A stretch of 64,000 bases of DNA. Source: an uncultured Alphaproteobacteria bacterium. Lineage in GTDB: Bacteria; Pseudomonadota; Alphaproteobacteria; Geminicoccales; Geminicoccaceae. This document shows, piece by piece, positions 1 to 64,000 of this stretch. The DNA is taken from positions 59,686 to 123,685 of the forward strand of contig CAWCSG010000023.1 in the NCBI GenBank assembly GCA_963798145.1, in the 5' to 3' direction. The position numbers were made by a program, and so were the translations under genes. Each line of letters begins with the position of its first letter. Positions within the stretch are counted from its first letter, which is position 1. The notes under the pieces were generated by a model. The model was not told the DNA's origin and searched no databases. It saw nothing but the letters and a program-made list of their open reading frames with translations.

Positions 1-514
1 TCTGCACCCGCAGGAACGGGTCGAGTGCCGAGAGCGGCTCGTCGAGCAGCAGCACGCGCGGGTTGGTGATCAGCGCGCGCGCCAGGGCGACGCGCTGCTG
101 CTGGCCGCCGGAGAGCTGGGCCGGCAGGCGCTCCGCGTACTTCTCCATGTGGACGCGCTCGAGCATCCGCTCCGCCTGTTGGCGGCGCTCGACCTTGTCG
201 ACGCCGCGCATGTGCAGGCTGAAGGCGACGTTGTCGAGGCAGCTGAGATGCGGGAACAGCGCGTAGGACTGGAACATCATCGCCGTGCCGCGACGCACCG
301 GCGGCAGATCGTTGACGACCTCGTCGCCGATCGTGATGTCGCCCTCGCTGATCCCCTCGTGGCCAGCGATCATGCGCAGCGTGCTGGTCTTGCCGCAGCC
401 CGACGGACCCAGCAGGCAGCAATAGCTGCCGTCGGGGATCTTGAGGCTGACATTGTCGACGGCGCGCGTGGTGCCGTAGAGCTTGCTGACGCCGACGAGT
501 TCGACACTGGCCAT
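1..514 (-). CDS. ABC transporter ATP-binding protein (PotA/MalK-like), 3' end runs off the window
   Basis: Manual translation from ATG at 514: [43 protein letters not shown] (Walker A) and [15 protein letters not shown] (ABC signature). No stop inside the window, so it is missing from the ORF track. Confidence 0.9.
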
Positions 515-779
515 GGGCAGGCTCGACTCCATTCCCGGTCCCGCGGCGCCGGTGCTGGCTCACAAACTGCAAGCCACATGCCAGCCGAGGCAAGGTTCCC
601 GCCGCGCGGCGCCGGGCGTGCCGTTTACCGAAGCAGCGTGCTCAGGATGGCGGCAGCCGTCAAGCCCGTGCTCAATTATGCAGCACGCGATCGTTGGTCG
701 GTCGAGCCCGCCGCTCCCGTCCCACGCGAGGTGAAGGCGACGGGGCCCGGCACGCACCTCGGCCGGCTGGCCATCCGCG

Positions 780-1601
780 TTACGAGACCCGCGCCGTGGC
801 CTCCCGGCCCTGCGCCCAAACCACGGGAAACCAGTCCTCCCGCAGCCGCTGCCCCGCATGCATCCCGTGACCGAGATAAGGCGGCGAGGTCCTGCCCGGT
901 CGCTCCGCGTACCGCGCGTCGTCGCCGACCCAACGCAGCGAGAGCACCCGTCGGCGACTAGCGGCTGCGTTTCCGCGCGCGCCGTGCGCCGTCCTGAAAT
1001 CGAACAGGACGGCGTCGCCGGGCTCCATCGCCCACTCCAGTACCCGCAGCTCCGGCTCGCGGTCCGGGTCGGGAACCGGTCGGAAGTTGCCGGCGTCGGG
1101 GTAGAAGCTGCCCTGGTCCAGCCAGCGCACCGGCATCACCCACTTCTCCCACCGCTGCGAGCCCGCGATCAGGCGCAGGGTGGCGCTCCGGACGGGATCG
1201 ATCGGGATCCAGAAGCTCACGGTCTGCGCACCGTCGACGAAATAGTAGGGAATGTCCTGATGCCAGGGTGTCGCCTTCTGCGTGCCGGGCTCCTTGACCA
1301 GGACGTGATCATGGAAGAACTGCGCCATCTTGGAACGCATCGCCGCGGCGGCGATCCTGGCCGCCGGCGATTCCCACACCATGCGGCGAAACTCGGGGAT
1401 TCGTTCCCAGTTGCAGTAGTCGTCGAAGAAGCTCCCCGGCTCCCCGGCGCGCACGCTTTCCGATGCGTAAGGCCCAGGCTCGCGCATGTTCCGCTCGATT
1501 CCCGCCGCGATGACCTCCACCCACTCACGGAAGGCGCCGCGCAGGCAGACCGCTCCGTCGCGCTGGTAGGCCGCGATCTCCTCCTCGCCGATGCCGCTCA
1601 T
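780..1601 (-). CDS. Phytanoyl-CoA dioxygenase (PhyH) family Fe(II)/2-oxoglutarate dioxygenase
   Basis: WHQD (HxD) and distal AHG facial triad, RRRVLSLRW 2OG-binding strand, N-terminal 'IAAYQRDGAVCLRG' typical of PhyH. Start placed at MSGIG. Confidence 0.85.
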   Translation of the reverse strand: MSGIGEEEIAAYQRDGAVCLRGAFREWVEVIAAGIERNMREPGPYASESVRAGEPGSFFDDYCNWERIPEFRRMVWESPAARIAAAAMRSKMAQFFHDHVLVKEPGTQKATPWHQDIPYYFVDGAQTVSFWIPIDPVRSATLRLIAGSQRWEKWVMPVRWLDQGSFYPDAGNFRPVPDPDREPELRVLEWAMEPGDAVLFDFRTAHGARGNAAASRRRVLSLRWVGDDARYAERPGRTSPPYLGHGMHAGQRLREDWFPVVWAQGREATARVS

Positions 1602-1904
1602 GGCAGACTTCCAATTTTGGAGCGGATCAATGCTCTCCTCCCGCAACGTCTCACACAGCATTGGCCAGATAGCCCCCGATCCTTACCTAGCGATGCGCCT
1701 CGAAGGGGTGTCCGTCAACTGTAAGACCTCTCGGAGAAGCGGGCCGCGGCCGCATCGCCTTGTCGCGGCTGCCAGTCGTTACCGTGGCTTCGCGTTTGCT
1801 TTGAAGATGCTTGTGATGCCCGGCTCATTCCGGGTGCCAGCGACGGAGCCTAGGAATGATGCAGCCAGACGGCAGCGGAACCACAGCAGGGGGGTGCCGA
1901 CGGA

Positions 1905-2276
1905 ATGAGCGCAGCGCAGCAACAAGGGCGGCTCACGACCCACGTGCTCGACACCGCGACCGGACGGCCGGCGGCAGGGATGGCGATCGAGCTACATCGG
2001 CTCGAGGGCGAGCGCCGGGAACTGCTCACAACCGTGCGCACCAATGCGGATGGCCGCTGCGACGCGCCGCTGTTGCAGGGCACACAGCTGGCGGCGGGCG
2101 TCTACGAGCTGGTATTCCATGTCGGCGACTATCTTCGGGCGGGCGGTTCGAGCGTGCCGGAGCCGGCCTTTCTCGACATCGTGCCGCTCCGGTTCGGCAT
2201 CGCCGCGACCGACCAGCATTATCACGTGCCGCTCCTGATCTCGCCCTTCGCCTACTCGACCTACCGCGGCAGCTGA
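1905..2276 (+). CDS. uraH: 5-hydroxyisourate hydrolase (transthyretin-like)
   Basis: [23 protein letters not shown] and C-terminal YRGS signature; purine context. Confidence 0.97.
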
Positions 2277-2319
2277 CCGGCATGCCGATTCAGACCCCAG
2301 CCCAGGCGAGGCGCCGCGC

Positions 2320-3714
2320 ATGACCAGCACCGTCCATCCCGTCGACGAGATTCTTCCCGTACCCAAGCTGCTGACCCTCGGGCTGCAGCATGTGCTGGTC
2401 ATGTACGCAGGGGCCGTGGCCGTGCCGCTGATCGTCGGCCGCGCCCTCGGCCTGTCGCCGCAGGACGTGGCGATCCTGATCAGCGCCGACCTGTTCGCGT
2501 GCGGCATCGCCACCCTGGTCCAGACCGTGGGCTTCCCCGGCGTCGGCATCCGCCTGCCGGTGATGATGGGCGTCACCTTCGCCTCGGTCGGGCCGATGCT
2601 GGCGATGGCCGGCAATGCCGATGTCGGCCTGCTCGGCATCTACGGTGCGGTGATCGCGGCCGGCATCTTCGGCGTGGTGGTCGCACCCTTCGTCAGCCGG
2701 CTGCTGCCGCTGTTCCCGCCCGTGGTCACCGGCACCATCATCCTGGTCATCGGCATCTCGCTGATGCGGGTCGGGATCAACTGGGCCGGCGGCGGCCTGC
2801 CGATGCTGACCAAGGTGATCGACGGCCAGAGCTACAGCTTCGTGAATCCGGCCTATGGCGAGCTGGGCGGGCTGTTGATTGCGTTGATCGTGCTGATCGT
2901 CATCCTGCTGCTGACCAAGTACGGCAAAGGTTTCGTCAGCAATGTCGCGGTGCTGCTCGGCATCGTCATCGGGTCGGTGCTGGCGGCGATCATGGGCCGG
3001 ATGCATTTCGAGAAGGTTGCCGCCGCGCCGATGTTCGATGTCATCTATCCATTCCACTTCGGCATGCCGACCTTCGACATCGTCGCGATCGCGACGATGT
3101 GCCTGGTGATGATCGTGGTCATGATCGAATCGACCGGCATGTTCCTGGCACTGGCCGACATGACCGATCGCCCGCTCGACGAGGCCGCGCTGACCAGGGG
3201 CCTGCGCGCGGACGGCGTCGGCACGATCATCGGCGGCGTGTTCAACACCTTCCCCTACACCTCGTTCTCGCAGAATGTCGGGCTGGTCGGGGTGACCGGC
3301 GTGCGCTCGCGCTGGGTCACCGCCACGGGCGGGGTGATCATGCTGCTGTTGGGCCTGCTGCCGAAGATGGCGGCTCTCGTGGAATCGGTGCCGGTGGTCG
3401 TCCTGGGTGGCGCCGGGCTGGTCATGTTCGGGATGGTGGCGGCCACCGGCGCGCGTATCCTGGGTGCGGTCGATTTCCGCAGCAACCGGCACAACCTGTT
3501 CGTGGTCGCGCTCTCGATCGGCTTCGGGATGATCCCGCTGGTGGCGCCGAATTTCTTCAAGCAGATGCCGCACGAGCTGCAGCCGCTGCTGGAATCCGGC
3601 ATCCTGCTGGCGGCGATCGCCGCCGTGCTGCTCAATGCTTTCTTCAACGGGATCGCTTCCCGCGACGAGGCGCGCGCCGCAGCCGCGGCGAGCACGCACG
3701 GAGCCGAGGCGTGA
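2320..3714 (+). CDS. NCS2 family xanthine/uric acid permease
   Basis: LGLQHVLVMY in TM1, NAT signature FSQNVGLVGVTG, many TM segments. Confidence 0.93.
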   Translation: MTSTVHPVDEILPVPKLLTLGLQHVLVMYAGAVAVPLIVGRALGLSPQDVAILISADLFACGIATLVQTVGFPGVGIRLPVMMGVTFASVGPMLAMAGNADVGLLGIYGAVIAAGIFGVVVAPFVSRLLPLFPPVVTGTIILVIGISLMRVGINWAGGGLPMLTKVIDGQSYSFVNPAYGELGGLLIALIVLIVILLLTKYGKGFVSNVAVLLGIVIGSVLAAIMGRMHFEKVAAAPMFDVIYPFHFGMPTFDIVAIATMCLVMIVVMIESTGMFLALADMTDRPLDEAALTRGLRADGVGTIIGGVFNTFPYTSFSQNVGLVGVTGVRSRWVTATGGVIMLLLGLLPKMAALVESVPVVVLGGAGLVMFGMVAATGARILGAVDFRSNRHNLFVVALSIGFGMIPLVAPNFFKQMPHELQPLLESGILLAAIAAVLLNAFFNGIASRDEARAAAAASTHGAEA

Positions 3715-3729
3715 TCAGGAGTAGCCTTC

Positions 3730-5199
3730 ATGCGTGACCACGTCCGCTTTCTGCTCGGCCATGAGCTCAAGCAGCTCGACCGCGTCGACCCGACCATGAC
3801 GGTGCTCGACTGGTTGCGGCTGACCGAGCGGCGGACCGGCACCAAGGAAGGGTGCAACGAGGGCGACTGTGGCGCCTGCACCGTGGTACTGGCCAAGCCG
3901 GAGCATGGCCGGCTGGTCTATCGCGCGGTCAATGCCTGCATCCAGTTCGTGGGCAGCCTGGACGGCTGCCAGCTGCTCACGGTCGAGGACCTGAAGGCGG
4001 CCGACGGCACGCTCCATCCGGTGCAGCAGGCGATGGTCGACTGCCACGGCTCGCAGTGCGGCTTCTGCACGCCGGGTTTCGTGATGTCGATGTTCGCGCT
4101 GACCCGCGAGGCGGACAGCCTGCCGGGTGAGGCGGCCATCGACGATGCGCTGGCGGGCAATCTCTGCCGCTGCACCGGCTATGCGCCGATCGTGCGGGCC
4201 ATGCAGCAGGCCTACGCGCATGAGCCCAGGGCCGATGCGATCGAGGCCTTCGCCGGCGAGACCATGGCCCGGCTACACGCTCTGGCCGATGAGGAGACGC
4301 TGGTCGTCGGTGACGGTCGGCGCCGGTTCATCGCTCCAGCCACCGTCGAGGCGCTGGCGGAGGTGCTGCTGGAACAGCCAGAGGCGACCATCGTCGCCGG
4401 GTGCACCGATGTCGGCCTGTGGGTGACCAAGCAGCAGCGTGTGCTCGATCCCGTGATCTATCTCGGCCGGGTGCGCGAGCTGCAGCAGATCGAGGAGACC
4501 GATGACGGGATCACGATCGGCGCCGGGGTAAGCCACAGCGATGCCATGGCGGCGTTGGCTGGGTGGTATCCGGACATCGGGGAGATGTGGCGGCGGTTCG
4601 CCTCGGTGCAGATCCGCAATGCCGGCACGGTCGGCGGCAACATCGCCAACGGCTCGCCGATCGGCGACGGCTCGCCGGCCCTGATCGCGGCCGGTGCGAC
4701 GCTGCACCTGCGCCGCGGCGTGGAGCAGCGGAGCCTGCCGCTCGAGGACTACTTCATCGCTTACGGCAAGCAGGATCGCAGGCCCGGCGAGTTCGTCGAG
4801 CGGATCTTCGTGCCGAAGCCTGCAGCGGGCAGCCGCTACCGCGCCTACAAGATCAGCAAGCGGTTCGACCAGGACATCTCGGCGGTGATGGCGGCGTTCC
4901 AATTGCAGCTCGACGGGGAGCGCGTGGCCGTAGCCCGTCTGGCCTTCGGCGGCATGGCGGCGACCCCGAAGCGCGCTGCCCATGCCGAAGCGGCGATCGT
5001 CGGCAAGGTGTGGAGCACGGCCAGCGTCGAGGCTGCGATGGCGGCGTTGGAACAGGACTTCCAGCCGATCAGCGACATGCGCGCCTCGGCCGGCTACCGT
5101 CTCAAGGTCGCGCGCAACCTGCTGCGCCGCCTGCATGTCGAGACCACGACCGCGGCGGAAACCAGGCTCGTCGGCGACCGGAGCCTGGCCCATGTCTGA
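3730..5199 (+). CDS. xdhA: Xanthine dehydrogenase small subunit (2x[2Fe-2S], FAD)
   Basis: GTKEGCNEGDCGACT, GSQCGFCTPG, GNLCRCTGY and FAD-binding RNAGTVGGNIANGSPIGD. Confidence 0.97.
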   Translation: MRDHVRFLLGHELKQLDRVDPTMTVLDWLRLTERRTGTKEGCNEGDCGACTVVLAKPEHGRLVYRAVNACIQFVGSLDGCQLLTVEDLKAADGTLHPVQQAMVDCHGSQCGFCTPGFVMSMFALTREADSLPGEAAIDDALAGNLCRCTGYAPIVRAMQQAYAHEPRADAIEAFAGETMARLHALADEETLVVGDGRRRFIAPATVEALAEVLLEQPEATIVAGCTDVGLWVTKQQRVLDPVIYLGRVRELQQIEETDDGITIGAGVSHSDAMAALAGWYPDIGEMWRRFASVQIRNAGTVGGNIANGSPIGDGSPALIAAGATLHLRRGVEQRSLPLEDYFIAYGKQDRRPGEFVERIFVPKPAAGSRYRAYKISKRFDQDISAVMAAFQLQLDGERVAVARLAFGGMAATPKRAAHAEAAIVGKVWSTASVEAAMAALEQDFQPISDMRASAGYRLKVARNLLRRLHVETTTAAETRLVGDRSLAHV

Positions 5200-7504
5200 T
5201 CGCGTGCAGGGCGGCGCGCACGCTGCCAAGACCCATGACAGTGCCGCCCGGCACGTCACCGGCGAGGCGCTCTATGTCGACGATCTTCCGGAGCCGGTTG
5301 GTCTGCTGCACATCCAGCTCGGCCTGAGTGCCAAGGCCCACGCGCGGATCGTGAGCGTCGACCTCGACGCGGTCCGGGCCGCTCCCGGCGTGGTCTGCGT
5401 GCTCACGGCTGCCGACGTGCCGGGCGAGAACGACGTCAGCCCGACCCACCGCCACGACGAGCCGTTGCTCGCGACCGATCTCGTCCAGTTCATGGGCCAG
5501 CCGATTTTCGCGGTCGCCGCCCAGACCCGCGAGCAGGCACGGCGCGCGGTTGCGCTGGCGACGATCGTCTACGAGGAGCTGCCGGCGATCCTCGATGCGG
5601 AATCAGCCATGCCGACCGGCGTGCTGGTCACCGATCCGCTGACCCTGCGCAGGGGCGACGCCAAGGCCGCGATCGCAGCCGCCCCGCGCCGCCTCAAGGG
5701 GCGGATGCACATTGGCGGGCAGGAACATTTTTATCTGGAGGGCCAGATCGCGCTGGCGGTGCCGGGCGAGGACGACGAGATCACGGTCTACTCCTCGACC
5801 CAGCATCCGAGCGAGATCCAGCATATGGTCGCCAAGGTGCTGGACGTGGCCTCGCACGCGGTCACCGTCGAGATCCGCCGCATGGGTGGCGGGTTCGGCG
5901 GCAAGGAGACCCAGGGCAACCTGTTTGCCTGCGTGGCCGCGATCGTCGCGAAGAAGACCGGCCGTGCCGCCAAGGCCCGTCCCGACCGCGACGACGACAT
6001 GGTGATCACCGGCAAGCGGCACGATTTCGTCGTCGACTACGAGGTCGGGTTCGACGATGACGGCCGCATCCAGGGTCTCGACATGACCTACGCCGCGCGC
6101 TGCGGCTGGTCGTCGGACCTCTCCGGGCCGGTCACCGATCGCGCCTTGTTCCACGCCGACAATTGCTACTGGCTGCCGGCTGCCGAGCTGCGCTCGCTGC
6201 CGCTCAAGACCAACACGGTATCCAACACCGCATTCCGTGGCTTCGGCGGGCCGCAAGGCATGGTCGGCGGCGAGCGGGTGCTGGAGGAGATCGCGTTCGC
6301 GCTGGGCCTCGACCCGCTCGAGGTCAGGAAGCGCAACTTCTATGGCGTGGGCGAGCGCAACGTCACGCCCTACCACCAGACCGTCGAGGACAATGTCATC
6401 CACGAGCTGGTGGGCCAGCTCGAGCGCAGCGCCGACTATGCGGCCCGACGCGAGGCCGTGCGCGCGTTCAATGCGCAGAGCCCCGTCCTCAAGCGCGGTC
6501 TGGCGCTGACACCGGTCAAGTTCGGCATCTCGTTCACCATGACCGCCTACAACCAGGCCGGCGCGCTGGTGCACGTCTACACCGACGGCAGCGTGCACCT
6601 GAACCATGGCGGCACCGAGATGGGGCAGGGGCTCCACACCAAGGTCGCCCAGGTGGTGGCCGAGGAGTTCCAGATCGACGTCGACAAGGTGCGGATCACC
6701 GCGACGACGACCGGCAAGGTGCCCAACACGTCGGCCACCGCGGCCTCGTCCGGCACCGATCTGAACGGCCAGGCCGCCCTGGCCGCGGCGCGCGCGATCA
6801 AGGGCCGGCTGATCGACTTCGCATCCGAGCATTGGTCGGTGCCGCGCGACCAGGTCGAGTTCCTGCCCAATCGCGTTCGGATCGGCAACCAGGAGATCCC
6901 GTTCCGGGCTCTGGTCTGGCAGGCCTACATGGGCCGCATCTCGCTGTCGTCGACCGGGTTCTACAAGACGCCCAAGATCCACTGGGATCGCGCGAACGGT
7001 ACTGGCCGCCCGTTCTACTATTTCGCCTACGGCGCCGCCTGCAGCGAGGTGCTGGTCGACACGCTGACCGGCGAATATCGGGTCGAGCGCGTCGACATCC
7101 TGCACGATTGCGGCAAGTCGCTGAATCCGGTGCTCGACATCGGCCAGATCGAGGGCGGCTTCGTGCAGGGCATGGGCTGGCTGACCACCGAGGAGCTGTG
7201 GTGGGACAAGGCCGGGCGGCTGCGCACCCATGCGCCCAGCACCTACAAGATCCCTGCCTGCGGCGACCGACCGCGCATCTTCAACGTCGCCCTGCTCGAG
7301 AACGTCGCGAACCGCGAGGACGCGATCTTCCGCTCCAAGGCGGTGGGCGAGCCGCCGTTGATGCTGGGGATTTCCGTCCTGCACGCGATCTCAGATGCTG
7401 TCGCCAGCGTTGCGGACCACCGCTTCTGCCCCAAGCTCGACTCACCGGCCACGCCCGAGCGCGTGCTGGACGCGATCGACGCGCTGCGCGAGCGTGCGGC
7501 ATGA
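5192..7504 (+). CDS. xdhB: Xanthine dehydrogenase molybdopterin-binding subunit
   Basis: GGQEHFYLE, RMGGGFGGKE, AFRGFGGPQG, SKAVGEPP; ATG at 5192 overlaps the xdhA end. Confidence 0.97.
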   Translation: MSDRVQGGAHAAKTHDSAARHVTGEALYVDDLPEPVGLLHIQLGLSAKAHARIVSVDLDAVRAAPGVVCVLTAADVPGENDVSPTHRHDEPLLATDLVQFMGQPIFAVAAQTREQARRAVALATIVYEELPAILDAESAMPTGVLVTDPLTLRRGDAKAAIAAAPRRLKGRMHIGGQEHFYLEGQIALAVPGEDDEITVYSSTQHPSEIQHMVAKVLDVASHAVTVEIRRMGGGFGGKETQGNLFACVAAIVAKKTGRAAKARPDRDDDMVITGKRHDFVVDYEVGFDDDGRIQGLDMTYAARCGWSSDLSGPVTDRALFHADNCYWLPAAELRSLPLKTNTVSNTAFRGFGGPQGMVGGERVLEEIAFALGLDPLEVRKRNFYGVGERNVTPYHQTVEDNVIHELVGQLERSADYAARREAVRAFNAQSPVLKRGLALTPVKFGISFTMTAYNQAGALVHVYTDGSVHLNHGGTEMGQGLHTKVAQVVAEEFQIDVDKVRITATTTGKVPNTSATAASSGTDLNGQAALAAARAIKGRLIDFASEHWSVPRDQVEFLPNRVRIGNQEIPFRALVWQAYMGRISLSSTGFYKTPKIHWDRANGTGRPFYYFAYGAACSEVLVDTLTGEYRVERVDILHDCGKSLNPVLDIGQIEGGFVQGMGWLTTEELWWDKAGRLRTHAPSTYKIPACGDRPRIFNVALLENVANREDAIFRSKAVGEPPLMLGISVLHAISDAVASVADHRFCPKLDSPATPERVLDAIDALRERAA

Positions 7505-8373
7505 ACCAGACGCTGGCACCCCATTTGCGCGATCTCCTGGCGGCCGGCTCGCCGGTTGTGCTGGCCGAGGTCGCCCTGGCCAGGGGCAGCACGCCGCGCG
7601 AGGCCGGGGCCGCGATGCTGGTCACGGCGGGTGCCTGCTTCGGCACGATCGGCGGTGGCCGGCTCGAGTGGGCGGCGACGGCCCGGGCACGTGAGCTGTT
7701 AGCCGAGAGTCAGGCCTCATGTGTCATGGAACTGCCGTTGGGGCCGGCCGTGGGGCAATGCTGCGGCGGCCATGTGACGGTACGTCTGAGCCTGGCGGAC
7801 GCCGGTGTGCTGGCCGAGCTGGAGGCTGCCGAGACGCGGGCTGCTGCCAGCCTGCCCGTGGTGCTGCTGTTCGGCGCGGGGCATGTCGGGCGGGCGCTGG
7901 CCCAGGCTCTCGCACCCTTGCCGCTGCACCTGCGCTGGATCGATGCCCGTGCGCACGAGTTCCCGGACCCGGCCGTGGCCGGCGCCGAGGTGGTGGTCAC
8001 AGAGCGGCCGCTGAATTGGATCCACGCAGCACCGTCCGGCAGTGCCTGCTTTGTGCTCACCCACAGCCACAGCCTCGACTTCACGCTGTGCAGCGCCGTC
8101 CTGGAGCGGGGCGATTTCGCCTATCTCGGCCTGATCGGCTCGCGGACCAAACGCACCAAGTTCGAGCGTGGCTTCGCCGAGCTCGGCATCCCGGCGGACC
8201 GGGTGGCGCGGATGGCGTGCCCGATCGGCGGCGACGCGCTGCGCGACAAGCGACCGGCGGTGATCGCCGCTCTGGCCGCCGCCGAGCTCCTGATCGCGCT
8301 GGCACGTCCGTGCGCGCGCGCCGACAATCAACCGAAGCCGGCCGCCAGAGCCGCGACTGAAAGGGCAGCATGA
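7501..8373 (+). CDS. xdhC: Xanthine dehydrogenase accessory protein
   Basis: GSTPREAGAAM, GTIGGGRLE, LGPAVGQCCGG, LFGAGHVG, LGLIGSRTK; ATG at 7501 coupled to the xdhB stop. Confidence 0.95.
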   Translation: MNQTLAPHLRDLLAAGSPVVLAEVALARGSTPREAGAAMLVTAGACFGTIGGGRLEWAATARARELLAESQASCVMELPLGPAVGQCCGGHVTVRLSLADAGVLAELEAAETRAAASLPVVLLFGAGHVGRALAQALAPLPLHLRWIDARAHEFPDPAVAGAEVVVTERPLNWIHAAPSGSACFVLTHSHSLDFTLCSAVLERGDFAYLGLIGSRTKRTKFERGFAELGIPADRVARMACPIGGDALRDKRPAVIAALAAAELLIALARPCARADNQPKPAARAATERAA

Positions 8374-9941
8374 GCGACACGCTTAGAACGGCGGCACCGC
8401 CGCGGCTGGAGCTGCGGGGGATCACCAAGCGCTTTCCGGGCGTGGTCGCCAATTCGGATGTCAGCTTCAGTGTGGCACCCGGCGAAGTGCATGCGCTGCT
8501 CGGCGAGAACGGCGCCGGCAAGAGCACGCTGGTGAAGATCATCTACGGCGTGCTGCACGCCGACGAGGGCGAGGTGCTCTGGGACGGCCGGCCGGTCGAG
8601 GTCGCCGACCCCAAGGCAGCCCGCGCACTCGGCGTCGGCATGGTGTTCCAGCACTTCTCGCTGTTCGAGGCGATGACCGTGTTGGAGAACGTGGCGCTGG
8701 GCGTCGACGGCGTCACCGACATGAAGGCGTTGGCGACCCGGGTGCGCGAGGTCAGCCACGCTTACGGCCTGCCCCTGGAGCCGGAGCGCGAGGTCCACAC
8801 GCTGTCGGTCGGTGAGCGGCAGCGGATCGAGATCGTTCGCTGCCTGCTGCAGAGCCCGCGTCTGCTGATCATGGACGAGCCGACCTCGGTGCTGACGCCG
8901 CAGGAGGTCGACAAGCTGTTCGAGACCCTGCGCAAGCTCGCATCCGAGGGCGTCTCGATCCTCTACATCAGCCACAAGCTGAACGAGATCAAAGCGCTCT
9001 GCGACCGCGCCACCATCCTGCGCGGCGGCAAGGTCGTGGGTGCGTGCGACCCCAAAGCCGAGACCGCGCGTAGCATGGCGCAGCTGATGATCGGTGCCGA
9101 GCTGCGTACGTTGACCCGTCGCGCCGGGGCCTCGCTGGGCCAGGTCCGGCTCGCCGTCGAGCATCTGGATCTCGCGTCCGAGGAGGCGCACGGCGTCGAC
9201 CTGAAGCGGGTCGGCCTCGAGGTGCGGGCCGGCGAGATCATGGGCATCGCCGGGGTCGCCGGCAACGGTCAGAACGAGCTGATGCTGGCGCTCAGCGGCG
9301 AGCGCACATCCGACCCCGAGACCGCGATCCGCATCGACGGCAAGCCGGTGGCCCGGCTGGGCGCGGCGCAGCGGCGAGCGCTCGGCCTGTGCTGTGTGCC
9401 CGAGGAGCGCAACGGCCACGCCGCGGTGCCGGAGATGAGCCTTGCCGACAATGCGGTGCTCAGCGGCTACCGCAGGATGGGCTTCCTCGCCGGCGGCTTC
9501 ATCCGCGCCGGAAAGGCGCGCGACTATGCGGCCCGCGTCATCCGCGAGTTCGACGTCCGTACGCCGGGTGTCGAGACGCTGGCGCGCAGCCTGTCCGGCG
9601 GCAACCTGCAGAAGTTCGTGGTCGGCCGCGAGGTCTTGCAGGATCCGGGTGTGCTCGTCGTCTCGCAGCCGACCTGGGGCGTCGATGCCGGGGCGGCTGC
9701 TGCCATCCATCAGGCCTTGATCACGCTGGCCGCCAACGGTGCCGCGGTGCTGGTGGTCTCGCAGGACCTGGACGAGCTGCTGATGCTCACCGACCGCCTC
9801 GCCGTGATCAATGTCGGCGTGCTGTCCGATCCCATGCTCACCGCCAGCGCGTCGGTCGAGGAGATCGGCCTGCTGATGGGCGGGGCTCATGGCATGAGCG
9901 CCGCCGAAGCCGTCCCTGGAGGCCTGCCCCATGTCGCTTAA
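8370..9941 (+). CDS. Nucleoside/purine ABC transporter ATP-binding protein (two ATPase domains)
   Basis: GENGAGKST, LSVGERQR, second domain LSGGNLQK; CUT2-type architecture. Confidence 0.92.
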   Translation: MSDTLRTAAPPRLELRGITKRFPGVVANSDVSFSVAPGEVHALLGENGAGKSTLVKIIYGVLHADEGEVLWDGRPVEVADPKAARALGVGMVFQHFSLFEAMTVLENVALGVDGVTDMKALATRVREVSHAYGLPLEPEREVHTLSVGERQRIEIVRCLLQSPRLLIMDEPTSVLTPQEVDKLFETLRKLASEGVSILYISHKLNEIKALCDRATILRGGKVVGACDPKAETARSMAQLMIGAELRTLTRRAGASLGQVRLAVEHLDLASEEAHGVDLKRVGLEVRAGEIMGIAGVAGNGQNELMLALSGERTSDPETAIRIDGKPVARLGAAQRRALGLCCVPEERNGHAAVPEMSLADNAVLSGYRRMGFLAGGFIRAGKARDYAARVIREFDVRTPGVETLARSLSGGNLQKFVVGREVLQDPGVLVVSQPTWGVDAGAAAAIHQALITLAANGAAVLVVSQDLDELLMLTDRLAVINVGVLSDPMLTASASVEEIGLLMGGAHGMSAAEAVPGGLPHVA

Positions 9942-11013
9942 GATCGAGCCGCGGCGCACCATCTCCTGGCAGATGCTCTATCTGACGCCGCCGCTGGCCG
10001 TGCTGCTCACGGTGCTGTCCGGCTTCTTCCTGTTCCTGCTGATGGGCTACCCGCCGTTCAAGGCGCTGACGAGCTTCTTCATCTCGCCGCTGACCACGTT
10101 CTACGGTCTCTCCGAGCTGTGCGTGAAGGCGGCACCGCTGATCATGATCGCGGTCGGCCTCGCCATCGGCTTTCGCGCCAACGTGTGGAACATCGGTGCC
10201 GAGGGCCAGCTCACCATGGGTGCGCTCGCCGGTGGAGCGGTCGGGCTTGCAACCTGGGGCCAGGCCGGCGGCTGGATCCTGCCGACCATGCTGGTCGCGG
10301 GCTTCCTGGGCGGCCTCGCCTACGCGGCGATTCCGGCCTTCCTCAAGGCCCGCTTCGACGTCAGCGAGATCCTGACCAGCCTGATGCTGACTTATGTCGC
10401 GACACTGTTCCTCAGTATCATGGTCTACGGCCCGCTCAAGGACCCAGAAGGCTACGGCTTCCCGCAGTCGCGCATGTTCACCGAGGCCGCGATCGTGCCG
10501 ATCATCCTCGAGGGCACTCGCCTGCATCTGGGTGCGCTGCTGGCGATCGCTGTCGCGGTCGGTGCCTGGGTGCTGATGGCCCGTGCCATCATCGGGTTCG
10601 AGATCAAGGTCGTGGGCCAGGCGCCCGCCGCCGCCCGCTTCGCCGGCTTCTCGCGCACCAAGATCATTTGGCTCTGCCTCCTGCTCAGCGGCGGCCTCGC
10701 CGGCCTCGCCGGCACGATCGAGGTCTCCGGCCCGATCGGCCAGATCATCCCCGTGCTGACCCCGGGCTACGGCTTCACCGCGATCATCGTGGCGTTCCTC
10801 GGCCGATTGCACCCGCTGGGCATCATTCCGGCCGGCCTGCTGGTCGCGCTGTCCTATATCGGCGGCGACAATGCCCAGGTCGAGGTCGGCGTGCCGCCCG
10901 GTGCCACCGGCCTGTTCCAGGGTCTGCTGCTGTTCTTCCTGCTCGCCTCGGACTTCCTCGTCCGCTACCGGATCAGCTACGTGCCGTCGCGCCGGGAGGT
11001 CGCTGTCGCATGA
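9931..11013 (+). CDS. Nucleoside/purine ABC transporter permease I
   Basis: WNIGAEGQ and GYGFTAIIVAFLGRLHP motifs; hydrophobic. Confidence 0.9.
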   Translation: MSLKIEPRRTISWQMLYLTPPLAVLLTVLSGFFLFLLMGYPPFKALTSFFISPLTTFYGLSELCVKAAPLIMIAVGLAIGFRANVWNIGAEGQLTMGALAGGAVGLATWGQAGGWILPTMLVAGFLGGLAYAAIPAFLKARFDVSEILTSLMLTYVATLFLSIMVYGPLKDPEGYGFPQSRMFTEAAIVPIILEGTRLHLGALLAIAVAVGAWVLMARAIIGFEIKVVGQAPAAARFAGFSRTKIIWLCLLLSGGLAGLAGTIEVSGPIGQIIPVLTPGYGFTAIIVAFLGRLHPLGIIPAGLLVALSYIGGDNAQVEVGVPPGATGLFQGLLLFFLLASDFLVRYRISYVPSRREVAVA

Positions 11014-11939
11014 GCCTGGATGTCGCCGTCCCGGTCCTGCTCACCATCATCAGCGCCGCAACGCCTCTGCTCCTGGCCGGCATCGGCGAGCTCGTCGTCG
11101 AGCGCTCGGGCGTGCTCAATCTCGGTGTCGAGGGCATGATGCTGGCGGGCGCCGTCACCGCCTTCGCGGTCACCTTCAGCACCGGCAGCTACACGGCCGG
11201 CATCGCCGCCGCTGCCGTGGCCGGCATGCTGCTGGCGCTGATCTTCGGCGTGCTCACCCTCACGCTGGTGAGCAACCAGGTCGCCACCGGCCTGGCTTTG
11301 ACCCTGTTCGGCATCGGCCTTAGCGCCATCGTCGGCGCCGGCTTCGTCGGCTCGCCGATCCAGCCGCTGCCCAAGCTCGCGATCCCCGGCCTCGCGACCC
11401 TGCCGGTGCTCGGGCCGGTGCTGTTCCAGCAGGACGCCCTGGTCTACCTGTCGGTGGCGCTCACCCTCGGCGTCGCCTGGTTCCTCAAGCGCACGCGCGG
11501 CGGCATGATCCTGCGCGCCTGCGGCGGCTCCGACGTCTCGGCGCACTCGATCGGCTACGACGTGATCCGCATCCGCTACTACGCCGTGCTGTTTGGTGGG
11601 GCCTGCGCCGGCCTGGGCGGGGCGTTCCTATCGCTCGCCTACACGCCGATGTGGGCCGAGAACATGACCGCCGGCCGTGGCTGGATCGCGCTGGCGCTGG
11701 TCGTGTTCTCCTCCTGGCGGCCGATGCGCCTCCTGGCCGGCGCCTATCTGTTCGGCGGCGTGTCCATCCTCCAGCTCTACGTCCAGGGCATGGGCGGGAT
11801 CGGCGTGCCGGCGCAGGTGATGTCGATGCTGCCCTACCTCGCCACCATTCTGGTGCTCACCATCATCTCGGCCGGCTCGGTGCGTGGCCGGCTCGATGCG
11901 CCGGCGTGTCTCGGCAAACCGTTCCGCCCCGCGACCTGA
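11010..11939 (+). CDS. Nucleoside/purine ABC transporter permease II
   Basis: ERSGVLNLGVEG, AGRGWIALA, MLPYLAT; ATG at 11010 (the tail of the 606-aa track ORF). Confidence 0.9.
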   Translation: MSLDVAVPVLLTIISAATPLLLAGIGELVVERSGVLNLGVEGMMLAGAVTAFAVTFSTGSYTAGIAAAAVAGMLLALIFGVLTLTLVSNQVATGLALTLFGIGLSAIVGAGFVGSPIQPLPKLAIPGLATLPVLGPVLFQQDALVYLSVALTLGVAWFLKRTRGGMILRACGGSDVSAHSIGYDVIRIRYYAVLFGGACAGLGGAFLSLAYTPMWAENMTAGRGWIALALVVFSSWRPMRLLAGAYLFGGVSILQLYVQGMGGIGVPAQVMSMLPYLATILVLTIISAGSVRGRLDAPACLGKPFRPAT

Positions 11940-11975
11940 ATTCCTACGTTCCGCAAGAAAAGGGAGAACAAGACG

Positions 11976-13058
11976 ATGACTTTGCACCTCAGACGCCGGG
12001 GCTTCGTGCTCGCCGGTGCGGCCACCGGCATCGGCCTCGCCGCCGGCGTCCGGCCGGCCTTCGCCGACGATCCGCTCAAGGTCGGCTTCGTGTTCCTGGG
12101 CCCGACCGGCGACAATGGCTGGACCTACCGGCACGACGTGGCGCGCAAGGAGGTCGAGGCGGCTTTCCCCGGCAAGGTCACCACGACCTATGTCGAGAAC
12201 GTGCCCGAAGGCCCAGACGCCGAGCGCGTCATCCGCCAGCTCGCTTCCTCCGGCCACGGGCTGATCTTCACCACCTCGTTCGGCTTCATGAACCCGACGC
12301 TGAAGGTCGCGAAGCAGTTCCCGAACGTGAAGTTCGAGCACGCCACCGGCTACCAGGTCCTGCCCAACGTCGCGGTCTACAATGCCCGCTTCTACGAGGG
12401 CCGTGCGGTGATCGGCACCATGGCCGGCATGATGAGCAAGTCCGGCACCATCGGCTATATCGGCTCGTTCCCGATCCCCGAGGTGGTGATGGGCATCAAC
12501 GCCTTCACGCTGGCGGCGCAGAAGGTCAATCCGGCGATCAAGACCGTCGTGGTCTGGGTCAATTCCTGGCACGATCCCGGCAAGGAGGCCGATGCCGCGA
12601 AGACCCTGATCGATCAGGGTGCGGACATCATCTCGCAGCACACCGACAGTGCCGCACCCCTGCAGGTGGCCGAGCAGCGCGGCGTGCATGGCTTTGGCCA
12701 GGCCGCGGACCAGAGCGCCTTCGCGCCCAAGGGGCAGCTCACCGCGATCATCGACAATTGGGGTCCTTACTGCATCGCGCGCACCCAGGCCGTGCTCGAC
12801 GGGTCGTGGCAGTCGCAGAACGTCTGGCTGGGCATGAAGGACGGCATGGTCACGCTGGCACCTTACGGACCCGAGGTGCCGCCGGAGGTCGCCGCCGCGG
12901 CGGACACGGTGAAGGCCGAGATCATCGCCGGCACGCGGCATCCTTTCACCGGGCCGATCATGGACCAGTCGGGCACGGAAAAGGTCGGCACGGGCCTGAC
13001 CATTCCGGATGCCGACCTCGCCAAGATGGATTGGTACGTGAAGGGCGTGCAGGCCTGA
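11976..13058 (+). CDS. BMP-family ABC substrate-binding protein (purine/nucleoside), Tat signal peptide
   Basis: RRGFV twin-arginine leader, GPTGDNGWT, TTSFGF, FEHATGY, SQHTDS. Confidence 0.92.
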   Translation: MTLHLRRRGFVLAGAATGIGLAAGVRPAFADDPLKVGFVFLGPTGDNGWTYRHDVARKEVEAAFPGKVTTTYVENVPEGPDAERVIRQLASSGHGLIFTTSFGFMNPTLKVAKQFPNVKFEHATGYQVLPNVAVYNARFYEGRAVIGTMAGMMSKSGTIGYIGSFPIPEVVMGINAFTLAAQKVNPAIKTVVVWVNSWHDPGKEADAAKTLIDQGADIISQHTDSAAPLQVAEQRGVHGFGQAADQSAFAPKGQLTAIIDNWGPYCIARTQAVLDGSWQSQNVWLGMKDGMVTLAPYGPEVPPEVAAAADTVKAEIIAGTRHPFTGPIMDQSGTEKVGTGLTIPDADLAKMDWYVKGVQA

Positions 13059-13064
13059 CGCGAA

Positions 13065-13094
13065 ACGGGCAGGCCTACGAATAGGCCTGCCCGT
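13065..13094. terminator. Perfect 13-bp hairpin between convergent genes (probable bidirectional terminator)
   Basis: ACGGGCAGGCCTA-CGAA-TAGGCCTGCCCGT; no long U tract. Confidence 0.7.
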
Positions 13095-13103
13095 GCCGTC
13101 GCG

Positions 13104-13280
13104 CTACACTGGCGGTGAGCGCCCACGCATGAAGTGCATGACTACGCTGATCACCAGCAGGATCAGAAAGACGAAGAACAAGGTCTGCGCGATGCCGGTC
13201 GAAGCGGTGGCAATGCCGCCGAAGCCGAACAAGCCGGCCACCAGCGCCACGACCAGAAAGACGATTGCCCAATACAGCAT
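13104..13280 (-). CDS. DUF1328 family small membrane protein
   Basis: [45 protein letters not shown] (58 aa), preceded by GGAG. Confidence 0.93.
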
Positions 13281-13335
13281 GTTGAGTTCTCCGGAACCTG
13301 GGGACTTGGCCCTCCAAGGCCGCCATGCGGAGGAA

Positions 13336-13361
13336 AACGCACAGCAGGCGGGTGTGGTTCC
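13336..13361 (-). promoter_or_regulatory. EcfG/sigmaT (general stress response) type promoter
   Basis: Minus strand GGAAC-N17-CGTT upstream of DUF1328, matching the alphaproteobacterial EcfG consensus. Confidence 0.7.
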
Positions 13362-13469
13362 CACCGGCCGTATTTTGCTGAGCGCAATTCCCTTCGCATC
13401 GATAGGGGGGCGATCAGCACCCTCAGTAGGTGAGTAGGCGCGGGTCATTAGGGGAGCGGTAAGAAGTCA

Positions 13470-13760
13470 ATGTCGAAGCGGATTGATAAGAGTTGGCTGG
13501 TTTACATAAGTATAGAGAACTTTGAGCACGATAAGTGCGTTGACCTATTTGTACGGCCAGATGGAAGTTATGGCTTCGAGGAGTTTAGGCGCGATGTCGA
13601 GGACCAAGGCGCTTGGACTCCGGTCCAATTCTATTCAGGTTCTGCCTATCTTTCGAAAGAAGCCGCACTTGCAGCGGCAATGCGATCCGTAGCGTGGCTG
13701 CCGGACATGGTGCCGCAATGTCCGACCCCGCAAAAATTGTCTCTGCCAGATACGAACTAA
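13470..13760 (+). CDS. Hypothetical protein, 96 aa, AT-richer than its flanks
   Basis: GGGGAG upstream; globular-looking sequence (CVDLFVRPDGSYGFEEFRRDVED); codon usage differs from neighbours. Confidence 0.65.
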   Translation: MSKRIDKSWLVYISIENFEHDKCVDLFVRPDGSYGFEEFRRDVEDQGAWTPVQFYSGSAYLSKEAALAAAMRSVAWLPDMVPQCPTPQKLSLPDTN

Positions 13761-13947
13761 GTCACCACACCGAGTGGGATTGACCGTTTGCGCCCCGTAC
13801 ACTGATCTGACCGGCTCCGGCCGTCATTCTCGAATTTAGCGACCGAACCCGCTGGCTGCCGCATGCATTTCCGCACGACCGAGTTCAATTCCTGGCTAGA
13901 ACGAAACCGGGCGCCCGGTGCGGCGGGCCGGGGCGGGAGGTGACGGC

Positions 13948-14937
13948 GTGCTGCGCAGTTTTTCGATCGAGGGCGGGGCATTGCGGCCCATGTCCGAACA
14001 TACGGCCCTGGAATGGCCGGCCGGGGCGGTCTGGCTCGATCTGGCTGGGCCGACCGATGAGGAGGAGCGTGCGCTGGAGCAGGCGCTGGGGATCGATATC
14101 CCGACGCGCACCGAGGTCAGCGGCATCCAGACCTCGGACCGGCTGTCGGTGCGCGGTGCGACGCTTTACATGAGTGCCTTCGTGCCGACGGGCCCGCCGA
14201 GCGCGCCGACGATGGTGCCGGTCACCTTCGTTCGCACCGAGGACCGCCTGATCACGGTCCGCTACACGAGCGTCGAATCCCTGGACGATTTCATCGCCCG
14301 CTACAGCGGCGGCGAGGCCGGGCTCGGCGGTGCGGGCGACTTGTTCGCCGCACTTTTGGAGACCATCGTCGATCGGATTGCCGATCGGCTCGAGAAGGTC
14401 GGCGAGGCGCTGGAGAAGCTGAGCCGCGGCATCTTTCACCATCCGGGTGCTGTGGCGCGCCGTGCCGGGCGGCGCCTGCCGCAGCGCAGGCGTACCGACC
14501 GGCTGGAGGCGGTGATCGAGGATATCGGCACCCAGCACGAGATCGCCGGCACCTTGCGCGAATGCCTGCACAGCCTGATCCGGCTCGTCGCCTTCTCCGA
14601 CGAGCATGCCGATGACGGGCTGCGCCGGCGGTTGAAGGCGATCGGCGCCGACCTGCATTCGGTCGCCGAGCACAACGGCTATCTGGCGGCCGACATGGAG
14701 TTCATGCTGGATGCCACCGTCGGCCTGATCGACATCCAGCAGAACAAGGTGATCTACATCCTGTCGATCGTCGGCGTCGTGCTGACCCCGCCGGTGCTGG
14801 TGGCCAGTATCTACGGCATGAACTTCCATCACATGCCCGAGCTCGACTGGCCCTATGGCTATGGCTGGGCGCTGGGCCTGATGCTGGTCTCGGCCATCGG
14901 CCCTTATCTGGTGTTCAAGCTGCGCGGCTGGCTGTGA
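13948..14937 (+). CDS. corA: CorA family Mg2+/Co2+ transporter
   Basis: YGMNF signature, MPELDWPYGY loop, two C-terminal TMs; GTG start after GGAGG. Confidence 0.93.
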   Translation: MLRSFSIEGGALRPMSEHTALEWPAGAVWLDLAGPTDEEERALEQALGIDIPTRTEVSGIQTSDRLSVRGATLYMSAFVPTGPPSAPTMVPVTFVRTEDRLITVRYTSVESLDDFIARYSGGEAGLGGAGDLFAALLETIVDRIADRLEKVGEALEKLSRGIFHHPGAVARRAGRRLPQRRRTDRLEAVIEDIGTQHEIAGTLRECLHSLIRLVAFSDEHADDGLRRRLKAIGADLHSVAEHNGYLAADMEFMLDATVGLIDIQQNKVIYILSIVGVVLTPPVLVASIYGMNFHHMPELDWPYGYGWALGLMLVSAIGPYLVFKLRGWL

Positions 14938-14940
14938 CGC

Positions 14941-15594
14941 TCAGAACTCGGCGTCCAGCTCTTCCAGATCGTCCGGCTCGTCCAGGGCGGCGGCCATCCA
15001 CTCCGCCATCGGTGGCCAGGCCATGATCGTGGCGCAATACGCCGCGCAGACCGGGTCGAGCTTGACGCCGTAGGTCAGGAACCGGGTGCAGACCGGTGCA
15101 TACATCGCATCGGCCATCGACGGCTTGGCGCCGAACAGGAAGGGGCCGCCATAGGCCTCGAGGCACTCGTTCCAGATCGCCGCCACCCGCGCGATGTCCG
15201 GCCGGGCGCCGGCGAAGATGTGGAACTCGGCGTGGCGCGCCTTCAGGTTCATCGGCAGCGCCGCGCGCAGGTTGGAAAAGCCGGAATGGATCTCGCCGCT
15301 GATCGAGCGGCAGTGCGCCCGCGCCACGCGTTCGGCCGGGAGCAGACCGGCTTTCGGCTTGAGCTCGGCCAGGTATTCGCCGATCGCCAGCGTGTCCCAG
15401 ACCCTGGCACCCTGGTGCTCGAGGCAGGGCACCAGGAAGGACGGCGACAGCAGCAGCAGCTCCGCACGGGCGGCCGCGTCGATCGGCAGCACCACCTCGC
15501 TGAACGGGAGTCCGGCGATCCGGCACAGGAGCCAGCCGCGCAGTGACCATGCGGAATAGTTCCGGCTGGAAATGGTCAGGGTCGCGTTCGCCAT
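14941..15594 (-). CDS. Glutathione S-transferase family protein
   Basis: SRNYSAWSLRGWL, SPSFLVPCL, VWDTLAIGEYL, SMADAMYAPV. Confidence 0.9.
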   Translation of the reverse strand: MANATLTISSRNYSAWSLRGWLLCRIAGLPFSEVVLPIDAAARAELLLLSPSFLVPCLEHQGARVWDTLAIGEYLAELKPKAGLLPAERVARAHCRSISGEIHSGFSNLRAALPMNLKARHAEFHIFAGARPDIARVAAIWNECLEAYGGPFLFGAKPSMADAMYAPVCTRFLTYGVKLDPVCAAYCATIMAWPPMAEWMAAALDEPDDLEELDAEF

Positions 15595-15703
15595 GGTCTT
15601 GTTCCCCTCAAACAGCCGTGCTGCACGACAGCAAGCATGTCGCATTGCGGGAGAGATTGCGCTAGCCCTTTACCGGACGACTGTTCCGGACCGATGGCGG
15701 GCC

Positions 15704-16918
15704 ATGCTCTATATCGCATATCACTGCTACACCGACCTGATGGACCCCCTGCGCTCGGCGGCGCGCGGCGCGCAGGCCGCCTACGCGCCGACCCGCGAGA
15801 TGTGGGATGCCAAGTTCGGCCGGCGGGTCAGCGCGGCCTGGGAGCTGATCGCGCGCGCCGGGCTCAGCCACGAACGGCCGTCCTACGGCATCGACCATGT
15901 GATGGTCGGCAATCAGGAGGTCGCCGTCCACGAGGAGGCGGTGCTCGCCACCCCGTTCGGCACGCTGCTGCACTTTCGCAAGGACGTCGACACACCGCAG
16001 CCGCGGATGCTGCTGGTGGCGCCGCTTTCGGGTCATTTCGCCACGCTGCTGCGCAACACGGTCAGCACGCTGCTGACCGACCACGACGTCTACGTCACCG
16101 ACTGGCACAATCTGCGCGACGTGCCGCTGGCCGCCGGTCCGTTCGGCTTCGACCACTATATCGAGCACGTGATCCAGTTCCTGGAGACCCTGGGCCCGGG
16201 CGTCCACGTCATGGCGGTGTGCCAGCCTTGCGTGCAGGTGCTGGCGGCGATCGCGACCATGGCCGTCGACGGCAACCCGGCGCAGCCGCTCAGCATGACC
16301 CTGATGGCCGGGCCGATCGACACCCGGATCAACCCGACCAGGGTCAACGAGCTGGCCACCAGCAAGCCGATCGAATGGTTCCGCAAGAATCTGATCGCGA
16401 CCGTGCCGATGCGCTACAAGGGCGCCGGCCGCAAGGTCTATCCGGGCTTCGTGCAGCTGCTGGCGTTCACGTCGATGAATCTGGAACGTCACAAGAAGGC
16501 GCATCGCGACCTGCACGAGCATCTGGTCAAGGGTGAGGTCGAGCAGGCCGACGCGATCCGCAAGTTCTACGACGAATACCTGGCGGTGCTCGATCTCTCG
16601 GCCGATTTCTACCTCGAGACGGTCCAGTACGTGTTCCAGGATGCGCTGCTGGCCAAGGCCGAACTCGATTTTCGCGGCCGGCGCGTCGACCTCGCGGCGA
16701 TCCGGCGCACCGCGCTGCTCACTGTCGAGGGTGAGCGCGACGACATCTGCTCGCTCGGCCAGACCATCGTCGCGCATGACCTCTGCACCGGTCTGCGCCC
16801 GTACATGAAGCGGCACCATATGCAGGCCGGGGTCGGGCACTACGGCGTGTTCAGCGGCCGCCGCTGGGAGACGCAGATCTACCCGATCGTGCGCAACTTC
16901 GTGCTATCGGCCGAGTGA
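15704..16918 (+). CDS. phaZ: Intracellular polyhydroxyalkanoate depolymerase
   Basis: VAPLSGHFATLLR, AVCQP (catalytic Cys), PIDTR, EGERDDI, GVGHYGVF. Confidence 0.93.
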   Translation: MLYIAYHCYTDLMDPLRSAARGAQAAYAPTREMWDAKFGRRVSAAWELIARAGLSHERPSYGIDHVMVGNQEVAVHEEAVLATPFGTLLHFRKDVDTPQPRMLLVAPLSGHFATLLRNTVSTLLTDHDVYVTDWHNLRDVPLAAGPFGFDHYIEHVIQFLETLGPGVHVMAVCQPCVQVLAAIATMAVDGNPAQPLSMTLMAGPIDTRINPTRVNELATSKPIEWFRKNLIATVPMRYKGAGRKVYPGFVQLLAFTSMNLERHKKAHRDLHEHLVKGEVEQADAIRKFYDEYLAVLDLSADFYLETVQYVFQDALLAKAELDFRGRRVDLAAIRRTALLTVEGERDDICSLGQTIVAHDLCTGLRPYMKRHHMQAGVGHYGVFSGRRWETQIYPIVRNFVLSAE

Positions 16919-16929
16919 GGCGCGGCAGG

Positions 16930-17151
16930 CTAACCGGCGGCCTGAACTTCCTGCCCCGCTCGGACCATGGCCCTAAGCTCAAACAGGGTCTGGCGCGCGC
17001 GCGGCGGATCTAGCCCGTCGCGCCGCCAGATCAGCCCCATCATCGGGTCCTCCATCAGCTCCTCGAGCCGTGGCTCACCGGCGATGCTGAAGCACCAATC
17101 GCCGGCGCCGCCAGCCAATGGCGATCCATCCTCCTGCCGGTTGTCACGCAT
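16930..17151 (-). CDS. Small hypothetical protein
   Basis: GEPRLEELMEDPMMGLIWRRDGL resembles small alphaproteobacterial proteins (from memory); fills the gap after phaZ. Confidence 0.55.
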   Translation of the reverse strand: MRDNRQEDGSPLAGGAGDWCFSIAGEPRLEELMEDPMMGLIWRRDGLDPPRARQTLFELRAMVRAGQEVQAAG

Positions 17152-17334
17152 CAGCCTCTTTCCCTCTGCCCACGCCCATCGACGGCGTCACGACATCCCG
17201 TTGAACCTCAGCGTTGCATAGAATGACCTCGTAAGTAAAGTGCGGAAAGTGGTATGACAACTCCGCACAATATTGCAGTGCGGTATCAGTATCGTGACCA
17301 ATCGATGACTGCGGCTCGGCCGGGGACGCGCCCG

Positions 17335-18243
17335 TCAGGCCGCAACAGCCTTGCCGACCTCCTCGACCATGAAATCCGCGAACGCCTTGACCTTGGCCGG
17401 CAGCAGCTTGCGGTGCGGGTAGACCACCGCGAGCGTGACCGGCTCGGGTGGGAAGTCGGGCAGCACGGCGACCAGCCGCCCGGCGCGCAGATGCGGGGCC
17501 ACCTCGAACACCGGCTTGAGGGCGATGCCCTGACCCAGCAATGCCCATTCGGTGAGCATGTCGCCATCGTCGGCGTCGAGCCGGCCGCCGACCGCGAACG
17601 GCTCGGGACCGTCGGGCGTGCGCAGGGTCCAGCGATATTGCAGCGAGCCTGGGAAGCGCAGCAGCAGGCATTGGTGGTCGAGCAGGTCCTCCGGCCGGGT
17701 GGGGGACCCGTGAGCCGCGAGGTAGTCCGGTGCGGCGCACAGGATGCGCGGGCAGTCCGCGATCTTGCGGGCGATCAGGCTGGAATCGGTGAGCACGGCG
17801 AGCCGGATTGCGACGTCGACGGCCTCGCGGACGAGATCGAGCAGATGGTCCGAAAGGCGCAGCCGCACGGCCAGCTGCGGGTGGCTTGCCTGGAACCGCG
17901 GCAGGAGCGGGGCCAGGATCCGGCGGGCGAAACCCAAGGGTGCGGTGACGCGCAAGTTGCCGTGCGGTGTGCCGCCGGCATCGGCGGCGACGCTCTCCGC
18001 GTGCGCGACCGCCGCCAGCACCTCCTGCGCCGCCTCGTAGAACGCCGCACCCTGCTCGGTCGGCTGGACCTGGCGGGTGGTGCGGTTGAGCAGCCGGACG
18101 CCGAGATGGCCCTCGAGCTGCTGCAGCCGGTGGCTGACCACCGCCGGCGACAGCCGCAAGTGCCTCCCCGCGGCCGACAGGCTGCCGAGCTCGACCACCC
18201 GAACGAACACCTGCATGTTCTCGACCAGCATCCCCATCGTCAC
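17335..18243 (-). CDS. LysR family transcriptional regulator, divergent from puuD-guaD
   Basis: N-terminal HTH (GSLSAAGRHLRLSPAVVSHRLQQLE...LLNRTTR), substrate-binding domain. Confidence 0.95.
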   Translation of the reverse strand: MTMGMLVENMQVFVRVVELGSLSAAGRHLRLSPAVVSHRLQQLEGHLGVRLLNRTTRQVQPTEQGAAFYEAAQEVLAAVAHAESVAADAGGTPHGNLRVTAPLGFARRILAPLLPRFQASHPQLAVRLRLSDHLLDLVREAVDVAIRLAVLTDSSLIARKIADCPRILCAAPDYLAAHGSPTRPEDLLDHQCLLLRFPGSLQYRWTLRTPDGPEPFAVGGRLDADDGDMLTEWALLGQGIALKPVFEVAPHLRAGRLVAVLPDFPPEPVTLAVVYPHRKLLPAKVKAFADFMVEEVGKAVAA

Positions 18244-18376
18244 CCCCCTTTCGGCCCATTGTTTGCTTCTGTTTGAAGATCCTGGGCGGCGGCTCCCGGT
18301 TCACCACTGCCGAGTAGCAGGCTAGCACAGACCGCGGGCATCGCCGCATCTCGCCGGCAGCACGGAAGGAAGCGCC

Positions 18377-19579
18377 ATGGAGCCGATCTTGTGGGAATGG
18401 CTGAACATGGCCGTTCGCTGGCTGCACGTCATCGCCGGCATCGCCTGGATCGGCAGCTCGTTCTACTTCGTCCACCTCGACCTCAGCCTGAAGCAGCGGC
18501 CGGGCCTGCCCGAGGGCGCGGGCGGCGAGGCCTGGCAGGTGCATGGCGGCGGCTTCTACAACATGGTCAAGTATCTGGTGGCGCCGGCGCGCATGCCCGA
18601 AGACCTGACCTGGTTCAAGTGGGAGGCCTACGCGACGTGGCTGTCCGGCATGGGCCTGCTGATCATCGTCTACTATTTCGGCGCGCAGCTTTACCTGATC
18701 GATGCCAGCGTGCTCGACCTGCCGGTCTGGGGGGCGGTGCTGATCAGCGTGGCCGGCCTGGCCCTGGGCTGGGTGGTCTACGACCAGCTCTGCAAGTCCA
18801 AGCTCGGCGACAACGACACGGTGCTGTTCGCGGCCTTGTTCGTATTCCTGGTCGTGCTGGCCTTCGCCTACACCTTCGTGTTCAGCGGCCGCGGCGCCTT
18901 CATGCAGATGGGCGCCCTGGTCGGCACCATCATGGTGGCCAACGTCGCCATGGTGATCATTCCCAAGCAGCGCATCGTGGTGGCCGACCTGATCGCCGGC
19001 CGGCAGCCGGACCCGAAGCTCGGAGCAGTCGCCAAGCAGCGCTCGCTGCACAACAACTATTTGACCCTGCCGGTGATCTTCGTGATGATCGCCAATCATT
19101 ATCCGCTGGCCTTCGCCACCCGCTGGAACTGGCTGATCTTCGGCATCGTACTGGTGATCGGCGCCGTGATCCGTCACTTCTACAATGAGCGCCACAAGGG
19201 TCGGCCGTCGCCGTGGTGGGCCTGGGGCGTGGCCGTGGCCTGCATGGGCGGGATCGTTCTGCTCAGCATGGCAGGGCCCGCCCGGGTCGAGGAAGGCGCC
19301 GCGCCGCCGGCCGAGCCCGTCACCTTCGCCCAGGCCGAGGAAGTGGTGCTCGGGCGCTGCAGCATGTGCCACACGGCGGAGCCGATGTGGGAGGGGGTCA
19401 CGGTAGCACCCAAGGGGGTGATGCTCGACACGCCGGAGCGCATCCTGCTGCACGCGCACGAGATCGCGCTGCAGGCGGTACACACCCACGCGATGCCACC
19501 CGGCAACATCACCGAGATCACCCCGGAGGAGCGCCAGGTCCTCGCCGGGTGGATCGCCGACGGCGCCAAGGCGGAATAG
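18377..19579 (+). CDS. puuD: Membrane-bound urate oxidase with C-terminal cytochrome c
   Basis: RWLHVIAGIAWIGSSFYF, WQVHGGGFY, WFKWEAY, RSLHNNYLTLP; heme motif CSMCH. Confidence 0.93.
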   Translation: MEPILWEWLNMAVRWLHVIAGIAWIGSSFYFVHLDLSLKQRPGLPEGAGGEAWQVHGGGFYNMVKYLVAPARMPEDLTWFKWEAYATWLSGMGLLIIVYYFGAQLYLIDASVLDLPVWGAVLISVAGLALGWVVYDQLCKSKLGDNDTVLFAALFVFLVVLAFAYTFVFSGRGAFMQMGALVGTIMVANVAMVIIPKQRIVVADLIAGRQPDPKLGAVAKQRSLHNNYLTLPVIFVMIANHYPLAFATRWNWLIFGIVLVIGAVIRHFYNERHKGRPSPWWAWGVAVACMGGIVLLSMAGPARVEEGAAPPAEPVTFAQAEEVVLGRCSMCHTAEPMWEGVTVAPKGVMLDTPERILLHAHEIALQAVHTHAMPPGNITEITPEERQVLAGWIADGAKAE

Positions 19580-19581
19580 TC

Positions 19582-20892
19582 ATGACCACACACAGGGCGG
19601 TGCGCGGCCGCCTGTTGACCTTCCTGGACGATCCCGCCGAGGTGGGCGGCACCGCGAGCCATCGCTACACCCATGACGGTTTGGTCGTCATCGAGGACGG
19701 GCTGGTCAGCGCCGTGGGCGACGCGAGTGCGCTGCTGCCCACTCTGCCGGCGGACACGCCGGTCGATCACTACCCGGATCATCTCGTCTTGCCCGGACTG
19801 ATCGACACGCACATCCACTACCCGCAGACGCAGGTGATCGGCTCCTACGGCGCGCAGCTCCTGGAATGGCTGCAGAAATACACCTTTGTCGAGGAACAGA
19901 AATTCAGTGATCCGGCGCATGCCGAGCGGGTCGCGACATTCTTTCTCGATGAGCTGCTGCGTAACGGCACCACGACTGCGGTGGTCTACTGCACCGTACG
20001 GCCGGAATCGGTCGACGCTTTCTTCGCCGAGAGCCAACGGCGCAACACGCGAATGATCGCCGGCAAGGTGATGATGGACCGGGGTGCGCCCGAGGGCCTC
20101 CTGGACACGCCAGAGACCGGCTATCGCGACAGCAAGGCGCTGCTCGCCCGATGGCATGGGCAGGGCCGGCAGCTCTACGCGATCACGCCACGCTTCGCGC
20201 TCACCTCGAGCGAGGGGCAGCTCCAGGCCGCGGGCGCCTTGGTGCGCGAGCATCCCGAAGCCTACATGCAGACCCATCTGGCCGAGAATCTCGACGAGAT
20301 CGCGACCGCCCGGCGGCTTTATCCGCAGGCCGCCAGCTACACCGACATCTACGACCGCTATGGCCTGCTGGGACCGAAATCGCTGTTCGGCCATTGCATC
20401 CATCTCGACGAGACGGAGCTGCAGCGGCTGTCTGCGACCGGCTCGATCGCCGTCTTCTGCCCGACCTCGAACCTGTTCATCGGCAGCGGCCTGTTCGATC
20501 TGGCGACGCTGCGCGACCCCGCCCGACCGGTCCATGTCGGCCTCGCCACCGACGTGGGCGGTGGGACCAGCTATTCGATGCTGCGCACTGCGGCGGAGGC
20601 CTACAAGGTGCTGCAGCTGCGGCGTCAAAATTTGCCGGCACTCGACGCGTTCTACCGCATGACGCTGGGCAACGCGCGTTGCCTCGGCCTCGCCGACAAG
20701 ATCGGCGCCCTGGAGCCCGGGCGCGAGGCTGACCTCGTCGTGCTCGACGCCAGCGCGACGCCGGCGACGGCGCACCGGATGGAAACCGTCGAGGGTGACC
20801 TCGCGGAGGAGCTCTTCGTGCTCATGACCATGGGCGACGATCGGGCCGTACGGGCGACCTATGTCGCCGGCGAGCGGTTGCACGCCGCGTAA
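19582..20892 (+). CDS. guaD: Guanine deaminase
   Basis: PGLIDTHIHYPQ, ITPRFA, QTHLAEN, CPTSNLFIGSG, ATDVGGGTS. Confidence 0.95.
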   Translation: MTTHRAVRGRLLTFLDDPAEVGGTASHRYTHDGLVVIEDGLVSAVGDASALLPTLPADTPVDHYPDHLVLPGLIDTHIHYPQTQVIGSYGAQLLEWLQKYTFVEEQKFSDPAHAERVATFFLDELLRNGTTTAVVYCTVRPESVDAFFAESQRRNTRMIAGKVMMDRGAPEGLLDTPETGYRDSKALLARWHGQGRQLYAITPRFALTSSEGQLQAAGALVREHPEAYMQTHLAENLDEIATARRLYPQAASYTDIYDRYGLLGPKSLFGHCIHLDETELQRLSATGSIAVFCPTSNLFIGSGLFDLATLRDPARPVHVGLATDVGGGTSYSMLRTAAEAYKVLQLRRQNLPALDAFYRMTLGNARCLGLADKIGALEPGREADLVVLDASATPATAHRMETVEGDLAEELFVLMTMGDDRAVRATYVAGERLHAA

Positions 20893-20895
20893 GAA

Positions 20896-23800
20896 TCAGG
20901 CCGCCGTCGCCAGGAGCTGGACCACTTCTTCCGCGGGGCCGGGGCGGCCGAGCAGGTAGCCTTGCGCCGCGTCGCAGCCCCGCTCGCGCAGGAATGCGAG
21001 TTGTTCGGCGGTCTCGACTCCCTCGGCCGTGACCCGCTTGCCGAGGCTGTGTGCCAGAACCACGACGGCAGTCGCGATCGCGCCACCGCCCGGGTTGTCG
21101 CCGATGTCGGCCACGAACGAGCCGTCGATCTTCACCTCATCGAACGGGAAGTGTTTGAGGTAGGCGAGGGAGCTGTAGCCGATGCCAAAATCGTCGATCG
21201 CCAGGGTCACGCCATAGCTCGCGAGGCGCCGCAAGGTCTCGTGGATCTGCTCCTTCGACGAATCGAGAAACACGCTTTCGGTCAGCTCGAGCTCGAGAAG
21301 GCTCGCGTCCAGGCCCGCCGCGTCGAGGGCATCGCGGACCGATTCTACAAACTCGGCCCGACGTAGCTGCGTGGCGGAGACGTTGACCGCGATCTTGAGC
21401 GGCCGGCCAGCGTCGCGCCAGACTACCGCTTGCCGGCAGGCGGCCTGCAACACCCAATCCCCGATCGGATGAATGAGCCCGGACGCCTCGGCGATCGGGA
21501 TGAAGGACGCGGGTGGGATCTGCCCGCCGCCAGGATGGTTCCAACGCAGAAGCGCCTCAACCTTCGCCAAACCCTGACCTGGAAGCTCGAACACCGGTTG
21601 ATAGGCGAGTTCCAGACCGCCGTCGGCGAGCGCCTGACGCAGTCCGCGTTGAAGGTTTCTGACCTTGGAGAGCTCTCGATCCATCTCGCGCCCGTAATGC
21701 TCAAATCGGCTGCGCCCAGCTGCCTTGGCCCGATAGAGCGCAACGTCGGCATTGCGCATCAGGCGTTCGGAAGTGTCGCCATGATCGGGGAAGGTGGTGA
21801 TCCCGAGGCTGGCGCTCACCTCGATCTCCTGTTCGTCGATCACGAATGGTGCTTCCAGCACTGCGAGCACGCGGCGCGCCATCTGTTCGGGCGCATCAAG
21901 CTCGGTCACACCCTCCTGGACCAGCGCGAACTCGTCGCCGCCCAATCGGGCCCAGGTATCGCTGGAGCGAGTGAGGCCGCGTAGACGAGCGGCGACCTCG
22001 CGCAGCAGCGCATCGCCCGCGGTATGGCCAAGGCTGTCATTGACCTCCTTGAATTGGTCGAGGTCGAGCAGCATTATCGCCATGCGTCCGCCGTTGCGGC
22101 GTGTCCGGGCAAGTGCGTGCCCGAGGCGGTCCTGGAACAGCACCCGGTTCGGGAGGCTGGTGAGGGGATCGTGTAGCGCTGCGTGACGGAAGCGTTCCTC
22201 GGCGACCTTCCGTTCGGTGATATCGACCGCGGCGCCTACCGCGCCGACAACCGCACCTGTAGCATCGCGAACCGGCGTTGCGCTGGCGAGTTCGTCGAAA
22301 TAGGTGCCGTCGTCGAACACAATACGCAATTCCTCATTGCGCACGATCTCGCCGCGTGCGGCGCGCTGAACCGGCAAATGCTCGAATGGCACTTCTCGAT
22401 TGTCCTTGTAGACGCGAAAGTGCTGCGGGCGTTCTTTGTTGGGAGCACTCAAGGATTGATTGTGGGCGGTGGCCACGCGCAAGATGTCAGAAGCGTGGCG
22501 ATTCCCGGTGATTCGCTGGCACTCGGTATCATGCGCCAGCCAGACTGCGATCGGAACGGTTTCCATCACGGTTTCCAGTTCCGCTGTCCGGGCTTGGAGC
22601 ACGCTGACGGCCCGTTTGCGGGCGGTGACATCTCGGAATACCACCTGAATGACGAGTTCGCCGTCGATCATCACCGACGCAGCTGCGGCCTCGACGGCGA
22701 AAGGGGTTCCGTCCAGCCGGCGATAGGTCAGCTCGGCGAGTTCTGCCCGGGCCCCAGGGACGGACAATGTAGCGGTTCGGGCACGTGCCAGCGGCAGGCT
22801 CGTCTCATCTACCAGCGTGAAGATTTCCCGGCCGACCAGGTCCGGCGCATCGCGAGCGCCCAGCAGGGCAGCGGCCTGCATGTTGGCGAGCAGGATGGTC
22901 CCCTGACGATGGACGAAGACGGCGTCGGGTGAGGTGTCGACCAGCGCCCGATAGCGCTCTTCGCTTTCGCGTAGCGCCTCGACGGCGCGCTTGCGGTCCG
23001 AGATATCGGCGAGGGTACCGATGCCGCGCGTCGGTCGACCCGCCTCGTCGAAATACACGCGCCCGGTCGCCGCGACCCAACGCTCCGCGCCGTCATTGGC
23101 TCGGCGAATACGAAAGTCGGCAACGTATGTGCCGCCGCTCGCCGGGTCGAAGGCCTGTCGGAAGCGGTCGTCGACCCATTGGCGGTCGTCGGGGTGGATC
23201 AATGAATTGAGCACTTCGTAGGTCGGTTCGATCTCTGCAGCCAGGCCGAGGATGGCCTTTTGCTCGCCGGACCATCGGCGGGTCCCAGACGCTGCGTCGA
23301 TGTCCCAAATGCCCAGCGACGTGGCCTCGACGGCCAAGCGCAGACTGTCAGTTGTGGCCTGCAGGCGGACCTCGCTGGCCCGAGCCGCCTCCTCCGCTCG
23401 CCGCCTTTCGACGATCTCCGCATTCAGGCGGCCGTTCGCGTCCGCCAGTTCCGCGGTACGCGCCGCCACGCGCAACTCCAGCTCGTCGCGTGCCAGTGCT
23501 AGAGCACCTTCCGCCGCTGCCCGGCGAGCCACCTCGGCGCCTAGAGCGTCGTTCTGAACCTGCAGCGCTGCGGGACTCGGCAAGGCCAAAAGCCGCGGTA
23601 GCAATGGCCAGAGCGCCACGGCCGTCGCGACCGAGATGGCGGCGGTGCCGGCCTTGAGAACGCCCTGGAGGCCGTAGGCCGGCACCCAGAGCGTGGCGAG
23701 GTCCGCCACGTGGGTGATGCCACAGGCCAAAATGAACGCGGCGAACAGGCCGGCGAGCCAAGGATAATGCAGATCGCCCCGGCGGCGCAAAAACACCAAG

Positions 23801-23946
23801 ATCGCGCAGGGGATCGAAAAGTAGGCGGCTGCGGTCAGGGCATCGGCGCCGGCGTGCAGGGCAACCAGATCGGGGCGCCACAACAGGCAATAGCCATGCG
23901 GCACGAAGGATGCGGCACCGAAAAGATACTCGAGCAAGTCCGGCAT
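20896..23946 (-). CDS. Ethylene-binding-domain (ETR1-like) sensor with 3 PAS, GGDEF and EAL domains
   Basis: N-terminal ADALTAAAYFSIP...FAAFILACGITH...LKAG; PAS segments; RSSD-x5-GGDEF; EALLRW, ELTE, DDFGIGYSSL, KID, EGVE, QGY. Start at MPDLLEYLF. Confidence 0.88.
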   Translation of the reverse strand: MPDLLEYLFGAASFVPHGYCLLWRPDLVALHAGADALTAAAYFSIPCAILVFLRRRGDLHYPWLAGLFAAFILACGITHVADLATLWVPAYGLQGVLKAGTAAISVATAVALWPLLPRLLALPSPAALQVQNDALGAEVARRAAAEGALALARDELELRVAARTAELADANGRLNAEIVERRRAEEAARASEVRLQATTDSLRLAVEATSLGIWDIDAASGTRRWSGEQKAILGLAAEIEPTYEVLNSLIHPDDRQWVDDRFRQAFDPASGGTYVADFRIRRANDGAERWVAATGRVYFDEAGRPTRGIGTLADISDRKRAVEALRESEERYRALVDTSPDAVFVHRQGTILLANMQAAALLGARDAPDLVGREIFTLVDETSLPLARARTATLSVPGARAELAELTYRRLDGTPFAVEAAAASVMIDGELVIQVVFRDVTARKRAVSVLQARTAELETVMETVPIAVWLAHDTECQRITGNRHASDILRVATAHNQSLSAPNKERPQHFRVYKDNREVPFEHLPVQRAARGEIVRNEELRIVFDDGTYFDELASATPVRDATGAVVGAVGAAVDITERKVAEERFRHAALHDPLTSLPNRVLFQDRLGHALARTRRNGGRMAIMLLDLDQFKEVNDSLGHTAGDALLREVAARLRGLTRSSDTWARLGGDEFALVQEGVTELDAPEQMARRVLAVLEAPFVIDEQEIEVSASLGITTFPDHGDTSERLMRNADVALYRAKAAGRSRFEHYGREMDRELSKVRNLQRGLRQALADGGLELAYQPVFELPGQGLAKVEALLRWNHPGGGQIPPASFIPIAEASGLIHPIGDWVLQAACRQAVVWRDAGRPLKIAVNVSATQLRRAEFVESVRDALDAAGLDASLLELELTESVFLDSSKEQIHETLRRLASYGVTLAIDDFGIGYSSLAYLKHFPFDEVKIDGSFVADIGDNPGGGAIATAVVVLAHSLGKRVTAEGVETAEQLAFLRERGCDAAQGYLLGRPGPAEEVVQLLATAA

Positions 23947-24112
23947 TGGCCTTGGCTCTCCATCTTGCGCGGGCGTAACCTGACAACCAGTGGGTGATGA
24001 AGGGCTATCAGCATTCCTCGTTTGCGACAAGATGGCGCTGGCGCGCAGACAACAACTGAGGAGACCGAGCCCGCGTTTGGCGAGCGGTCGGCAAGGCTGA
24101 GGTTCGGCCCAA

Positions 24113-24148
24113 CCGCGCCGGGCAGGCTCGAAAGCTCGTCCGGCGCGG
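24113..24148. terminator. GC-rich hairpin downstream of tctC and upstream of the GGDEF/EAL gene
   Basis: CCGCGCCGG...CCGGCGCGG arms around an imperfect inner stem with a CGAA loop. Confidence 0.45.
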
Positions 24149-24170
24149 CATGGTGGCCCCAGGGTGACGG

Positions 24171-25148
24171 CTAGTCGATCTGAGCGCCGGATGCCGCGAC
24201 GATCGGCGCCCATTTCGCGAGCTCGTTCCGGACGTGCGTCGCGAGCTCGGCCGGCGACGAGCCGACAACGGTGGCTCCAAAGCCCTGCAGCTTGGCCTGT
24301 GCCTCTGGGTCGGCGACCGCCGCGACGGCGGCGGCATTGAGGCGCTCGATTACCGCCGGCGGGGTCCCGGCGGGTGCGAACAACGCATTCCAGGTGGAGG
24401 TCTCGTAGCCGGGCAGTCCCGATTCCGCGATCGTCGGCAAGTCCGGCATGGACGCCGAGCGCTCGACGGTGGTCACCGCCAGACCGCGCAGCTGGCCATC
24501 CTTGATATAGCCGGTCGACGAGGGGAGGTTATCGAACATGATCGAGACATGATTGCCCAACAGATCGATCAGCGCCGGACCGGCTCCCTTGTAGGGGATG
24601 TGCACCATGTCGACGCCGGCCATGGCTTTGAACAACTCGCCGGAGAGATGCGGCGGCGTGCCGTTGCCGGACGAGGCGTAGCTATATTTGTCGGGATTTG
24701 CTTTCAGGAGGGCGATCAACTCCGCGACGTTCTGCGCCGGCAGCTCGGGATTGACCACGAGCACGTTCGGCACGGTGACCAGCAAGGAGATCGGCGCGAA
24801 GTCGGCGACCGCGTCGTAGGGCATCTTCTTGTAGAGTGCCGGATTGAGTGCGTGGGTCGCGACCGTGCCCATCAGGATCGTGTAGCCGTCCGGATCCTCC
24901 TTGGCGACGCTGGCCGAGCCCAGATTGCCGCCGGCGCCGTCCTTGTTCTCGACGATCACCTGCTGGCCGAGCTCCTTGGTCATCCTCTCGGCGATGACGC
25001 GCGCGATCAGATCGGTCGAGCCGCCGGCCGGGAAGGGCACTACCAGGGTCACCGGGCGGGTGGGGAAAGCCTCCTGCGCCGCAGCTGCGCTCGCCATTGC
25101 CACGAATCCGAGCAGGGCGAGGCAAAGGAAAGAACGCTTCGGCAGCAT
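24171..25148 (-). CDS. Tripartite tricarboxylate transporter substrate-binding protein (Bug/TctC), no tctAB adjacent
   Basis: FPTRPVTLVVPFPAGGSTD, ENKDGAGG, ASSGNGT, HIPYKGAGP, PDLPTIAESG. Confidence 0.93.
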   Translation of the reverse strand: MLPKRSFLCLALLGFVAMASAAAAQEAFPTRPVTLVVPFPAGGSTDLIARVIAERMTKELGQQVIVENKDGAGGNLGSASVAKEDPDGYTILMGTVATHALNPALYKKMPYDAVADFAPISLLVTVPNVLVVNPELPAQNVAELIALLKANPDKYSYASSGNGTPPHLSGELFKAMAGVDMVHIPYKGAGPALIDLLGNHVSIMFDNLPSSTGYIKDGQLRGLAVTTVERSASMPDLPTIAESGLPGYETSTWNALFAPAGTPPAVIERLNAAAVAAVADPEAQAKLQGFGATVVGSSPAELATHVRNELAKWAPIVAASGAQID

Positions 25149-25262
25149 GGGCGGCTCCTGGTCGCTGTCGTGTGCTGGTTGCGGGGTCCGGCCCGGTGGT
25201 GGCAGGAGTAGTCCGGCGGCGCGCCTCGCGCTACCGCCTAGCCAAGCGACGAGGAGAAGCCG

Positions 25263-25736
25263 GTGACCGCCGACGAAGCTCTGCTGGCCACCCTGCTCGA
25301 GCAGGAAGAGCGGCTGCAGCTCACCACCTTCAACAACGATACGGCGTACACGCTGGGGATGGCGCTGGTCGAGCGCGCCCGCGCCGGACACATGGCCCTG
25401 ACGGTCGACCTGACGCTGGTCCACCAGCAATTGTTCCATGTCGCCCTGCCGGGCACCACGATCGACAACGACCACTGGATCCGCCGCAAGAACGCCGCCG
25501 TCTACCGCTTCGGTCGCAGCTCGTTCTATTTGGGCGTATCATGCCGGGTGCGCGGGCTGAGCCTAGCCGAGCGTTACCTGGTCGACGGCAACGAGTTCGC
25601 GGCCCACGGCGGGGCGTTCCCGATCCGCGTCCGCGGCGTCGGCCTGGTGGGCACGATGACGGTCTCCGGGCTGCCGCAGGAGGAGGATCATCGGCTGGTG
25701 GTGACGGTGCTCGAGCAGTATCTGGCCGGGCGCTAA
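25263..25736 (+). CDS. UPF0303 / GlcG-HbpS-like heme-binding domain protein
   Basis: NDHWIRRKNAAVYRFGRSS and HGGAFPI...SGLPQEEDH motifs; GTG start after GGAG. Confidence 0.8.
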   Translation: MTADEALLATLLEQEERLQLTTFNNDTAYTLGMALVERARAGHMALTVDLTLVHQQLFHVALPGTTIDNDHWIRRKNAAVYRFGRSSFYLGVSCRVRGLSLAERYLVDGNEFAAHGGAFPIRVRGVGLVGTMTVSGLPQEEDHRLVVTVLEQYLAGR

Positions 25737-25741
25737 TCGGC

Positions 25742-26587
25742 ATGGCGCGCGCGGCCCGCAAGACGATGCCGGCGACCACGCTGGAAAGCAGGGCCGGCCA
25801 GGTACAATCCCTCACGCGCGCCCTGTCGCTGCTGCGCGCGCTGGCCGAGAGCGGCGACGGCATGACGCTGTCCGACGTGGCGCAGCTGGTCGGGCTGCCG
25901 CCGTCGACCGCGCACCGCTTGCTGACCACGCTGCAGCAGGAGCGGTTCGTGCGTTTCGACGTGGCGTCGCACGTCTGGCAGGTCGGCGTCGAGGCATTCG
26001 TGATCGGCAATGGGTTCGTGCGCACGCGCGACGTCGTGGTGATGGCGCGGCCCTATCTGCGCCGGCTGATGGAGGAGGGTGGAGAGACCGCCAATCTCTA
26101 TCTGGAGCAGGACGGCGAGGTGATCTGCATGGCCCAGGTCGAGTGCCGGCAGATGATGCGCGCGATCGCGCGGCCGGGCGGGCGCGTGCAGATGCACTGC
26201 TCGGGTGCTGGCAAGGCGATCCTGGGCTGGCTGCCTGACGGCGAGCTGACCCGGATCATCCAGAAGCACGGGCTGCGTCGGGTCACCGACCGCACGCTCG
26301 ACACGCCGCGCAAGCTGCGCGCGGCGCTGGAGCAGGTGCGCGCGTGCGGCTACGCGGTCGACGACGAGGAGCATGCGGTGGGCCTGCGCTGCGTCGCCGC
26401 CCCGGTGTTCGACGAGCATGGCCTGCCGGTCGCCGCGCTCTCACTGTCCGGACCGGGTGCGCGGGTCACCGAGGAGCGTCTGGCGGCGTTGGGGGAGCTG
26501 ACGGCGCAGGTTGCCGGTGAGCTGTCGGCAGAGCTCGGTGGCCATTCGGCGGTAGCCAACTTCCATTCCCGAAACATCGGCAACTAA
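25742..26587 (+). CDS. IclR family regulator (AllR-like, probably glyoxylate-responsive)
   Basis: [43 protein letters not shown]; directly upstream of gcl. Confidence 0.92.
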
Positions 26588-26613
26588 TTGAAACTTACGG
26601 AGGTTCGGCAAGC

Positions 26614-26630
26614 GTTCCACGATACGGAAT
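26614..26630. promoter_or_regulatory. Candidate IclR operator upstream of gcl
   Basis: GTTCC-N7-GGAAT inverted repeat, a geometry reported for IclR-type sites such as GenR. Confidence 0.5.
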
Positions 26631-26712
26631 GGTTTCCAAAACCGTTTGCCGACTTGTTTGTAGCCCGATAACCTGCGAACGTGACCAGTTAGGAACCGGG
26701 GAGGCCAGGGAC

Positions 26713-28525
<1,813 letters not shown>

Positions 28526-28528
28526 CCG

Positions 28529-29230
28529 TCAGCGCGTGATGCGCAGCTCCAGCGCGGCCCGCGTGAGCTGCTCGAGATGGTCGATCAGGTTGTCGGCGCT
28601 GAGGGCGGCAGCATCGGCGTCGCCAGCGACGATCGCCGCGAGGGTGTCGGCGTGGATGTCGGAATTCTCCGGGAAGCCGCCCGCGTCCTCGCGGAACGCA
28701 TACCAAAACCGTCGCGAGAGGCCGTGGATCACGCCGATGCTGCTGGCGAGGACGGAATTGTGCGCGGCACGTGGCACGATGTCGTGAATCGAGCGGGTCG
28801 CATGCAGGTAGCGAACAGCGTCGGTCGCGGCGGCGGCCGCGCGGATCTCATTGGCGAGCAACTGCATCGCGGCGCGTTCGCGGTCGAGGGCGCGGACGGC
28901 CGCCAGCTGCACGACGAGCCGCTCGAGCGGCCGCCGAACCTCGAGCAGCTCGAGTTGCTTGACGACGTCGATGGGCGCCACGAGCACGCCACGACGCGCG
29001 TGGATCTCGACGAAGCCTTCGAATTTGAGGCGCTGCAGCGCCTCGCGGATCGGCGTCCGGCCACAGTTGAGCTGCTCGCTGAGCTGGTTCTCGGAAATCA
29101 TCGAACCCGGCCGTAACTGGCGCGTGACGATCATCTCCTCGATGGCGCGATAGGCGGCCTCGGACAGCGATTCACCCGGTGCCGCCGCCGGCCGGCCGTT
29201 CAGTTCCAGCACCAGATTCGCCCCATCCAT
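28529..29230 (-). CDS. GntR/FCD family regulator
   Basis: [27 protein letters not shown] wHTH plus FCD domain. Confidence 0.9.
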
Positions 29231-29288
29231 GCCGAGATGCCGACGTAAAACCATGCCCAAGATAGCCGTTGACCCCCTGAACTGCAAT

Positions 29289-29298
29289 TGATATGTCA
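29289..29298. promoter_or_regulatory. Candidate GntR operator between the regulator and dctP
   Basis: TGATATGTCA near-palindrome (8 of 10) in the divergent spacer; short, so could be chance. Confidence 0.35.
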
Positions 29299-29413
29299 GA
29301 TGCCGATCAGGGCGTGCGCCTCATGCTGAAACGGGCTCCGACCTGGGATGGATCAGGGTTCCAGCAATGATCAAGATGCGCCGCCGGAACCGCCACAGGG
29401 AGGGCTGAAGGCC

Positions 29414-30382
29414 ATGGGTTTTCCACTTCGTTCATTGTTGCTCGGGGCTTGCGTGGCGATGTCGCTGCCAGCGAGCGCGCGCGACCTGCGGTCCGCGGAC
29501 ACGCACGTCGACGGCTATCCGACCGTCGAGGCCGTCAAATATATGGGCGAGCTGCTCAGCCAGCGGACCGACGGCAGGCTCGGCATTCAGGTCTTCCACT
29601 CCGCGCAGCTTGGCGAGGAAAAGGACACGATCGAGCAGACCCAGTTTGGCGCGCTCGACATGAACCGGATCAACATGGCGCCACTCAACCAGGTGGCACC
29701 CGAGACCATCGCCTTAGGCATGCCGTTCCTGTTCCGTGATATCGATCACTTGCACAAGGTGCTCGACGGACCGATCGGCGAGGAGATCCTCGCTGCCATG
29801 GAGCCACACGGGCTGATCGGGCTGGCGTTCTACGATTCCGGCACGCGCTCCTTTTACAACTCAAAACATCCGATCAAGACGCTGGACGATATGAAGGGCC
29901 TGAAGTTGCGGGTCATCCAGTCCGACGTGTTCATCGCCATGGTCGAGGCGCTCGGCGCCAACCCGACTCCGATGCCGTTCGGCGAGGTCTACAGCGCCAT
30001 TCAGACCGGTGTCGTCGACGGTGCGGAGAACAATTGGCCGAGCTACTGGAGCACGCGCCACTTCGAGGTTGCCAAATATTACAGCCTGACTGAGCACTCG
30101 ATGACGCCCGAGATGCTGGTGATGTCCAAGATGACTTGGGATACGTTGACGCCTGAAGATCAGAAGATCGTGCGTGAGACGGCTAAAGAGTCAGTCGGTA
30201 AGATGCGCGAATTGTGGCAGGCCAGCGAGATCCAGGCTCACAAGGCGGTCATCGATGGCGGAGCGCAGGTCAACGAGGTCGACAAGCAGCCGTTCATCGA
30301 CGCCATGGCGCCGGTCTACAAGAAGTTCGCGGCCGATCCCAAGGTCAATGACCTGATCGAACGGATCAAGGCGGTCCAATGA
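29414..30382 (+). CDS. dctP: TRAP transporter substrate-binding protein
   Basis: SAQLGEE, KGLKLRV, GANPTPMPFGEVYSAIQTGVVDGAENN. Confidence 0.93.
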   Translation: MGFPLRSLLLGACVAMSLPASARDLRSADTHVDGYPTVEAVKYMGELLSQRTDGRLGIQVFHSAQLGEEKDTIEQTQFGALDMNRINMAPLNQVAPETIALGMPFLFRDIDHLHKVLDGPIGEEILAAMEPHGLIGLAFYDSGTRSFYNSKHPIKTLDDMKGLKLRVIQSDVFIAMVEALGANPTPMPFGEVYSAIQTGVVDGAENNWPSYWSTRHFEVAKYYSLTEHSMTPEMLVMSKMTWDTLTPEDQKIVRETAKESVGKMRELWQASEIQAHKAVIDGGAQVNEVDKQPFIDAMAPVYKKFAADPKVNDLIERIKAVQ

Positions 30383-30957
30383 CCGCCCCGGCGCATCCTC
30401 CCGCCGCAGGCGTGGCGATGCCGCGCTGGCGCGGGCTGCAGCGCCTGACCACGGTTCTGGGCGTGTTCGCACGCCTGGCGCTCTGGGTGAGCGGGGTCGG
30501 CTTGGTCATCATGACCGCGGCGATCGGCTGGCAGATCTTCGGCCGCTTCGTCCTGAACAGCTCGCCGACCTGGACGGAGCCGGTCTCGCTCTTATTGATG
30601 CTTTACTACATACTGCTGGCCGCGGCGGTAGGGGTGCATGAGGGCTTCCACCTCAGCCTCGACCTGTTCCGCAGCTTGGCGCCCGAACATACGCGTCGCA
30701 TGTTCGACTACGCCAATCACACCGTGGTCGGCCTGTTCGGCCTGGCGATGGCTTGGTATGGGGCGGCGCTGGCGCGTGCCACGTGGACCAACAAGATCGC
30801 GGTCCTCGATTTGCCGCAAGGGGTCAGCTACCTGCCGATCGCTCTGTCCGGCGCTTTGATCGCTCTGTTCTCGATCGAGCACATCCTGGTCCTGGCGTCG
30901 GGCCAACCGGATCCAGTCGACGAGATCGCGCGGGCGCAAGTGGCGCTCGGGGAGTAG
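30379..30957 (+). CDS. dctQ: TRAP transporter small permease
   Basis: Four TMs, WTEPVS, position between dctP and dctM. Confidence 0.88.
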   Translation: MTAPAHPPAAGVAMPRWRGLQRLTTVLGVFARLALWVSGVGLVIMTAAIGWQIFGRFVLNSSPTWTEPVSLLLMLYYILLAAAVGVHEGFHLSLDLFRSLAPEHTRRMFDYANHTVVGLFGLAMAWYGAALARATWTNKIAVLDLPQGVSYLPIALSGALIALFSIEHILVLASGQPDPVDEIARAQVALGE

Positions 30958-30963
30958 GGAACG

Positions 30964-32247
30964 ATGGCAACTCTGATTCTTTTCGGCACCTTCGTCGTTC
31001 TCCTGTTCATCGGTGTGCCGGTGGCTTTTGTGCTCGGCATCTCGGCGCTGACCACGGTTGTCTACATGGGCTTGCCGCCGCTGGTCGTGTTTCAGCGCAT
31101 GGCATCGGGCATGAATGTCTTCGCCCTCATGGCGATACCGTTCTTCATTTATGCCGGCGACTTGATGCTGCGCGGTGCGATCGCCGAGAAGCTGGTGCGG
31201 TTCGCATCGGCGGTGATCGGCCACCTGCGTGGTGGGCTGGGCCTCGTCAATGTGTTGGCCAGCACGTTCTTCGGCGGTGTTTCCGGCTCGGCCGTGGCCG
31301 ACGCCGCCGCGGTCGGTGGCTTGATGATCCCGCAGATGCAAAAGCGCGGCTACTCGGTGGACTACGCGGTCAATGTGACCGTGGTTTCGTCGGTAATCGC
31401 GTTGATGATCCCGCCGAGCCACAACATGATCATCTATTCGATCTCGGCCGGTGGCTCGATCTCGATTTCCGATCTGTTCACAGCCGGCATCGTCCCGGGC
31501 CTGCTCCTCGGCGTGCTGCTGATGATCACCGCCTACGTCGTCGCCCGGCGGCGCGGCTATCCGGCGGAGCCATTCCCGGGCTGGCAGACATTCGGGACGA
31601 TCTTCGTCGCGGCGGTGCCGGGCCTGCTGCTGGCAGCGATCATCGTCGGCGGCGTCCGCTCGGGCATCTTCACCGCCACCGAGAGTTCGACCATCGCGGT
31701 TCTCTACTCGATGCTGATCACGGCACTCGTCTACCGCAGTCTCAGTTGGGAAGACTTCAAGATCGCCACGCTGGGCGCGGTTCGGACCACGGCCATGGTC
31801 CTGCTCGTCATCGGTACCGCTTCGGCGTTCGGGTTCATCCTGGCGCTGCTGCAGATTCCCGCGGCGATGATCAACCTGATGACCTCGATCAGCGACAACC
31901 CGACCGTCATCTTCCTGTTGATCAATCTGATCCTTCTGGTGCTCGGCTGCTTCATGGACATGGCGCCGCTGATCCTGATCACGACGCCGATCTTCCTGCC
32001 GGTGGTCACCAAGTTCGGCATGGACCCGGTGCATTTCGGCATCGTCCTCGTGCTCAATCTCGGAATCGGCCTGTGCACGCCGCCCGTGGGCTCGGTGCTG
32101 TTCGTCGGCTGTGCCGTCGGCAAGATCCCGATCACCCAGGCGGTCCGCACGATCTGGCCATTCTACATCGCGGCGTTCGCCACCTTGATGCTGGTGACCT
32201 ACGTGCCGGTGATCTCGCTGGGCCTGCCGCATCTCTTCGCCAAATAG
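30964..32247 (+). CDS. dctM: TRAP transporter large permease
   Basis: AIPFFIYAG, GSAVAD, IPPSH, DPVHFG, GLCTPPVG. Confidence 0.93.
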   Translation: MATLILFGTFVVLLFIGVPVAFVLGISALTTVVYMGLPPLVVFQRMASGMNVFALMAIPFFIYAGDLMLRGAIAEKLVRFASAVIGHLRGGLGLVNVLASTFFGGVSGSAVADAAAVGGLMIPQMQKRGYSVDYAVNVTVVSSVIALMIPPSHNMIIYSISAGGSISISDLFTAGIVPGLLLGVLLMITAYVVARRRGYPAEPFPGWQTFGTIFVAAVPGLLLAAIIVGGVRSGIFTATESSTIAVLYSMLITALVYRSLSWEDFKIATLGAVRTTAMVLLVIGTASAFGFILALLQIPAAMINLMTSISDNPTVIFLLINLILLVLGCFMDMAPLILITTPIFLPVVTKFGMDPVHFGIVLVLNLGIGLCTPPVGSVLFVGCAVGKIPITQAVRTIWPFYIAAFATLMLVTYVPVISLGLPHLFAK

Positions 32248-32256
32248 GAGTAGACG

Positions 32257-33066
32257 ATGACGAAGGTTGCCCTTTCCGGCGCCGGCGGTGGTATCGGCCG
32301 CGTGCTGCGGCCGGCCCTTCTAGAGCGTGGCGTGGACCTGCGCTCCGCCGGCGGCACCAAGCCGTTGGAGGCGCTGTCGCCGCGCGAGGAGGTCATGCAT
32401 GGCGATCTGCGCGAACCGGCCGTGGTCGACCGGATGCTCGCGGGCGTCGATGTGCTGATCCACATGGCCGGGACCAGCGTCGAGCGACCGCTGCCCGAGA
32501 TCATCGAGAACAATCTGAAGGCGCTCCATGAGGTCTATGAGGGCGCTCGGCGGCACGGGGTGAAGCGCGTCGTCTTCGCCAGCTCGAACCACACGGTCGG
32601 CATGTACCCGGTCGAGGAGAAGCTGGGCCTCGACTGCGCCTTCCGGCCCGATGGCTTCTACGGCCTCAGCAAGGTCTGGGGCGAGGCCATGAGCCGGATG
32701 TATTGGGACAAGCACGGCATCGAGGGCATCAATCTGCGGATCGGCAGCACGCTGCCGCGCCCGACCGAGTTCCGCAACCTGAGCACCTGGCTCGGCCATG
32801 ATGATCTGCTGCAGTTGATCATGCGCTGCATCGAGGTGCCGGATATCGGCTATCTCGTTGTCTGGGGCGTCTCGAACAACACGCGTAGCTACTGGGACAA
32901 TAGCGGTGCCGAGCGACTCGGCTATCGTCCGGTCCAGAATTCGGAGGAATATGCCGAGGAGATCCTGAAGCAGCCGAATCCGCTCGATCCGGTGGCCCAG
33001 CGGTTCCAGGGCGGCAGCTTCGTCATGCACGACTATACACCGCCGAACCAGCGGCCGGGAGCCTGA
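32257..33066 (+). CDS. Uronate dehydrogenase-like NAD-dependent oxidoreductase
   Basis: SGAGGGIG, FASSNH, PDGFYGLSK, RIGS, STWLGHDD, VSNNTR: extended-SDR pattern typical of Udh. Confidence 0.75.
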   Translation: MTKVALSGAGGGIGRVLRPALLERGVDLRSAGGTKPLEALSPREEVMHGDLREPAVVDRMLAGVDVLIHMAGTSVERPLPEIIENNLKALHEVYEGARRHGVKRVVFASSNHTVGMYPVEEKLGLDCAFRPDGFYGLSKVWGEAMSRMYWDKHGIEGINLRIGSTLPRPTEFRNLSTWLGHDDLLQLIMRCIEVPDIGYLVVWGVSNNTRSYWDNSGAERLGYRPVQNSEEYAEEILKQPNPLDPVAQRFQGGSFVMHDYTPPNQRPGA

Positions 33067-33070
33067 CTCG

Positions 33071-33790
33071 ATGAGCGCACTGACCTCCGACACCCGCGAA
33101 CAGCTGAAGGCAATCAGCACCGCGACGCTGATGAGCTGCCTGTTCAAGCGCGGCCTGCGCAATCAGTTCATCCAGGATGTGCGGCCGCTCAACCCCAGTG
33201 CGGGCACGATGGTCGGCGAGGCGTTCACCTTGCGCTACATGCCGGCGCGCGAGGATCTCAATCCGATGACGGTGTTTCAGAACCCGGAGCACCCACAGCG
33301 TAAGGCGGTCGAGCTGTGCCCGCCTGGGGCCGTGCTGGTGATGGATAGCCGCAAAGACCCGCGCGCGGCTTCGGCGGGATCGATCCTGATCTCGCGCCTG
33401 ATGGTGCGCGGTGCCGCCGGCGTGGTGACCGACGGCGGGTTTCGCGACTCCGGCGAGATCGCGCGGCTGGCGATGCCGAGCTACCACAACCGCCCGTCGG
33501 CGCCGACCAACCTGACCCTGCACCAGGCGATCGACATCAACGTGCCGATCGGCTGCGGCGATGCGCCGGTGTTCCCGGGCGACGTAATCGTCGGCGATGC
33601 CGACGGCGTGGTGGTGATCCCGGCCCATCTGGCAGCAGAGATCGCGATCGAGGCCGTCGGCATGACCGCGTTCGAGGATTTCGTCACCGAGGAGGTGCTC
33701 AAGGGCCGCTCGATCATCGGCCTCTACCCGGCGACGCAGGACAAGACGCACGCGGATTTTGCCGCCTGGCGGCAGGCCAACGGCCGATGA
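33071..33790 (+). CDS. RraA/HMG-aldolase family protein
   Basis: GEAFTLRY, GVVTDGGFRD, PGDVIVGDADGVVVIP. Confidence 0.85.
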   Translation: MSALTSDTREQLKAISTATLMSCLFKRGLRNQFIQDVRPLNPSAGTMVGEAFTLRYMPAREDLNPMTVFQNPEHPQRKAVELCPPGAVLVMDSRKDPRAASAGSILISRLMVRGAAGVVTDGGFRDSGEIARLAMPSYHNRPSAPTNLTLHQAIDINVPIGCGDAPVFPGDVIVGDADGVVVIPAHLAAEIAIEAVGMTAFEDFVTEEVLKGRSIIGLYPATQDKTHADFAAWRQANGR

Positions 33791-35267
33791 ACGTCGGCCG
33801 CAACTACATCGCGGGCGAGTGGGTGTCGGCGGCCCAGGCGTCGGCGGACATCAACCCCTCCAACACCGGCGACGTTCTGGGGCAGTACCCGCAAGCAAAC
33901 GCCGCCGACGCGGAGCGGGCGATCGCGGCCGCGCAGGACGCATTCCCGGCGTGGTCGCGCAGCACGCCACAGTTGCGTCACGACATCCTCAAGCGCATCG
34001 GCGACGAGCTGCTGGCGCGCAAGGACGAGATCGGCGCCATCCTGTCGCGCGAGGAGGGCAAGCCGCTCGTCGAGGGGATCGGCGAGACGGTGCGCGCGGC
34101 GCAGATCTTCCTGTTCTTCTCCGGCGAGGCGCTGCGGCTGACCGGTGACAAGCTGGCTTCGGTGCGCCCGGGGGTCGACATCGAGATCACGCGCGAGCCG
34201 GTGGGCGTGGTCGGGATGATCTGCCCCTGGAACTTCCCGATCGCGATCCCGGCCTGGAAGACCGCGCCCGCCCTGGCCTACGGCAACTGCGTCGTGCTCA
34301 AGCCGGCCGAGCTGGTGCCGGCGACCGCCACCGCGCTGGCCGAGATCATCGCCCGCGCCGGCGTTCCGCCCGGCGTCTTCAACCTGCTCATCGGCCGCGG
34401 CTCGGTCGTGGGCGAGGCGATGCTGCGCCATCCGGGCGTGAACGCGATCACCTTCACCGGCTCGGTCGGAACCGGGCGCCGGGTTGCGGCGACCTGCATC
34501 GCTTCCGATCCGATGAAGAAGGTGCAGCTGGAGATGGGCGGCAAGAATCCGCTCGTGGTGCTGGACGACGCGGATCTTGCGAATGCGGTCGAGACCGCCG
34601 TCAATGGCGCCTATTTCTCGACCGGCCAGCGCTGCACCGCCTCCTCGCGCCTGATCGTCACCGAGGGCATCCACGACCGCTTCATCGAGGGGGTGACCGC
34701 ACGGCTGAAGGCGCTGGTGATCGGCGACGCGCTGGCGCCGGAGACCCAGATCGGCCCTGTGGTCGACCAGACCCAGCTCGACCAGGACCTCCGCTATGTC
34801 GGCATCGGCAAGGAGGAGGGGGCCAAGTTGCCTTCGGTGGCGAGCAGCTCAAGCGGGCGACGCCCGGCTTCTACATGGCGCCGGCACTGTTCGTGGATGT
34901 CGACCCAGGCATGCGGATCTCGCGCGAGGAGATCTTCGGACCGGTCGCCGGCGTGATCCGCGCCAAGGACTATGAGGAGGCGCTGGAGCTCGCCAACGAC
35001 ACCGAGTTTGGCCTGACCGCCGGCATCTGTACCACCAGCCTGAAGCATGCGAGCCATTTCCGCCGCAACGCGGAAGCCGGGATGGTAATGGTCAACCTGC
35101 CCACCGCCGGCGTCGACTACCATGTGCCGTTCGGCGGCCGCAAAGGCTCGAGCTATGGCCCGCGCGAGCAGGGTTCGTATGCCAAGGAATTCTACACGAT
35201 CGTGAAGACCGCCTACACGTACGACTTGAACGGGCCATATGAGCCGAAGACCAAGGCACCCGGATAG
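33787..35267 (+). CDS. Aldehyde dehydrogenase (alpha-ketoglutaric semialdehyde dehydrogenase-like), -1 frameshift at about 34830
   Basis: PWNFP, FTGS, LEMGGKN, GQRCTA, EEIFGP. Restoring one G (TTG GCC) gives GAKLAFGGEQLKRATPGFYMAP and joins the two ORFs. Confidence 0.9.
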
Positions 35268-35321
35268 CCAGTACTCGACTCTAATCCGCACTTACTGCGA
35301 TCAGTCAGGGAGGAAGAGCAG

Positions 35322-35449
35322 ATGTTGAGAAGAGGCCTGCATTGGACCCGTCTGGCCGCCACCGTCGGCCTCGCCTCGGCACTGCGGCGGCCGAACGCGA
35401 GAAATGGGCTGCGGTGATCAAGGACGCTAACATCAGCATCGACGGGTGA
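35322..35449 (+). pseudogene. Internally deleted Bug/TctC gene (signal peptide joined out of frame to the last ~19 codons)
   Basis: GGGAGG RBS, MLRRGLHWTRLAATVGLASA, then in another frame [19 protein letters not shown], the typical TctC C-terminus. Confidence 0.6.
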
Positions 35450-35513
35450 GCCGGCGCGGCGCCGCCCTCCGCGGACGGCGTTGCCGGCTGGGCCTTTGCA
35501 AGGTGGGATCGAG

Positions 35514-37238
35514 ATGAGCAGGAAGAAACCGGAAGAACTGCGCAGCCATCGCTGGTACGGCGTGAAGGATTTGCGCTCGTTCGGGCACCGCTCGCGCACG
35601 GCGCAGATGGGCTATGATCGCTCGGACTATGCCGGCAAGCCGGTGATCGCGATCATCAACACCTGGTCCGACATCAACCCGTGCCACTCGCATTTCAAGC
35701 AGCGGGTCGAGGAGGTGAAGCGGGGCATCTGGCAGGCGGGCGGCTTCCCGGTCGAGCTGCCGGCGATGTCGCTGTCGGAGCCGTTCCAGAAACCGACGAC
35801 GATGATGTACCGCAACTTTCTGGCCATGGAGACCGAGGAGCTGTTGCGCTCGCACCCGGCCGACGGGGCGGTGCTGATGGGCGGCTGCGACAAGACCACG
35901 CCGGCCCTGATCATGGGCGCGATCTCGATGGACCTGCCTGCCATCTACATGCCGGGCGGGGCCATGCTGCGCGGCAATTGGGGCGGGGCCACGCTCGGCT
36001 CCGGCAGCGATACCTGGAAATACTGGGCCGAGCTGCGCAGCGGCAAGATTACCGAGGAGGACTGGGGCGAGATCGAGCAGGGCATCGCCCGCTCGCCCGG
36101 CCACTGCATGACGATGGGCACCGCCTCGACCATGACCGGTGCGGCGGAGGGCCTGGGCTTCACGTTGCCCGGCGCCTCGTCGATCCCGGCACCGGACTCG
36201 CGCCATGCCGCGATGGCGACGCTGACCGGCAAGCGCATCGTCGAGATGGTCTGGGAGGACTGGAAGCCGTCCGACTGGTTGACCCCGGCCTCGTTCGACA
36301 ACGCCGTGACCACGGTGCTGGCGCTGGGCGGCTCGACCAACGCCGTCGTGCATCTGATCGCGATGGCGCGCCGCGCGGGTGTGCCGCTCGACCTCGACCG
36401 CTTCGACGCGCTGGCGCGGCGCACGCCGCTGCTGGCGAACATCCGCCCATCGGGTGCCTTCCTGATGGAGGATTTCTACTATGCTGGGGGTCTGCGCGGG
36501 ATGCTGGCCCGGCTGGGCGAGCTGCTCTCCCTCGACGCCCGCACCGTCAACGGCAGGACGCTCGGCGAGAACGTCGCCGGCAGCAAGGTGTTCAACGACG
36601 AGGTGATCCGGCCGCTCGACCGGCCGCTGGTGGCCGGCGACAGCCTGGCCGTGCTGCGCGGCAACCTCGCGCCGAACGGTGCAGTGATCAAGCCGCCGTC
36701 GGCCGAGGCCCAGCTGCATCGGCATCGGGGCCGGGCGGTCGTGTTCAACAGCTACGACGAGATGGCGGCGCGGATCGACGATCCGAACCTCGACGTCGAC
36801 GCGAGCTCGGTGCTGGTGCTGCGCAACGCCGGTCCCCTCGGTGCCCCCGGCATGCCGGAATGGGGCCAGCTGCCGATCCCGCAGAAGCTGCTCAAGGAGG
36901 GCGTGCGCGACATGCTGCGAATCTCGGATTCGCGCATGAGCGGCACCAGCTACGGCGCCTGCGTGCTGCACGTGGCGCCAGAATCGTTCGTCGGCGGACC
37001 GTTGGCGCTGGTCGTCGAGGGCGATGTGATCGAGCTCGACATCCCGGCCCGCCGGCTCACGCTGCAGGTCGGCGATGAGGAGCTGGCCCGGCGGCGTGCC
37101 GCCTGGCGTCAACCGCCCCAGCCTTACACGCGTGGCTACGGCGCCATGTTCGCCCAGCACATCACCCAGGCGGACCAGGGTTGCGACTTCGACTATCTGG
37201 AGCGCGGCGCGCCGACGCCGGATCCCGAGATTCACTGA
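35514..37238 (+). CDS. IlvD/Edd family sugar-acid dehydratase (L-arabinonate dehydratase-like)
   Basis: [38 protein letters not shown]. Confidence 0.9.
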
Positions 37239-37261
37239 ACGACTGCCGGAGGAAAGACGCC

Positions 37262-38026
37262 ATGGATGTGCCCGCCAATCACTTCAAGCGCGCGATCAAA
37301 TCGGGGCAGTCGCAGATCGGGCTCTGGTGCAGCCTCGCCAGCAACGTCTCGGTCGAGATCGTGGCCGGCTCAGGCTTCGACTGGCTGCTGCTCGACACCG
37401 AGCATTCACCCAATGAGCTGCCGATGGTCTTCAGCCAGCTCCAGGCGGTGATGGAGAACCAGGTCCAGCCGATCGTCCGTCCGCCGTGGAACGACCACGT
37501 GATGATCAAGCGCTTCCTCGACGCGGGCGTGCAGACCCTGCTGATCCCGATGATCCAGACCGTCGCGGAGGCGGAGCAGGCGGTGGCTTCCACCCGTTAT
37601 CCACCGCGCGGCGTCCGCGGCTTCGCCTCGGCTTCGCGCTCGTCGCGGTTCGGCCGGGTCAAGGACTACCATACCCGTTGCGAAGAGGAGCTGTGCGTCC
37701 TGGTCCAGATCGAGACCAAGCTGGGATTGGACAATCTGGACGCGATCGCGCGGGTCGATGGCGTCGATGGCGTGTTCATCGGTCCGGGCGATCTGTCCGC
37801 GGGCCTGGGCTATCTCGGCGACCAGACCAACCCGGCGATGGTCCGCGTCTACGACGACGCAATCGACCGCATCAAGGCCGCCGGCCGGGCCCCGGGCTTC
37901 CTCACCGGCGACGAGGCGTTGGCGCGGCGGTGCATCGAGCGGGGCTGCCTGTTCACCGCCGTGGGCGCCGATTCCGGCATCCTGGCGCGCGGCTCGGAGC
38001 AGCTCGCGGCCAAGTTCCGACGTTGA
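37262..38026 (+). CDS. HpcH/HpaI class II pyruvate aldolase (GarL/RhmA-like)
   Basis: DTEHSPN, IVRP, LDAG, VQIET, FIGPGDLS. Confidence 0.92.
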   Translation: MDVPANHFKRAIKSGQSQIGLWCSLASNVSVEIVAGSGFDWLLLDTEHSPNELPMVFSQLQAVMENQVQPIVRPPWNDHVMIKRFLDAGVQTLLIPMIQTVAEAEQAVASTRYPPRGVRGFASASRSSRFGRVKDYHTRCEEELCVLVQIETKLGLDNLDAIARVDGVDGVFIGPGDLSAGLGYLGDQTNPAMVRVYDDAIDRIKAAGRAPGFLTGDEALARRCIERGCLFTAVGADSGILARGSEQLAAKFRR

Positions 38027-38196
38027 AGTCAACCAAGAGAGCCGGCCGGATCTGCAACAATGCGCATGGAGATCTGTAGGCGCTCGAAAGAGAGGGATAG
38101 AGCCGTAAAGCTCTCCGCCGTCGATACAACGTTCACGGTGGAATACCTGACGAGGTTGGCGAATTCGTCCAGGCCGAGCTGACCTGATGGTGCGAG

Positions 38197-39195
38197 GTGA
38201 CGAAGGACGCCAACATCGCCATCGACCGAGTGGCAGATGAGCAAGGAGTGCCACCATTGAAACCCGAAATCGTCCTGATCCAGCAGATGATGCCGAGCCT
38301 CGAGGCGGTGCTCGACCGCGACTATATCGTCCACCGCATCGATGGTCGCGCCGACATCGGCGCGCTGCCCGCGGCGGCCCGAGGGCGGATTCGCGCGATC
38401 GTCACGGGTGGCGGCACCGGCGCCGCGCCGGAACTGGTCGAGGCGTTGCCGGCGCTCGAGGTCATCACCATCAATGGCGTCGGCACGGACGCGGTCGATC
38501 TCCCACATGCGCAGGCACGCGGTGTTCGGGTCACCAACACGCCGGACGTGCTGACCGACGATGTCGCCGACATGGCCCTGGCTTTGATCCTGGCGACGCT
38601 GAGACGGATCTGCGTCGGTGACCGGCTGGTGCGCGCGGGCGAGTGGGGCACGGCGCCTATTCCGCTGGCGACCAAGTTCACCGGCAAGCGGCTCGGTATC
38701 CTGGGACTAGGCCGGATCGGCCGGGCGATTGCCAGGCGGGCGAACGGATTCGACGTCGCGATCGCCTATACGGACCAGCGCGCATTCGATGATTTGCCCT
38801 ATCGCTTCGAGCCGTCGCTGGTGGCGCTCGCCCGCGACAGTGACGTGCTGGTGGTCGCGGCCGCCGGCGGTCTCACCTCGCAGAAGCTGGTCAACCGTGA
38901 GGTTCTCAACGCGCTCGGGCCCGATGGGGTCCTCGTCAACATCGCCCGTGGGACGATCGTCGACGAAGCGGCGCTGGTCGAGGCGTTACTCGAGGGCCGC
39001 CTGGGCGGTGCCGGCCTCGACGTGTTCGAGCGCGAGCCGCACGTGCCCGAAGCGCTGTACCGTATGAAGCAGGTGGTGCTGCAGCCGCACCAGGCGAGCG
39101 CCACGGAGGAGACCCGGCAGGCAATGGCCCGGATCGTACTCGAGAATCTCGCCGCGCAATTCGCAGGAAAGCCGCTGCCGACTGCAGTTGTCTAG
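38197..39195 (+). CDS. D-2-hydroxyacid dehydrogenase (glyoxylate/hydroxypyruvate reductase-like)
   Basis: GVGTDAVD, TNTPDVLTDDVAD, GLGRIG, NIARG, DVFEREP, PHQAS; start uncertain. Confidence 0.9.
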   Translation: MTKDANIAIDRVADEQGVPPLKPEIVLIQQMMPSLEAVLDRDYIVHRIDGRADIGALPAAARGRIRAIVTGGGTGAAPELVEALPALEVITINGVGTDAVDLPHAQARGVRVTNTPDVLTDDVADMALALILATLRRICVGDRLVRAGEWGTAPIPLATKFTGKRLGILGLGRIGRAIARRANGFDVAIAYTDQRAFDDLPYRFEPSLVALARDSDVLVVAAAGGLTSQKLVNREVLNALGPDGVLVNIARGTIVDEAALVEALLEGRLGGAGLDVFEREPHVPEALYRMKQVVLQPHQASATEETRQAMARIVLENLAAQFAGKPLPTAVV

Positions 39196-39485
39196 AATGT
39201 CCGCGGAGGAGGCATCAATGTCGAGCAGCTTTGTGAAGCCGCGTGGTCGGCTGGGTCCTGATCGAGTTCAGGGAGCGAAGCTGAGATCGACGGTTGGGGT
39301 TCAATCGATCAAGTGGGGCGCTTGGGAGATGCCAAGTGCCGTGTTGAGAGCGTCCTGCAAAACTGACCCGACGTTAAGATGTTCGGCCGCGCTCGTCTTG
39401 GCAAGACTGGAGTAACCGCTGTCTTACACTGGCTACAGCAGCCATCGCGGCTTTGGAGGACTCTAGGAAAATCACTCGCAGAACA

Positions 39486-39658
39486 ATGGTGGCCGCTGCT
39501 GGTGCTGCAGCACTGCTGGCTTCGGGGATCTCACCATCTTCTTCACCAAGAGCTGGATTGCGGTGCTGATGTGGGTGTTGATCGTGGCGTCCGTCCTGGG
39601 GTCCGTGGTCATGTCCCGGCGCAAGGCCCAAATCGCTGCGGATCAGGTCGCATCTTGA
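39486..39658 (+). pseudogene. Possible 3' remnant of a TctA permease gene
   Basis: ALLASG|DLTIFFTKSWIAVLMWVLIVASVLGSVVMSRRK...* resembles the TctA C-terminus (ALLxSxGDxxIFF, one TM, basic tail); no in-frame start. Confidence 0.4.
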
Positions 39659-39883
39659 GCAACTCGCGCCGTGCCGCCGGCGTCCGGGAACATCCGCGTG
39701 CGTCGCGGTCGCATTGCCCCCCGAAGCGCATCAGCACCTTCGCCCTCGACGTGGTTGTCAGGCGGGGGTCAGGTTGACACTCTGGCGCTGCGTCGCGTAC
39801 TGCTCGCCGGTTGGCCGCCAGCTGAGCGCGTCCGCGTTGTCCGGGACAAAGCGAAGTCTTCACCAGCCAAGGGAGGGTAGCCC

Positions 39884-40672
39884 ATGCCAAAATTCGCGGC
39901 CAATCTCACCATGCTCTACAACGAGCACGATTTCCTCGACCGGTTCGCGGCGGCGGCCGCCGACGGCTTTGCCGGCGTCGAGTATCTGTTTCCCTACGCC
40001 TACCCGAAGGAAGAACTGGCGGCGCGTCTGAAGGAGCACCGGCTGGTCCAGGCATTGCACAATCTGCCAGCCGGGGACTGGGCTGCGGGCGAGCGCGGCA
40101 TCGCCTGCCTGCCGGGTCGTGAAGACGAATTTCGCGCCAGCGTTGGCCTAGGCATCGAGTACGCGACCGCGCTCGGCTGCAAGCGCGTGAACTGCCTGGC
40201 TGGCATCCCGCCCAAGGATGCTCCGGCGGCCGCAGTCCGTCACACCTTGGTCGACAATCTGCGCTATGCCGCACCGGCGTTCGAGAAGGCCGGCATCGGG
40301 CTGGTGGTCGAGGCCATCAACACGCGCGACATCCCGGGCTTCTATCTCAATCGCTCGGCGCAAACGATCGAGATCATGGACGAGGTCGGATCAGGCAATT
40401 TGTCCCTGCAATATGACTTTTATCATATGCAGATCATGGAGGGCGATCTCGTGCCGACCTTCCGCCGGATCAAGGACCGGATCGGTCACGTGCAGATCGC
40501 GGACACGCCCGGCCGCAACGAACCCGGCACCGGCGAGATCAACTATCCGTTCATCTTCGCGGCCCTGGACGAGGCCGGCTACGACGGCTGGGTCGGTTGC
40601 GAGTACAAGCCCGCCACCACCACGGCGGCTGGACTCGGCTGGTTCGCTCCCTACTGCAGAAGCGCCGCCTGA
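39884..40672 (+). CDS. hyi: Hydroxypyruvate isomerase
   Basis: MPKFAANL, VEYLFPY, EAINTRD, YDFYHMQ, QIADTPGRNEPGTGEINY, GCEY. Confidence 0.96.
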   Translation: MPKFAANLTMLYNEHDFLDRFAAAAADGFAGVEYLFPYAYPKEELAARLKEHRLVQALHNLPAGDWAAGERGIACLPGREDEFRASVGLGIEYATALGCKRVNCLAGIPPKDAPAAAVRHTLVDNLRYAAPAFEKAGIGLVVEAINTRDIPGFYLNRSAQTIEIMDEVGSGNLSLQYDFYHMQIMEGDLVPTFRRIKDRIGHVQIADTPGRNEPGTGEINYPFIFAALDEAGYDGWVGCEYKPATTTAAGLGWFAPYCRSAA

Positions 40673-40698
40673 CCGGTGGCTCAATTGGAGTTTCACGC

Positions 40699-41583
40699 AT
40701 GAAGGTCGGCTTCATCGGACTCGGCATCATGGGCCAGCCCATGGCGCTCAATCTCGCCAGGGGCGGGCACGAGCTGTTCCTGCATACGCGCAGCGGTGTG
40801 CCGCAGGCCCTGCTCGATGCTGGTGGCAACGCCTGCGAATCGGCCGAGGCCGTGGCGCGGGCGGCCGAGGTGATCATCACCATGGTCCCGGACACGCCGC
40901 AGGTGGAAGAGGTCCTGTTCGCCCCGGCCGGCATCGCCGCCGGGCTGTCGGGCGGCAAGACCGTGGTGGACATGAGCTCGATCTCGCCGATCGCCACCAA
41001 GGAGTTCGCGAAGCGGATCAACGAGCTGGGCTGCGACTATCTCGACGCCCCGGTCTCGGGCGGCGAGGTCGGTGCCAAGGCCGCGTCGCTGACCATCATG
41101 GTGGGCGGCCCGCAGGCAGCGTTCGACAAGGTCAGGCCGCTGTTCGAGCTGATGGGCAAGAACATCACGCTGATCGGCGGCAATGGCGACGGCCAGACCA
41201 CCAAGGTCGCGAACCAGATCATCGTGGCGCTCAACATCGAGGCCGTGGCCGAGGCGCTGGTGTTCGCGTCCAAGGCCGGCGCCGATCCGGCCAAGGTGCG
41301 CCAGGCACTGATGGGCGGCTTCGCCAGCTCGCGCATCCTCGAGGTGCACGGCGAGCGCATGATCAACCGGACCTTCAATCCGGGTTTCCGCATCGAGCTG
41401 CACCAGAAGGATCTGAGCCTTGCCCTCGCCGGCGCGCGGGCGCTCGGCGTCAGCCTGCCCAACACCGCTACCGCCATGGAACTGTTCAATGCCTGTGCCG
41501 CCAATGGCGGCAAGGGCTGGGACCATTCCGGCATGGTCAAGGCGCTGGAGCTGATGGCGAACCATCCGGTGGCCGAGGGCTGA
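40699..41583 (+). CDS. glxR: 2-hydroxy-3-oxopropionate (tartronate semialdehyde) reductase
   Basis: GFIGLGIMG, DAPVSGGEVGA, KVANQ, PGFRIELHQKD. Confidence 0.95.
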   Translation: MKVGFIGLGIMGQPMALNLARGGHELFLHTRSGVPQALLDAGGNACESAEAVARAAEVIITMVPDTPQVEEVLFAPAGIAAGLSGGKTVVDMSSISPIATKEFAKRINELGCDYLDAPVSGGEVGAKAASLTIMVGGPQAAFDKVRPLFELMGKNITLIGGNGDGQTTKVANQIIVALNIEAVAEALVFASKAGADPAKVRQALMGGFASSRILEVHGERMINRTFNPGFRIELHQKDLSLALAGARALGVSLPNTATAMELFNACAANGGKGWDHSGMVKALELMANHPVAEG

Positions 41584-41592
41584 GGCTCAGCG

Positions 41593-42867
41593 ATGGACCC
41601 CCGCCAGCTTCTGCTTTCCCTGTTCGAGACCGCGGTCGCGGCGGCGGACCCGGCGGTGGTGCTGCCGGCGCATCTGCCGCCACCTCCGAAAGGCCGGACC
41701 ATCGTCGTCGGCGCCGGTAAGGCGTCCGCCGCCATGGGGGTGGCACTGGAGCGGCATTGGCACGGGGAGTTGTCCGGCCTGATCGTGACCCGCTACGGCC
41801 ACGGCGCACCGTGCCGGCGGATCGAGGTGGTCGAGGCGGCGCACCCAGTGCCCGACGAAGCCGGGCGGGCGGCGGCCGCGCGGATCCTCGAGCTCGTGCA
41901 GGGGCTGGGTGAGGACGATCTGGTGCTGGCGCTGATCTCGGGCGGCGGCTCGTCGCTGCTGTCGTTGCCAGCGGACGGGCTGACCCTCGCCGACAAGCAG
42001 GCCGTCAACCGCGCGCTGCTGCGCTCGGGTGCCTCGATCGACGAGATGAACTGCGTGCGCAAGCATCTGTCCGCGATCAAGGGCGGCAGGCTCGCCGCGG
42101 CAGCGTTCCCGGCGCGTATCGTGTCCCTCCTGATCTCCGACGTTCCCGGCGATGAGCCGGCGGTGATCGCCAGCGGACCGACCGTGCCCGACCCGACCCG
42201 CGCCGCCGATGCGCTGGCCATCATCGCCCGCTACGCCATCGAGCTGCCGCCGCATGTCCGCGACCATCTGCACGGGTCCGCGGCCGAGACGCCCAAGCCC
42301 GGCGATCCGCGTCTCGCCCGCAGCGAGGTCCGGCTGATCGCGGCGCCGCAGCTCAGCCTGGAGGCGGCTGCCGCGGTCGCGCGGAGCGCCGGAGTCGCGC
42401 CGGTGCTGCTGGGCGACGCGCTCGAGGGCGAGTCCCGCGAGCTGGGCAAAGTCATGGCCGGCATCGCCCGCTCGGTCCGCCGCCACGGCCAGCCGGCCAA
42501 GTCACCGGCGGTGCTGCTGTCCGGCGGTGAGACGACGGTGACCGTGCGGGGCGAGGGCAGGGGTGGGCGCAATGTCGAATACCTGCTGGGGCTCGCCGTG
42601 GCTCTCGACGGCGAGCCCGGCATCTGGGCGATCGCTGGCGACACGGACGGGATCGACGGTGCCGAGGAGGTGGCGGGTGCGATCGTCACGCCCGACACCC
42701 TGGACCGTGCGCGGGCTGCCGGCCTCGACCCGCGCGCGGTGCTGGCCGCGAACGACGCCCACTCGCTATTCGAGGTCCTGGGCGACCAGGTCGTCACGGG
42801 TCCGACCCTAACCAACGTCAACGATTTCCGCGCTGTCCTCGTCCTGTCGCAGACGGGTGCCGCGTGA
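41593..42867 (+). CDS. ttuD: Glycerate 2-kinase (TtuD/MOFRL family)
   Basis: GAGKAS, HPVPD, SGGGSSL, KGGRLA, SGGETTV, GGRN, TDGIDG, TNVND. Confidence 0.9.
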   Translation: MDPRQLLLSLFETAVAAADPAVVLPAHLPPPPKGRTIVVGAGKASAAMGVALERHWHGELSGLIVTRYGHGAPCRRIEVVEAAHPVPDEAGRAAAARILELVQGLGEDDLVLALISGGGSSLLSLPADGLTLADKQAVNRALLRSGASIDEMNCVRKHLSAIKGGRLAAAAFPARIVSLLISDVPGDEPAVIASGPTVPDPTRAADALAIIARYAIELPPHVRDHLHGSAAETPKPGDPRLARSEVRLIAAPQLSLEAAAAVARSAGVAPVLLGDALEGESRELGKVMAGIARSVRRHGQPAKSPAVLLSGGETTVTVRGEGRGGRNVEYLLGLAVALDGEPGIWAIAGDTDGIDGAEEVAGAIVTPDTLDRARAAGLDPRAVLAANDAHSLFEVLGDQVVTGPTLTNVNDFRAVLVLSQTGAA

Positions 42868-43067
42868 AGCAGCTGGCCGATATCACGGGATCTGTCCGCC
42901 GCGCATCACGGGCCTGAAGGCGCCGCACGAGCGGCGCCCCGGCAGCGGGACGAGGTCGTGGTTACGCCGTCTCGTAGTGGCCGCACGAGGCCCCGCTCGG
43001 GGCGGCCGCGGCCGCCAACCTGCTGTTGCAGGCGTGCGCCCCGGTCGCTATGTTCCGGCCGCCTTCG

Positions 43068-43155
43068 GGAGGGATGGCCGAGTGGTTTAAGGCGCACGCC
43101 TGGAAAGCGTGTTGGGGGCAACCCCTCGCGGGTTCAAATCCCGCTCCCTCCGCCA
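43068..43155 (+). tRNA. tRNA-Ser (anticodon GGA)
   Basis: GGAGGGA/TCCCTCC acceptor stem, CACGC-CTGGAAA-GCGTG anticodon arm, long variable arm, GGTTCAAATCC T-loop, encoded CCA. Confidence 0.97.
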
Positions 43156-43189
43156 CCTACCGTTCGCCTCTGTCCGCAGTGGTCCAACC

Positions 43190-43710
43190 GCGACAAGGGA
43201 TTGGCGTTCAAGGCAGCCGCTGAGGCGCTGATCGAGAGCAAGCGACCCAGCTGGCGCAACGCCAAGCAAGCCGCGCAATGAGGAGCGACACTCGGCACCT
43301 ATGTCTTTCCCACCATGGGTGCCACCGATGTGCGTGGAATCGACACGCGTGCCGGGCCTGCCAGCGCATCGAGGCGGTGCTCGACTACACCACGGTGCTG
43401 GGTGCTCGGACCGGCGACAACCCGGCGCGTTGGAAGTGACATCTCGAGGTTCTCCTGCCGAAGCCCAGGAAGGTCCGACAGGTGAAACGCCATGCCACGC
43501 TCGACTGACGTCGGGCCCCGGCCTTCATGATCGACCTTGCCAAACGCGACGGCGCCGCCGCCACGGCGCCGGCATCGCAATCCTGATCGCCGCCCGCTCG
43601 GGCGAGGTCCGCAGCATAACCTGGGCTGAGGTCGGATGTTTCGGAGGCCGTGTGGACCGTTCCGGCGGCCACTTTCGGATGCCACGCTGACGGCCGTGCT
43701 CAAGCCACGG
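43190..43710 (+). pseudogene. Decayed P4-like tyrosine integrase next to the tRNA-Ser 3' end
   Basis: FKAAAEALIESKRPSWRNAKQAAQ*, TYVFP, RIEAVLD...GDNPARWK*HL...PKPRKV, AARSGEVR...W, PLSDATLTAVL; stops at 43279 and 43437, frameshifts and large deletions. Confidence 0.88.
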
Positions 43711-43742
43711 TATGCCAGTAAACGAGCCCTTCGCTCAAGTTT

Positions 43743-44516
43743 CTATAGCCCGAACTCGGCCCGAACAGCGGCAGCGATGAGCTGCACATGGTCGTCGATC
43801 AGCCATTGCCCCTGTTCTTCGGTAGCCCGCTCGGCGCGCGCCAGGACCCCGGACGCCGGCATGAAGCCCTTGGGCACTGGGTGGCGGTCATAGGTCGGGA
43901 ATTTGGCCGGACCGTCGCAAGGCACCTTTGACATGTCGACCAGGTCGGGCCGGAGCAGCAGCATGAGCGAGGTCTCGAGCAGGCTCGCATGCTCGAGCTC
44001 TGTGCCCGGGAATCCCTCCGGGAACAGCTTGTCCAGGGTGCTCCGGCGGACGAAGTCCCAGTACTCCAGGCGCATCAATTGCATGTCGGCGATACCGTCG
44101 CGGCGCAGCTCGCGCAGACCGAGGTCGACGCCCTCGACGGCAGGCCAGCAGTTCTCGAAGTGGCCGTTGAGCACGACGACGCGCCGGACGCCGTCGTGGC
44201 CGAGGCTGCGGATGACGTCGCGGACCACGAGCGAGAAGGTGTTGGCGTCGAGGCTGGTGGTACCGGGAAAGGCCTCACCGCCGCCCGAGCGGGGCATCGA
44301 CTTGTAACCATATGGCACCGTCGGCGCGACGAGGCCGCCGACGGTGCGCGCCACTCGCTCGCATACGGCGGTGGGCAGCACGACGTCGACGGACATCGCC
44401 ATGTGCGGCCCATGCTGCTCGGTGGCGCCGAGCGGGAAGAACACGACGACGTTCTCCGCCACCCGCCGCTCGAACTCCGGCCAGCTCAACTCTGCCAGGA
44501 ATACGCTGTCGTTCAT
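43743..44516 (-). CDS. crnA: Creatininase (creatinine amidohydrolase)
   Basis: GATEQHGPH, VDVVLPTAVC, YGYKS...SGGG...FPGTTSLD, NGHFEN, YWDF, EHA...ETS; closely follows Pseudomonas putida creatininase as I recall it. Confidence 0.88.
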   Translation of the reverse strand: MNDSVFLAELSWPEFERRVAENVVVFFPLGATEQHGPHMAMSVDVVLPTAVCERVARTVGGLVAPTVPYGYKSMPRSGGGEAFPGTTSLDANTFSLVVRDVIRSLGHDGVRRVVVLNGHFENCWPAVEGVDLGLRELRRDGIADMQLMRLEYWDFVRRSTLDKLFPEGFPGTELEHASLLETSLMLLLRPDLVDMSKVPCDGPAKFPTYDRHPVPKGFMPASGVLARAERATEEQGQWLIDDHVQLIAAAVRAEFGL

Positions 44517-44541
44517 GCCGTCCTCCCCCAGTCGCCGCCTA

Positions 44542-45285
44542 TCAGAACATTGCCGCGCCGCCGTTCGGGCTCACGCACTGGCCGGTCATGAAGGAAGCAC
44601 CAGGCCCGGCCAGGAACACTGCGGCGGCTGCGATCTCCTCCGGCCGGGCGATACGCCCCAGCGGATTCATCGCTTCCTTCGCCAGCGTCTCCGGCGAGGT
44701 GGTATCGGCCGCGAGCATGGCCGTGTCGGTCGGACCTGGGGCGATCGCGTTGACCAGGATCTCGGGCGCGAACTCGCGCGCCCAGGATCGCGTCAGCGAC
44801 AGCACGCCGCCCTTGGAGGCGCAGTAGATCGAGCAGCTCTCGCGGCCGAGATAGGCGAGCTCGGAGGCGATGTTGATCACTCGTCCGCCGCCCTGCAGCC
44901 GCATCGCCCGGATGCCCTCACGGCCGACGAGGAACACCCCACGCAGATTGACGCCGATCAGCCGGTCGAAATCGGAGGCGGTGGTCTCCAGCAGCGGCTT
45001 CTCGATCAGGATGCCGGCATTGCTGACCAAGATATCGAGGCCACCGAGCCGGGTGCCAAGCGAGGCGAACAGTTCCAGCACCTGGGCCTCATTGGCGACG
45101 TCCGTACGGATGCCGAACGAGCCGTTGCCGATCTCGCTGCTCGTGGAGTCGATCTGGTGCTGGGGCACCACGTCGGCGATCGCAACCCGACAGCCTTCCG
45201 ACGCAAGTGCCGCGGCGATCGCCCGGCCGATGCCTGCCGCACCGCCGGTGACTAGGGCACGCTTGCCCGCGAGCGAACCGGTCAC
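44542..45285 (-). CDS. SDR family oxidoreductase
   Basis: TGGAAGIG, SNAG, YCASK, NAIAPG. Confidence 0.92.
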   Translation of the reverse strand: MTGSLAGKRALVTGGAAGIGRAIAAALASEGCRVAIADVVPQHQIDSTSSEIGNGSFGIRTDVANEAQVLELFASLGTRLGGLDILVSNAGILIEKPLLETTASDFDRLIGVNLRGVFLVGREGIRAMRLQGGGRVINIASELAYLGRESCSIYCASKGGVLSLTRSWAREFAPEILVNAIAPGPTDTAMLAADTTSPETLAKEAMNPLGRIARPEEIAAAAVFLAGPGASFMTGQCVSPNGGAAMF

Positions 45286-46079
45286 CCCATCACCTCGCCG
45301 CGGTCGACATTGACCGCCTGGCCGGTGACGTTACGGGCAAGGTCTGAGGCGAGGAACAGGTAGAGCGAGGCCACGTCTTCGGGCTCCATCAGGCCGGGCA
45401 GCGCCTGTGCGGCGAGGATGTCGTCAAGCATCTCCTCCTCGCTGACGCCCGCTTTCTCGGAAACCCGGGTCAGCGAGCGCAGCGCCGCTCGGGTGCGGAC
45501 CCAGCCCGGGCAGACGGCGTTCACTCGGATGCCGCGCGGGCCGAGCTCCTTGGCCAGCACGCGCATGAAGCCGATGTTGGCGTGCTTGGACGTGACGTAA
45601 GCCGCGAAGTCCGCCGCGGCGGACTTCCCCCAGACCGAGGAGGTGATGACGATGCTGGCGCCCGCCGCCATACAGCGCAGGGCTTGGCGCGTGACGTAGT
45701 AGGTGCCGACCACGTTGATCTCGATGATCCGGCGGAAGGTCGCCTCGACCGCGTCGTCCTCGGCGAGCATGGGGGTGGTCAGCTCGAGTCCGGCATTGTT
45801 GACCAAGACGTCGAGCCGGCCAAGCCCGCCCACGACGCGGCGTACCGCTTCGCGATCGGTGATGTCGCACATCTCGGCCCGGACCGGGCGCCCGACAGCG
45901 GCGGCGATCGCCGCCGCCGCCGTCTCGATGTCGGCGGTGCTGGACAGGATGGCGAGGTCCGCACCGGCGCGCGCGAAGGCCTTCGCGACCGCGCGTCCGA
46001 TGCCGTGGCTGGCGCCGGTGACCAGGACGTTCTTACCGGCAAAACAGAGTGTCGAGCCGGCCTCAGCCTGCGGCGGCAT
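45282..46079 (-). CDS. SDR family oxidoreductase
   Basis: TGASHGIG, NNAG, YVTSK, NAVCPG. Confidence 0.92.
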   Translation of the reverse strand: MPPQAEAGSTLCFAGKNVLVTGASHGIGRAVAKAFARAGADLAILSSTADIETAAAAIAAAVGRPVRAEMCDITDREAVRRVVGGLGRLDVLVNNAGLELTTPMLAEDDAVEATFRRIIEINVVGTYYVTRQALRCMAAGASIVITSSVWGKSAAADFAAYVTSKHANIGFMRVLAKELGPRGIRVNAVCPGWVRTRAALRSLTRVSEKAGVSEEEMLDDILAAQALPGLMEPEDVASLYLFLASDLARNVTGQAVNVDRGEVMG

Positions 46080-46893
46080 ATTCGGCCTCCTCGGTGCGGA
46101 TCTCCTCCTGTCGGATGAGCGACAGAACTTCGTGGCGGATCGCGCGGAAGGCCGCCCCCTCCATCAGGTCGAGCCCGCGCTCCGCCGGCAGGACTTTGGC
46201 GACCGGCACGTCCTTGAGCACGCGGGCCGGCCGGGCGGAGAAGACGATGATCCGGTCGGCTAGGAACACGGCCTCGTCGACGTCATGGGTGACGAAGATC
46301 ACCGTCTTGCGCTCGGCTTGGCGCAGCGCCTGGAGCTGGAGCTGCAATCGTTCGCGGGTCAGCGCGTCCAGGGCACCGAACGGTTCGTCCATCAGGAGCA
46401 CCAGCGGATCGGCGGCCAGCGTGCGCGCGATCGCCACCCGCTGGCGCATGCCGCCCGAGATCCGGTTGGTGTAATAGTCGGCGAAGGGCGTCAGTCCGAC
46501 CAGCTCGAGATAGTGGCGGCCAATCCGCGCGCGATCGGCCGGCGCGAGATCGTGCCGGTACTTCATCCCGAAGCGGATGTTGCCCAGCACCGTTAGCCAC
46601 GGGAACGAGGAGTAGGTCTGGAAGACCATGCCCTTGTCCCGGCTCGGTCCCAGGACGGGCTCGCCGTCGAGGAGCACCTTGCCGGTGCTGGGCGTCTCGA
46701 GTCCGCCCACCATGCGCATCACCGTCGTCTTGCCGCATCCGGAGGGGCCGACGAAGACCACGAACTCGCCGGCCGCGATGTCCAGCGTCAGGGGCTCGAC
46801 CACCGGAATGGCCGGCCCGTGGCCGTGCGCGAAGGATTTGGTCAGAGCGCGGAACTCGATCCTGCCGCCATGGGGTACCGGGTGGGCCGTCAT
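46063..46893 (-). CDS. NitT/TauT-type ABC ATP-binding protein
   Basis: [34 protein letters not shown]. Confidence 0.93.
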   Translation of the reverse strand: MTAHPVPHGGRIEFRALTKSFAHGHGPAIPVVEPLTLDIAAGEFVVFVGPSGCGKTTVMRMVGGLETPSTGKVLLDGEPVLGPSRDKGMVFQTYSSFPWLTVLGNIRFGMKYRHDLAPADRARIGRHYLELVGLTPFADYYTNRISGGMRQRVAIARTLAADPLVLLMDEPFGALDALTRERLQLQLQALRQAERKTVIFVTHDVDEAVFLADRIIVFSARPARVLKDVPVAKVLPAERGLDLMEGAAFRAIRHEVLSLIRQEEIRTEEAEYAAAG

Positions 46894-46894
46894 C

Positions 46895-47734
46895 TCATCC
46901 AAGGTAGCGGAACCAGCGCCGATGGAGGAAGCGGATCGCCTGGTCGGAGACGAGACCGATCACGCCGATGGTGAGGATGCCGGCGAACACCTCCGGCGTC
47001 TTGCCGTAGCGGCGTGCGGTCCAGAGCTGATAGCCGATCCCCGAGTTCGCGGCGACGATCTCGGCCACGATCAGGTAGGTCCAGCACCAGCCCAGCGTGA
47101 TCCGCAAGCTGTCGACCATGTTGGGCAGCATGGCCGGGACCAGCACGTCGGTCATCAGCGCCCGGTCGCCGGCGCCGAGCGTGCGGCCAGTCTCGACGAA
47201 CTCCTTGGGCACGCGGCGGGAGTCGTCGGCCACCAGCAGCACGAGCTGGAAGAAGGTGCCGATCCAAAGGAGCGCGATCTTCGAGCTCTCGCCGATGCCG
47301 AGCCAGATCAGGGTGAGCGGTACTAGGGCCGGGACCGGCAGGTAGCGGACGAAATCGACCACGGGCTCGGTGGAGGCACCCACCGCCCGGTAGCTGCTCA
47401 TCAGGATGCCCAACGGAATGGCGATCACGGCCGAGGCCAGGAACGCCACCCAGACCCGGGCCATGCTGATGCCGATGTCGGAAAGATAGTCGGTGCCGGT
47501 GAAGAGCCCGGCCCAGGCGGCGAGGACCGCCTCGGGCGATGGCAGGATCTGCGGCTGCACCCAGCCCAGCCCGGTGACCGCGGACCAGGCGAGCAGCACC
47601 AGCGCGAACGCAGCCGCACCCACCCAGAGCTCGACGCGCGGATCCCCCCTTGTGCCGAACACGAACAAGTCGCGCCACGGTCCCGGTCGCCGTGTCCGGG
47701 AACGCGCGCGTCGCCGCATGGCCGTGAGGTCCAA
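46895..47734 (-). CDS. NitT/TauT-type ABC permease
   Basis: RYLPVPALVPL, EAA-like loop, IVAEIVAANSGIGY. Confidence 0.92.
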   Translation of the reverse strand: MDLTAMRRRARSRTRRPGPWRDLFVFGTRGDPRVELWVGAAAFALVLLAWSAVTGLGWVQPQILPSPEAVLAAWAGLFTGTDYLSDIGISMARVWVAFLASAVIAIPLGILMSSYRAVGASTEPVVDFVRYLPVPALVPLTLIWLGIGESSKIALLWIGTFFQLVLLVADDSRRVPKEFVETGRTLGAGDRALMTDVLVPAMLPNMVDSLRITLGWCWTYLIVAEIVAANSGIGYQLWTARRYGKTPEVFAGILTIGVIGLVSDQAIRFLHRRWFRYLG

Positions 47735-47752
47735 CCCTGCCGCCGTATTCTG

Positions 47753-48787
47753 CTAGTGGGCCTGGTTGATCACCGAGCGGTCGATATGGTCCTCGGGCAC
47801 CAGCTTGGTGGTGGAGGAGCCGAACTCGAGATTGAGGTCCATGGCCTCGCGGAAGACCTCGTAGACGCGGCCCTCCTTGTCTGTCGTGCCGATCAGCTCG
47901 ACCGCCTCGCTGTAGGGCGTGTAGCGGAAGTTGGGCAGGGTCGCCTTGAAGTCGTCGGGCGTAATCGAGAACTGCTTGGCGATGATCGGGATCGCCTGCT
48001 CTTGGTTGGTGTTGAAGTAGTTGACCGCCTTGTAGATCGCCCGCAGGAACTTCACGTATTTGGCAGGGTTCGTTTTCAGCTCGTCGTCATGGACGAAGAT
48101 TACGTCGAGGATCAGGTCCTCATAGTCCTTGGATGACGCCACGATGTGGGCACCGCGGTCCTGGTGCGCCGCCACGACTTGGCTGAGGACGGGCTCATAC
48201 GTGCCGACGGCGGCGACGCTGGGGTCCGAGAACACCCCAATCGCGTCGGCGGCAGCGATGTCGGTCAGCTTCGTGTCCTTGATCGACAGGTTGCAGTCCT
48301 TCTTCAGCGCCATCTGCATGATCAGGCGGGCCGGCAGGTTGGGCTCGACCGCGATGCTCTTGTCCTTGAGGTCGCACACCGACTTGATCGATCCGTCGGC
48401 CGCCCAGCCGTCGCCGCCGGTCGAGAGGTCGATCGTGCCGATGATCTTGCCCTTGGTCTCCTTGGTCCGGCCCAATCCCTGATACTCGCCGACCGTGCGC
48501 AGGTAGCAGTCGATGTCACCGCGCTCCATGGCGGCAATGCCGTTGGCCATGTCGTCGTCGAGGATCTCCTCGACCGTGATGCCCTCATCCTTGAAGTAGC
48601 CCAGCTCGTTGGCGAGGTGGACCGGGCCGAAGCCGACCCAGACCGGATACATGCAGGTGATCTTGTCGTCTTGGCCTACGGCGGCACGAGCTTCGCTTCC
48701 GGGCAGGGCGAAAAGGAATGCCGCTGCGAACAGCACGAGCGCCAGCAGGCCGGGCCGATGCGTCAACGTTCTTGTCATGCCGTGCAC
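47753..48787 (-). CDS. NMT1/SsuA-like ABC substrate-binding protein
   Basis: Signal peptide, WVGFGPVHLANELGYF, SSKDYEDLILDV. Confidence 0.88.
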   Translation of the reverse strand: MHGMTRTLTHRPGLLALVLFAAAFLFALPGSEARAAVGQDDKITCMYPVWVGFGPVHLANELGYFKDEGITVEEILDDDMANGIAAMERGDIDCYLRTVGEYQGLGRTKETKGKIIGTIDLSTGGDGWAADGSIKSVCDLKDKSIAVEPNLPARLIMQMALKKDCNLSIKDTKLTDIAAADAIGVFSDPSVAAVGTYEPVLSQVVAAHQDRGAHIVASSKDYEDLILDVIFVHDDELKTNPAKYVKFLRAIYKAVNYFNTNQEQAIPIIAKQFSITPDDFKATLPNFRYTPYSEAVELIGTTDKEGRVYEVFREAMDLNLEFGSSTTKLVPEDHIDRSVINQAH

Positions 48788-48813
48788 TCCAATTCTTGTT
48801 GCTTCGGGCCGGT

Positions 48814-49788
48814 TCAGGGCCTTTCCGCGGCGGCGTTACGAAGTCGCTCGTGGAAGATGTAGCCCAGAAAATTAAGCAAGACCTGGGCCGCGAGGATCGA
48901 CGTGATCCCCGAGGGATCGTATGGCGGCGAAACCTCGACCAGATCGATGCCGACGACGTTGCCGATACGGGCGATCCCCTGCAACAGCTCCATGACCTCC
49001 CAATAGAGGAAGCCGCCATGGCTCGGCGTACCGGTCCCCGGAGCGATCGAGGGGTCGAACGCGTCGATGTCGATGGTGACGTAGTAGCGAGCACCCTCGG
49101 GTATCAGCGCCAGCACGCCCTCGGTGCCGAGCCGCCGGCACTGGCGCACCGAGCGAATCTGCGAGCCCCGCCGGCGTGCGTCCTCGTAGCCTTCGCGCGC
49201 CGTCGAGGAGACGTTGCGGATACCCAGCTGGGTCAGCCCCGTCACGTGCGCCTGCTCGGCGGCCCGTCGCATCGGATTGCCGTGGCCCTCGCGCACACCG
49301 TGGCGCACGTCGACGAAGTCCAGATGCGCGTCGATCTGGATCAGGTGGATGGGCGGCTGGTCGGCGAAGGCGCGTACGCAGGGGATGTTAACCGCGTGAT
49401 CGCCACCCAACACGAGCGGTATGGCGCCCCGTGCCAGGATCTGGCGAACCGCGGCCTCGGTGTTGCGGTGGCTGGCCGCCGTGTCGGTGTGGACGATGTC
49501 CGCATCGCCCACGTCGGCGATCCGGACCTGGTCGGTTTCGAGATAGACCGCGTCATCCTCGTGGTCATAGGCGCCGCCGTGACCGAACGAGAACAGCGTG
49601 GACGCCTCGCGGATCGCGCGTGGGCCGAAACGTGCGCCGGCACGGTACTGGGTGCCCATGTCGTAGGGCACGCCGAGGACCGCGACGTCGGCATCAAGCG
49701 TTGACAGATCCAGGCAAGGGGGCCGCTTGCCGAAGGTGCAAAGCCCCACGAAGGGCAGATCAAGGCGTCCGCTCTCGTAGGCGTGCAT
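48814..49788 (-). CDS. Ureohydrolase (agmatinase/arginase fold)
   Basis: GARFGPRAIR, GGDH, DAHLD, HGNP, DIDAFD, GTGTP, VEVSP: all six metal ligands present. Confidence 0.92.
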   Translation of the reverse strand: MHAYESGRLDLPFVGLCTFGKRPPCLDLSTLDADVAVLGVPYDMGTQYRAGARFGPRAIREASTLFSFGHGGAYDHEDDAVYLETDQVRIADVGDADIVHTDTAASHRNTEAAVRQILARGAIPLVLGGDHAVNIPCVRAFADQPPIHLIQIDAHLDFVDVRHGVREGHGNPMRRAAEQAHVTGLTQLGIRNVSSTAREGYEDARRRGSQIRSVRQCRRLGTEGVLALIPEGARYYVTIDIDAFDPSIAPGTGTPSHGGFLYWEVMELLQGIARIGNVVGIDLVEVSPPYDPSGITSILAAQVLLNFLGYIFHERLRNAAAERP

Positions 49789-49861
49789 CAGGAGCCTCCC
49801 GCTGGCGTAGGCACCTTGGCGCTTATCGCCACGTGGAGAAAGGGGGAAGTGTGTTCGTAAC

Positions 49862-50105
49862 CAGAGTCGCGACGGCCGCCGAGCGCAAGCCCAGGCGGCT
49901 CAAGCTCACCTATCGACAGCCTGGCCGATTCCTGACCGACCGGTTCGACCTTCCGCAAGAAGGAGATCGAAGCGCTGGCCGAGCGCGACCTCGCCGCCGG
50001 CAGCAACGTCTTCAGCGACGGCGTGTCGTGCTGGACCGCGGTCACCGCGGCCGTCTCCGACCACTTCCCGATGGTCACCGGCACCGGGCCGCAGGCTGCC
50101 CACTG
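49862..50105 (+). mobile_element. IS1595-family transposase fragment
   Basis: VATAAERKPRRLKLT, then after a break FRKKEIEALAERDLAAGSNVFSDGVSCWTAV...DHFPMVTG; no ends recognised. Confidence 0.7.
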
Positions 50106-50316
50106 TGTTGCCGATATCGGCTCTCCGGCGATCTTCGCTGCGGGCGCGGCCGCGGGCGCCCCACGAGCCGGACATAGCCGGGACGAGCTGGTCGGGTTCT
50201 CACTGTGTCGGCAACGCTCGCCGATGTGCGTCAGAAGCCGCGATATGCGCCGGTAATGTATGGCCTGTCAGCAAACGGTCGCACCGTTTTTGGCGCGCGA
50301 ACCGCGCAGGCGAGGA

Positions 50317-51105
50317 TCACTGGCTTGGCCGGGCATCGTCGAGGGCCCCGCCATCGGCTGAGGGCATGGTCATCAGCACGACCTGTGTTCGATTCGTTGC
50401 CCGCAGCTTTTTCATGATGTTTCTCACATGCACCTTGACGGTGGCCTCGCTGAGACCGCAGGCGTGCGCGATATTCTTGTTGGCCATGCCCTCTCTCAGG
50501 CACTCAAGGATCTGCTGCTGGCGCGGTGAAAACCCGCCAGTGGCCTCAGGCAGCGGTCTGGGACCGACTGCGATCGGCGGCTTGCCAACCTGGCTGAGCA
50601 GGCAGGCCACGGGTGCGTAGACGTCGCCAGCACAGATTAGCCGCACCGCCTCGACGACGACGGCCGCTTGCAGGCTGGTAGGTATGTAGCCGCGGACGCC
50701 GGATTGCAGCGCCGCCGTGACGACATCGGTGTCCTCCGCGTCGGCGAACACTGCCAACGGCACGGCGCCAAGTTGTCCAACCAGCTCGGACAATGACACA
50801 ATATTATCTGGGGAATCGGCTCTGGTAGGGCCAAGATGCTTGAGAACTAGAGCGGTACGATCATTTGACGTGGCGAACGCCACTGCCTCCTGATTGTCTC
50901 GCTCCAAACGCACCTGAAATCCAGGTAGGTGCATCGCCAGCCATCGCCCGATGCTCTCCCTGCTCAGCGCACGTGGATCGACGTAGATCACGATCGGCTG
51001 AGTCTGTTTCGGCCGCAGCCCATTTGCACGCAGCCCGGCCATAGAAAATGGTCGCGGGACGTAAGTACTCTGATCCATTTTCGCTAGTGCCATTATCCCA
51101 CCCAA
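50317..51105 (-). CDS. LuxR/NarL-type regulator with atypical receiver domain
   Basis: C-terminal FSPRQQQIL...GMANKNIA...SEATVKVHV; receiver-like N-terminus with LVLKHLG where the phosphoacceptor Asp is expected. Confidence 0.85.
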   Translation of the reverse strand: MGGIMALAKMDQSTYVPRPFSMAGLRANGLRPKQTQPIVIYVDPRALSRESIGRWLAMHLPGFQVRLERDNQEAVAFATSNDRTALVLKHLGPTRADSPDNIVSLSELVGQLGAVPLAVFADAEDTDVVTAALQSGVRGYIPTSLQAAVVVEAVRLICAGDVYAPVACLLSQVGKPPIAVGPRPLPEATGGFSPRQQQILECLREGMANKNIAHACGLSEATVKVHVRNIMKKLRATNRTQVVLMTMPSADGGALDDARPSQ

Positions 51106-51722
51106 CGGTTGCGTTTCTGCCTACTGCTAAAACCAAAACTTATTAAGCCTTTAGTTTCGTTAGTGGTTCTAACATTAGAGCGTTCAACTTGGCCCCTCAT
51201 GTACTATTCTTAACCCCCTAGCGTAGAGTAGGGTTATTTTTACAATTATTAGTTGCGCGACGCGTCTCTGGTAAGGGTTCGGATTCACGGTGGCAACCTA
51301 CTCAACCTTGAGGCACCGTCAAGTATCTTATGCGTTGCCCTCGTGGATTAGTCGTCTTTATCAGTAGTACTGGATTTGAGTGAGCGGGGAAAGCGACATT
51401 ACCTATCGCGCTTTCAACTTGACCGCGCTGATGCGATGCGACCGCCTATGAATGACAATCTCGGCGGCGGCCGGCCCGGACTGCACGCCCTGGCCGGGCC
51501 AGCGTTGCGAGCGGAGCCGAGGCGAGGCGTCATCGCGATGGTCGCTGTTGAGGGTAGCGCCATGACCGGTCGAAATGCCTGCATGCTGGCTGCGGCAGAT
51601 CCCTACGGCCAATGGCTAGGTTCGTGCTCTTCACCTTATTGAGGCCCTGCAAACAGTCATCAAGTCGCTTAGGACGAAGGTCAATGTACGTGTGAACGCC
51701 GAACAGCGCGAGGCCCATCGGA

Positions 51723-52220
51723 ATGCCCATTGCCGCAAACGTGCTGTTGGGGAGCGGGGTGTCCATTCCCCACCCCGACTTGGTAAACATCTACGGGTGT
51801 GAGATCGGCGACGAGACCTCGATCGGTCCGTTCGTCGAGATCCAAGCGGGGTGCGTGGTCGGCAGCCGCTGCAAGATCTCGTCGCACAGCTTCCTGTGTG
51901 CAGGTGTCGTCCTGATGGACGAAGTCATGATCGCGCATGGCGTGATGTTCACCAATGACCGCTATCCGCGTGCAGTCCGATCGGATGGGCAGCCGATGGT
52001 TGCCGGTGACTGGCGTCTTGAGCCAACGTTGGTAGGCCAGGGGGCTTCCCTGGGAAGCAACGCGACCATCGTCGCCGGTGTCACGATCGGCGCCGGGGCG
52101 CTGGTGGCGGCCGGCGCGGTGGTGACCCGGGATGTCCCCGCTCACGGCCTCGTCGCTGGTGTCCCGGCGCGGATCATCGGCGATGCGCGCGAGCGGTTGA
52201 CCGCCGAGGTGCTCGGATGA
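51723..52220 (+). CDS. Hexapeptide-repeat N-acetyltransferase (WbpD/WlbB-like)
   Basis: IGPFVEIQ, CKISSHSFLC, FTNDRYPRA, GSNATI, GVPAR. Confidence 0.88.
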   Translation: MPIAANVLLGSGVSIPHPDLVNIYGCEIGDETSIGPFVEIQAGCVVGSRCKISSHSFLCAGVVLMDEVMIAHGVMFTNDRYPRAVRSDGQPMVAGDWRLEPTLVGQGASLGSNATIVAGVTIGAGALVAAGAVVTRDVPAHGLVAGVPARIIGDARERLTAEVLG

Positions 52221-53245
52221 TCGCCGCCGGACTGATCGGCTACGGCTACTGGGGCCCCAACCTCGCCCGCTGCCTGGCTGACAATGAGGGCTGCGTTCTC
52301 GCCGCCGTGCATGATCTCGACCAGGAAGCCTGCGAGCGCGCCGCGCGTCGGTTCCCTGGGATCCAGGTCTACGGCGACGCCCGCGACCTGATCGGGGACC
52401 CATCGATCGGCGCTGTGGTGATCGCAACACCGGTTCAAACGCATTATCCGCTAGCGATGGCGGCGTTACGGGCAGGCAAGCACGTGATGGTCGAGAAGCC
52501 GCTCGCAGCCTCCGTAGCCGAGGCTTCGAGCCTGGTGGCGGAAGCCGAGCGGCGCCAACAGGTGCTGATGGTTGATCATACCTTCGTCTATACGCCCGCT
52601 GTCCGAAAGATCCGCGAGCTGGTCACCAGCGGACAGATTGGGGAGATTCACTATTATGATTCGCTTCGGGTGAATCTCGGTCTGTTCCAAACGGACGTGA
52701 ACGTCGTATGGGACCTTGCCGTGCACGACCTCGCAATTTTGGCGTACCTCCTGGGCGAGCCACCGACCAGCGTCGCCGCTCAGGCGGCCAGACATCTGCC
52801 TGGTCGGCCCGAGAGCATGGCGTTCGTCACGCTCTCCTATGCGAGCGGCGCTGTCGCGCACATCAACGTAAACTGGCTGGCACCGGTCAAGGTGCGCCAA
52901 ACTCTGATCGGTGGCAGCCGCCAGATGATCGTCTACAACGATCTGGAGCCCAGCGAGAAGGTCAAGGTCTACGACAAGGGCGTCCATCTCGTCGCCGGCC
53001 GAGAGCGACGTGACGAGCTGCGCGTAGGCTATCGCATGGGTGACATGTGGTCACCGCAACTGTCCGGCACCGAGGCGCTCAAGACCAGTGTCGCACATTT
53101 CATCGAGTGCATCGAGACCGGCGCAACTCCGATTACCGATGGCCGGGTCGGGTTGGGGATCGTCGAGCTTCTGGAGTCCGCCACGCGCTCGATCCGGCAG
53201 GGCGGGCGGCCGGTCGATCTCGTCCCGGAGCGGCTTGCCTCATGA
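52217..53245 (+). CDS. Gfo/Idh/MocA oxidoreductase (WbpB/WlbA-like)
   Basis: GYGYWGPN, VEKP, DHTFVY, WDLAVHD. Confidence 0.88.
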   Translation: MIAAGLIGYGYWGPNLARCLADNEGCVLAAVHDLDQEACERAARRFPGIQVYGDARDLIGDPSIGAVVIATPVQTHYPLAMAALRAGKHVMVEKPLAASVAEASSLVAEAERRQQVLMVDHTFVYTPAVRKIRELVTSGQIGEIHYYDSLRVNLGLFQTDVNVVWDLAVHDLAILAYLLGEPPTSVAAQAARHLPGRPESMAFVTLSYASGAVAHINVNWLAPVKVRQTLIGGSRQMIVYNDLEPSEKVKVYDKGVHLVAGRERRDELRVGYRMGDMWSPQLSGTEALKTSVAHFIECIETGATPITDGRVGLGIVELLESATRSIRQGGRPVDLVPERLAS

Positions 53246-54351
53246 TTCCTCTGGTCGATCTCAAGGCTCAGAACCGGTCCTTGGCGCCCGAATTGGAGGC
53301 GGCGTTCAAACGTGTCCTGCACAGCGGGCAGTTCGTGCTGGGCGAGGAAGTTACGGCGTTCGAGATGAGCTTTGCCGCCTATTGCGGCACGCGCTACGCG
53401 GTTGCAGTCAATTCTGGCACGTCGGCCATTCACCTCGCGCTGCTCGCGGCCGGCATTGAGCCCGGTGACGAAGTCATCACGACACCGATGACCTTCGTCG
53501 CGACCGTGGCGGCCGTGCTCTATGCCGGCGCGAGGCCGGTGCTGGTGGACATCGAACCGACATCACGGACCCTGGATCCCGCAGCGATCGAGGGCGTGAT
53601 CGGCCCACGGACCAAGGCGATCATGCCGGTGCATCTGCATGGTGGCATGGCCGACATGCGAGCGATCAGCGAGATCGCCGACGCCAACGGGCTCCGGGTG
53701 ATCGAGGATGCCGCGCAGGCACATGGCGCGGAGCAGAGCGGGCGGCGCGCTGGCAGCATCGGCGACCTCGGCTGCTTCAGCTTCTATCCCGGCAAGAACT
53801 TGGGTGCGTGCGGCGAGGGTGGTGCGGTCGTCACCGACGATCCGGGCCTCGCCGAGGTGCTGCGCACGCTGCGGGATTGGGGGCAGCGCGGCAAATACAA
53901 TCATGTGTTGAAGGGCTTCAACTATCGCATGGAGACGCTTCAAGCCGCCCTGCTGGCGGTGAAGCTGCCCCATCTGGAGGGCTGGACCGAGGCGCGCCGT
54001 CGGCACGCCGGTCGGTACACCGAGCTGCTGACTGATGCCGGCATCCGGCTGCCGAGCCAGGCGCCGGACACGCGGCATGTGTACCATGCCTATGCCGTGG
54101 AGCTCGCCGATCGCGACGCCACGCAGGAGCGACTGGCCCGGTCGGGGATCGCGACCGGGATTCACTACCCGGTGCCGGTGCACCTGCAGCCGGCCTATGC
54201 CGACCTCGGCTATCGGCGTGGCGACTTCCCGGTTGCGGAGCGGTTCGCTCGATCAACGCTGTCCCTGCCGCTCTATCCCGAGCTGCGGCCAGACCAGATC
54301 GAGTTCGTCGCCGGGCAACTCTGCCTCGAACCGGTGGCACAAAGTGTCTGA
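53242..54351 (+). CDS. DegT/DnrJ/EryC1/StrS aminotransferase (WbpE-like)
   Basis: IPLVDL, NSGTSA, EDAAQAHG, SFYPGKNLG (PLP Lys). Confidence 0.93.
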   Translation: MIPLVDLKAQNRSLAPELEAAFKRVLHSGQFVLGEEVTAFEMSFAAYCGTRYAVAVNSGTSAIHLALLAAGIEPGDEVITTPMTFVATVAAVLYAGARPVLVDIEPTSRTLDPAAIEGVIGPRTKAIMPVHLHGGMADMRAISEIADANGLRVIEDAAQAHGAEQSGRRAGSIGDLGCFSFYPGKNLGACGEGGAVVTDDPGLAEVLRTLRDWGQRGKYNHVLKGFNYRMETLQAALLAVKLPHLEGWTEARRRHAGRYTELLTDAGIRLPSQAPDTRHVYHAYAVELADRDATQERLARSGIATGIHYPVPVHLQPAYADLGYRRGDFPVAERFARSTLSLPLYPELRPDQIEFVAGQLCLEPVAQSV

Positions 54352-55405
54352 GCGCCTGGGTACTTTCATCAGTGAGGGATTGCGTCCGGGCTTCGCGCCA
54401 CAACGCATGGTAAGGCTGATGGCCGACGCGCTTGCGCGCCTGAAGCTAGATCTGCGCGGCTTGGCGGTGCTGACCGAAGCCGCGAGCGATGCCTACGCGT
54501 GCACGGCGGTGCTCGCCGCCATGGCCGGAGCGCGTTGGGTTTACGCGTATGCCCGGGACACCAGATATGGCAGTTGCGGTGATCTCGCCAGACAAACCGT
54601 GGCGTTGGCGCGCGCAGCCGGTGTCGTGGACCGGGTGGAGATCGTGACCAGCTCCCCGCACGGCGTGGCGTTCGAGGCCCAGATCGTCACCAATAGTGGC
54701 GCACTGCGGCCGATCGAAGCGGAGGTGATCGGGCGACTTCCTCCAGATGCGGTCATTGCTCTCATGCATGAGGCTTGGCAGTTCCGGCCCGGCGATCTCG
54801 ATCTCGCAGCATGCTTGGCGCGGCAGCTTCCGGTGGTCGCCGTGAACCAGCGTCATGCCGACGTTGATTTGTTCGCCTATGTTGGCGACCTTGCCGCCCG
54901 TCAGCTCCACGACGCAGGTTTCGCGATCCGAGGCTGCAGAATTGGAGTGATCTGCGACAACGCATTCTGCCTCGATATTTGTCGAACGCTGGAGAGGTTG
55001 GACGGGAGCGTTTGGCACGCCGATTCGCCGGAAGCGCTCCCGGCCGAGCGGTTCGACGCCATCCTCGTCGCAATGAACCCTCATGATCGTCCGGCAATTG
55101 ACTCCGAGGGTATCCGGCGGCTTGTCGACCGCCAGGGCCCGGTGCCGATCGTTCAATTCTGGGGCGATGTCGATCGCCCCATGCTGGCACGGCTGGGTGC
55201 GCGGATCTGGCCGCCGGAAGCGCCCGCGCCGCGTCACATGGGCATACTGTTTCCGGCGCTTGGCCCGGAAGCGCTGATCCGCCGACAGGCCGGTGGCCTG
55301 CGCGCCGCCGAGTTGGTCTATCGGGGCGGGGCCCCGGCCGCCATGCCCGGCGGCCTAGCCGAATTGGTGCGCCCAACTGTGTTCGAGTTCGGAGGCCGGG
55401 CATGA
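54344..55405 (+). CDS. Uncharacterised protein in the amino-sugar operon
   Basis: GTG start overlapping the aminotransferase stop; LTEAAS, IVTNSGALRPI, DLDLAAC...VVAVN; stop overlaps the next ATG. Confidence 0.75.
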   Translation: MSERLGTFISEGLRPGFAPQRMVRLMADALARLKLDLRGLAVLTEAASDAYACTAVLAAMAGARWVYAYARDTRYGSCGDLARQTVALARAAGVVDRVEIVTSSPHGVAFEAQIVTNSGALRPIEAEVIGRLPPDAVIALMHEAWQFRPGDLDLAACLARQLPVVAVNQRHADVDLFAYVGDLAARQLHDAGFAIRGCRIGVICDNAFCLDICRTLERLDGSVWHADSPEALPAERFDAILVAMNPHDRPAIDSEGIRRLVDRQGPVPIVQFWGDVDRPMLARLGARIWPPEAPAPRHMGILFPALGPEALIRRQAGGLRAAELVYRGGAPAAMPGGLAELVRPTVFEFGGRA

Positions 55406-56130
55406 CAGGCACCATCATGCCAAAGCTTGACGGTTCGGAAACGCCGGCGATGAAGCCGCGGCTGGTGCGCGCGATGCATGGCCGAAGAAGCATTGAGCCG
55501 GATCCGGCGTTTGAGCTCGACTTGACGGAAGAGCTGCGGCGGCGGTATGGCGCGGCGGCTCTTCAGGAATTGTATCAACAGCATTCGAGCGGCCGCGGCT
55601 TCATCGACACGCTGCTGCGTCGTGCCGCACTGCGGGCGTTGGTTCGCGAGCTTGGGCCTGGTCTCTCACTGGCGACGCATGTCGGCTTTCGGCATCCCGA
55701 AACGTTTTCGATCGGATCCGGTGTCTTCATCGGCGAACAGGCTGTGCTGCAAGGGCGTTTCGATGGCTCTTGCACTATCGAAACGGGCGCGTGGATCGGC
55801 CCGCAAGCGTTTATCGACGCTCGTGACTTGGTGATCGGCAGTCACGTCGGGATTGGCCCCGGGGTAAAGATCCTGGGCTCCGAGCACAGCGGACACCCCG
55901 TAGATCTTCCCATCATTCGTACAGACCTCGTGATCAAGCCCGTACGCATCGACGAATGGGCCGATGTCGGGACGAATGCGACGATCCTTCCCGGCGTCAC
56001 CCTGGGCAAGGGCTGCATAGTCGGTGCTGGCGCGGTGGTCACGCGCGACGTGCCACCGTTTGCCAAGGTTGCAGGCGTACCGGCCAAGCTGATCGGCTGG
56101 CGCCGACCCTCATCAGAGCGGCCCGAATGA
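55402..56130 (+). CDS. Hexapeptide-repeat acyltransferase with N-terminal extension
   Basis: IGSGVFIG, IGPGVKIL, GTNATILPGVTLG, AGVPAK. Confidence 0.88.
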   Translation: MTGTIMPKLDGSETPAMKPRLVRAMHGRRSIEPDPAFELDLTEELRRRYGAAALQELYQQHSSGRGFIDTLLRRAALRALVRELGPGLSLATHVGFRHPETFSIGSGVFIGEQAVLQGRFDGSCTIETGAWIGPQAFIDARDLVIGSHVGIGPGVKILGSEHSGHPVDLPIIRTDLVIKPVRIDEWADVGTNATILPGVTLGKGCIVGAGAVVTRDVPPFAKVAGVPAKLIGWRRPSSERPE

Positions 56131-56203
56131 CTACCGCGATGGGCGGGTTCGCGACAATGCCGGTGCCGCGATTTCCGCCCACACAATTGCTGGAGTTCTG
56201 TGA

Positions 56204-57202
56204 ATGACGGTGGAAGTTCAGCTGTCAGGAAGTCGGGCGTTGGTCACTGGTGGTGCTGGCTTCGTCGGCTCGCATATCGTTGAGCTGCTGTTGGCTTCAG
56301 GCTGCGCACGAGTGATTGTTGTCGACAATATGATACGCGGTCGTGAGGCGAACCTCGCCGAGACACTGCAGTCCGGCCGGGTCGATCTCGTCATCGGCGA
56401 CGTGAGGGATCGACAGCTGATGGAGCGTCTCATCTCCGGCTGCGATCTGGTGTTTCACCAAGCGGCATTGCGCATCACGCATTGCGCTGCGGAGCCCAGG
56501 CTCGCCCTCGAGGTCATGGTCGACGCGACTTTCGATCTGATCGATCTATGCGTGCGCCATCGGGTGACCAAGCTGGTCGCCGCGTCTTCCGCCTCGATCT
56601 ATGGGCTGGCCGAGAACTTCCCGACCGACGAGGCGCATCACCCTTACGACAATCGGACCCTCTACGGGGCGGCAAAGCTCTTCAACGAGAGCCTGCTGCG
56701 CTCGTTCCATGACACGAGCGGCCTCGACTACGTCGCGTTACGTTACTTCAACGTCTACGGCCCGCGGATGGATATCTACGGGAAGTATACGGAAGTCCTG
56801 ATCCGCTGGATGGAGCGTCTCGAAGCCGGCCAGGCTCCATTGATCTTTGGCAGCGGCCTGCAAACCATGGATTTCGTACATGTCCGTGACGTCGCCCGCG
56901 CCAATCTGCTGGCCGCCAACTCTGCCGTCACTGATCGGGTCTTCAATATCGGCACCGGGGTCGAGAGCAGCCTGCTGGATCTGGCCCGTGAGCTGTCCGC
57001 CGTGTTCGGTCGGCCGGACCTGACGCCCGAGTTCCACCCGGAGCGGGCGATCAACCCCGTGGCCCGGCGGTTGGCTGCCACCGCTGGCGCGTCGGCCGAG
57101 CTGAGCTTCGACGCCAAGATCTCCTTGCGCGATGGACTCGCCGAGCTGGTCCAATGGTGGCGCGCCGAGCGAACCGGACTGCCTGCGGCAATGGCGTCAT
57201 GA
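56204..57202 (+). CDS. NAD-dependent NDP-sugar epimerase/dehydratase
   Basis: TGGAGFVG, ASSASIYG, YGAAK, RYFNVYGP, DFVHV. Confidence 0.92.
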   Translation: MTVEVQLSGSRALVTGGAGFVGSHIVELLLASGCARVIVVDNMIRGREANLAETLQSGRVDLVIGDVRDRQLMERLISGCDLVFHQAALRITHCAAEPRLALEVMVDATFDLIDLCVRHRVTKLVAASSASIYGLAENFPTDEAHHPYDNRTLYGAAKLFNESLLRSFHDTSGLDYVALRYFNVYGPRMDIYGKYTEVLIRWMERLEAGQAPLIFGSGLQTMDFVHVRDVARANLLAANSAVTDRVFNIGTGVESSLLDLARELSAVFGRPDLTPEFHPERAINPVARRLAATAGASAELSFDAKISLRDGLAELVQWWRAERTGLPAAMAS

Positions 57203-58386
57203 TCCCCATTTCACGGCCAGTGCTGGGCGAGCCCGAAGCCGCAGCGGCCCGTCGCGCCGTGCTCTCGGGCTGGGTCACGCAGGGCCCCGAGGTGGCGGCG
57301 TTCGAGCATGAATTCGCCGCTTTCGTCGGTACTCCCCATGCGTGCGCGGTGAGCAACTGTACGACGGCGCTGCATTTGGCGCTCCAGGGAGTCGGCGTTG
57401 GCCCAGGTGACGAGGTGGTCACCGCCAGCCATTCGTTCATTGCCACCGCCAATGCCATCCGTCATTGCGGCGCGCGGCCTGTGTTCGTTGACATCCGGCC
57501 GGACACCTACAATCTGGATCCCGAGGAGGTTGTAGCCGCAATCGGACCGCGCACCCGTGCGATCCTGTGCGTGCATCAGATGGGCATGCCATGCGATCTG
57601 GCGCCCATTTTGGCGATCGCGCGCGACCGTGGCCTCCCGGTGGTCGAGGACGCCGCGTGCGCCATCGGTAGCGAGCTCGCGTCCGGCGATAGGTGGCAGC
57701 GGGTCGGCCGCCCGCACGGCGACGTCGCCTGCTTCTCCTTCCACCCGCGCAAGGTCGTCACCACAGGCGATGGCGGCATGCTGACGACGCGCGACTCGCA
57801 GCTCGACCGGCGGTTCCGGCTGCTGCGGCAGCACGGCATGTCGATTCCGGACACCGTGCGGCACGGGTCGCCACAGGTCCTGGTCGAGAATTATGGGAGC
57901 GTCGGCTATAATTATCGTCTGACCGACGTGCAGGCCGCCATCGGCCGCGCACAGCTGGCGCGCTTGCCGGATCTGATCGCGGAGCGTCGTCGACTCGCGG
58001 CGCGTTATCGCGACCTCTTGGTTGAGCTTCCCGATGTCGGGCTACCGCATGAGCCGGAGGGGGTGCGGTCGAACTGGCAGAGCTACTGCATCCGACTGCC
58101 CGATCACGTCGACCAGCGCCAGGCGATGCAGGTCATGCTCGATCATGGTGTCGCCACGCGACGCGGCATCATGTGCTGCCACCGTGAGCCCGCCTACCGG
58201 GACCTGCCTCTACCGCGTTCACTCGGCAATTCGGAAGCCGCGCAGGACCGCTGTATCCTGCTGCCGCTGTTTCCCGGGCTCGGCGATGAAGGTCAGTCGC
58301 AGGTGCTCGAGGTGCTGAGGCTCGCGTGCCGACCGCTCGGGCATCCGGCGCAGAACGTAAGCCGACGCCTCGTTCACGTCGGATAG
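57199..58386 (+). CDS. Second DegT/DnrJ/EryC1/StrS aminotransferase
   Basis: WVTQGP, SNCTTALH, EDAACAIG, SFHPRK, YNYRLTD. Confidence 0.93.
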   Translation: MIPISRPVLGEPEAAAARRAVLSGWVTQGPEVAAFEHEFAAFVGTPHACAVSNCTTALHLALQGVGVGPGDEVVTASHSFIATANAIRHCGARPVFVDIRPDTYNLDPEEVVAAIGPRTRAILCVHQMGMPCDLAPILAIARDRGLPVVEDAACAIGSELASGDRWQRVGRPHGDVACFSFHPRKVVTTGDGGMLTTRDSQLDRRFRLLRQHGMSIPDTVRHGSPQVLVENYGSVGYNYRLTDVQAAIGRAQLARLPDLIAERRRLAARYRDLLVELPDVGLPHEPEGVRSNWQSYCIRLPDHVDQRQAMQVMLDHGVATRRGIMCCHREPAYRDLPLPRSLGNSEAAQDRCILLPLFPGLGDEGQSQVLEVLRLACRPLGHPAQNVSRRLVHVG

Positions 58387-58530
58387 AAACAGATGGCGGG
58401 GCGGAAATCGCTGGGTCGATCCGAGGGGCAGCGCTGCCGGTCTTCGCAGCGGCATTCGAAGTATTATGGCTCGGCGCTTGGTTCTGCCGAGCGCTTACGC
58501 GGCACGTAGCGATGGGATGGTGGTGGCGTC

Positions 58531-59493
58531 ATGAGAACCTATAGCTCGAGACGGATCATGGTTACCGGCGGGGCGGGCTTCCTCGGCAGTCATCTATGTG
58601 AACGTCTCGTCGCCCGCGGCGACGAGGTGCTGTGCGTGGACAACCTGTTCACCGGCACCCGTGGCAACATCGCGCGCCTGCTCGAGAAGCCGGGCTTCGA
58701 GTTCATGCGCCACGACATCACCTTCCCGTTGTACGTCGAGGTTGACGAGATCTACAACCTCGCCTGCCCCGCCTCGCCAATTCACTACCAGCACGATCCG
58801 GTCCAGACGACCAAGACCTCAGTCATCGGCGCGATCAACATGTTGGGGTTGGCGAAGCGGGTGAAGGCCAAGATCCTGCAGGCCAGTACCAGCGAGGTGT
58901 ATGGCGATCCGAAAGTGCACCCGCAGACGGAAGACTATTGGGGGAACGTTAACCCGCTCGGCCGCCGCGCCTGCTATGACGAAGGCAAGCGGTGTGCGGA
59001 AACCCTGTTCTTCGACTACCATCGGCAGCACGGTATCCGGATCAAGGTTGCCCGCATTTTCAACACATACGGGCCGCGGATGCATCCCGAGGACGGCCGC
59101 GTCGTCTCGAACTTCATCGTCCAGGCGCTCGGCAGCCGCGACGTCACGGTCTATGGCGATGGCAGCCAGACGCGGTCCTTCTGCTACGTCGACGAGCTGG
59201 TCGACGGCCTGATTCGCCTGATGGATTCCGCTACGGAGCTGACGGGGCCGATCAATCTGGGTAACCCGGCGGAATTCACGATCGCCGATCTCGCCCAGAA
59301 GATCATCAACTTCACCAACTCGCGCTCGCGCCTGGTGTTCCGGCCGCTGCCCGAGAACGACCCGATCCAGCGCCGCCCCGATATCACGCTCGCCAGGGAA
59401 TGGCTCCAATGGGAGCCCCGTGTCTCGCTGGAGGAAGGTCTCGCGCGAACGGTGTCCTACTTCGACCAGCTGGTCGGCGCGCGGGCTGCCTGA
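58531..59493 (+). CDS. UDP-glucuronate decarboxylase (UDP-xylose synthase)
   Basis: [42 protein letters not shown]. Confidence 0.95.
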
Positions 59494-60439
59494 GCGCAGC
59501 AACGACGTCGACGGGGCACGCTCGCCGCGCTGAGCCGTTGGTTTGGCCCGGGAAACGGCCGATAGCCCTGCAGACGACCCCGCTGGTCTCCGCCGCTCGC
59601 TGCCTGCGGGAACCACTTGGCCTGCCCGATCAATCTCAGTGCGGGCACGATCTACCCTCCGATTTCCACCTGGAAGCGAGTGTTTCCACCGACCGCCTGT
59701 CGAAGCGGTGGCTCCACCTGTCGGTACCGGAAACGGTGTGATGGGATTGAGAAAGGTTGTGGCGCCCTATCCACTGGCGCTGCTCGTCAAGAGCTCGCGG
59801 TAACGGCTGCGCCGATCGCGGGGCCGGACGGGTGGCATCGGCACATCTAGACCGGCTGCCCGACAACAATCAACCGGATGCCGGGTGCCTGCTGGGCCGA
59901 TTTGCCGGACCCCGCCCGCGCCCATGGCGACCGAATGGGGCGTGGTGAAACCTCCATGGAGGTCGTACCCACCGGCAACATCCTGATTCCAACGCCGAAG
60001 CGCAGCGTATTTAGACGCAGGCCCCAATTCCGGGTCGAACGAGTTTTACGACGGAAGAATTAGGCCGCTTCCACGTCTTTAGTATGATGGCTGATTATGG
60101 AATCCGCCGAAAGTGGTAGGGAGAGTAGATGGTGGCTTGAACATCGCAGGATCTGCCAGAGACTGCTTCACTTGGGCGCGGGACCGTCCCCCACCTGTCA
60201 ACCACGCTGATCGTCAGGCGGTCAGTTGGCCGTACTGCCGTAGGACGGCAACGGTTACATACGCTGCCTCCAGACGAGACAGCAACAACCCTCAGCAGAA
60301 GAACCGCCCAACGCGAGCTGCACCGACAGCCGCAGACTCATCGCTTGACACGACCCAACCCCAATGCTACCTCGACGTTAGTTAATCAACTATAAGATCG
60401 CCGGATCGCCTGGCACGATCGGCAAATGGAGTGCTCAGC

Positions 60440-62392
60440 TATGTCCGATCGGATTTCACCTCGACTCGGGTCCGGGGTCGATGGTCTATGGCTGCCCGAC
60501 GCAGAGGCGCCGGCTGGCGCCTCTCTCCTCGCCGCGCCGCTGGCTCGCGCGCTGCATCGTCGGTTGCTGCTGACCTCCGCTGCGGCGTCCCTGGTTGCGT
60601 GTACCCTACCGCGGTCGTCGACCCAGGCCGCAGCGCTGCGATCGTTCTACGTCGCGACGACCGGCAACGACTCGAACCCGGGACGCAGGCGTCACCGTGG
60701 CGGACGATCAACCGGGCCACCCAGGCCGCCTTGCTTCCCGGCGACGAGATCGTGGTGGGGCCGGGAACATACACAGAGCAGCTTTTGGATCAATTAGGGT
60801 GGCAATGCCGACACGCCGAACGGCTATTTGACGCTCCGCTCGGCCAACGCCCGGTGCGGCTTGATCCGTCCGCCAGTCGGCGCCTACAGCACGTTGCATG
60901 TCGGTGCGAACTACGTGATCGTCGACGGGTTCGACGTCGTCGGCGGAGCAGGCCACGCCATTGATGTCGAACAGTGCCACCACGTGAAGATCCTCAACTG
61001 CATCTGTCCATGACAGCGGCGGAAGTGGCATCCAGTTCAATCGTGGTCGGAGTGGATCATCGATCGAGGGCAATCGATGTTTTCGCAATGCCTCGACAAA
61101 TGGCTATCAGTGCCAGCGGAATATCGGTTATATCAATGCCGCAATATAAGCGGCGATACGACATCGCATCAGGATTTCCGGACGATCGTGCGAGGTAATA
61201 TCTGCGTATGCTAAAATTGAACATATTTGCCGGAAGATCATACTGACGGCAATGGCATCATCATCGACGACTTTCAGAGCACTCAGACAAGCGGCTTTCC
61301 TAATTATACATTTCCAACATCTGGTCGAGAACAATCTATGTCACTCCAATGGTGGAAAAGGCATCCAAGTTACCTGGAGTGACTACGTTACGGTTCGTAA
61401 CAACACTTGCTGGCGAAACAATACTCGACAATCAGAATCAGCGGCACATGGCGCGGTGAGCTAGAACAACGCAGTTCCAGATAATAATAAATGGATCAAC
61501 AATATCGGCATCGCCGATCCATCCGTAAACCCGAACAATACGGCGATTGGCATTTCAGGCGGTACGGAGTAAACACGGTTTGGTACAATAATCTGACCTT
61601 CAACGGAACTCCTGGGCAGCCCTCACTCAGCTTGATGGGGGAAACCCCGCGCCGTCGGCGAGCCAATGGCAATCGGCTCGGGTGTTGATCCAATGCTCGT
61701 GAACCCGGCGGCGATCGGGCGGGGATTTCCGCCTGCGAGCGGGCTCGCCGGCAATTGGCGCGGGTACAAGTGCTTTCGGCGTCGCTGCGACCGACCTTGC
61801 CGGCAATCCGCGCGTCGCTGGCGACGATCGACATCGGCGCTTACGAGCAGGGCGGGAATCCAGTTCGCCGCCGCCCGAAGAACCGCCGCCGCAGGAACCA
61901 CCGCCGAGTCGGCGACCGCATCGATCTGGGGGCCCTCCGTGACGCCAGCCGTGGTGACCGTCAACGACGCAAATGCCGTCGAACTCGGCGTCAAGTTTCG
62001 CGTTGCATCGGCGGGCTTCATCACCGGAATCCGATTCTACAAGGGGCCGGGCAACTCGGGCACCCATCTCGCGCGGCTGTGGAGTTCGTCGGGAACAGGC
62101 TCGCCAGCGCCACGGCAGCAATGAAACGGCAAGCGGCTGGCAGGAAGTCAAGTTTCCTCAACCAGTCGCGGTTCAGGCCGGCGCCAATTACGTCGCTTCG
62201 TACTACGCGCCCAACGGACGCTACTCGGCAAACAACGACTACTTCACGGCAAATGTGGTCAGCGGTCCGATAACGGCGCTGGCGGATGGCGCGAATGGCG
62301 GCAACGGTGTTTACCGCTATGGCTCGGGCGGATTCCCTAGTAGCAGCTATAGAAAGTCGAACTACTGGGTCGACGTGATGTTCCGGACATAG
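60440..62392 (+). pseudogene. Tat-exported right-handed beta-helix protein with Pro-rich linker and C-terminal DUF4082, many frameshifts
   Basis: Pieces join across frames: RRLLLTSAAA, FYVATTGNDSNPG|TQASPWRTIN, PGTY, DGNGIIIDD, IDIGAYE, PPPEEPPPQEPPP, ELGVKFR...GIRFYK, GWQEV, SNYWVDV. Indels may be sequencing error. Confidence 0.78.
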
Positions 62393-62464
62393 ATCGTCAT
62401 CGATTTTAGTGCGCTGACCGAAACCACGGTGGGCGTCGCTTGTCGGCACTCACCGTGGCTGCGC

Positions 62465-63178
62465 TCATCCAAAGGGCTGGGGAACCACTGCAGAGTGCGG
62501 TTGGGCTCGGCCAAGCTTCGGGTTCTCGGCATTCTTCGACAGACGGCTTACCCGGCGCGAGGCAATGATCGATTTAGTCATGCCGAGGATCCGCTCGCGT
62601 TGGATCTCGGCATCTGGAAAAAGGATGCGCATCTCTTGTTCCGTTAGCAATCTTATGCTGCGCAAGAAGGCATCTAGCTGTTCTGTAGTATCATGGATAA
62701 TCCAGCCCCTTATGCTGAGAAAGCGAGCCAGACGTCTATAGAGTGGAAGAGGCAGCCAGTGTATAAATGCACCAATCACATGCGGCTCAATAAAGAACCA
62801 CCTGTTAGGTGTTTGCACATAGTACGCCAGCGCCACGCGTCGAACCTCTTCCGCAAACCTTTGCTGTTCGTGCCATCCCCAACATGCTCGACGACGGAAT
62901 TAGAGTAGCAGATGTCGAACTTTGCGTCGTCGAACGCTAGAGCACATCCGTCTCCCGGTATCCACCGAAATCGGCCGTCCTGCCGCTCTTCGGCAATATC
63001 GACGTTCACGAGCGTGACGTCGGGCTCGACTGGAACTAAGCGCCAATTGAATGTTGTGCCGCCAACATCGATTATCCGACTGTCTGCGCTTACCTGAAAT
63101 TCAGTGATAAAACTTTCGCATCCTTCGCCCACGGAAATAGCGAAAGAACGGCTCGTACACGCGGTCGATGAGGACCAT
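62465..63178 (-). CDS. Class I SAM-dependent methyltransferase, two frameshifts
   Basis: MVLIDRVYEPFFRYFRGRRMRKF|ITEF...IIDVGG, FDICYSNSVVEHVGD|...VQTPNRWFFIEPH; breaks near 63110 and 62875. Confidence 0.8.
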
Positions 63179-63208
63179 TCTACCTTCCGACGCTGGCGTA
63201 TAACGTTG

Positions 63209-64000
63209 TCATGCGCTTAACAGGACCTGCTTTAGAAGTTGCCGTGCGACAAGCCACGGGAACACGCCCACACTGAGGAGATAGCGTCGCCACAGACGCC
63301 GCGGCTCGCTGGCCAGGCGAAACAGCCACTCCAGCCCGCTACCTTGCATCCATAGCGGAGCCTGCGGCTTGACGCCGGCGTGAAAGTCGAATGCAGCGCC
63401 GACGCCGATCATCACCGGGACGCGTAGCTCCGGGGCGAATTCAGCCATCCAACGCTCCTGCTTCGGCGTGCTGAGGCCGATCCAAAGGATGTCCGCGCGA
63501 CTGCGCTCGATCATCTCGATCACGGCCTGTCGCTCCTCGAGCTGAAGCGTCCGGAACGGCGGCGTGTAGGTGCCGACTACCTCCAGCCCCGGAAAGCGGG
63601 CTGCCAGTCGTCGTGCCAACAACGTCGCGATCCCATCCCCACCGCCGTAGAGAAAATGCCGCAGTCCCAGGGCCGTCGAGGCCCGAGAGACCTCCAGCAT
63701 TAGATCCGGTCCATAGACTCGCGTCATCTGGCTGTGACCCAGCAGGCGGCCGAGCCATACCAGAGGCATTCCATCGGGCGTCACCATCGCTGCACGATTG
63801 TGGATCTCGCGCAGTGCTAGATCGTGTCGGCATTCCATCACGCCGTGAACACCGGAGACGCAGACGTAGCGCGCGAATTCGCTTGCACCGGCTCGATACG
63901 CTGCGACCCACTGTATGATCGACGCAACCGCCTGCACCAGGTTGATGGCATTGACCTGGACCCCGAGCACATCGAACCGGCTCTCTGCGGTGGAGCCTGA
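63209..64000 (-). CDS. WecB/TagA/CpsF glycosyltransferase, 5' end beyond the window
   Basis: TPDGMPLVW, RVYGPDL, GLSTPKQE, GVGAAFD, GLEWLFRL...EPRRLWRRY; frame stays open to the window edge. Confidence 0.93.
   Translation of the reverse strand, partial: SGSTAESRFDVLGVQVNAINLVQAVASIIQWVAAYRAGASEFARYVCVSGVHGVMECRHDLALREIHNRAAMVTPDGMPLVWLGRLLGHSQMTRVYGPDLMLEVSRASTALGLRHFLYGGGDGIATLLARRLAARFPGLEVVGTYTPPFRTLQLEERQAVIEMIERSRADILWIGLSTPKQERWMAEFAPELRVPVMIGVGAAFDFHAGVKPQAPLWMQGSGLEWLFRLASEPRRLWRRYLLSVGVFPWLVARQLLKQVLLSA

Follow-up and report, generated by a model that had tools for sequence, protein, structure and literature searches.

A gene combining an ETR1-like ethylene-binding domain with GGDEF and EAL domains in an uncultured soil alphaproteobacterium

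A gene that combines an ethylene-binding domain (EBD), a signalling helix, three PAS domains, a GGDEF domain, and an EAL domain was recognized in a 64,000-nucleotide stretch of DNA from an uncultured alphaproteobacterium (hereafter, the window). The gene occupies 20896..23946 on the minus strand and encodes 1016 aa followed by a stop codon. This combination of domains is genuine and occurs repeatedly. The protein sequence is best read as a gas or copper sensor that sets c-di-GMP directly. This reading is supported because the ETR1 residues are kept, the N-terminus shows 49% identity to AzoEtr1 from Azospirillum brasilense Sp7, both catalytic domains appear competent, and in Novosphingobium the two ends of such a pathway are linked in two genes. 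It is rather probable that the protein is a one-component sensor, in which ethylene on Cu(I) would shift the balance between synthesis and hydrolysis of c-di-GMP.

Gene structure and domain composition

The sensor gene is intact, with the ATG at 23946 and the stop codon at 20896-20898, as seen in the open reading frame and its translation on the minus strand. An in-frame 5' extension of the open reading frame reaches 24213 and overlaps the end of the upstream TctC gene, whose stop is at 24171. At least 10 orthologue clusters are exactly 1016 aa long, with query coverage of 99-100%, and thus the start at 23946 is supported. A look-up of the exact protein sequence gave no entry in public assemblies; the nearest relative, with 91% identity, is encoded on a frameshifted contig. 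A preliminary description of this DNA had proposed the order of a three-transmembrane (TM) EBD, a coiled coil, three PAS domains, GGDEF with an RxxD motif, and EAL, and this order was borne out by Pfam, motifs, and AlphaFold2.

The EBD core (aa 27-122; 23581..23868, minus strand) was delimited with Pfam, the alignment to AzoEtr1, and AlphaFold2. The Pfam scan matched ETR1_N (PF25487), whose curated cut-off is 27 bits, at aa 27-122 with 120 bits and the e-value 5e-35, covering model positions 2-97 of 97. The match is far beyond chance. Two motifs can be read directly from the sequence: D35-ALTAAA-Y42-F-S-I45-P46 and F68-AA-F71-I72-LA-C75-G-I-T-H79. The residues D35, Y42, I45, P46, I72, C75, H79, and K98 correspond to D25, Y32, I35, P36, I62, C65, H69, and K91 of ETR1. 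All of the seven ethylene-binding residues of ETR1 and the helix-3 Lys, which had been claimed for this N-terminus, were thus found in the alignments to ETR1 and AzoEtr1. The correspondence of D35, C75, H79, and K98 of AzoEtr1 to D25, C65, H69, and K91 of AtETR1 was reported (PMC11819568).

The EBD shows 35% identity to ETR1 1-141. The alignment to ETR1 had been described as gapless; this holds from D35 (ETR1 D25) to H79 (ETR1 H69), but a 3-residue gap lies ahead of K98 (ETR1 K91). The alignment to AzoEtr1 is an independent check. It contains no gap over residues 5-146 (142 residues), and the two proteins share their numbering.

The structure of residues 1-201 was predicted with AlphaFold2 from an alignment of 77 sequences, with a mean pLDDT of 92.8. 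TM helices are predicted at 25-55, 62-85, and 91-121 with pLDDT above 90, and the Arg-rich loop R54-R56 between TM1 and TM2 agrees with the positive-inside rule. The model thus predicts three N-terminal TM helices and a cytoplasmic C-terminus, as in ETR1-like EBDs. Sequence and fold searches returned no solved EBD structure, and every Foldseek match had an e-value above 0.9. The EBD looks functional.

Just upstream of the EBD core, and outside the Pfam ETR1_N model, conservation revealed the extracytoplasmic motif P16-H-G-Y-C20-L-L-W-R-P25 (23872..23901, minus strand). Among the 145 nearest EBD proteins, C20 is invariant, and P16, H17, G18, W23, and P25 are retained in at least 90%. The motif is also present in AzoEtr1 and Acaryochloris, is absent from plant ETR1, and is missing along with C75/H79 in two degenerate lineages. 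Its role lies outside the current plant-based model of the binding site. Ahead of helix 1, P-H-G-x-C may contribute to Cu acquisition, supply an extra ligand, or form a dimer disulfide.

A cytoplasmic signalling helix or coiled coil (aa 125-200; 23347..23574, minus strand) joins TM3 to PAS1. AlphaFold2 predicts these 76 residues as one unbroken helix with pLDDT of about 98. Three PAS domains follow, all on the minus strand: PAS1 (aa ~206-320; 22987..23331; Pfam PAS_3 at 224-311, e-value 1.2e-19), PAS2 (aa ~326-445; 22612..22971; Pfam PAS/PAS_9 at 330-442), and PAS3 (aa ~455-582; 22201..22584; partial Pfam PAS_4 match at 524-580). The PAS3 segment shows 64-72% identity among the 12 closest orthologue clusters. 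PAS1 is similar to the first PAS of FixL (PDB 8js5). In the alignment to this structure, the "rhd" stretch of FixL, which presumably holds the heme His, is an insertion in FixL with no counterpart in PAS2. A FixL-type heme-PAS oxygen sensor was rejected for this reason.

The GGDEF domain (aa 590-747; 21706..22179, minus strand; Pfam GGDEF, e-value 1.7e-47) and the EAL domain (aa 768-1002; 20941..21645, minus strand; Pfam EAL, e-value 1.3e-72) were also aligned to the structures 5m3c and 4rnh. The I-site R660-S-S-D663 is located five residues ahead of G669-G-D-E-F673. The metal- and GTP-binding residues of the GGDEF domain (PF00990) are intact (D628/D630, N636, D645, K741, and R745), and so are the EAL-domain (PF00563) residues E797-A-L-L-R801, N855, E887/E890, D918-D919 (FGIGYSS), K939, E975, and Q995. 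The GGDEF, I-site, and EAL motif residues are conserved in 32 family members, and the residue reading and this conservation together confirm the presence of the RxxD I-site and all EAL catalytic motifs indicated in the preliminary description. Both catalytic domains appear competent. Among solved structures, the nearest relatives are the tandem GGDEF-EAL modules of 5m3c (e-value 1e-113), deposited as "Diguanylate cyclase", and 4rnh (e-value 6e-112), deposited as "Motility regulator", which we take to be Pseudomonas MorA. Many tandem GGDEF-EAL proteins, such as those of the PdeA/RbdA type, act chiefly as phosphodiesterases despite intact GGDEF motifs, which counts against the ethylene-switch reading.

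Distribution, conservation, and genomic neighbourhood

EBD architectures were collected by an exhaustive search of representatives with local and Pfam domain typing; a search with the EBD only gave fragments of at most 243 aa. Database domain annotations include at least 33 clusters at 90% identity that combine PF25487, PF00990, and PF00563. They originate from Geminicoccaceae-type soil metagenome-assembled genomes, the cultured species Humitalea rosea (P0330), and one Methylotetracoccus genome. The combination is a minority among EBD proteins, which form about 8,000 clusters in all: it was found in 8 of the 144 nearest EBD clusters, while the remainder are chiefly histidine kinases, with a kinase present in about 80% of the 144. 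The window comes from an uncultured soil bacterium without a demonstrated link to plants, a point counted against the ethylene-switch reading.

Among the 12 closest orthologue clusters, the identity is 66% for the EBD, 70% for GGDEF, and 71% for EAL; conservation of the EBD is thus roughly on a par with that of the catalytic domains. Evolution has preserved the EBD-GGDEF-EAL fusion. The window protein and 27 of the 32 relatives compared retain the complete set of ethylene-binding residues, and one more member lacks the N-terminal part of the EBD. In the P0270/P0271/P0273 clade and in P0284, C75/H79 and further EBD residues have disappeared, while the rest of the protein is kept. Since these two lineages retain PAS-GGDEF-EAL, the output module can evidently work without the ligand site, which counts against the ethylene-switch reading. 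The number of PAS domains is 1, 2, or 3 at the same orthologous locus, and natural variants across the family carry 0 to 3.

In Novosphingobium umbonatum (L008), a gene for EBD-HK-REC overlaps the start of a gene for REC-PAS-GGDEF-EAL. The EBD kinase thus appears wired to the GGDEF-EAL protein, and this two-gene arrangement is an independent connection between the same kinds of input and output.

A gene for a TctC-family periplasmic solute-binding protein (24171..25148; Pfam TctC, e-value 4e-82) lies upstream on the same strand, 224 bp from the sensor gene. This adjacency is retained at five loci (L083, L084, L087, L088, and L001), and the TctC neighbour is absent at the EBD loci of Novosphingobium and methanotrophs. 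Functional coupling to the TctC protein is unsupported, as the adjacency is limited to one lineage in which all neighbouring genes are syntenic. The neighbourhoods checked contain no copper chaperone, copper ATPase, or other copper-handling gene near the sensor gene, a further point against the ethylene-switch reading. Single-sequence searches found no other GGDEF, EAL, EBD, or kinase open reading frame in the window. No c-di-GMP riboswitch or other RNA element was found near the gene, and the sole Rfam match in the window is tRNA-Ser. The promoter and terminator scan detected no promoter-like site around the gene, and two terminator-like sites within it versus 2.8 expected from shuffles.

Possible signal conversion and alternative readings

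The protein would be an inner-membrane sensor, whose N-terminus faces the periplasm and whose three TM helices constitute an ETR1-type EBD. By homology, the EBD is probably a homodimer that holds Cu(I) via C75 and H79, and D35 and K98 would position the Cu site and connect it with the output domains. The ligand that enters the membrane and binds Cu(I) may be ethylene, or a small alkene like it, released in soil or by roots. In the light of the model and the general behaviour of such sensors, the change could travel from TM3 through the 76-residue helix to the three PAS domains, which could supply additional inputs. The relative geometry of GGDEF and EAL would then alter, and the balance between synthesis, product-inhibited via the RxxD I-site, and hydrolysis would move. 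The expected outcome is an ethylene-dependent change in c-di-GMP that affects biofilm formation, attachment, or motility with no phosphorelay.

The three PAS domains between input and output could dominate the regulation. In the extreme case, the EBD would be mainly a membrane anchor or dimerisation module, ethylene would have little or no role, and the PAS domains would sense the real signals, such as redox, a metabolite, or a partner protein. The two lineages with no Cu/ethylene site and an intact PAS-GGDEF-EAL part are consistent with this, as are the similarity of PAS1-PAS2 to the tandem PAS of FixL and the variable PAS number at one orthologous locus, which indicates that the cytoplasmic sensing part is evolving actively. 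However, the retention of all ethylene-binding residues in the window protein and most of its relatives speaks against an anchor; D35, Y42, I72, and K98 have no obvious structural anchoring role, and the conservation of the EBD equals that of the catalytic domains. PAS2 also does not have the heme histidine of FixL, and no cofactor motif was found. Such an anchor is unlikely.

The EBD could instead be a sensor of periplasmic or membrane copper, either of its availability or of its Cu(I)/Cu(II) redox state, with the metal occupancy of C75/H79 as the signal. These two residues are Cu(I) ligands by homology (PMC11819568), the further invariant pair H17 and C20 faces the periplasm and is lost along with the Cu site, and an EBD-GGDEF-EAL homologue is present in the copper-dependent methanotroph Methylotetracoccus. 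However, the residues corresponding to D25, Y32, I35, P36, and I62, which serve ethylene binding in ETR1 and are not metal ligands, are all conserved, and AzoEtr1, a close homologue, responds to ethylene at ppb concentrations (PMC11819568). With no copper homeostasis gene in the neighbourhood either, copper as the signal is improbable. Still more improbable is that the Cu site takes mainly another small pi-acceptor of relevance in soil (other alkenes or alkynes, CO, or isocyanides), with ethylene as a minor agonist or one among several: Cu(I) also binds olefins other than ethylene, propylene, CO, and acetylene elicit weaker responses from plant ethylene receptors, and the host is a free-living soil bacterium, but the pocket residues are identical to those of receptors with nanomolar ethylene affinity, and we know of no alternative ligand for any EBD.

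If the ethylene reading is correct, bacteria would be able to link a gas released by plants or soil directly to the second messenger of biofilm formation and motility with no phosphorelay. An ethylene-to-c-di-GMP switch would possibly tell the cell how gas diffuses in the soil or how near a root is. A broader proposal, that such a direct switch operates in free-living soil Alphaproteobacteria and that the periplasmic P-H-G-x-C is a functional part of the bacterial ethylene/copper site, is tentative, and the two parts together are somewhat doubtful. For ETR1-type receptors, the step from ethylene binding in the membrane to an output is poorly understood, and a receptor with an enzymatic output (GTP to c-di-GMP to pGpG) would help by giving a simple quantitative read-out of this conversion in vitro and in cells. 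The variants with different PAS numbers and the relatives with no binding site would be built-in controls. A genetically encoded ethylene sensor is a possible tool.

Comparison with known receptors and c-di-GMP enzymes

Among ethylene receptors, AzoEtr1 is the closest point of reference. Its residues 1-130 bind 14C-ethylene saturably, disruption of its gene abolishes binding by cells, and ethylene alters biofilm formation and root colonisation via AzoEtr1 (PMC11819568), a biological precedent for the response proposed here. Both proteins are from Alphaproteobacteria, their N-terminal 146 residues are collinear, and P-H-G-x-C and a PAS domain after the EBD are observed in both; AzoEtr1 also has a biofilm-related phenotype. 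The output is different: AzoEtr1 signals via a histidine kinase, and a single-domain response regulator lies next to it. It had been noted that the bacterial receptors tested are of the kinase type, which agrees with the EBD-PAS-HK architecture of AzoEtr1 and the phosphorelay of SynEtr1 (PMC11819568). The window protein gave no Pfam match to HisKA, HWE_HK, or HATPase_c, and its C-terminus is GGDEF and EAL. It does not have the kinase transmitter of the two-component ethylene receptors ETR1, SynEtr1, and AzoEtr1, and thus the receptor itself would make or degrade a second messenger as its output. A full-text literature search yielded no study of ligand binding or enzyme activity for any EBD-GGDEF/EAL protein, in agreement with the earlier remark that no biochemical characterisation of such fusions was known.

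ETR1 and Synechocystis SynEtr1 (Slr1212) share with the window protein the three-TM, Cu(I)-dependent type of EBD with the seven essential residues and the helix-3 Lys. ETR1 combines the EBD with GAF, kinase, and receiver domains and signals via CTR1/EIN2 at the ER membrane, while SynEtr1 combines it with a cyanobacteriochrome GAF domain and a kinase. The N-terminus of ETR1 contains two cysteines, while that of the window protein carries PHGxC with a single Cys, as is typical for bacterial EBDs (PMC6682694). The TM2-TM3 loop of the window protein is 3 residues shorter than in ETR1.

On the output side, the C-terminal 430 residues align end to end with the membrane-bound PAS-GGDEF-EAL proteins 5m3c, 4rnh, and 5xgb (PA0861). 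All catalytic residues are in common, and PAS domains are located upstream of the tandem enzyme module in all of them. The N-terminal membrane or periplasmic sensors of these proteins are of other or unknown types, and none is ETR1-type. E. coli DosP and DosC, with a heme PAS or globin, are similar in concept, as a metal centre senses a diatomic or other small gas and sets c-di-GMP turnover directly, and DosP matches the GGDEF-EAL part of the window protein with the e-value 6e-62. The metal centre of the window protein would be Cu(I) within a bundle of TM helices rather than the heme of a soluble PAS or globin domain. The N. umbonatum pair has the same input domain and output enzymes as the window protein. 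There the pathway is split into a phosphorelay, whereas the window protein joins both ends in one polypeptide.

Domain organization and catalytic residues

The sensor gene is located on the reverse strand, begins with an ATG at 23946, ends with a stop codon at 20896-20898, and encodes a protein of 1016 aa. The start at 23946, already chosen in the preliminary description, is supported by at least 10 orthologue clusters of exactly 1016 aa with 99-100% query coverage. Extended in frame to 24213, the gene would run into the 3' end of its upstream neighbour, the TctC gene. The Pfam scan revealed an ETR1-type ethylene-binding domain (EBD; ETR1_N, aa 27-122, E-value 5e-35, 120 bits against a cut-off of 27), PAS_3 (aa 224-311, 1.2e-19), PAS/PAS_9 (aa 330-442, 4e-17/5e-18), a partial PAS_4 as the third PAS (aa 524-580, 1.2e-09), GGDEF (aa 590-747, 1.7e-47), and EAL (aa 768-1002, 1.3e-72), and no histidine-kinase domain. 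AlphaFold2, run on residues 1-201 with an alignment of 77 sequences, gave a model (mean pLDDT 92.8) in which helices at 25-55, 62-85, and 91-121 are followed by a single unbroken helix at 125-200. The Pfam domains and this long helix match the order first read from the sequence: EBD, coiled coil, three PAS domains, GGDEF, and EAL. The loop that follows helix 1 is rich in Arg, from which the N-terminus is assigned to the outside of the cell and the enzymatic domains to the cytoplasm.

In the GGDEF domain, G669GDEF is preceded at a distance of five residues by the I-site R660xxD663, and the residues that bind metal and GTP are present (D628/D630, N636, D645, K741, and R745). The EAL domain contains E797ALLR, N855, E887/E890, D918D919FGIGYSS, K939, E975, and Q995. 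The RxxD I-site and the full set of EAL catalytic motifs originally claimed were found, and when 32 EBD-GGDEF-EAL proteins were aligned, all of the GGDEF and EAL residues named here proved conserved. The best matches among solved structures are the tandem GGDEF-EAL of 5m3c ("Diguanylate cyclase", E-value 1e-113) and 4rnh ("Motility regulator", 6e-112), while DosP is a more remote match. PAS1-PAS2 are similar to the PAS tandem of FixL (8js5, 4e-22). PAS2 has no counterpart of the FixL stretch that presumably holds the heme histidine.

The ethylene-binding domain and its putative ligand

The two core motifs of the EBD are D35-x6-Y42-F-S-I45-P46 and F68-x2-F71-I72-x2-C75-G-x-T-H79, and the third helix carries K98. 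The seven binding residues of ETR1 and the helix-3 Lys reported earlier are thus present as D35, Y42, I45, P46, I72, C75, H79, and K98. Against ETR1 1-141, the identity is 35%; the alignment is gapless from D35 (ETR1 D25) to H79 (ETR1 H69), with a 3-residue gap ahead of K98 (ETR1 K91). The "without gaps" of the preliminary description therefore holds for the core and not for the Lys. No solved structure similar to the EBD was found by sequence or by fold.

The sequence of AzoEtr1, the ethylene receptor of Azospirillum brasilense Sp7, was recovered from plasmid p1 (L081:2989-4566). It has the published length of 525 aa, and its gene is followed by the response regulator gene. The window protein is 49% identical to AzoEtr1 over residues 5-146, with no gaps and identical numbering. 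By alignment, D35, C75, H79, and K98 of AzoEtr1 correspond to D25, C65, H69, and K91 of AtETR1; AzoEtr1(1-130) binds 14C-ethylene saturably, and disruption of the gene abolishes ethylene binding by the cells (PMC11819568).

Before helix 1 and outside Pfam ETR1_N, the motif P16-H17-G18-x-C20-L-L-W23-R-P25 was recognized (aa 16-25, window 23872-23901, reverse strand). C20 does not vary across the nearest 145 EBD proteins, and conservation at the remaining motif positions is 90% or more. The motif is also present in AzoEtr1 and a cyanobacterial (Acaryochloris) EBD, and is not known from ETR1. In cyanobacterial receptors, the N-terminus has only one Cys, which may stand in for the two disulfide-forming cysteines of plants (PMC6682694).

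Two lineages of the EBD-GGDEF-EAL family have lost C75 and/or H79 along with other EBD residues (HLAIP in place of YFSIP and SGGLAQ in place of ACGITH, for instance): the clade of P0270, P0271, and P0273, mutually 82-86% identical, and separately P0284. These metagenome homologues are full-length and retain the PAS-GGDEF-EAL part. H17 is replaced by Q in the clade, and C20 by P in P0284. Both H17 and C20 are kept in 27/27 members with intact C75/H79 whose whole domain could be scored; loss of either thus occurs in 4/4 proteins lacking C75/H79 and 0/27 others, counted without phylogenetic correction. From this coincidence, motif and metal site appear to be parts of one functional unit. As natural variants without the binding site, these four proteins would be useful negative controls.

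The window protein is probably a one-component sensor, to judge from its sequence. Ethylene would bind Cu(I) within the membrane domain, the signal would pass through the long helix and then the PAS domains, and the balance of I-site-limited cyclase to phosphodiesterase activity would shift. The degenerate lineages indicate that the remainder of the protein can persist without the binding site, which favours the main alternative, the PAS domains as the real sensors and the EBD as an anchor; this is considered unlikely. Sensing of copper or redox state instead of ethylene is improbable, and no copper-handling gene was found near the sensor gene. Another small unsaturated molecule as the ligand is very improbable. 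For the ethylene sensor, the response could have either sign: ethylene decreases biofilm formation in Azospirillum and increases it in Synechocystis (PMC11819568).

Locus conservation and distribution of the fusion

A TctC-family binding protein gene lies 224 bp upstream of the sensor gene on the same strand. Beyond it, genes for an HbpS-like protein, an IclR regulator, and a TPP enzyme (glyoxylate carboligase-like) point away on the opposite strand. Downstream, genes for a guanine-deaminase-type amidohydrolase, a Urate_ox_N protein, and a LysR regulator converge on the sensor gene. The flanking genes (17335-20892 and 25263-28539) resemble purine/glyoxylate catabolism genes, and a PHB depolymerase gene is present at 15572-16918. 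The TPP enzyme gene (26629-28539, forward strand) is split by a frameshift near 27,990-28,030, with TPP_enzyme_C model positions 2-48 in one frame and 45-150 in ORF 27926-28525. Either the assembly has an indel here or the gene is a pseudogene; its orthologues are whole in L084 (603 aa) and L088 (599 aa).

The order HbpS-like, TctC, sensor, and amidohydrolase is kept at loci L083 (sensor 91% identical), L084 (66%), and the Geminicoccaceae loci L088 (two PAS) and L001 (one PAS, 57%), and in part at L087. At one and the same locus in L001, L088, L084, L083, and the window (20896-25736), the sensor has about 757, 888, or 1016 aa and contains one, two, or three PAS domains, respectively. These sensors are orthologues of one lineage at one locus with changing PAS number, and PAS domains have been gained or lost in place, since the neighbouring genes remain 67-98% identical. 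Functional coupling of TctC with the sensor was not accepted, because the adjacency is absent at the examined EBD loci of other lineages. The window has a G+C content of 60-70%, its nearest named relatives are Geminicoccaceae, and only soil metagenomes matched even a few of its 31-mers. The host is probably an uncultured soil alphaproteobacterium.

An exhaustive search with the EBD alone revealed 8,255 clusters at 50% identity with E-values below 1e-3, and 1,168 below 1e-30. Among the nearest 144, classical kinases were found in 76, HWE/HisKA_2-type kinases in at least 34 more, and GGDEF in 8 (4 EBD-GGDEF and 4 EBD-(PAS)n-GGDEF-EAL), the remainder being fragments. Output through c-di-GMP is therefore a recurrent minority, about 6% of these clusters. 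When the whole protein was used as the query, at least 33 clusters (90% identity) carried annotations for PF25487, PF00990, and PF00563 together. Full-length relatives of 1013-1031 aa are 63-79% identical end to end; two shorter ones (823 and 888 aa; 86% and 91%) are apparently truncated or frameshifted. Shorter forms differ in PAS number: two at 888-891 aa, one at about 750 aa, and none at 610 aa. The sources that have names are metagenome-assembled Geminicoccaceae, Humitalea rosea (P0330), which is in culture, and a genome of Methylotetracoccus in which a single ORF holds the EBD and GGDEF-EAL module; ethylene is never mentioned in the source names.

Comparison with known ethylene receptors

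As originally stated, the characterised bacterial ethylene receptors are of the kinase type (PMC11819568). No publication on an EBD-GGDEF/EAL protein turned up in full-text literature searches, in agreement with the earlier remark that no biochemical characterisation of such fusions was known. For Komagataeibacter, stimulation of cellulose production by ethylene has been reported in a study that names no receptor (PMC4686702). EBD genes are also carried on plasmids or chromids in Azospirillum, Rhodovastum, Novosphingobium, and Acaryochloris; plasmid p2 of Novosphingobium sp. ES2-1 (L086), a conjugative plasmid, bears an EBD-kinase and response-regulator pair beside a type II CRISPR-Cas9 locus.

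Elsewhere, EBD input and c-di-GMP output are joined by phosphorelay or adjacency. In Novosphingobium umbonatum (L008), the last 4 bases of a hybrid kinase gene (EBD-HK-REC, HisKA-HATPase; 7953-9905) are also the first 4 of a REC-PAS-GGDEF-EAL gene (9902-12094), a two-gene version of the fused window protein. Direct adjacency is seen in L077, from a Methylococcaceae genome, where an EBD gene and a GGDEF-EAL gene abut. Finding this input and this output linked across separate genes supports the view that the fusion may be a functional short-cut. Input domain and output enzymes are both familiar separately, and the fusion is not new in kind, because domain annotations in databases already show it. 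This uncharacterised variant of a known sensor is set apart by its directly enzymatic output, and its main value would be as a tractable read-out for EBD signalling.

Follow-up and report, generated by a model that had tools for sequence, protein, structure and literature searches.

A seven-gene operon in DNA of an uncultured member of the Geminicoccaceae appears to encode a self-contained catabolic route (probability roughly 0.6), in which a creatinine-like cyclic acyl-guanidine would be imported, its ring opened and urea released by an arginase-fold enzyme, with two short-chain dehydrogenases (SDRs) as redox feeder steps. The operon is conserved and so far undescribed; a literature search found no paper on this gene set, in keeping with the preliminary description of this DNA, made from the sequence alone, which had supposed that the pathway could be an undescribed one. 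Cultured carriers exist, among them Skermanella sp. TT6. On the best reading, the route runs parallel to the canonical creatininase and creatinase route and is not a copy of it.

Operon organization and borders

The operon lies on the minus strand of the window (the whole stretch of 64,000 nucleotides analysed here), where seven co-oriented ORFs fill positions 43743-49788 exactly, the genes and their order being those given in the preliminary description. From 49788 down to 43743 the ORF list comprises an arginase-fold ureohydrolase, named U (48814..49788, 324 aa; PF00491, 273 bits), the periplasmic substrate-binding protein of an NMT1/SsuA-type (NitT/TauT) ABC importer (47753..48787; PF09084 and PF13379), the transporter permease (46895..47734; PF00528, BPD_transp_1) and ATPase (46063..46902; PF00005), the classical short-chain dehydrogenases SDR1 (45282..46079, 265 aa) and SDR2 (44542..45285, 247 aa), both matching PF13561 and PF00106, and CrnA', a non-canonical creatininase-family amidohydrolase (43743..44516, 257 aa; TIGR04448, PF02633). 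Intergenic gaps are 26, 18 and 25 bp, the ATPase gene overlaps those of the permease and SDR1 by 8 and 17 bp, respectively, and SDR1 and SDR2 share 4 bp, at the stop of the former and the start of the latter. Third-position GC is high in all seven ORFs, as in real genes.

As also noted before, no creatinase (Creatinase_N/M24), sarcosine oxidase or hydantoinase was detected by Pfam among the large GC3-supported ORFs of the window (roughly 800-59500); beyond this span, the last 4.5 kb contain short ORFs only. Profile matches of the operon ORFs included no arginine decarboxylase or polyamine genes.

In blastn comparisons, nucleotide identity to the closest relative, locus L008, was 82% and was confined to positions 43742-49824, ending exactly at the operon borders; the seven-gene module is thus a discrete unit. 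A tRNA-Ser(GGA) gene just past the 3' end (43068..43155, plus strand; Rfam tRNA, 62 bits, and ARAGORN) marks the border where the likeness to relatives ends. Upstream, on the same strand as the operon, a LuxR/GerE-type gene (50317..51105, minus strand; PF00196) may be a local regulator; it is outside the conserved module, no homologue of it adjoined any related cluster, and the relatives have a divergent LysR gene in its place. This LuxR/GerE-type gene sits in a stretch of lower GC.

Distribution of the gene set

The gene set recurs in Geminicoccaceae, Xanthobacter, Ancylobacter, Methylopila, Flaviflagellibacter and dozens of soil metagenome contigs, as well as on plasmids of Skermanella sp. 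TT6 and Rhizobium sp. CIAT894. It was present in 7/80 genome loci found with the ureohydrolase, partially so in two more (L058 and L076), and in the surroundings of most of the 80 metagenome loci that the creatininase retrieved. All seven genes in unchanged order were observed in L008, L089 and L101, while L022, L034, L047, L053, L063, L075, L102, L103, L155 and L165 carried the set reordered and with a second ureohydrolase. The preliminary description had named a lack of joint conservation as part of what would speak against its proposal; the genes are instead kept together, in an arrangement far beyond chance.

Orthologues of SDR1 (47-84% identity) adjoin the creatininase homologue in relatives, and those of SDR2 (45-79%) lie immediately upstream of it in most of them. 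Pairs of the creatininase homologue and U devoid of SDRs were found in L097, L099, L115, L117, L124 and L128, which suggests that the ring-opened compound passes straight to the hydrolase and that the SDRs are accessory. In L076, U, SDR1 and SDR2 are accompanied by a PuuE-like ring hydrolase that replaces the creatininase homologue. Genes for urea carboxylase, allophanate hydrolase and DUF1989 proteins adjoin the cluster in L063, L118, L120, L127 and Skermanella, linking it to urea utilisation in these relatives.

The creatininase homologue

CrnA' scored 351.5 bits against TIGR04448 (equivalog cutoff 235) and 197 bits against PF02633, and is about 60% identical to the P. putida creatininase 1J2T (281 bits). 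In the alignment to P. putida CrnA, the catalytic and guanidine-binding residues are retained, with Glu34, His36, Asp45, Ser78, His120, Glu122, Trp154, Asp155 and His178 all kept. Two positions differ, 174 (Trp to Thr; EGFLGWDIEHG in wild-type 1J2T vs EGFPGTELEH in the window) and 121 (Tyr to Phe). We take Tyr121 and Trp174 of the P. putida enzyme to be hydrophobic lid residues that close over creatinine, a substrate-contacting role of Trp174 for which the existing mutant structures W174F and W154F/A are our sole support. Tyr121 varies in canonical forms too, so that only Trp174 discriminates.

Residue 174 and the identity of the gene partners both divide the creatininase family. A neighbour-joining tree placed the Thr/Ile clade of the window apart from the Trp174 clade; Trp174 forms adjoin M24 creatinase, whereas Thr/Ile/Val174 forms adjoin the SDR pair and arginase-fold hydrolases, often GpuA-like, with no creatinase next to them among the relatives compared. 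At least one partner gene accompanied the Thr/Ile/Val174 form in 48/59 metagenome loci, and where at least 1.5 kb of flank was available on both sides (n = 19), a ureohydrolase was present in 16 loci and an SDR in 14. In contrast, SDR or ureohydrolase partners were found for none of the Trp174 forms in metagenome loci (0/4) or on plasmids (0/8, the matches whose residue 174 was read), and an M24 gene was annotated beside seven of these eight plasmid forms. By coordinates, 16 of the 25 plasmid matches to creatininase had a creatinase no more than about 2 kb away. The preliminary description had taken the window's creatininase for the genuine enzyme; it does pass the TIGR04448 model, but belongs to a separate clade that lacks Trp174 and is never paired with creatinase. 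Judged by its sequence, CrnA' is not a canonical creatininase, despite the kept metal and catalytic residues, and is a putative ring-opening enzyme.

The ureohydrolases

U is proposed to be a urea-releasing guanidino-acid hydrolase. Its metal motifs (GGDH, DAHLD and DIDAFDP) and the catalytic His in GHGNP are present, and two residues past DAHxD it has a Val at the position of Tyr155 in the E. coli agmatinase SpeB. Agmatinase models gave 182 bits for TIGR01230 (cutoff 174) and 203-204 bits for NF002564 (cutoff 302). The best solved structures were 1WOG (202 bits), GbuA (171 bits) and GpuA (167 bits); the first, the closest solved 'agmatinase', was never kinetically characterised (PMC8125230). 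U belongs to a separate orthologue group of high conservation, whose members (70-90% identity) are spread across Alphaproteobacteria, mostly in unrelated contexts, so that it may be a generalist. In L012, L023 and L025 its orthologues directly adjoin true creatinase homologues; a role of U as a plain substitute for creatinase is therefore improbable.

Most related clusters encode a second ureohydrolase and often also a Rieske oxygenase, both of which the preliminary description had missed. The second ureohydrolase is about 65% identical to the P. aeruginosa 3-guanidinopropionase GpuA (433 bits), and a GpuA-like guanidino-acid hydrolase is the usual partner in these clusters; the Rieske protein is closest to the N-demethylating GbcA and not to ring hydroxylases. 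The GpuA-like hydrolase, the Rieske oxygenase and the LysR regulator, all seen in many relatives, are absent from the window.

The dehydrogenase pair and the importer

Both SDRs show the cofactor-binding TGxxxGxG motif and the Ser-Tyr-Lys (YxxxK) catalytic residues, as TGASHGIG and YVTSK in SDR1, which also has an NNAG motif, and as TGGAAGIG and YCASK in SDR2, in which the Asp that follows strand 2 points to NAD as the probable cofactor. Neither showed diagnostic similarity to any characterised enzyme in profile and structure-sequence comparisons. The nearest structure to SDR1 was the P. fragi 3-hydroxybutyrate dehydrogenase (136 bits), whose carboxylate-binding residues we take to be Gln94, His144, Lys152 and Gln196; assignment of SDR1 to this enzyme was rejected, since the aligned residues are Glu, Trp, Phe and Ser and the score was below the family cutoffs. 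Solved relatives of SDR2 were generic only.

The NMT1-like binding protein, BPD_transp_1 permease and ABC ATPase encoded together form a NitT/TauT-type ABC importer set. A signal peptide is visible in the binding protein, which weakly matched SsuA_fam and the 'urea carboxylase-associated' binding protein TIGR03427, all named models scoring far under their cutoffs; the sequence search found no solved relative. Its orthologues are 43-88% identical in related clusters, where the permease is also kept (59-82% identity).

Proposed pathway and alternatives

In the proposed route, the substrate of the NMT1-type importer would be a cyclic acyl-guanidine resembling creatinine, or else its precursor in reduced or hydroxylated form, and the translationally coupled SDR pair would feed or tailor the ring by NAD(P)-dependent redox chemistry, most likely before ring opening; the SDRs are placed upstream because of the gene order and the clusters that do without them. 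CrnA', a predicted binuclear metal amidohydrolase with a pocket altered by the Trp174 to Thr change, would then open the lactam, yielding a linear guanidino acid, from which the arginase-fold hydrolase would release urea and a small amino acid. We infer the order of the steps and the direction of the SDR reactions, as well as the substrate, the last from family resemblance only, with glycocyamidine-type rings, 5-substituted 2-iminohydantoins, dihydro-isocytosine-type six-membered rings that would give 3-guanidinopropionate, and creatinine itself as candidates.

At slightly less than even odds, the operon may represent a widespread undescribed pathway by which bacteria use a natural cyclic guanidine that is not creatinine. 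Candidates are 5-substituted 2-iminohydantoins, for instance a product of guanine oxidation, and six-membered rings of the dihydro-isocytosine type, which would open to 3-guanidinopropionate. In that case, three new enzyme activities would be defined: cyclic-guanidine dehydrogenases of the SDR type, a Thr/Ile/Val174 'creatininase' of novel ring specificity, and a very conserved alphaproteobacterial ureohydrolase acting as a guanidinoacetate-type hydrolase, an activity to which, to our knowledge, no gene has been firmly assigned.

That the operon serves plain creatinine use, with CrnA' converting creatinine to creatine, U acting as a non-homologous creatinase that forms sarcosine and urea, and the SDRs carrying out a side reaction, is unlikely. 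CrnA' is well above the 'creatininase' equivalog cutoff, which keeps creatinine in consideration, and its identity to the P. putida enzyme with all catalytic residues kept, the absence of creatinase from the window's scanned ORFs and from related clusters, the two-gene pairs with U and the nearby urea-utilisation genes of relatives fit this explanation. So does the ability of metformin hydrolases, which are arginase-fold enzymes, to release N,N-disubstituted amines, and solved metformin hydrolase structures appear among the structure matches of U. However, in related taxa it is the Trp174 creatininase that pairs with M24 creatinase and never the Thr/Ile/Val174 clade; the U orthologues would be redundant in the three loci where they adjoin creatinase homologues; the usual partner resembles GpuA, a hydrolase of monosubstituted guanidino acids; and the strictly conserved SDR pair would have no explanation. 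A tested GbuA-like enzyme, moreover, was inactive on creatine and guanidinoacetate (PMC9772407). The idea of a non-homologous creatinase, one of two options in the preliminary description, is consequently weakened. The other option, an oxidised or related cyclic guanidine with the SDRs acting on a hydroxy or keto carbon, fits the data better, but its specifics, creatol and creatone, found no direct support.

In the version built on these compounds, the SDRs would act on creatol (5-hydroxycreatinine), each enantiomer being oxidised to creatone, whose dione ring CrnA' would open, and the ureohydrolase would cleave the product or methylguanidine derived from it. Two adjacent SDRs could indeed handle a racemic hydroxy compound in both its enantiomeric forms, the altered CrnA' pocket could fit an extra ring oxygen, many relatives combine two different ureohydrolases with a Rieske oxygenase, a possible enzyme for hydroxylation of the ring, and a review lists a route from creatinine through methylguanidine to urea (PMC12623156). 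We nevertheless regard this version as quite improbable: creatol is a rare product of abiotic or mammalian oxidation and is unlikely to have driven a cluster so widespread in soil bacteria; the affinity of the Rieske protein to GbcA does not point to ring hydroxylation; the cluster has no oxalate or methylamine genes; and GpuA/GbuA-type enzymes need a carboxylate, the tested one leaving methylguanidine uncleaved (PMC9772407). An ordinary agmatinase that merely lies beside unrelated transport and redox genes, sharing no pathway with them, is scarcely credible, given that the set is kept across families and gene orders and that similarity ends at the operon borders. The public annotation of U is agmatinase, and the score just over the TIGR01230 cutoff agrees with it, but the protein falls short of NF002564 and has Val at the Tyr155 position, and its closest 'agmatinase' structure lacks kinetic data. 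Most U orthologues occur without creatininase, and some adjoin polyamine-type ABC transporters, although such transporters accompany canonical creatininase-creatinase clusters too.

Comparison with known systems

The canonical creatinine pathway, known from P. putida and from Paracoccus, Mesorhizobium and Shinella plasmids, consists of the creatininase CrnA (EC 3.5.2.10) and the M24 pita-bread creatinase CreA (EC 3.5.3.3). As predicted here for the operon, a cyclic acyl-guanidine is opened and urea is then released from a linear guanidino acid; the ring-opening enzymes are homologous, sharing all metal and catalytic residues, and they are accompanied by a dedicated importer and by a regulator, of the LysR type or another. 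The operon differs in lacking an M24 creatinase, with urea release assigned to arginase-fold enzymes, in the Thr that replaces Trp174 in the separate CrnA' clade, in its two conserved SDRs, which have no counterpart there, and in its NMT1-type importer, where the canonical one is PotD-type or a cytosine permease.

With the P. aeruginosa 3-guanidinopropionase GpuA (3NIP) and guanidinobutyrase GbuA (3NIO), LysR-controlled enzymes that release urea from short guanidino acids, U shares the arginase fold and metal motifs, but it is only distantly related to them, at a distance similar to that from other subfamilies. The gpuA and gbuA genes are not known to be linked to creatininase or SDR genes in P. 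aeruginosa.

Vitamin B6 degradation offers a possible mechanistic analogy only: an SDR-type pyridoxal 4-dehydrogenase oxidises a cyclic hemiacetal, and the resulting lactone is opened by the metallo-hydrolase 4-pyridoxolactonase. Both SDRs gave sub-threshold matches to the pyridoxal 4-dehydrogenase model and structure (149 and 173 vs a cutoff of 325); the ring here, however, would be a guanidine lactam, the hydrolase is of a different family, and no B6 link was seen in the operon. In hydantoin- and allantoin-type pathways (PuuE allantoinase; hydantoinase with carbamoylase), a ring amidohydrolase likewise precedes the release of a one-carbon nitrogen unit, but carbamate or ammonia is released, or allantoicase is used, whereas the operon is predicted to yield urea from a guanidino group by an arginase-fold amidinohydrolase. 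In Microbaculum, as in L076, a PuuE-like hydrolase accompanies a U-type ureohydrolase.

Organization and surroundings of the operon

In the window, whose GC content is 67%, seven ORFs occupy the minus strand between 49788 and 43743, and each shows the pronounced GC enrichment at third codon positions that marks real genes. Profile matches assigned them, in order, to an arginase-family ureohydrolase (U, 49788-48814), an NMT1/SsuA-like periplasmic binding protein (48787-47753), a permease (47734-46895), an ABC ATPase (46902-46063), two classical short-chain dehydrogenases (SDR1, 46079-45282; SDR2, 45285-44542) and a creatininase-family protein (CrnA', 44516-43743), in agreement with the arrangement reported in the preliminary description. 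The junctions, with gaps of 26, 18 and 25 bp and overlaps of 8, 17 and 4 bp, are typical of a single operon. A Pfam scan covered the large GC3-supported ORFs between about 800 and 59500, beyond which the last 4.5 kb holds short ORFs only; creatinase, sarcosine oxidase and hydantoinase, previously described as missing, were indeed absent from this set. No remnant of a second ureohydrolase resembling 3-guanidinopropionase (GpuA) was detected in the window, the whole of which contained no riboswitch or other Rfam family except one tRNA, and promoter and terminator scans gave no signal exceeding shuffled expectation.

The flanking genes are unrelated to the operon. The low-coordinate side holds a tRNA-Ser and convergent genes for glyoxylate/glycerate and sugar acids; the upstream side holds aminosugar genes of lower GC and a regulator of the LuxR type, in place of the divergent LysR gene that is usual in relatives. 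The tRNA-Ser(GGA) gene (43068-43155, plus strand) lies about 590 bp past the last gene of the operon, GC falls to 0.60 on the opposite side, and the operon may be part of a small acquired island adjoining this tRNA. The convergent run (29348-42867, plus strand) encodes a TRAP transporter, an aldehyde dehydrogenase, an IlvD/Edd dehydratase, an HpcH aldolase, a 2-hydroxyacid dehydrogenase, a Hyi-like isomerase, a GlxR-like reductase and a glycerate 2-kinase. Glyoxylate-to-glycerate genes of this kind often accompany ureide catabolism; their adjacency to the operon was not kept in the closest relative, the Geminicoccaceae locus L008.

Distribution and conservation of the gene set

A genome scan using U as query, with one genome per species, recovered 80 loci across Alphaproteobacteria (70-90% identity), which were compared with the seven window proteins by tblastn. 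L008 carried the complete set in the window gene order, and Xanthobacter, two Ancylobacter, Flaviflagellibacter, Methylopila and a Hyphomicrobiales MAG carried it together with a second ureohydrolase, in the order binding protein, permease, ATPase, SDR1, SDR2, creatininase, second ureohydrolase and U. At the nucleotide level, the window and L008 were alike (82%) only over 43742-49824, indicating that the seven genes travel as a unit among genomic contexts. A metagenome scan with CrnA' gave another 80 loci (48-86% identity), most of them flanked, even on short contigs, by orthologues of SDR1, SDR2, a ureohydrolase and the NMT1-type transporter. Cultured carriers include Rhizobium sp. CIAT894 (plasmid b) and Skermanella sp. 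TT6, in whose plasmid pTT6-1 (IGS68_RS28375-28405) urea carboxylase, allophanate hydrolase and UAAP1/2 genes directly precede the cluster, and genes for an amino-acid ABC transporter and DUF1989 come after it. Xanthobacter sp. VTT E-85241, Ancylobacter radicis VKM B-3255, Flaviflagellibacter deserti CGMCC 1.16444 and Methylopila sp. Yamaguchi are further cultured carriers. The best supported description of this module, which is common among soil Alphaproteobacteria, is a discrete operon that is shuffled horizontally. Among public sequencing runs, 6% of the words were found in two soil metagenomes only, with no RNA run among the matches.

Several accessory genes recurred in related clusters, none of them present in the window. 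They include isochorismatase-family (RutB/BiuH-like) hydrolases, and DUF1989 grouped with allophanate hydrolase and urea or guanidine carboxylase. In at least nine loci (L102, L103, L109, L110, L118, L120, L123, L127 and L063), the creatininase homologue and the ureohydrolases are separated by a Rieske oxygenase of about 410 aa, closest to GbcA, the N-demethylase of glycine betaine (131 bits, far under the cutoff), and a protein of about 250 aa with the motif GLWxRSLIAWPDGRRD and no Pfam or NCBIfam match recurred upstream of the SDR gene. These accessory genes fit a theme of small nitrogen-rich compounds converted to urea.

The creatininase homologue and residue 174

CrnA' is about 60% identical to the P. 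putida creatininase, and in the alignment it keeps Glu34, His36, Asp45, Ser78, His120, Glu122, Trp154, Asp155 and His178. Tyr121, Trp154 and Trp174 presumably form the hydrophobic lid covering creatinine; W174F and W154F/A mutant structures deposited in the PDB show that Trp174 and Trp154 have been investigated as substrate-pocket residues. A search for literature on Trp174 found nothing in the collection searched. Trp174 (wild-type stretch EGFLGWDIEHG) is replaced by Thr in CrnA'. In a neighbour-joining tree the Trp174 sequences, that of P. putida among them, formed one clade and the window protein fell in a separate Thr/Ile clade, so the initial impression of a genuine creatininase was not sustained.

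The identity of residue 174 followed gene neighbourhood in all the collected homologues. The eight plasmid copies in which the residue was read as Trp all lacked the SDR pair and the ureohydrolase; by annotation, seven adjoined an M24 'creatinase' and one a cytosine deaminase. By coordinates, a creatinase lay within about 2 kb of the creatininase match in 16 of 25 plasmid matches, and canonical clusters agree with the published layout, in which creatininase is divergent from the regulator and creatinase. No creatinase was seen in the Skermanella or Rhizobium CIAT894 plasmids among the 60 plasmid matches listed. Partner genes were likewise absent from all metagenomic Trp174 loci (4/4), and at least one was present in 48 of the 59 Thr/Ile/Val174 loci; those whose two flanks each reached 1.5 kb or more (n = 19) carried a ureohydrolase (16), an SDR (14), a transporter permease (10) or a Rieske oxygenase (7). 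In a Terrarubrum flagellatum plasmid (L170, 8998-12968), a Trp174 creatininase adjoins a cytosine deaminase, a nucleoside deaminase and an amidohydrolase, with no creatinase neighbour, and may join both known entries to creatinine degradation.

The ureohydrolases

U has complete arginase-family metal motifs and the catalytic His, scores narrowly above the TIGR01230 agmatinase cutoff and below that of NF002564, and carries Val at the position of Tyr155, an agmatine-pocket residue in E. coli. Among solved structures it is about equally distant from guanidinobutyrase (GbuA), GpuA and 1WOG, the D. radiodurans 'agmatinase', which was never kinetically characterised (PMC8125230). The second ureohydrolase found in most relatives of the cluster, and absent from the window, is about 65% identical to the P. 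aeruginosa 3-guanidinopropionase (433 bits), a resemblance suggesting that the pathway intermediate is a short guanidino carboxylate.

Orthologues of U also occurred with LysR, DUF1989 and a polar amino-acid ABC transporter and, in Microbaculum, L053, L054 and L076, with a PuuE-like ring hydrolase. In Roseobacter-group genomes they stood alone amid housekeeping genes (guaB, recA, rsmB-like), which were discarded as uninformative about function. In three loci (L012, 3543-4862 and 9995-12275; L023, 6225-8694; L025, 9926-12297) a Creatinase_N/M24 protein, which shares 67% identity with canonical-cluster creatinase, directly adjoins the U orthologue. Since orthologues adjoin creatinase there, U is unlikely to be a mere substitute creatinase, and more likely acts on a sister substrate, guanidinoacetate being the obvious candidate. 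Specificity inside the arginase fold cannot safely be assumed, given that a GbuA-like enzyme left creatine, guanidinoacetate and methylguanidine uncleaved (PMC9772407). The three loci, which look like combined creatine/guanidino-acid utilisation, also have a PotA-type ABC transporter, and L012 encodes a DAO-family FAD oxidase, a possible sarcosine oxidase; orthology between the PotD-type binding proteins of canonical clusters and those beside U was ruled out. In Microbaculum sp. FT89 (L001/L002, 10001-20311), a ureohydrolase 84% identical to U is followed by a PuuE-like polysaccharide-deacetylase-family hydrolase, an EutA/arylmalonate-decarboxylase-family protein, LysR, a Bmp-type ABC transporter and a DDAH-like protein; together with a distant member of the creatininase family that has lost Trp154 (38% identical), this appears to be a further, uncharacterised guanidino-ring cluster.

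The dehydrogenases and the binding protein

SDR1 and SDR2 have intact cofactor and catalytic motifs, and the pair, overlapping by 4 bp in the window, is kept immediately upstream of the creatininase homologue. Neither has a close characterised relative: the nearest structure to SDR1, 3-hydroxybutyrate dehydrogenase, was rejected because carboxylate/substrate-binding residues differ, and SDR2 matched only generic relatives. The creatininase homologue and U were paired without SDRs on several contigs, the commonest gene order was transport, SDR, SDR, ring hydrolase and ureohydrolase, and L076 combines this SDR pair and U with the PuuE-like hydrolase in place of the creatininase homologue, which together suggests that the SDRs act in feeder or tailoring steps and not on the final amine. 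An SDR pyridoxal 4-dehydrogenase acting with a lactonase offers a mechanistic precedent, by analogy and not membership; both SDRs matched its model weakly. For the binding protein, no solved structure that might indicate a ligand was matched by sequence.

Interpretation and significance

Judged from sequence and gene context, the operon probably (about 60%) serves the import and breakdown of a creatinine-like cyclic acyl-guanidine to urea. The importer would take up the compound, SDR1 and SDR2 would provide redox steps, a retuned creatininase scaffold would act on the ring, and the arginase-fold hydrolase would yield urea. Every part is from a known family, and the logic parallels the creatinine pathway.

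The preliminary description had proposed either a non-homologous creatinase or a related or oxidised cyclic guanidine. The related ring fits best; plain creatinine use, with U replacing creatinase, is rather unlikely, being weakened by the U orthologues that stand beside creatinase, and the creatol/creatone route, possible and unsupported, is less likely still. The gene set recurs together in genome loci, metagenome loci and plasmids, as the proposed conserved-neighbourhood check established, and a chance neighbourhood around an ordinary agmatinase is effectively excluded.

No description was found in the literature of a non-Trp174 creatininase clade that goes with an SDR pair, an NMT1-type importer and urea release by an arginase-fold enzyme. 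The module is publicly annotated as 'creatininase' and 'agmatinase', both probably misleading labels. Creatinine, phosphagens, guanidine and metformin residues form a big organic-nitrogen pool, and enzymes for guanidino compounds are still emerging. Solving the module would correct thousands of annotations, give functions to a highly conserved ureohydrolase group that marine genomes of the Roseobacter group and Puniceispirillum (SAR116-type) also carry, show how a single lid residue retunes the creatininase scaffold and possibly supply new enzymes for creatinine/guanidine biosensing. Cultured carriers exist and the seven-gene operon is compact, which opens the question to direct testing.

Other features of the window

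A purine-catabolism set (2320-7504 and 8370-13058, plus strand; 17335-19579) comprises a xanthine/uracil permease, two xanthine dehydrogenase subunits, a Bmp-type nucleoside ABC transporter, a LysR regulator and a membrane urate oxidase (Urate_ox_N, PuuD-like). A 1105-aa signalling protein (20896-24213, minus strand) combines PAS, GGDEF and EAL domains with an N-terminal ethylene-receptor-type domain (ETR1_N). The thiamine-diphosphate enzyme ORF at 26629-28539 (plus strand) has only a partial C-terminal TPP domain match and is accompanied by a separate GC3-supported ORF in a different frame (27926-28525), a pair that may reflect a frameshift or sequencing error.
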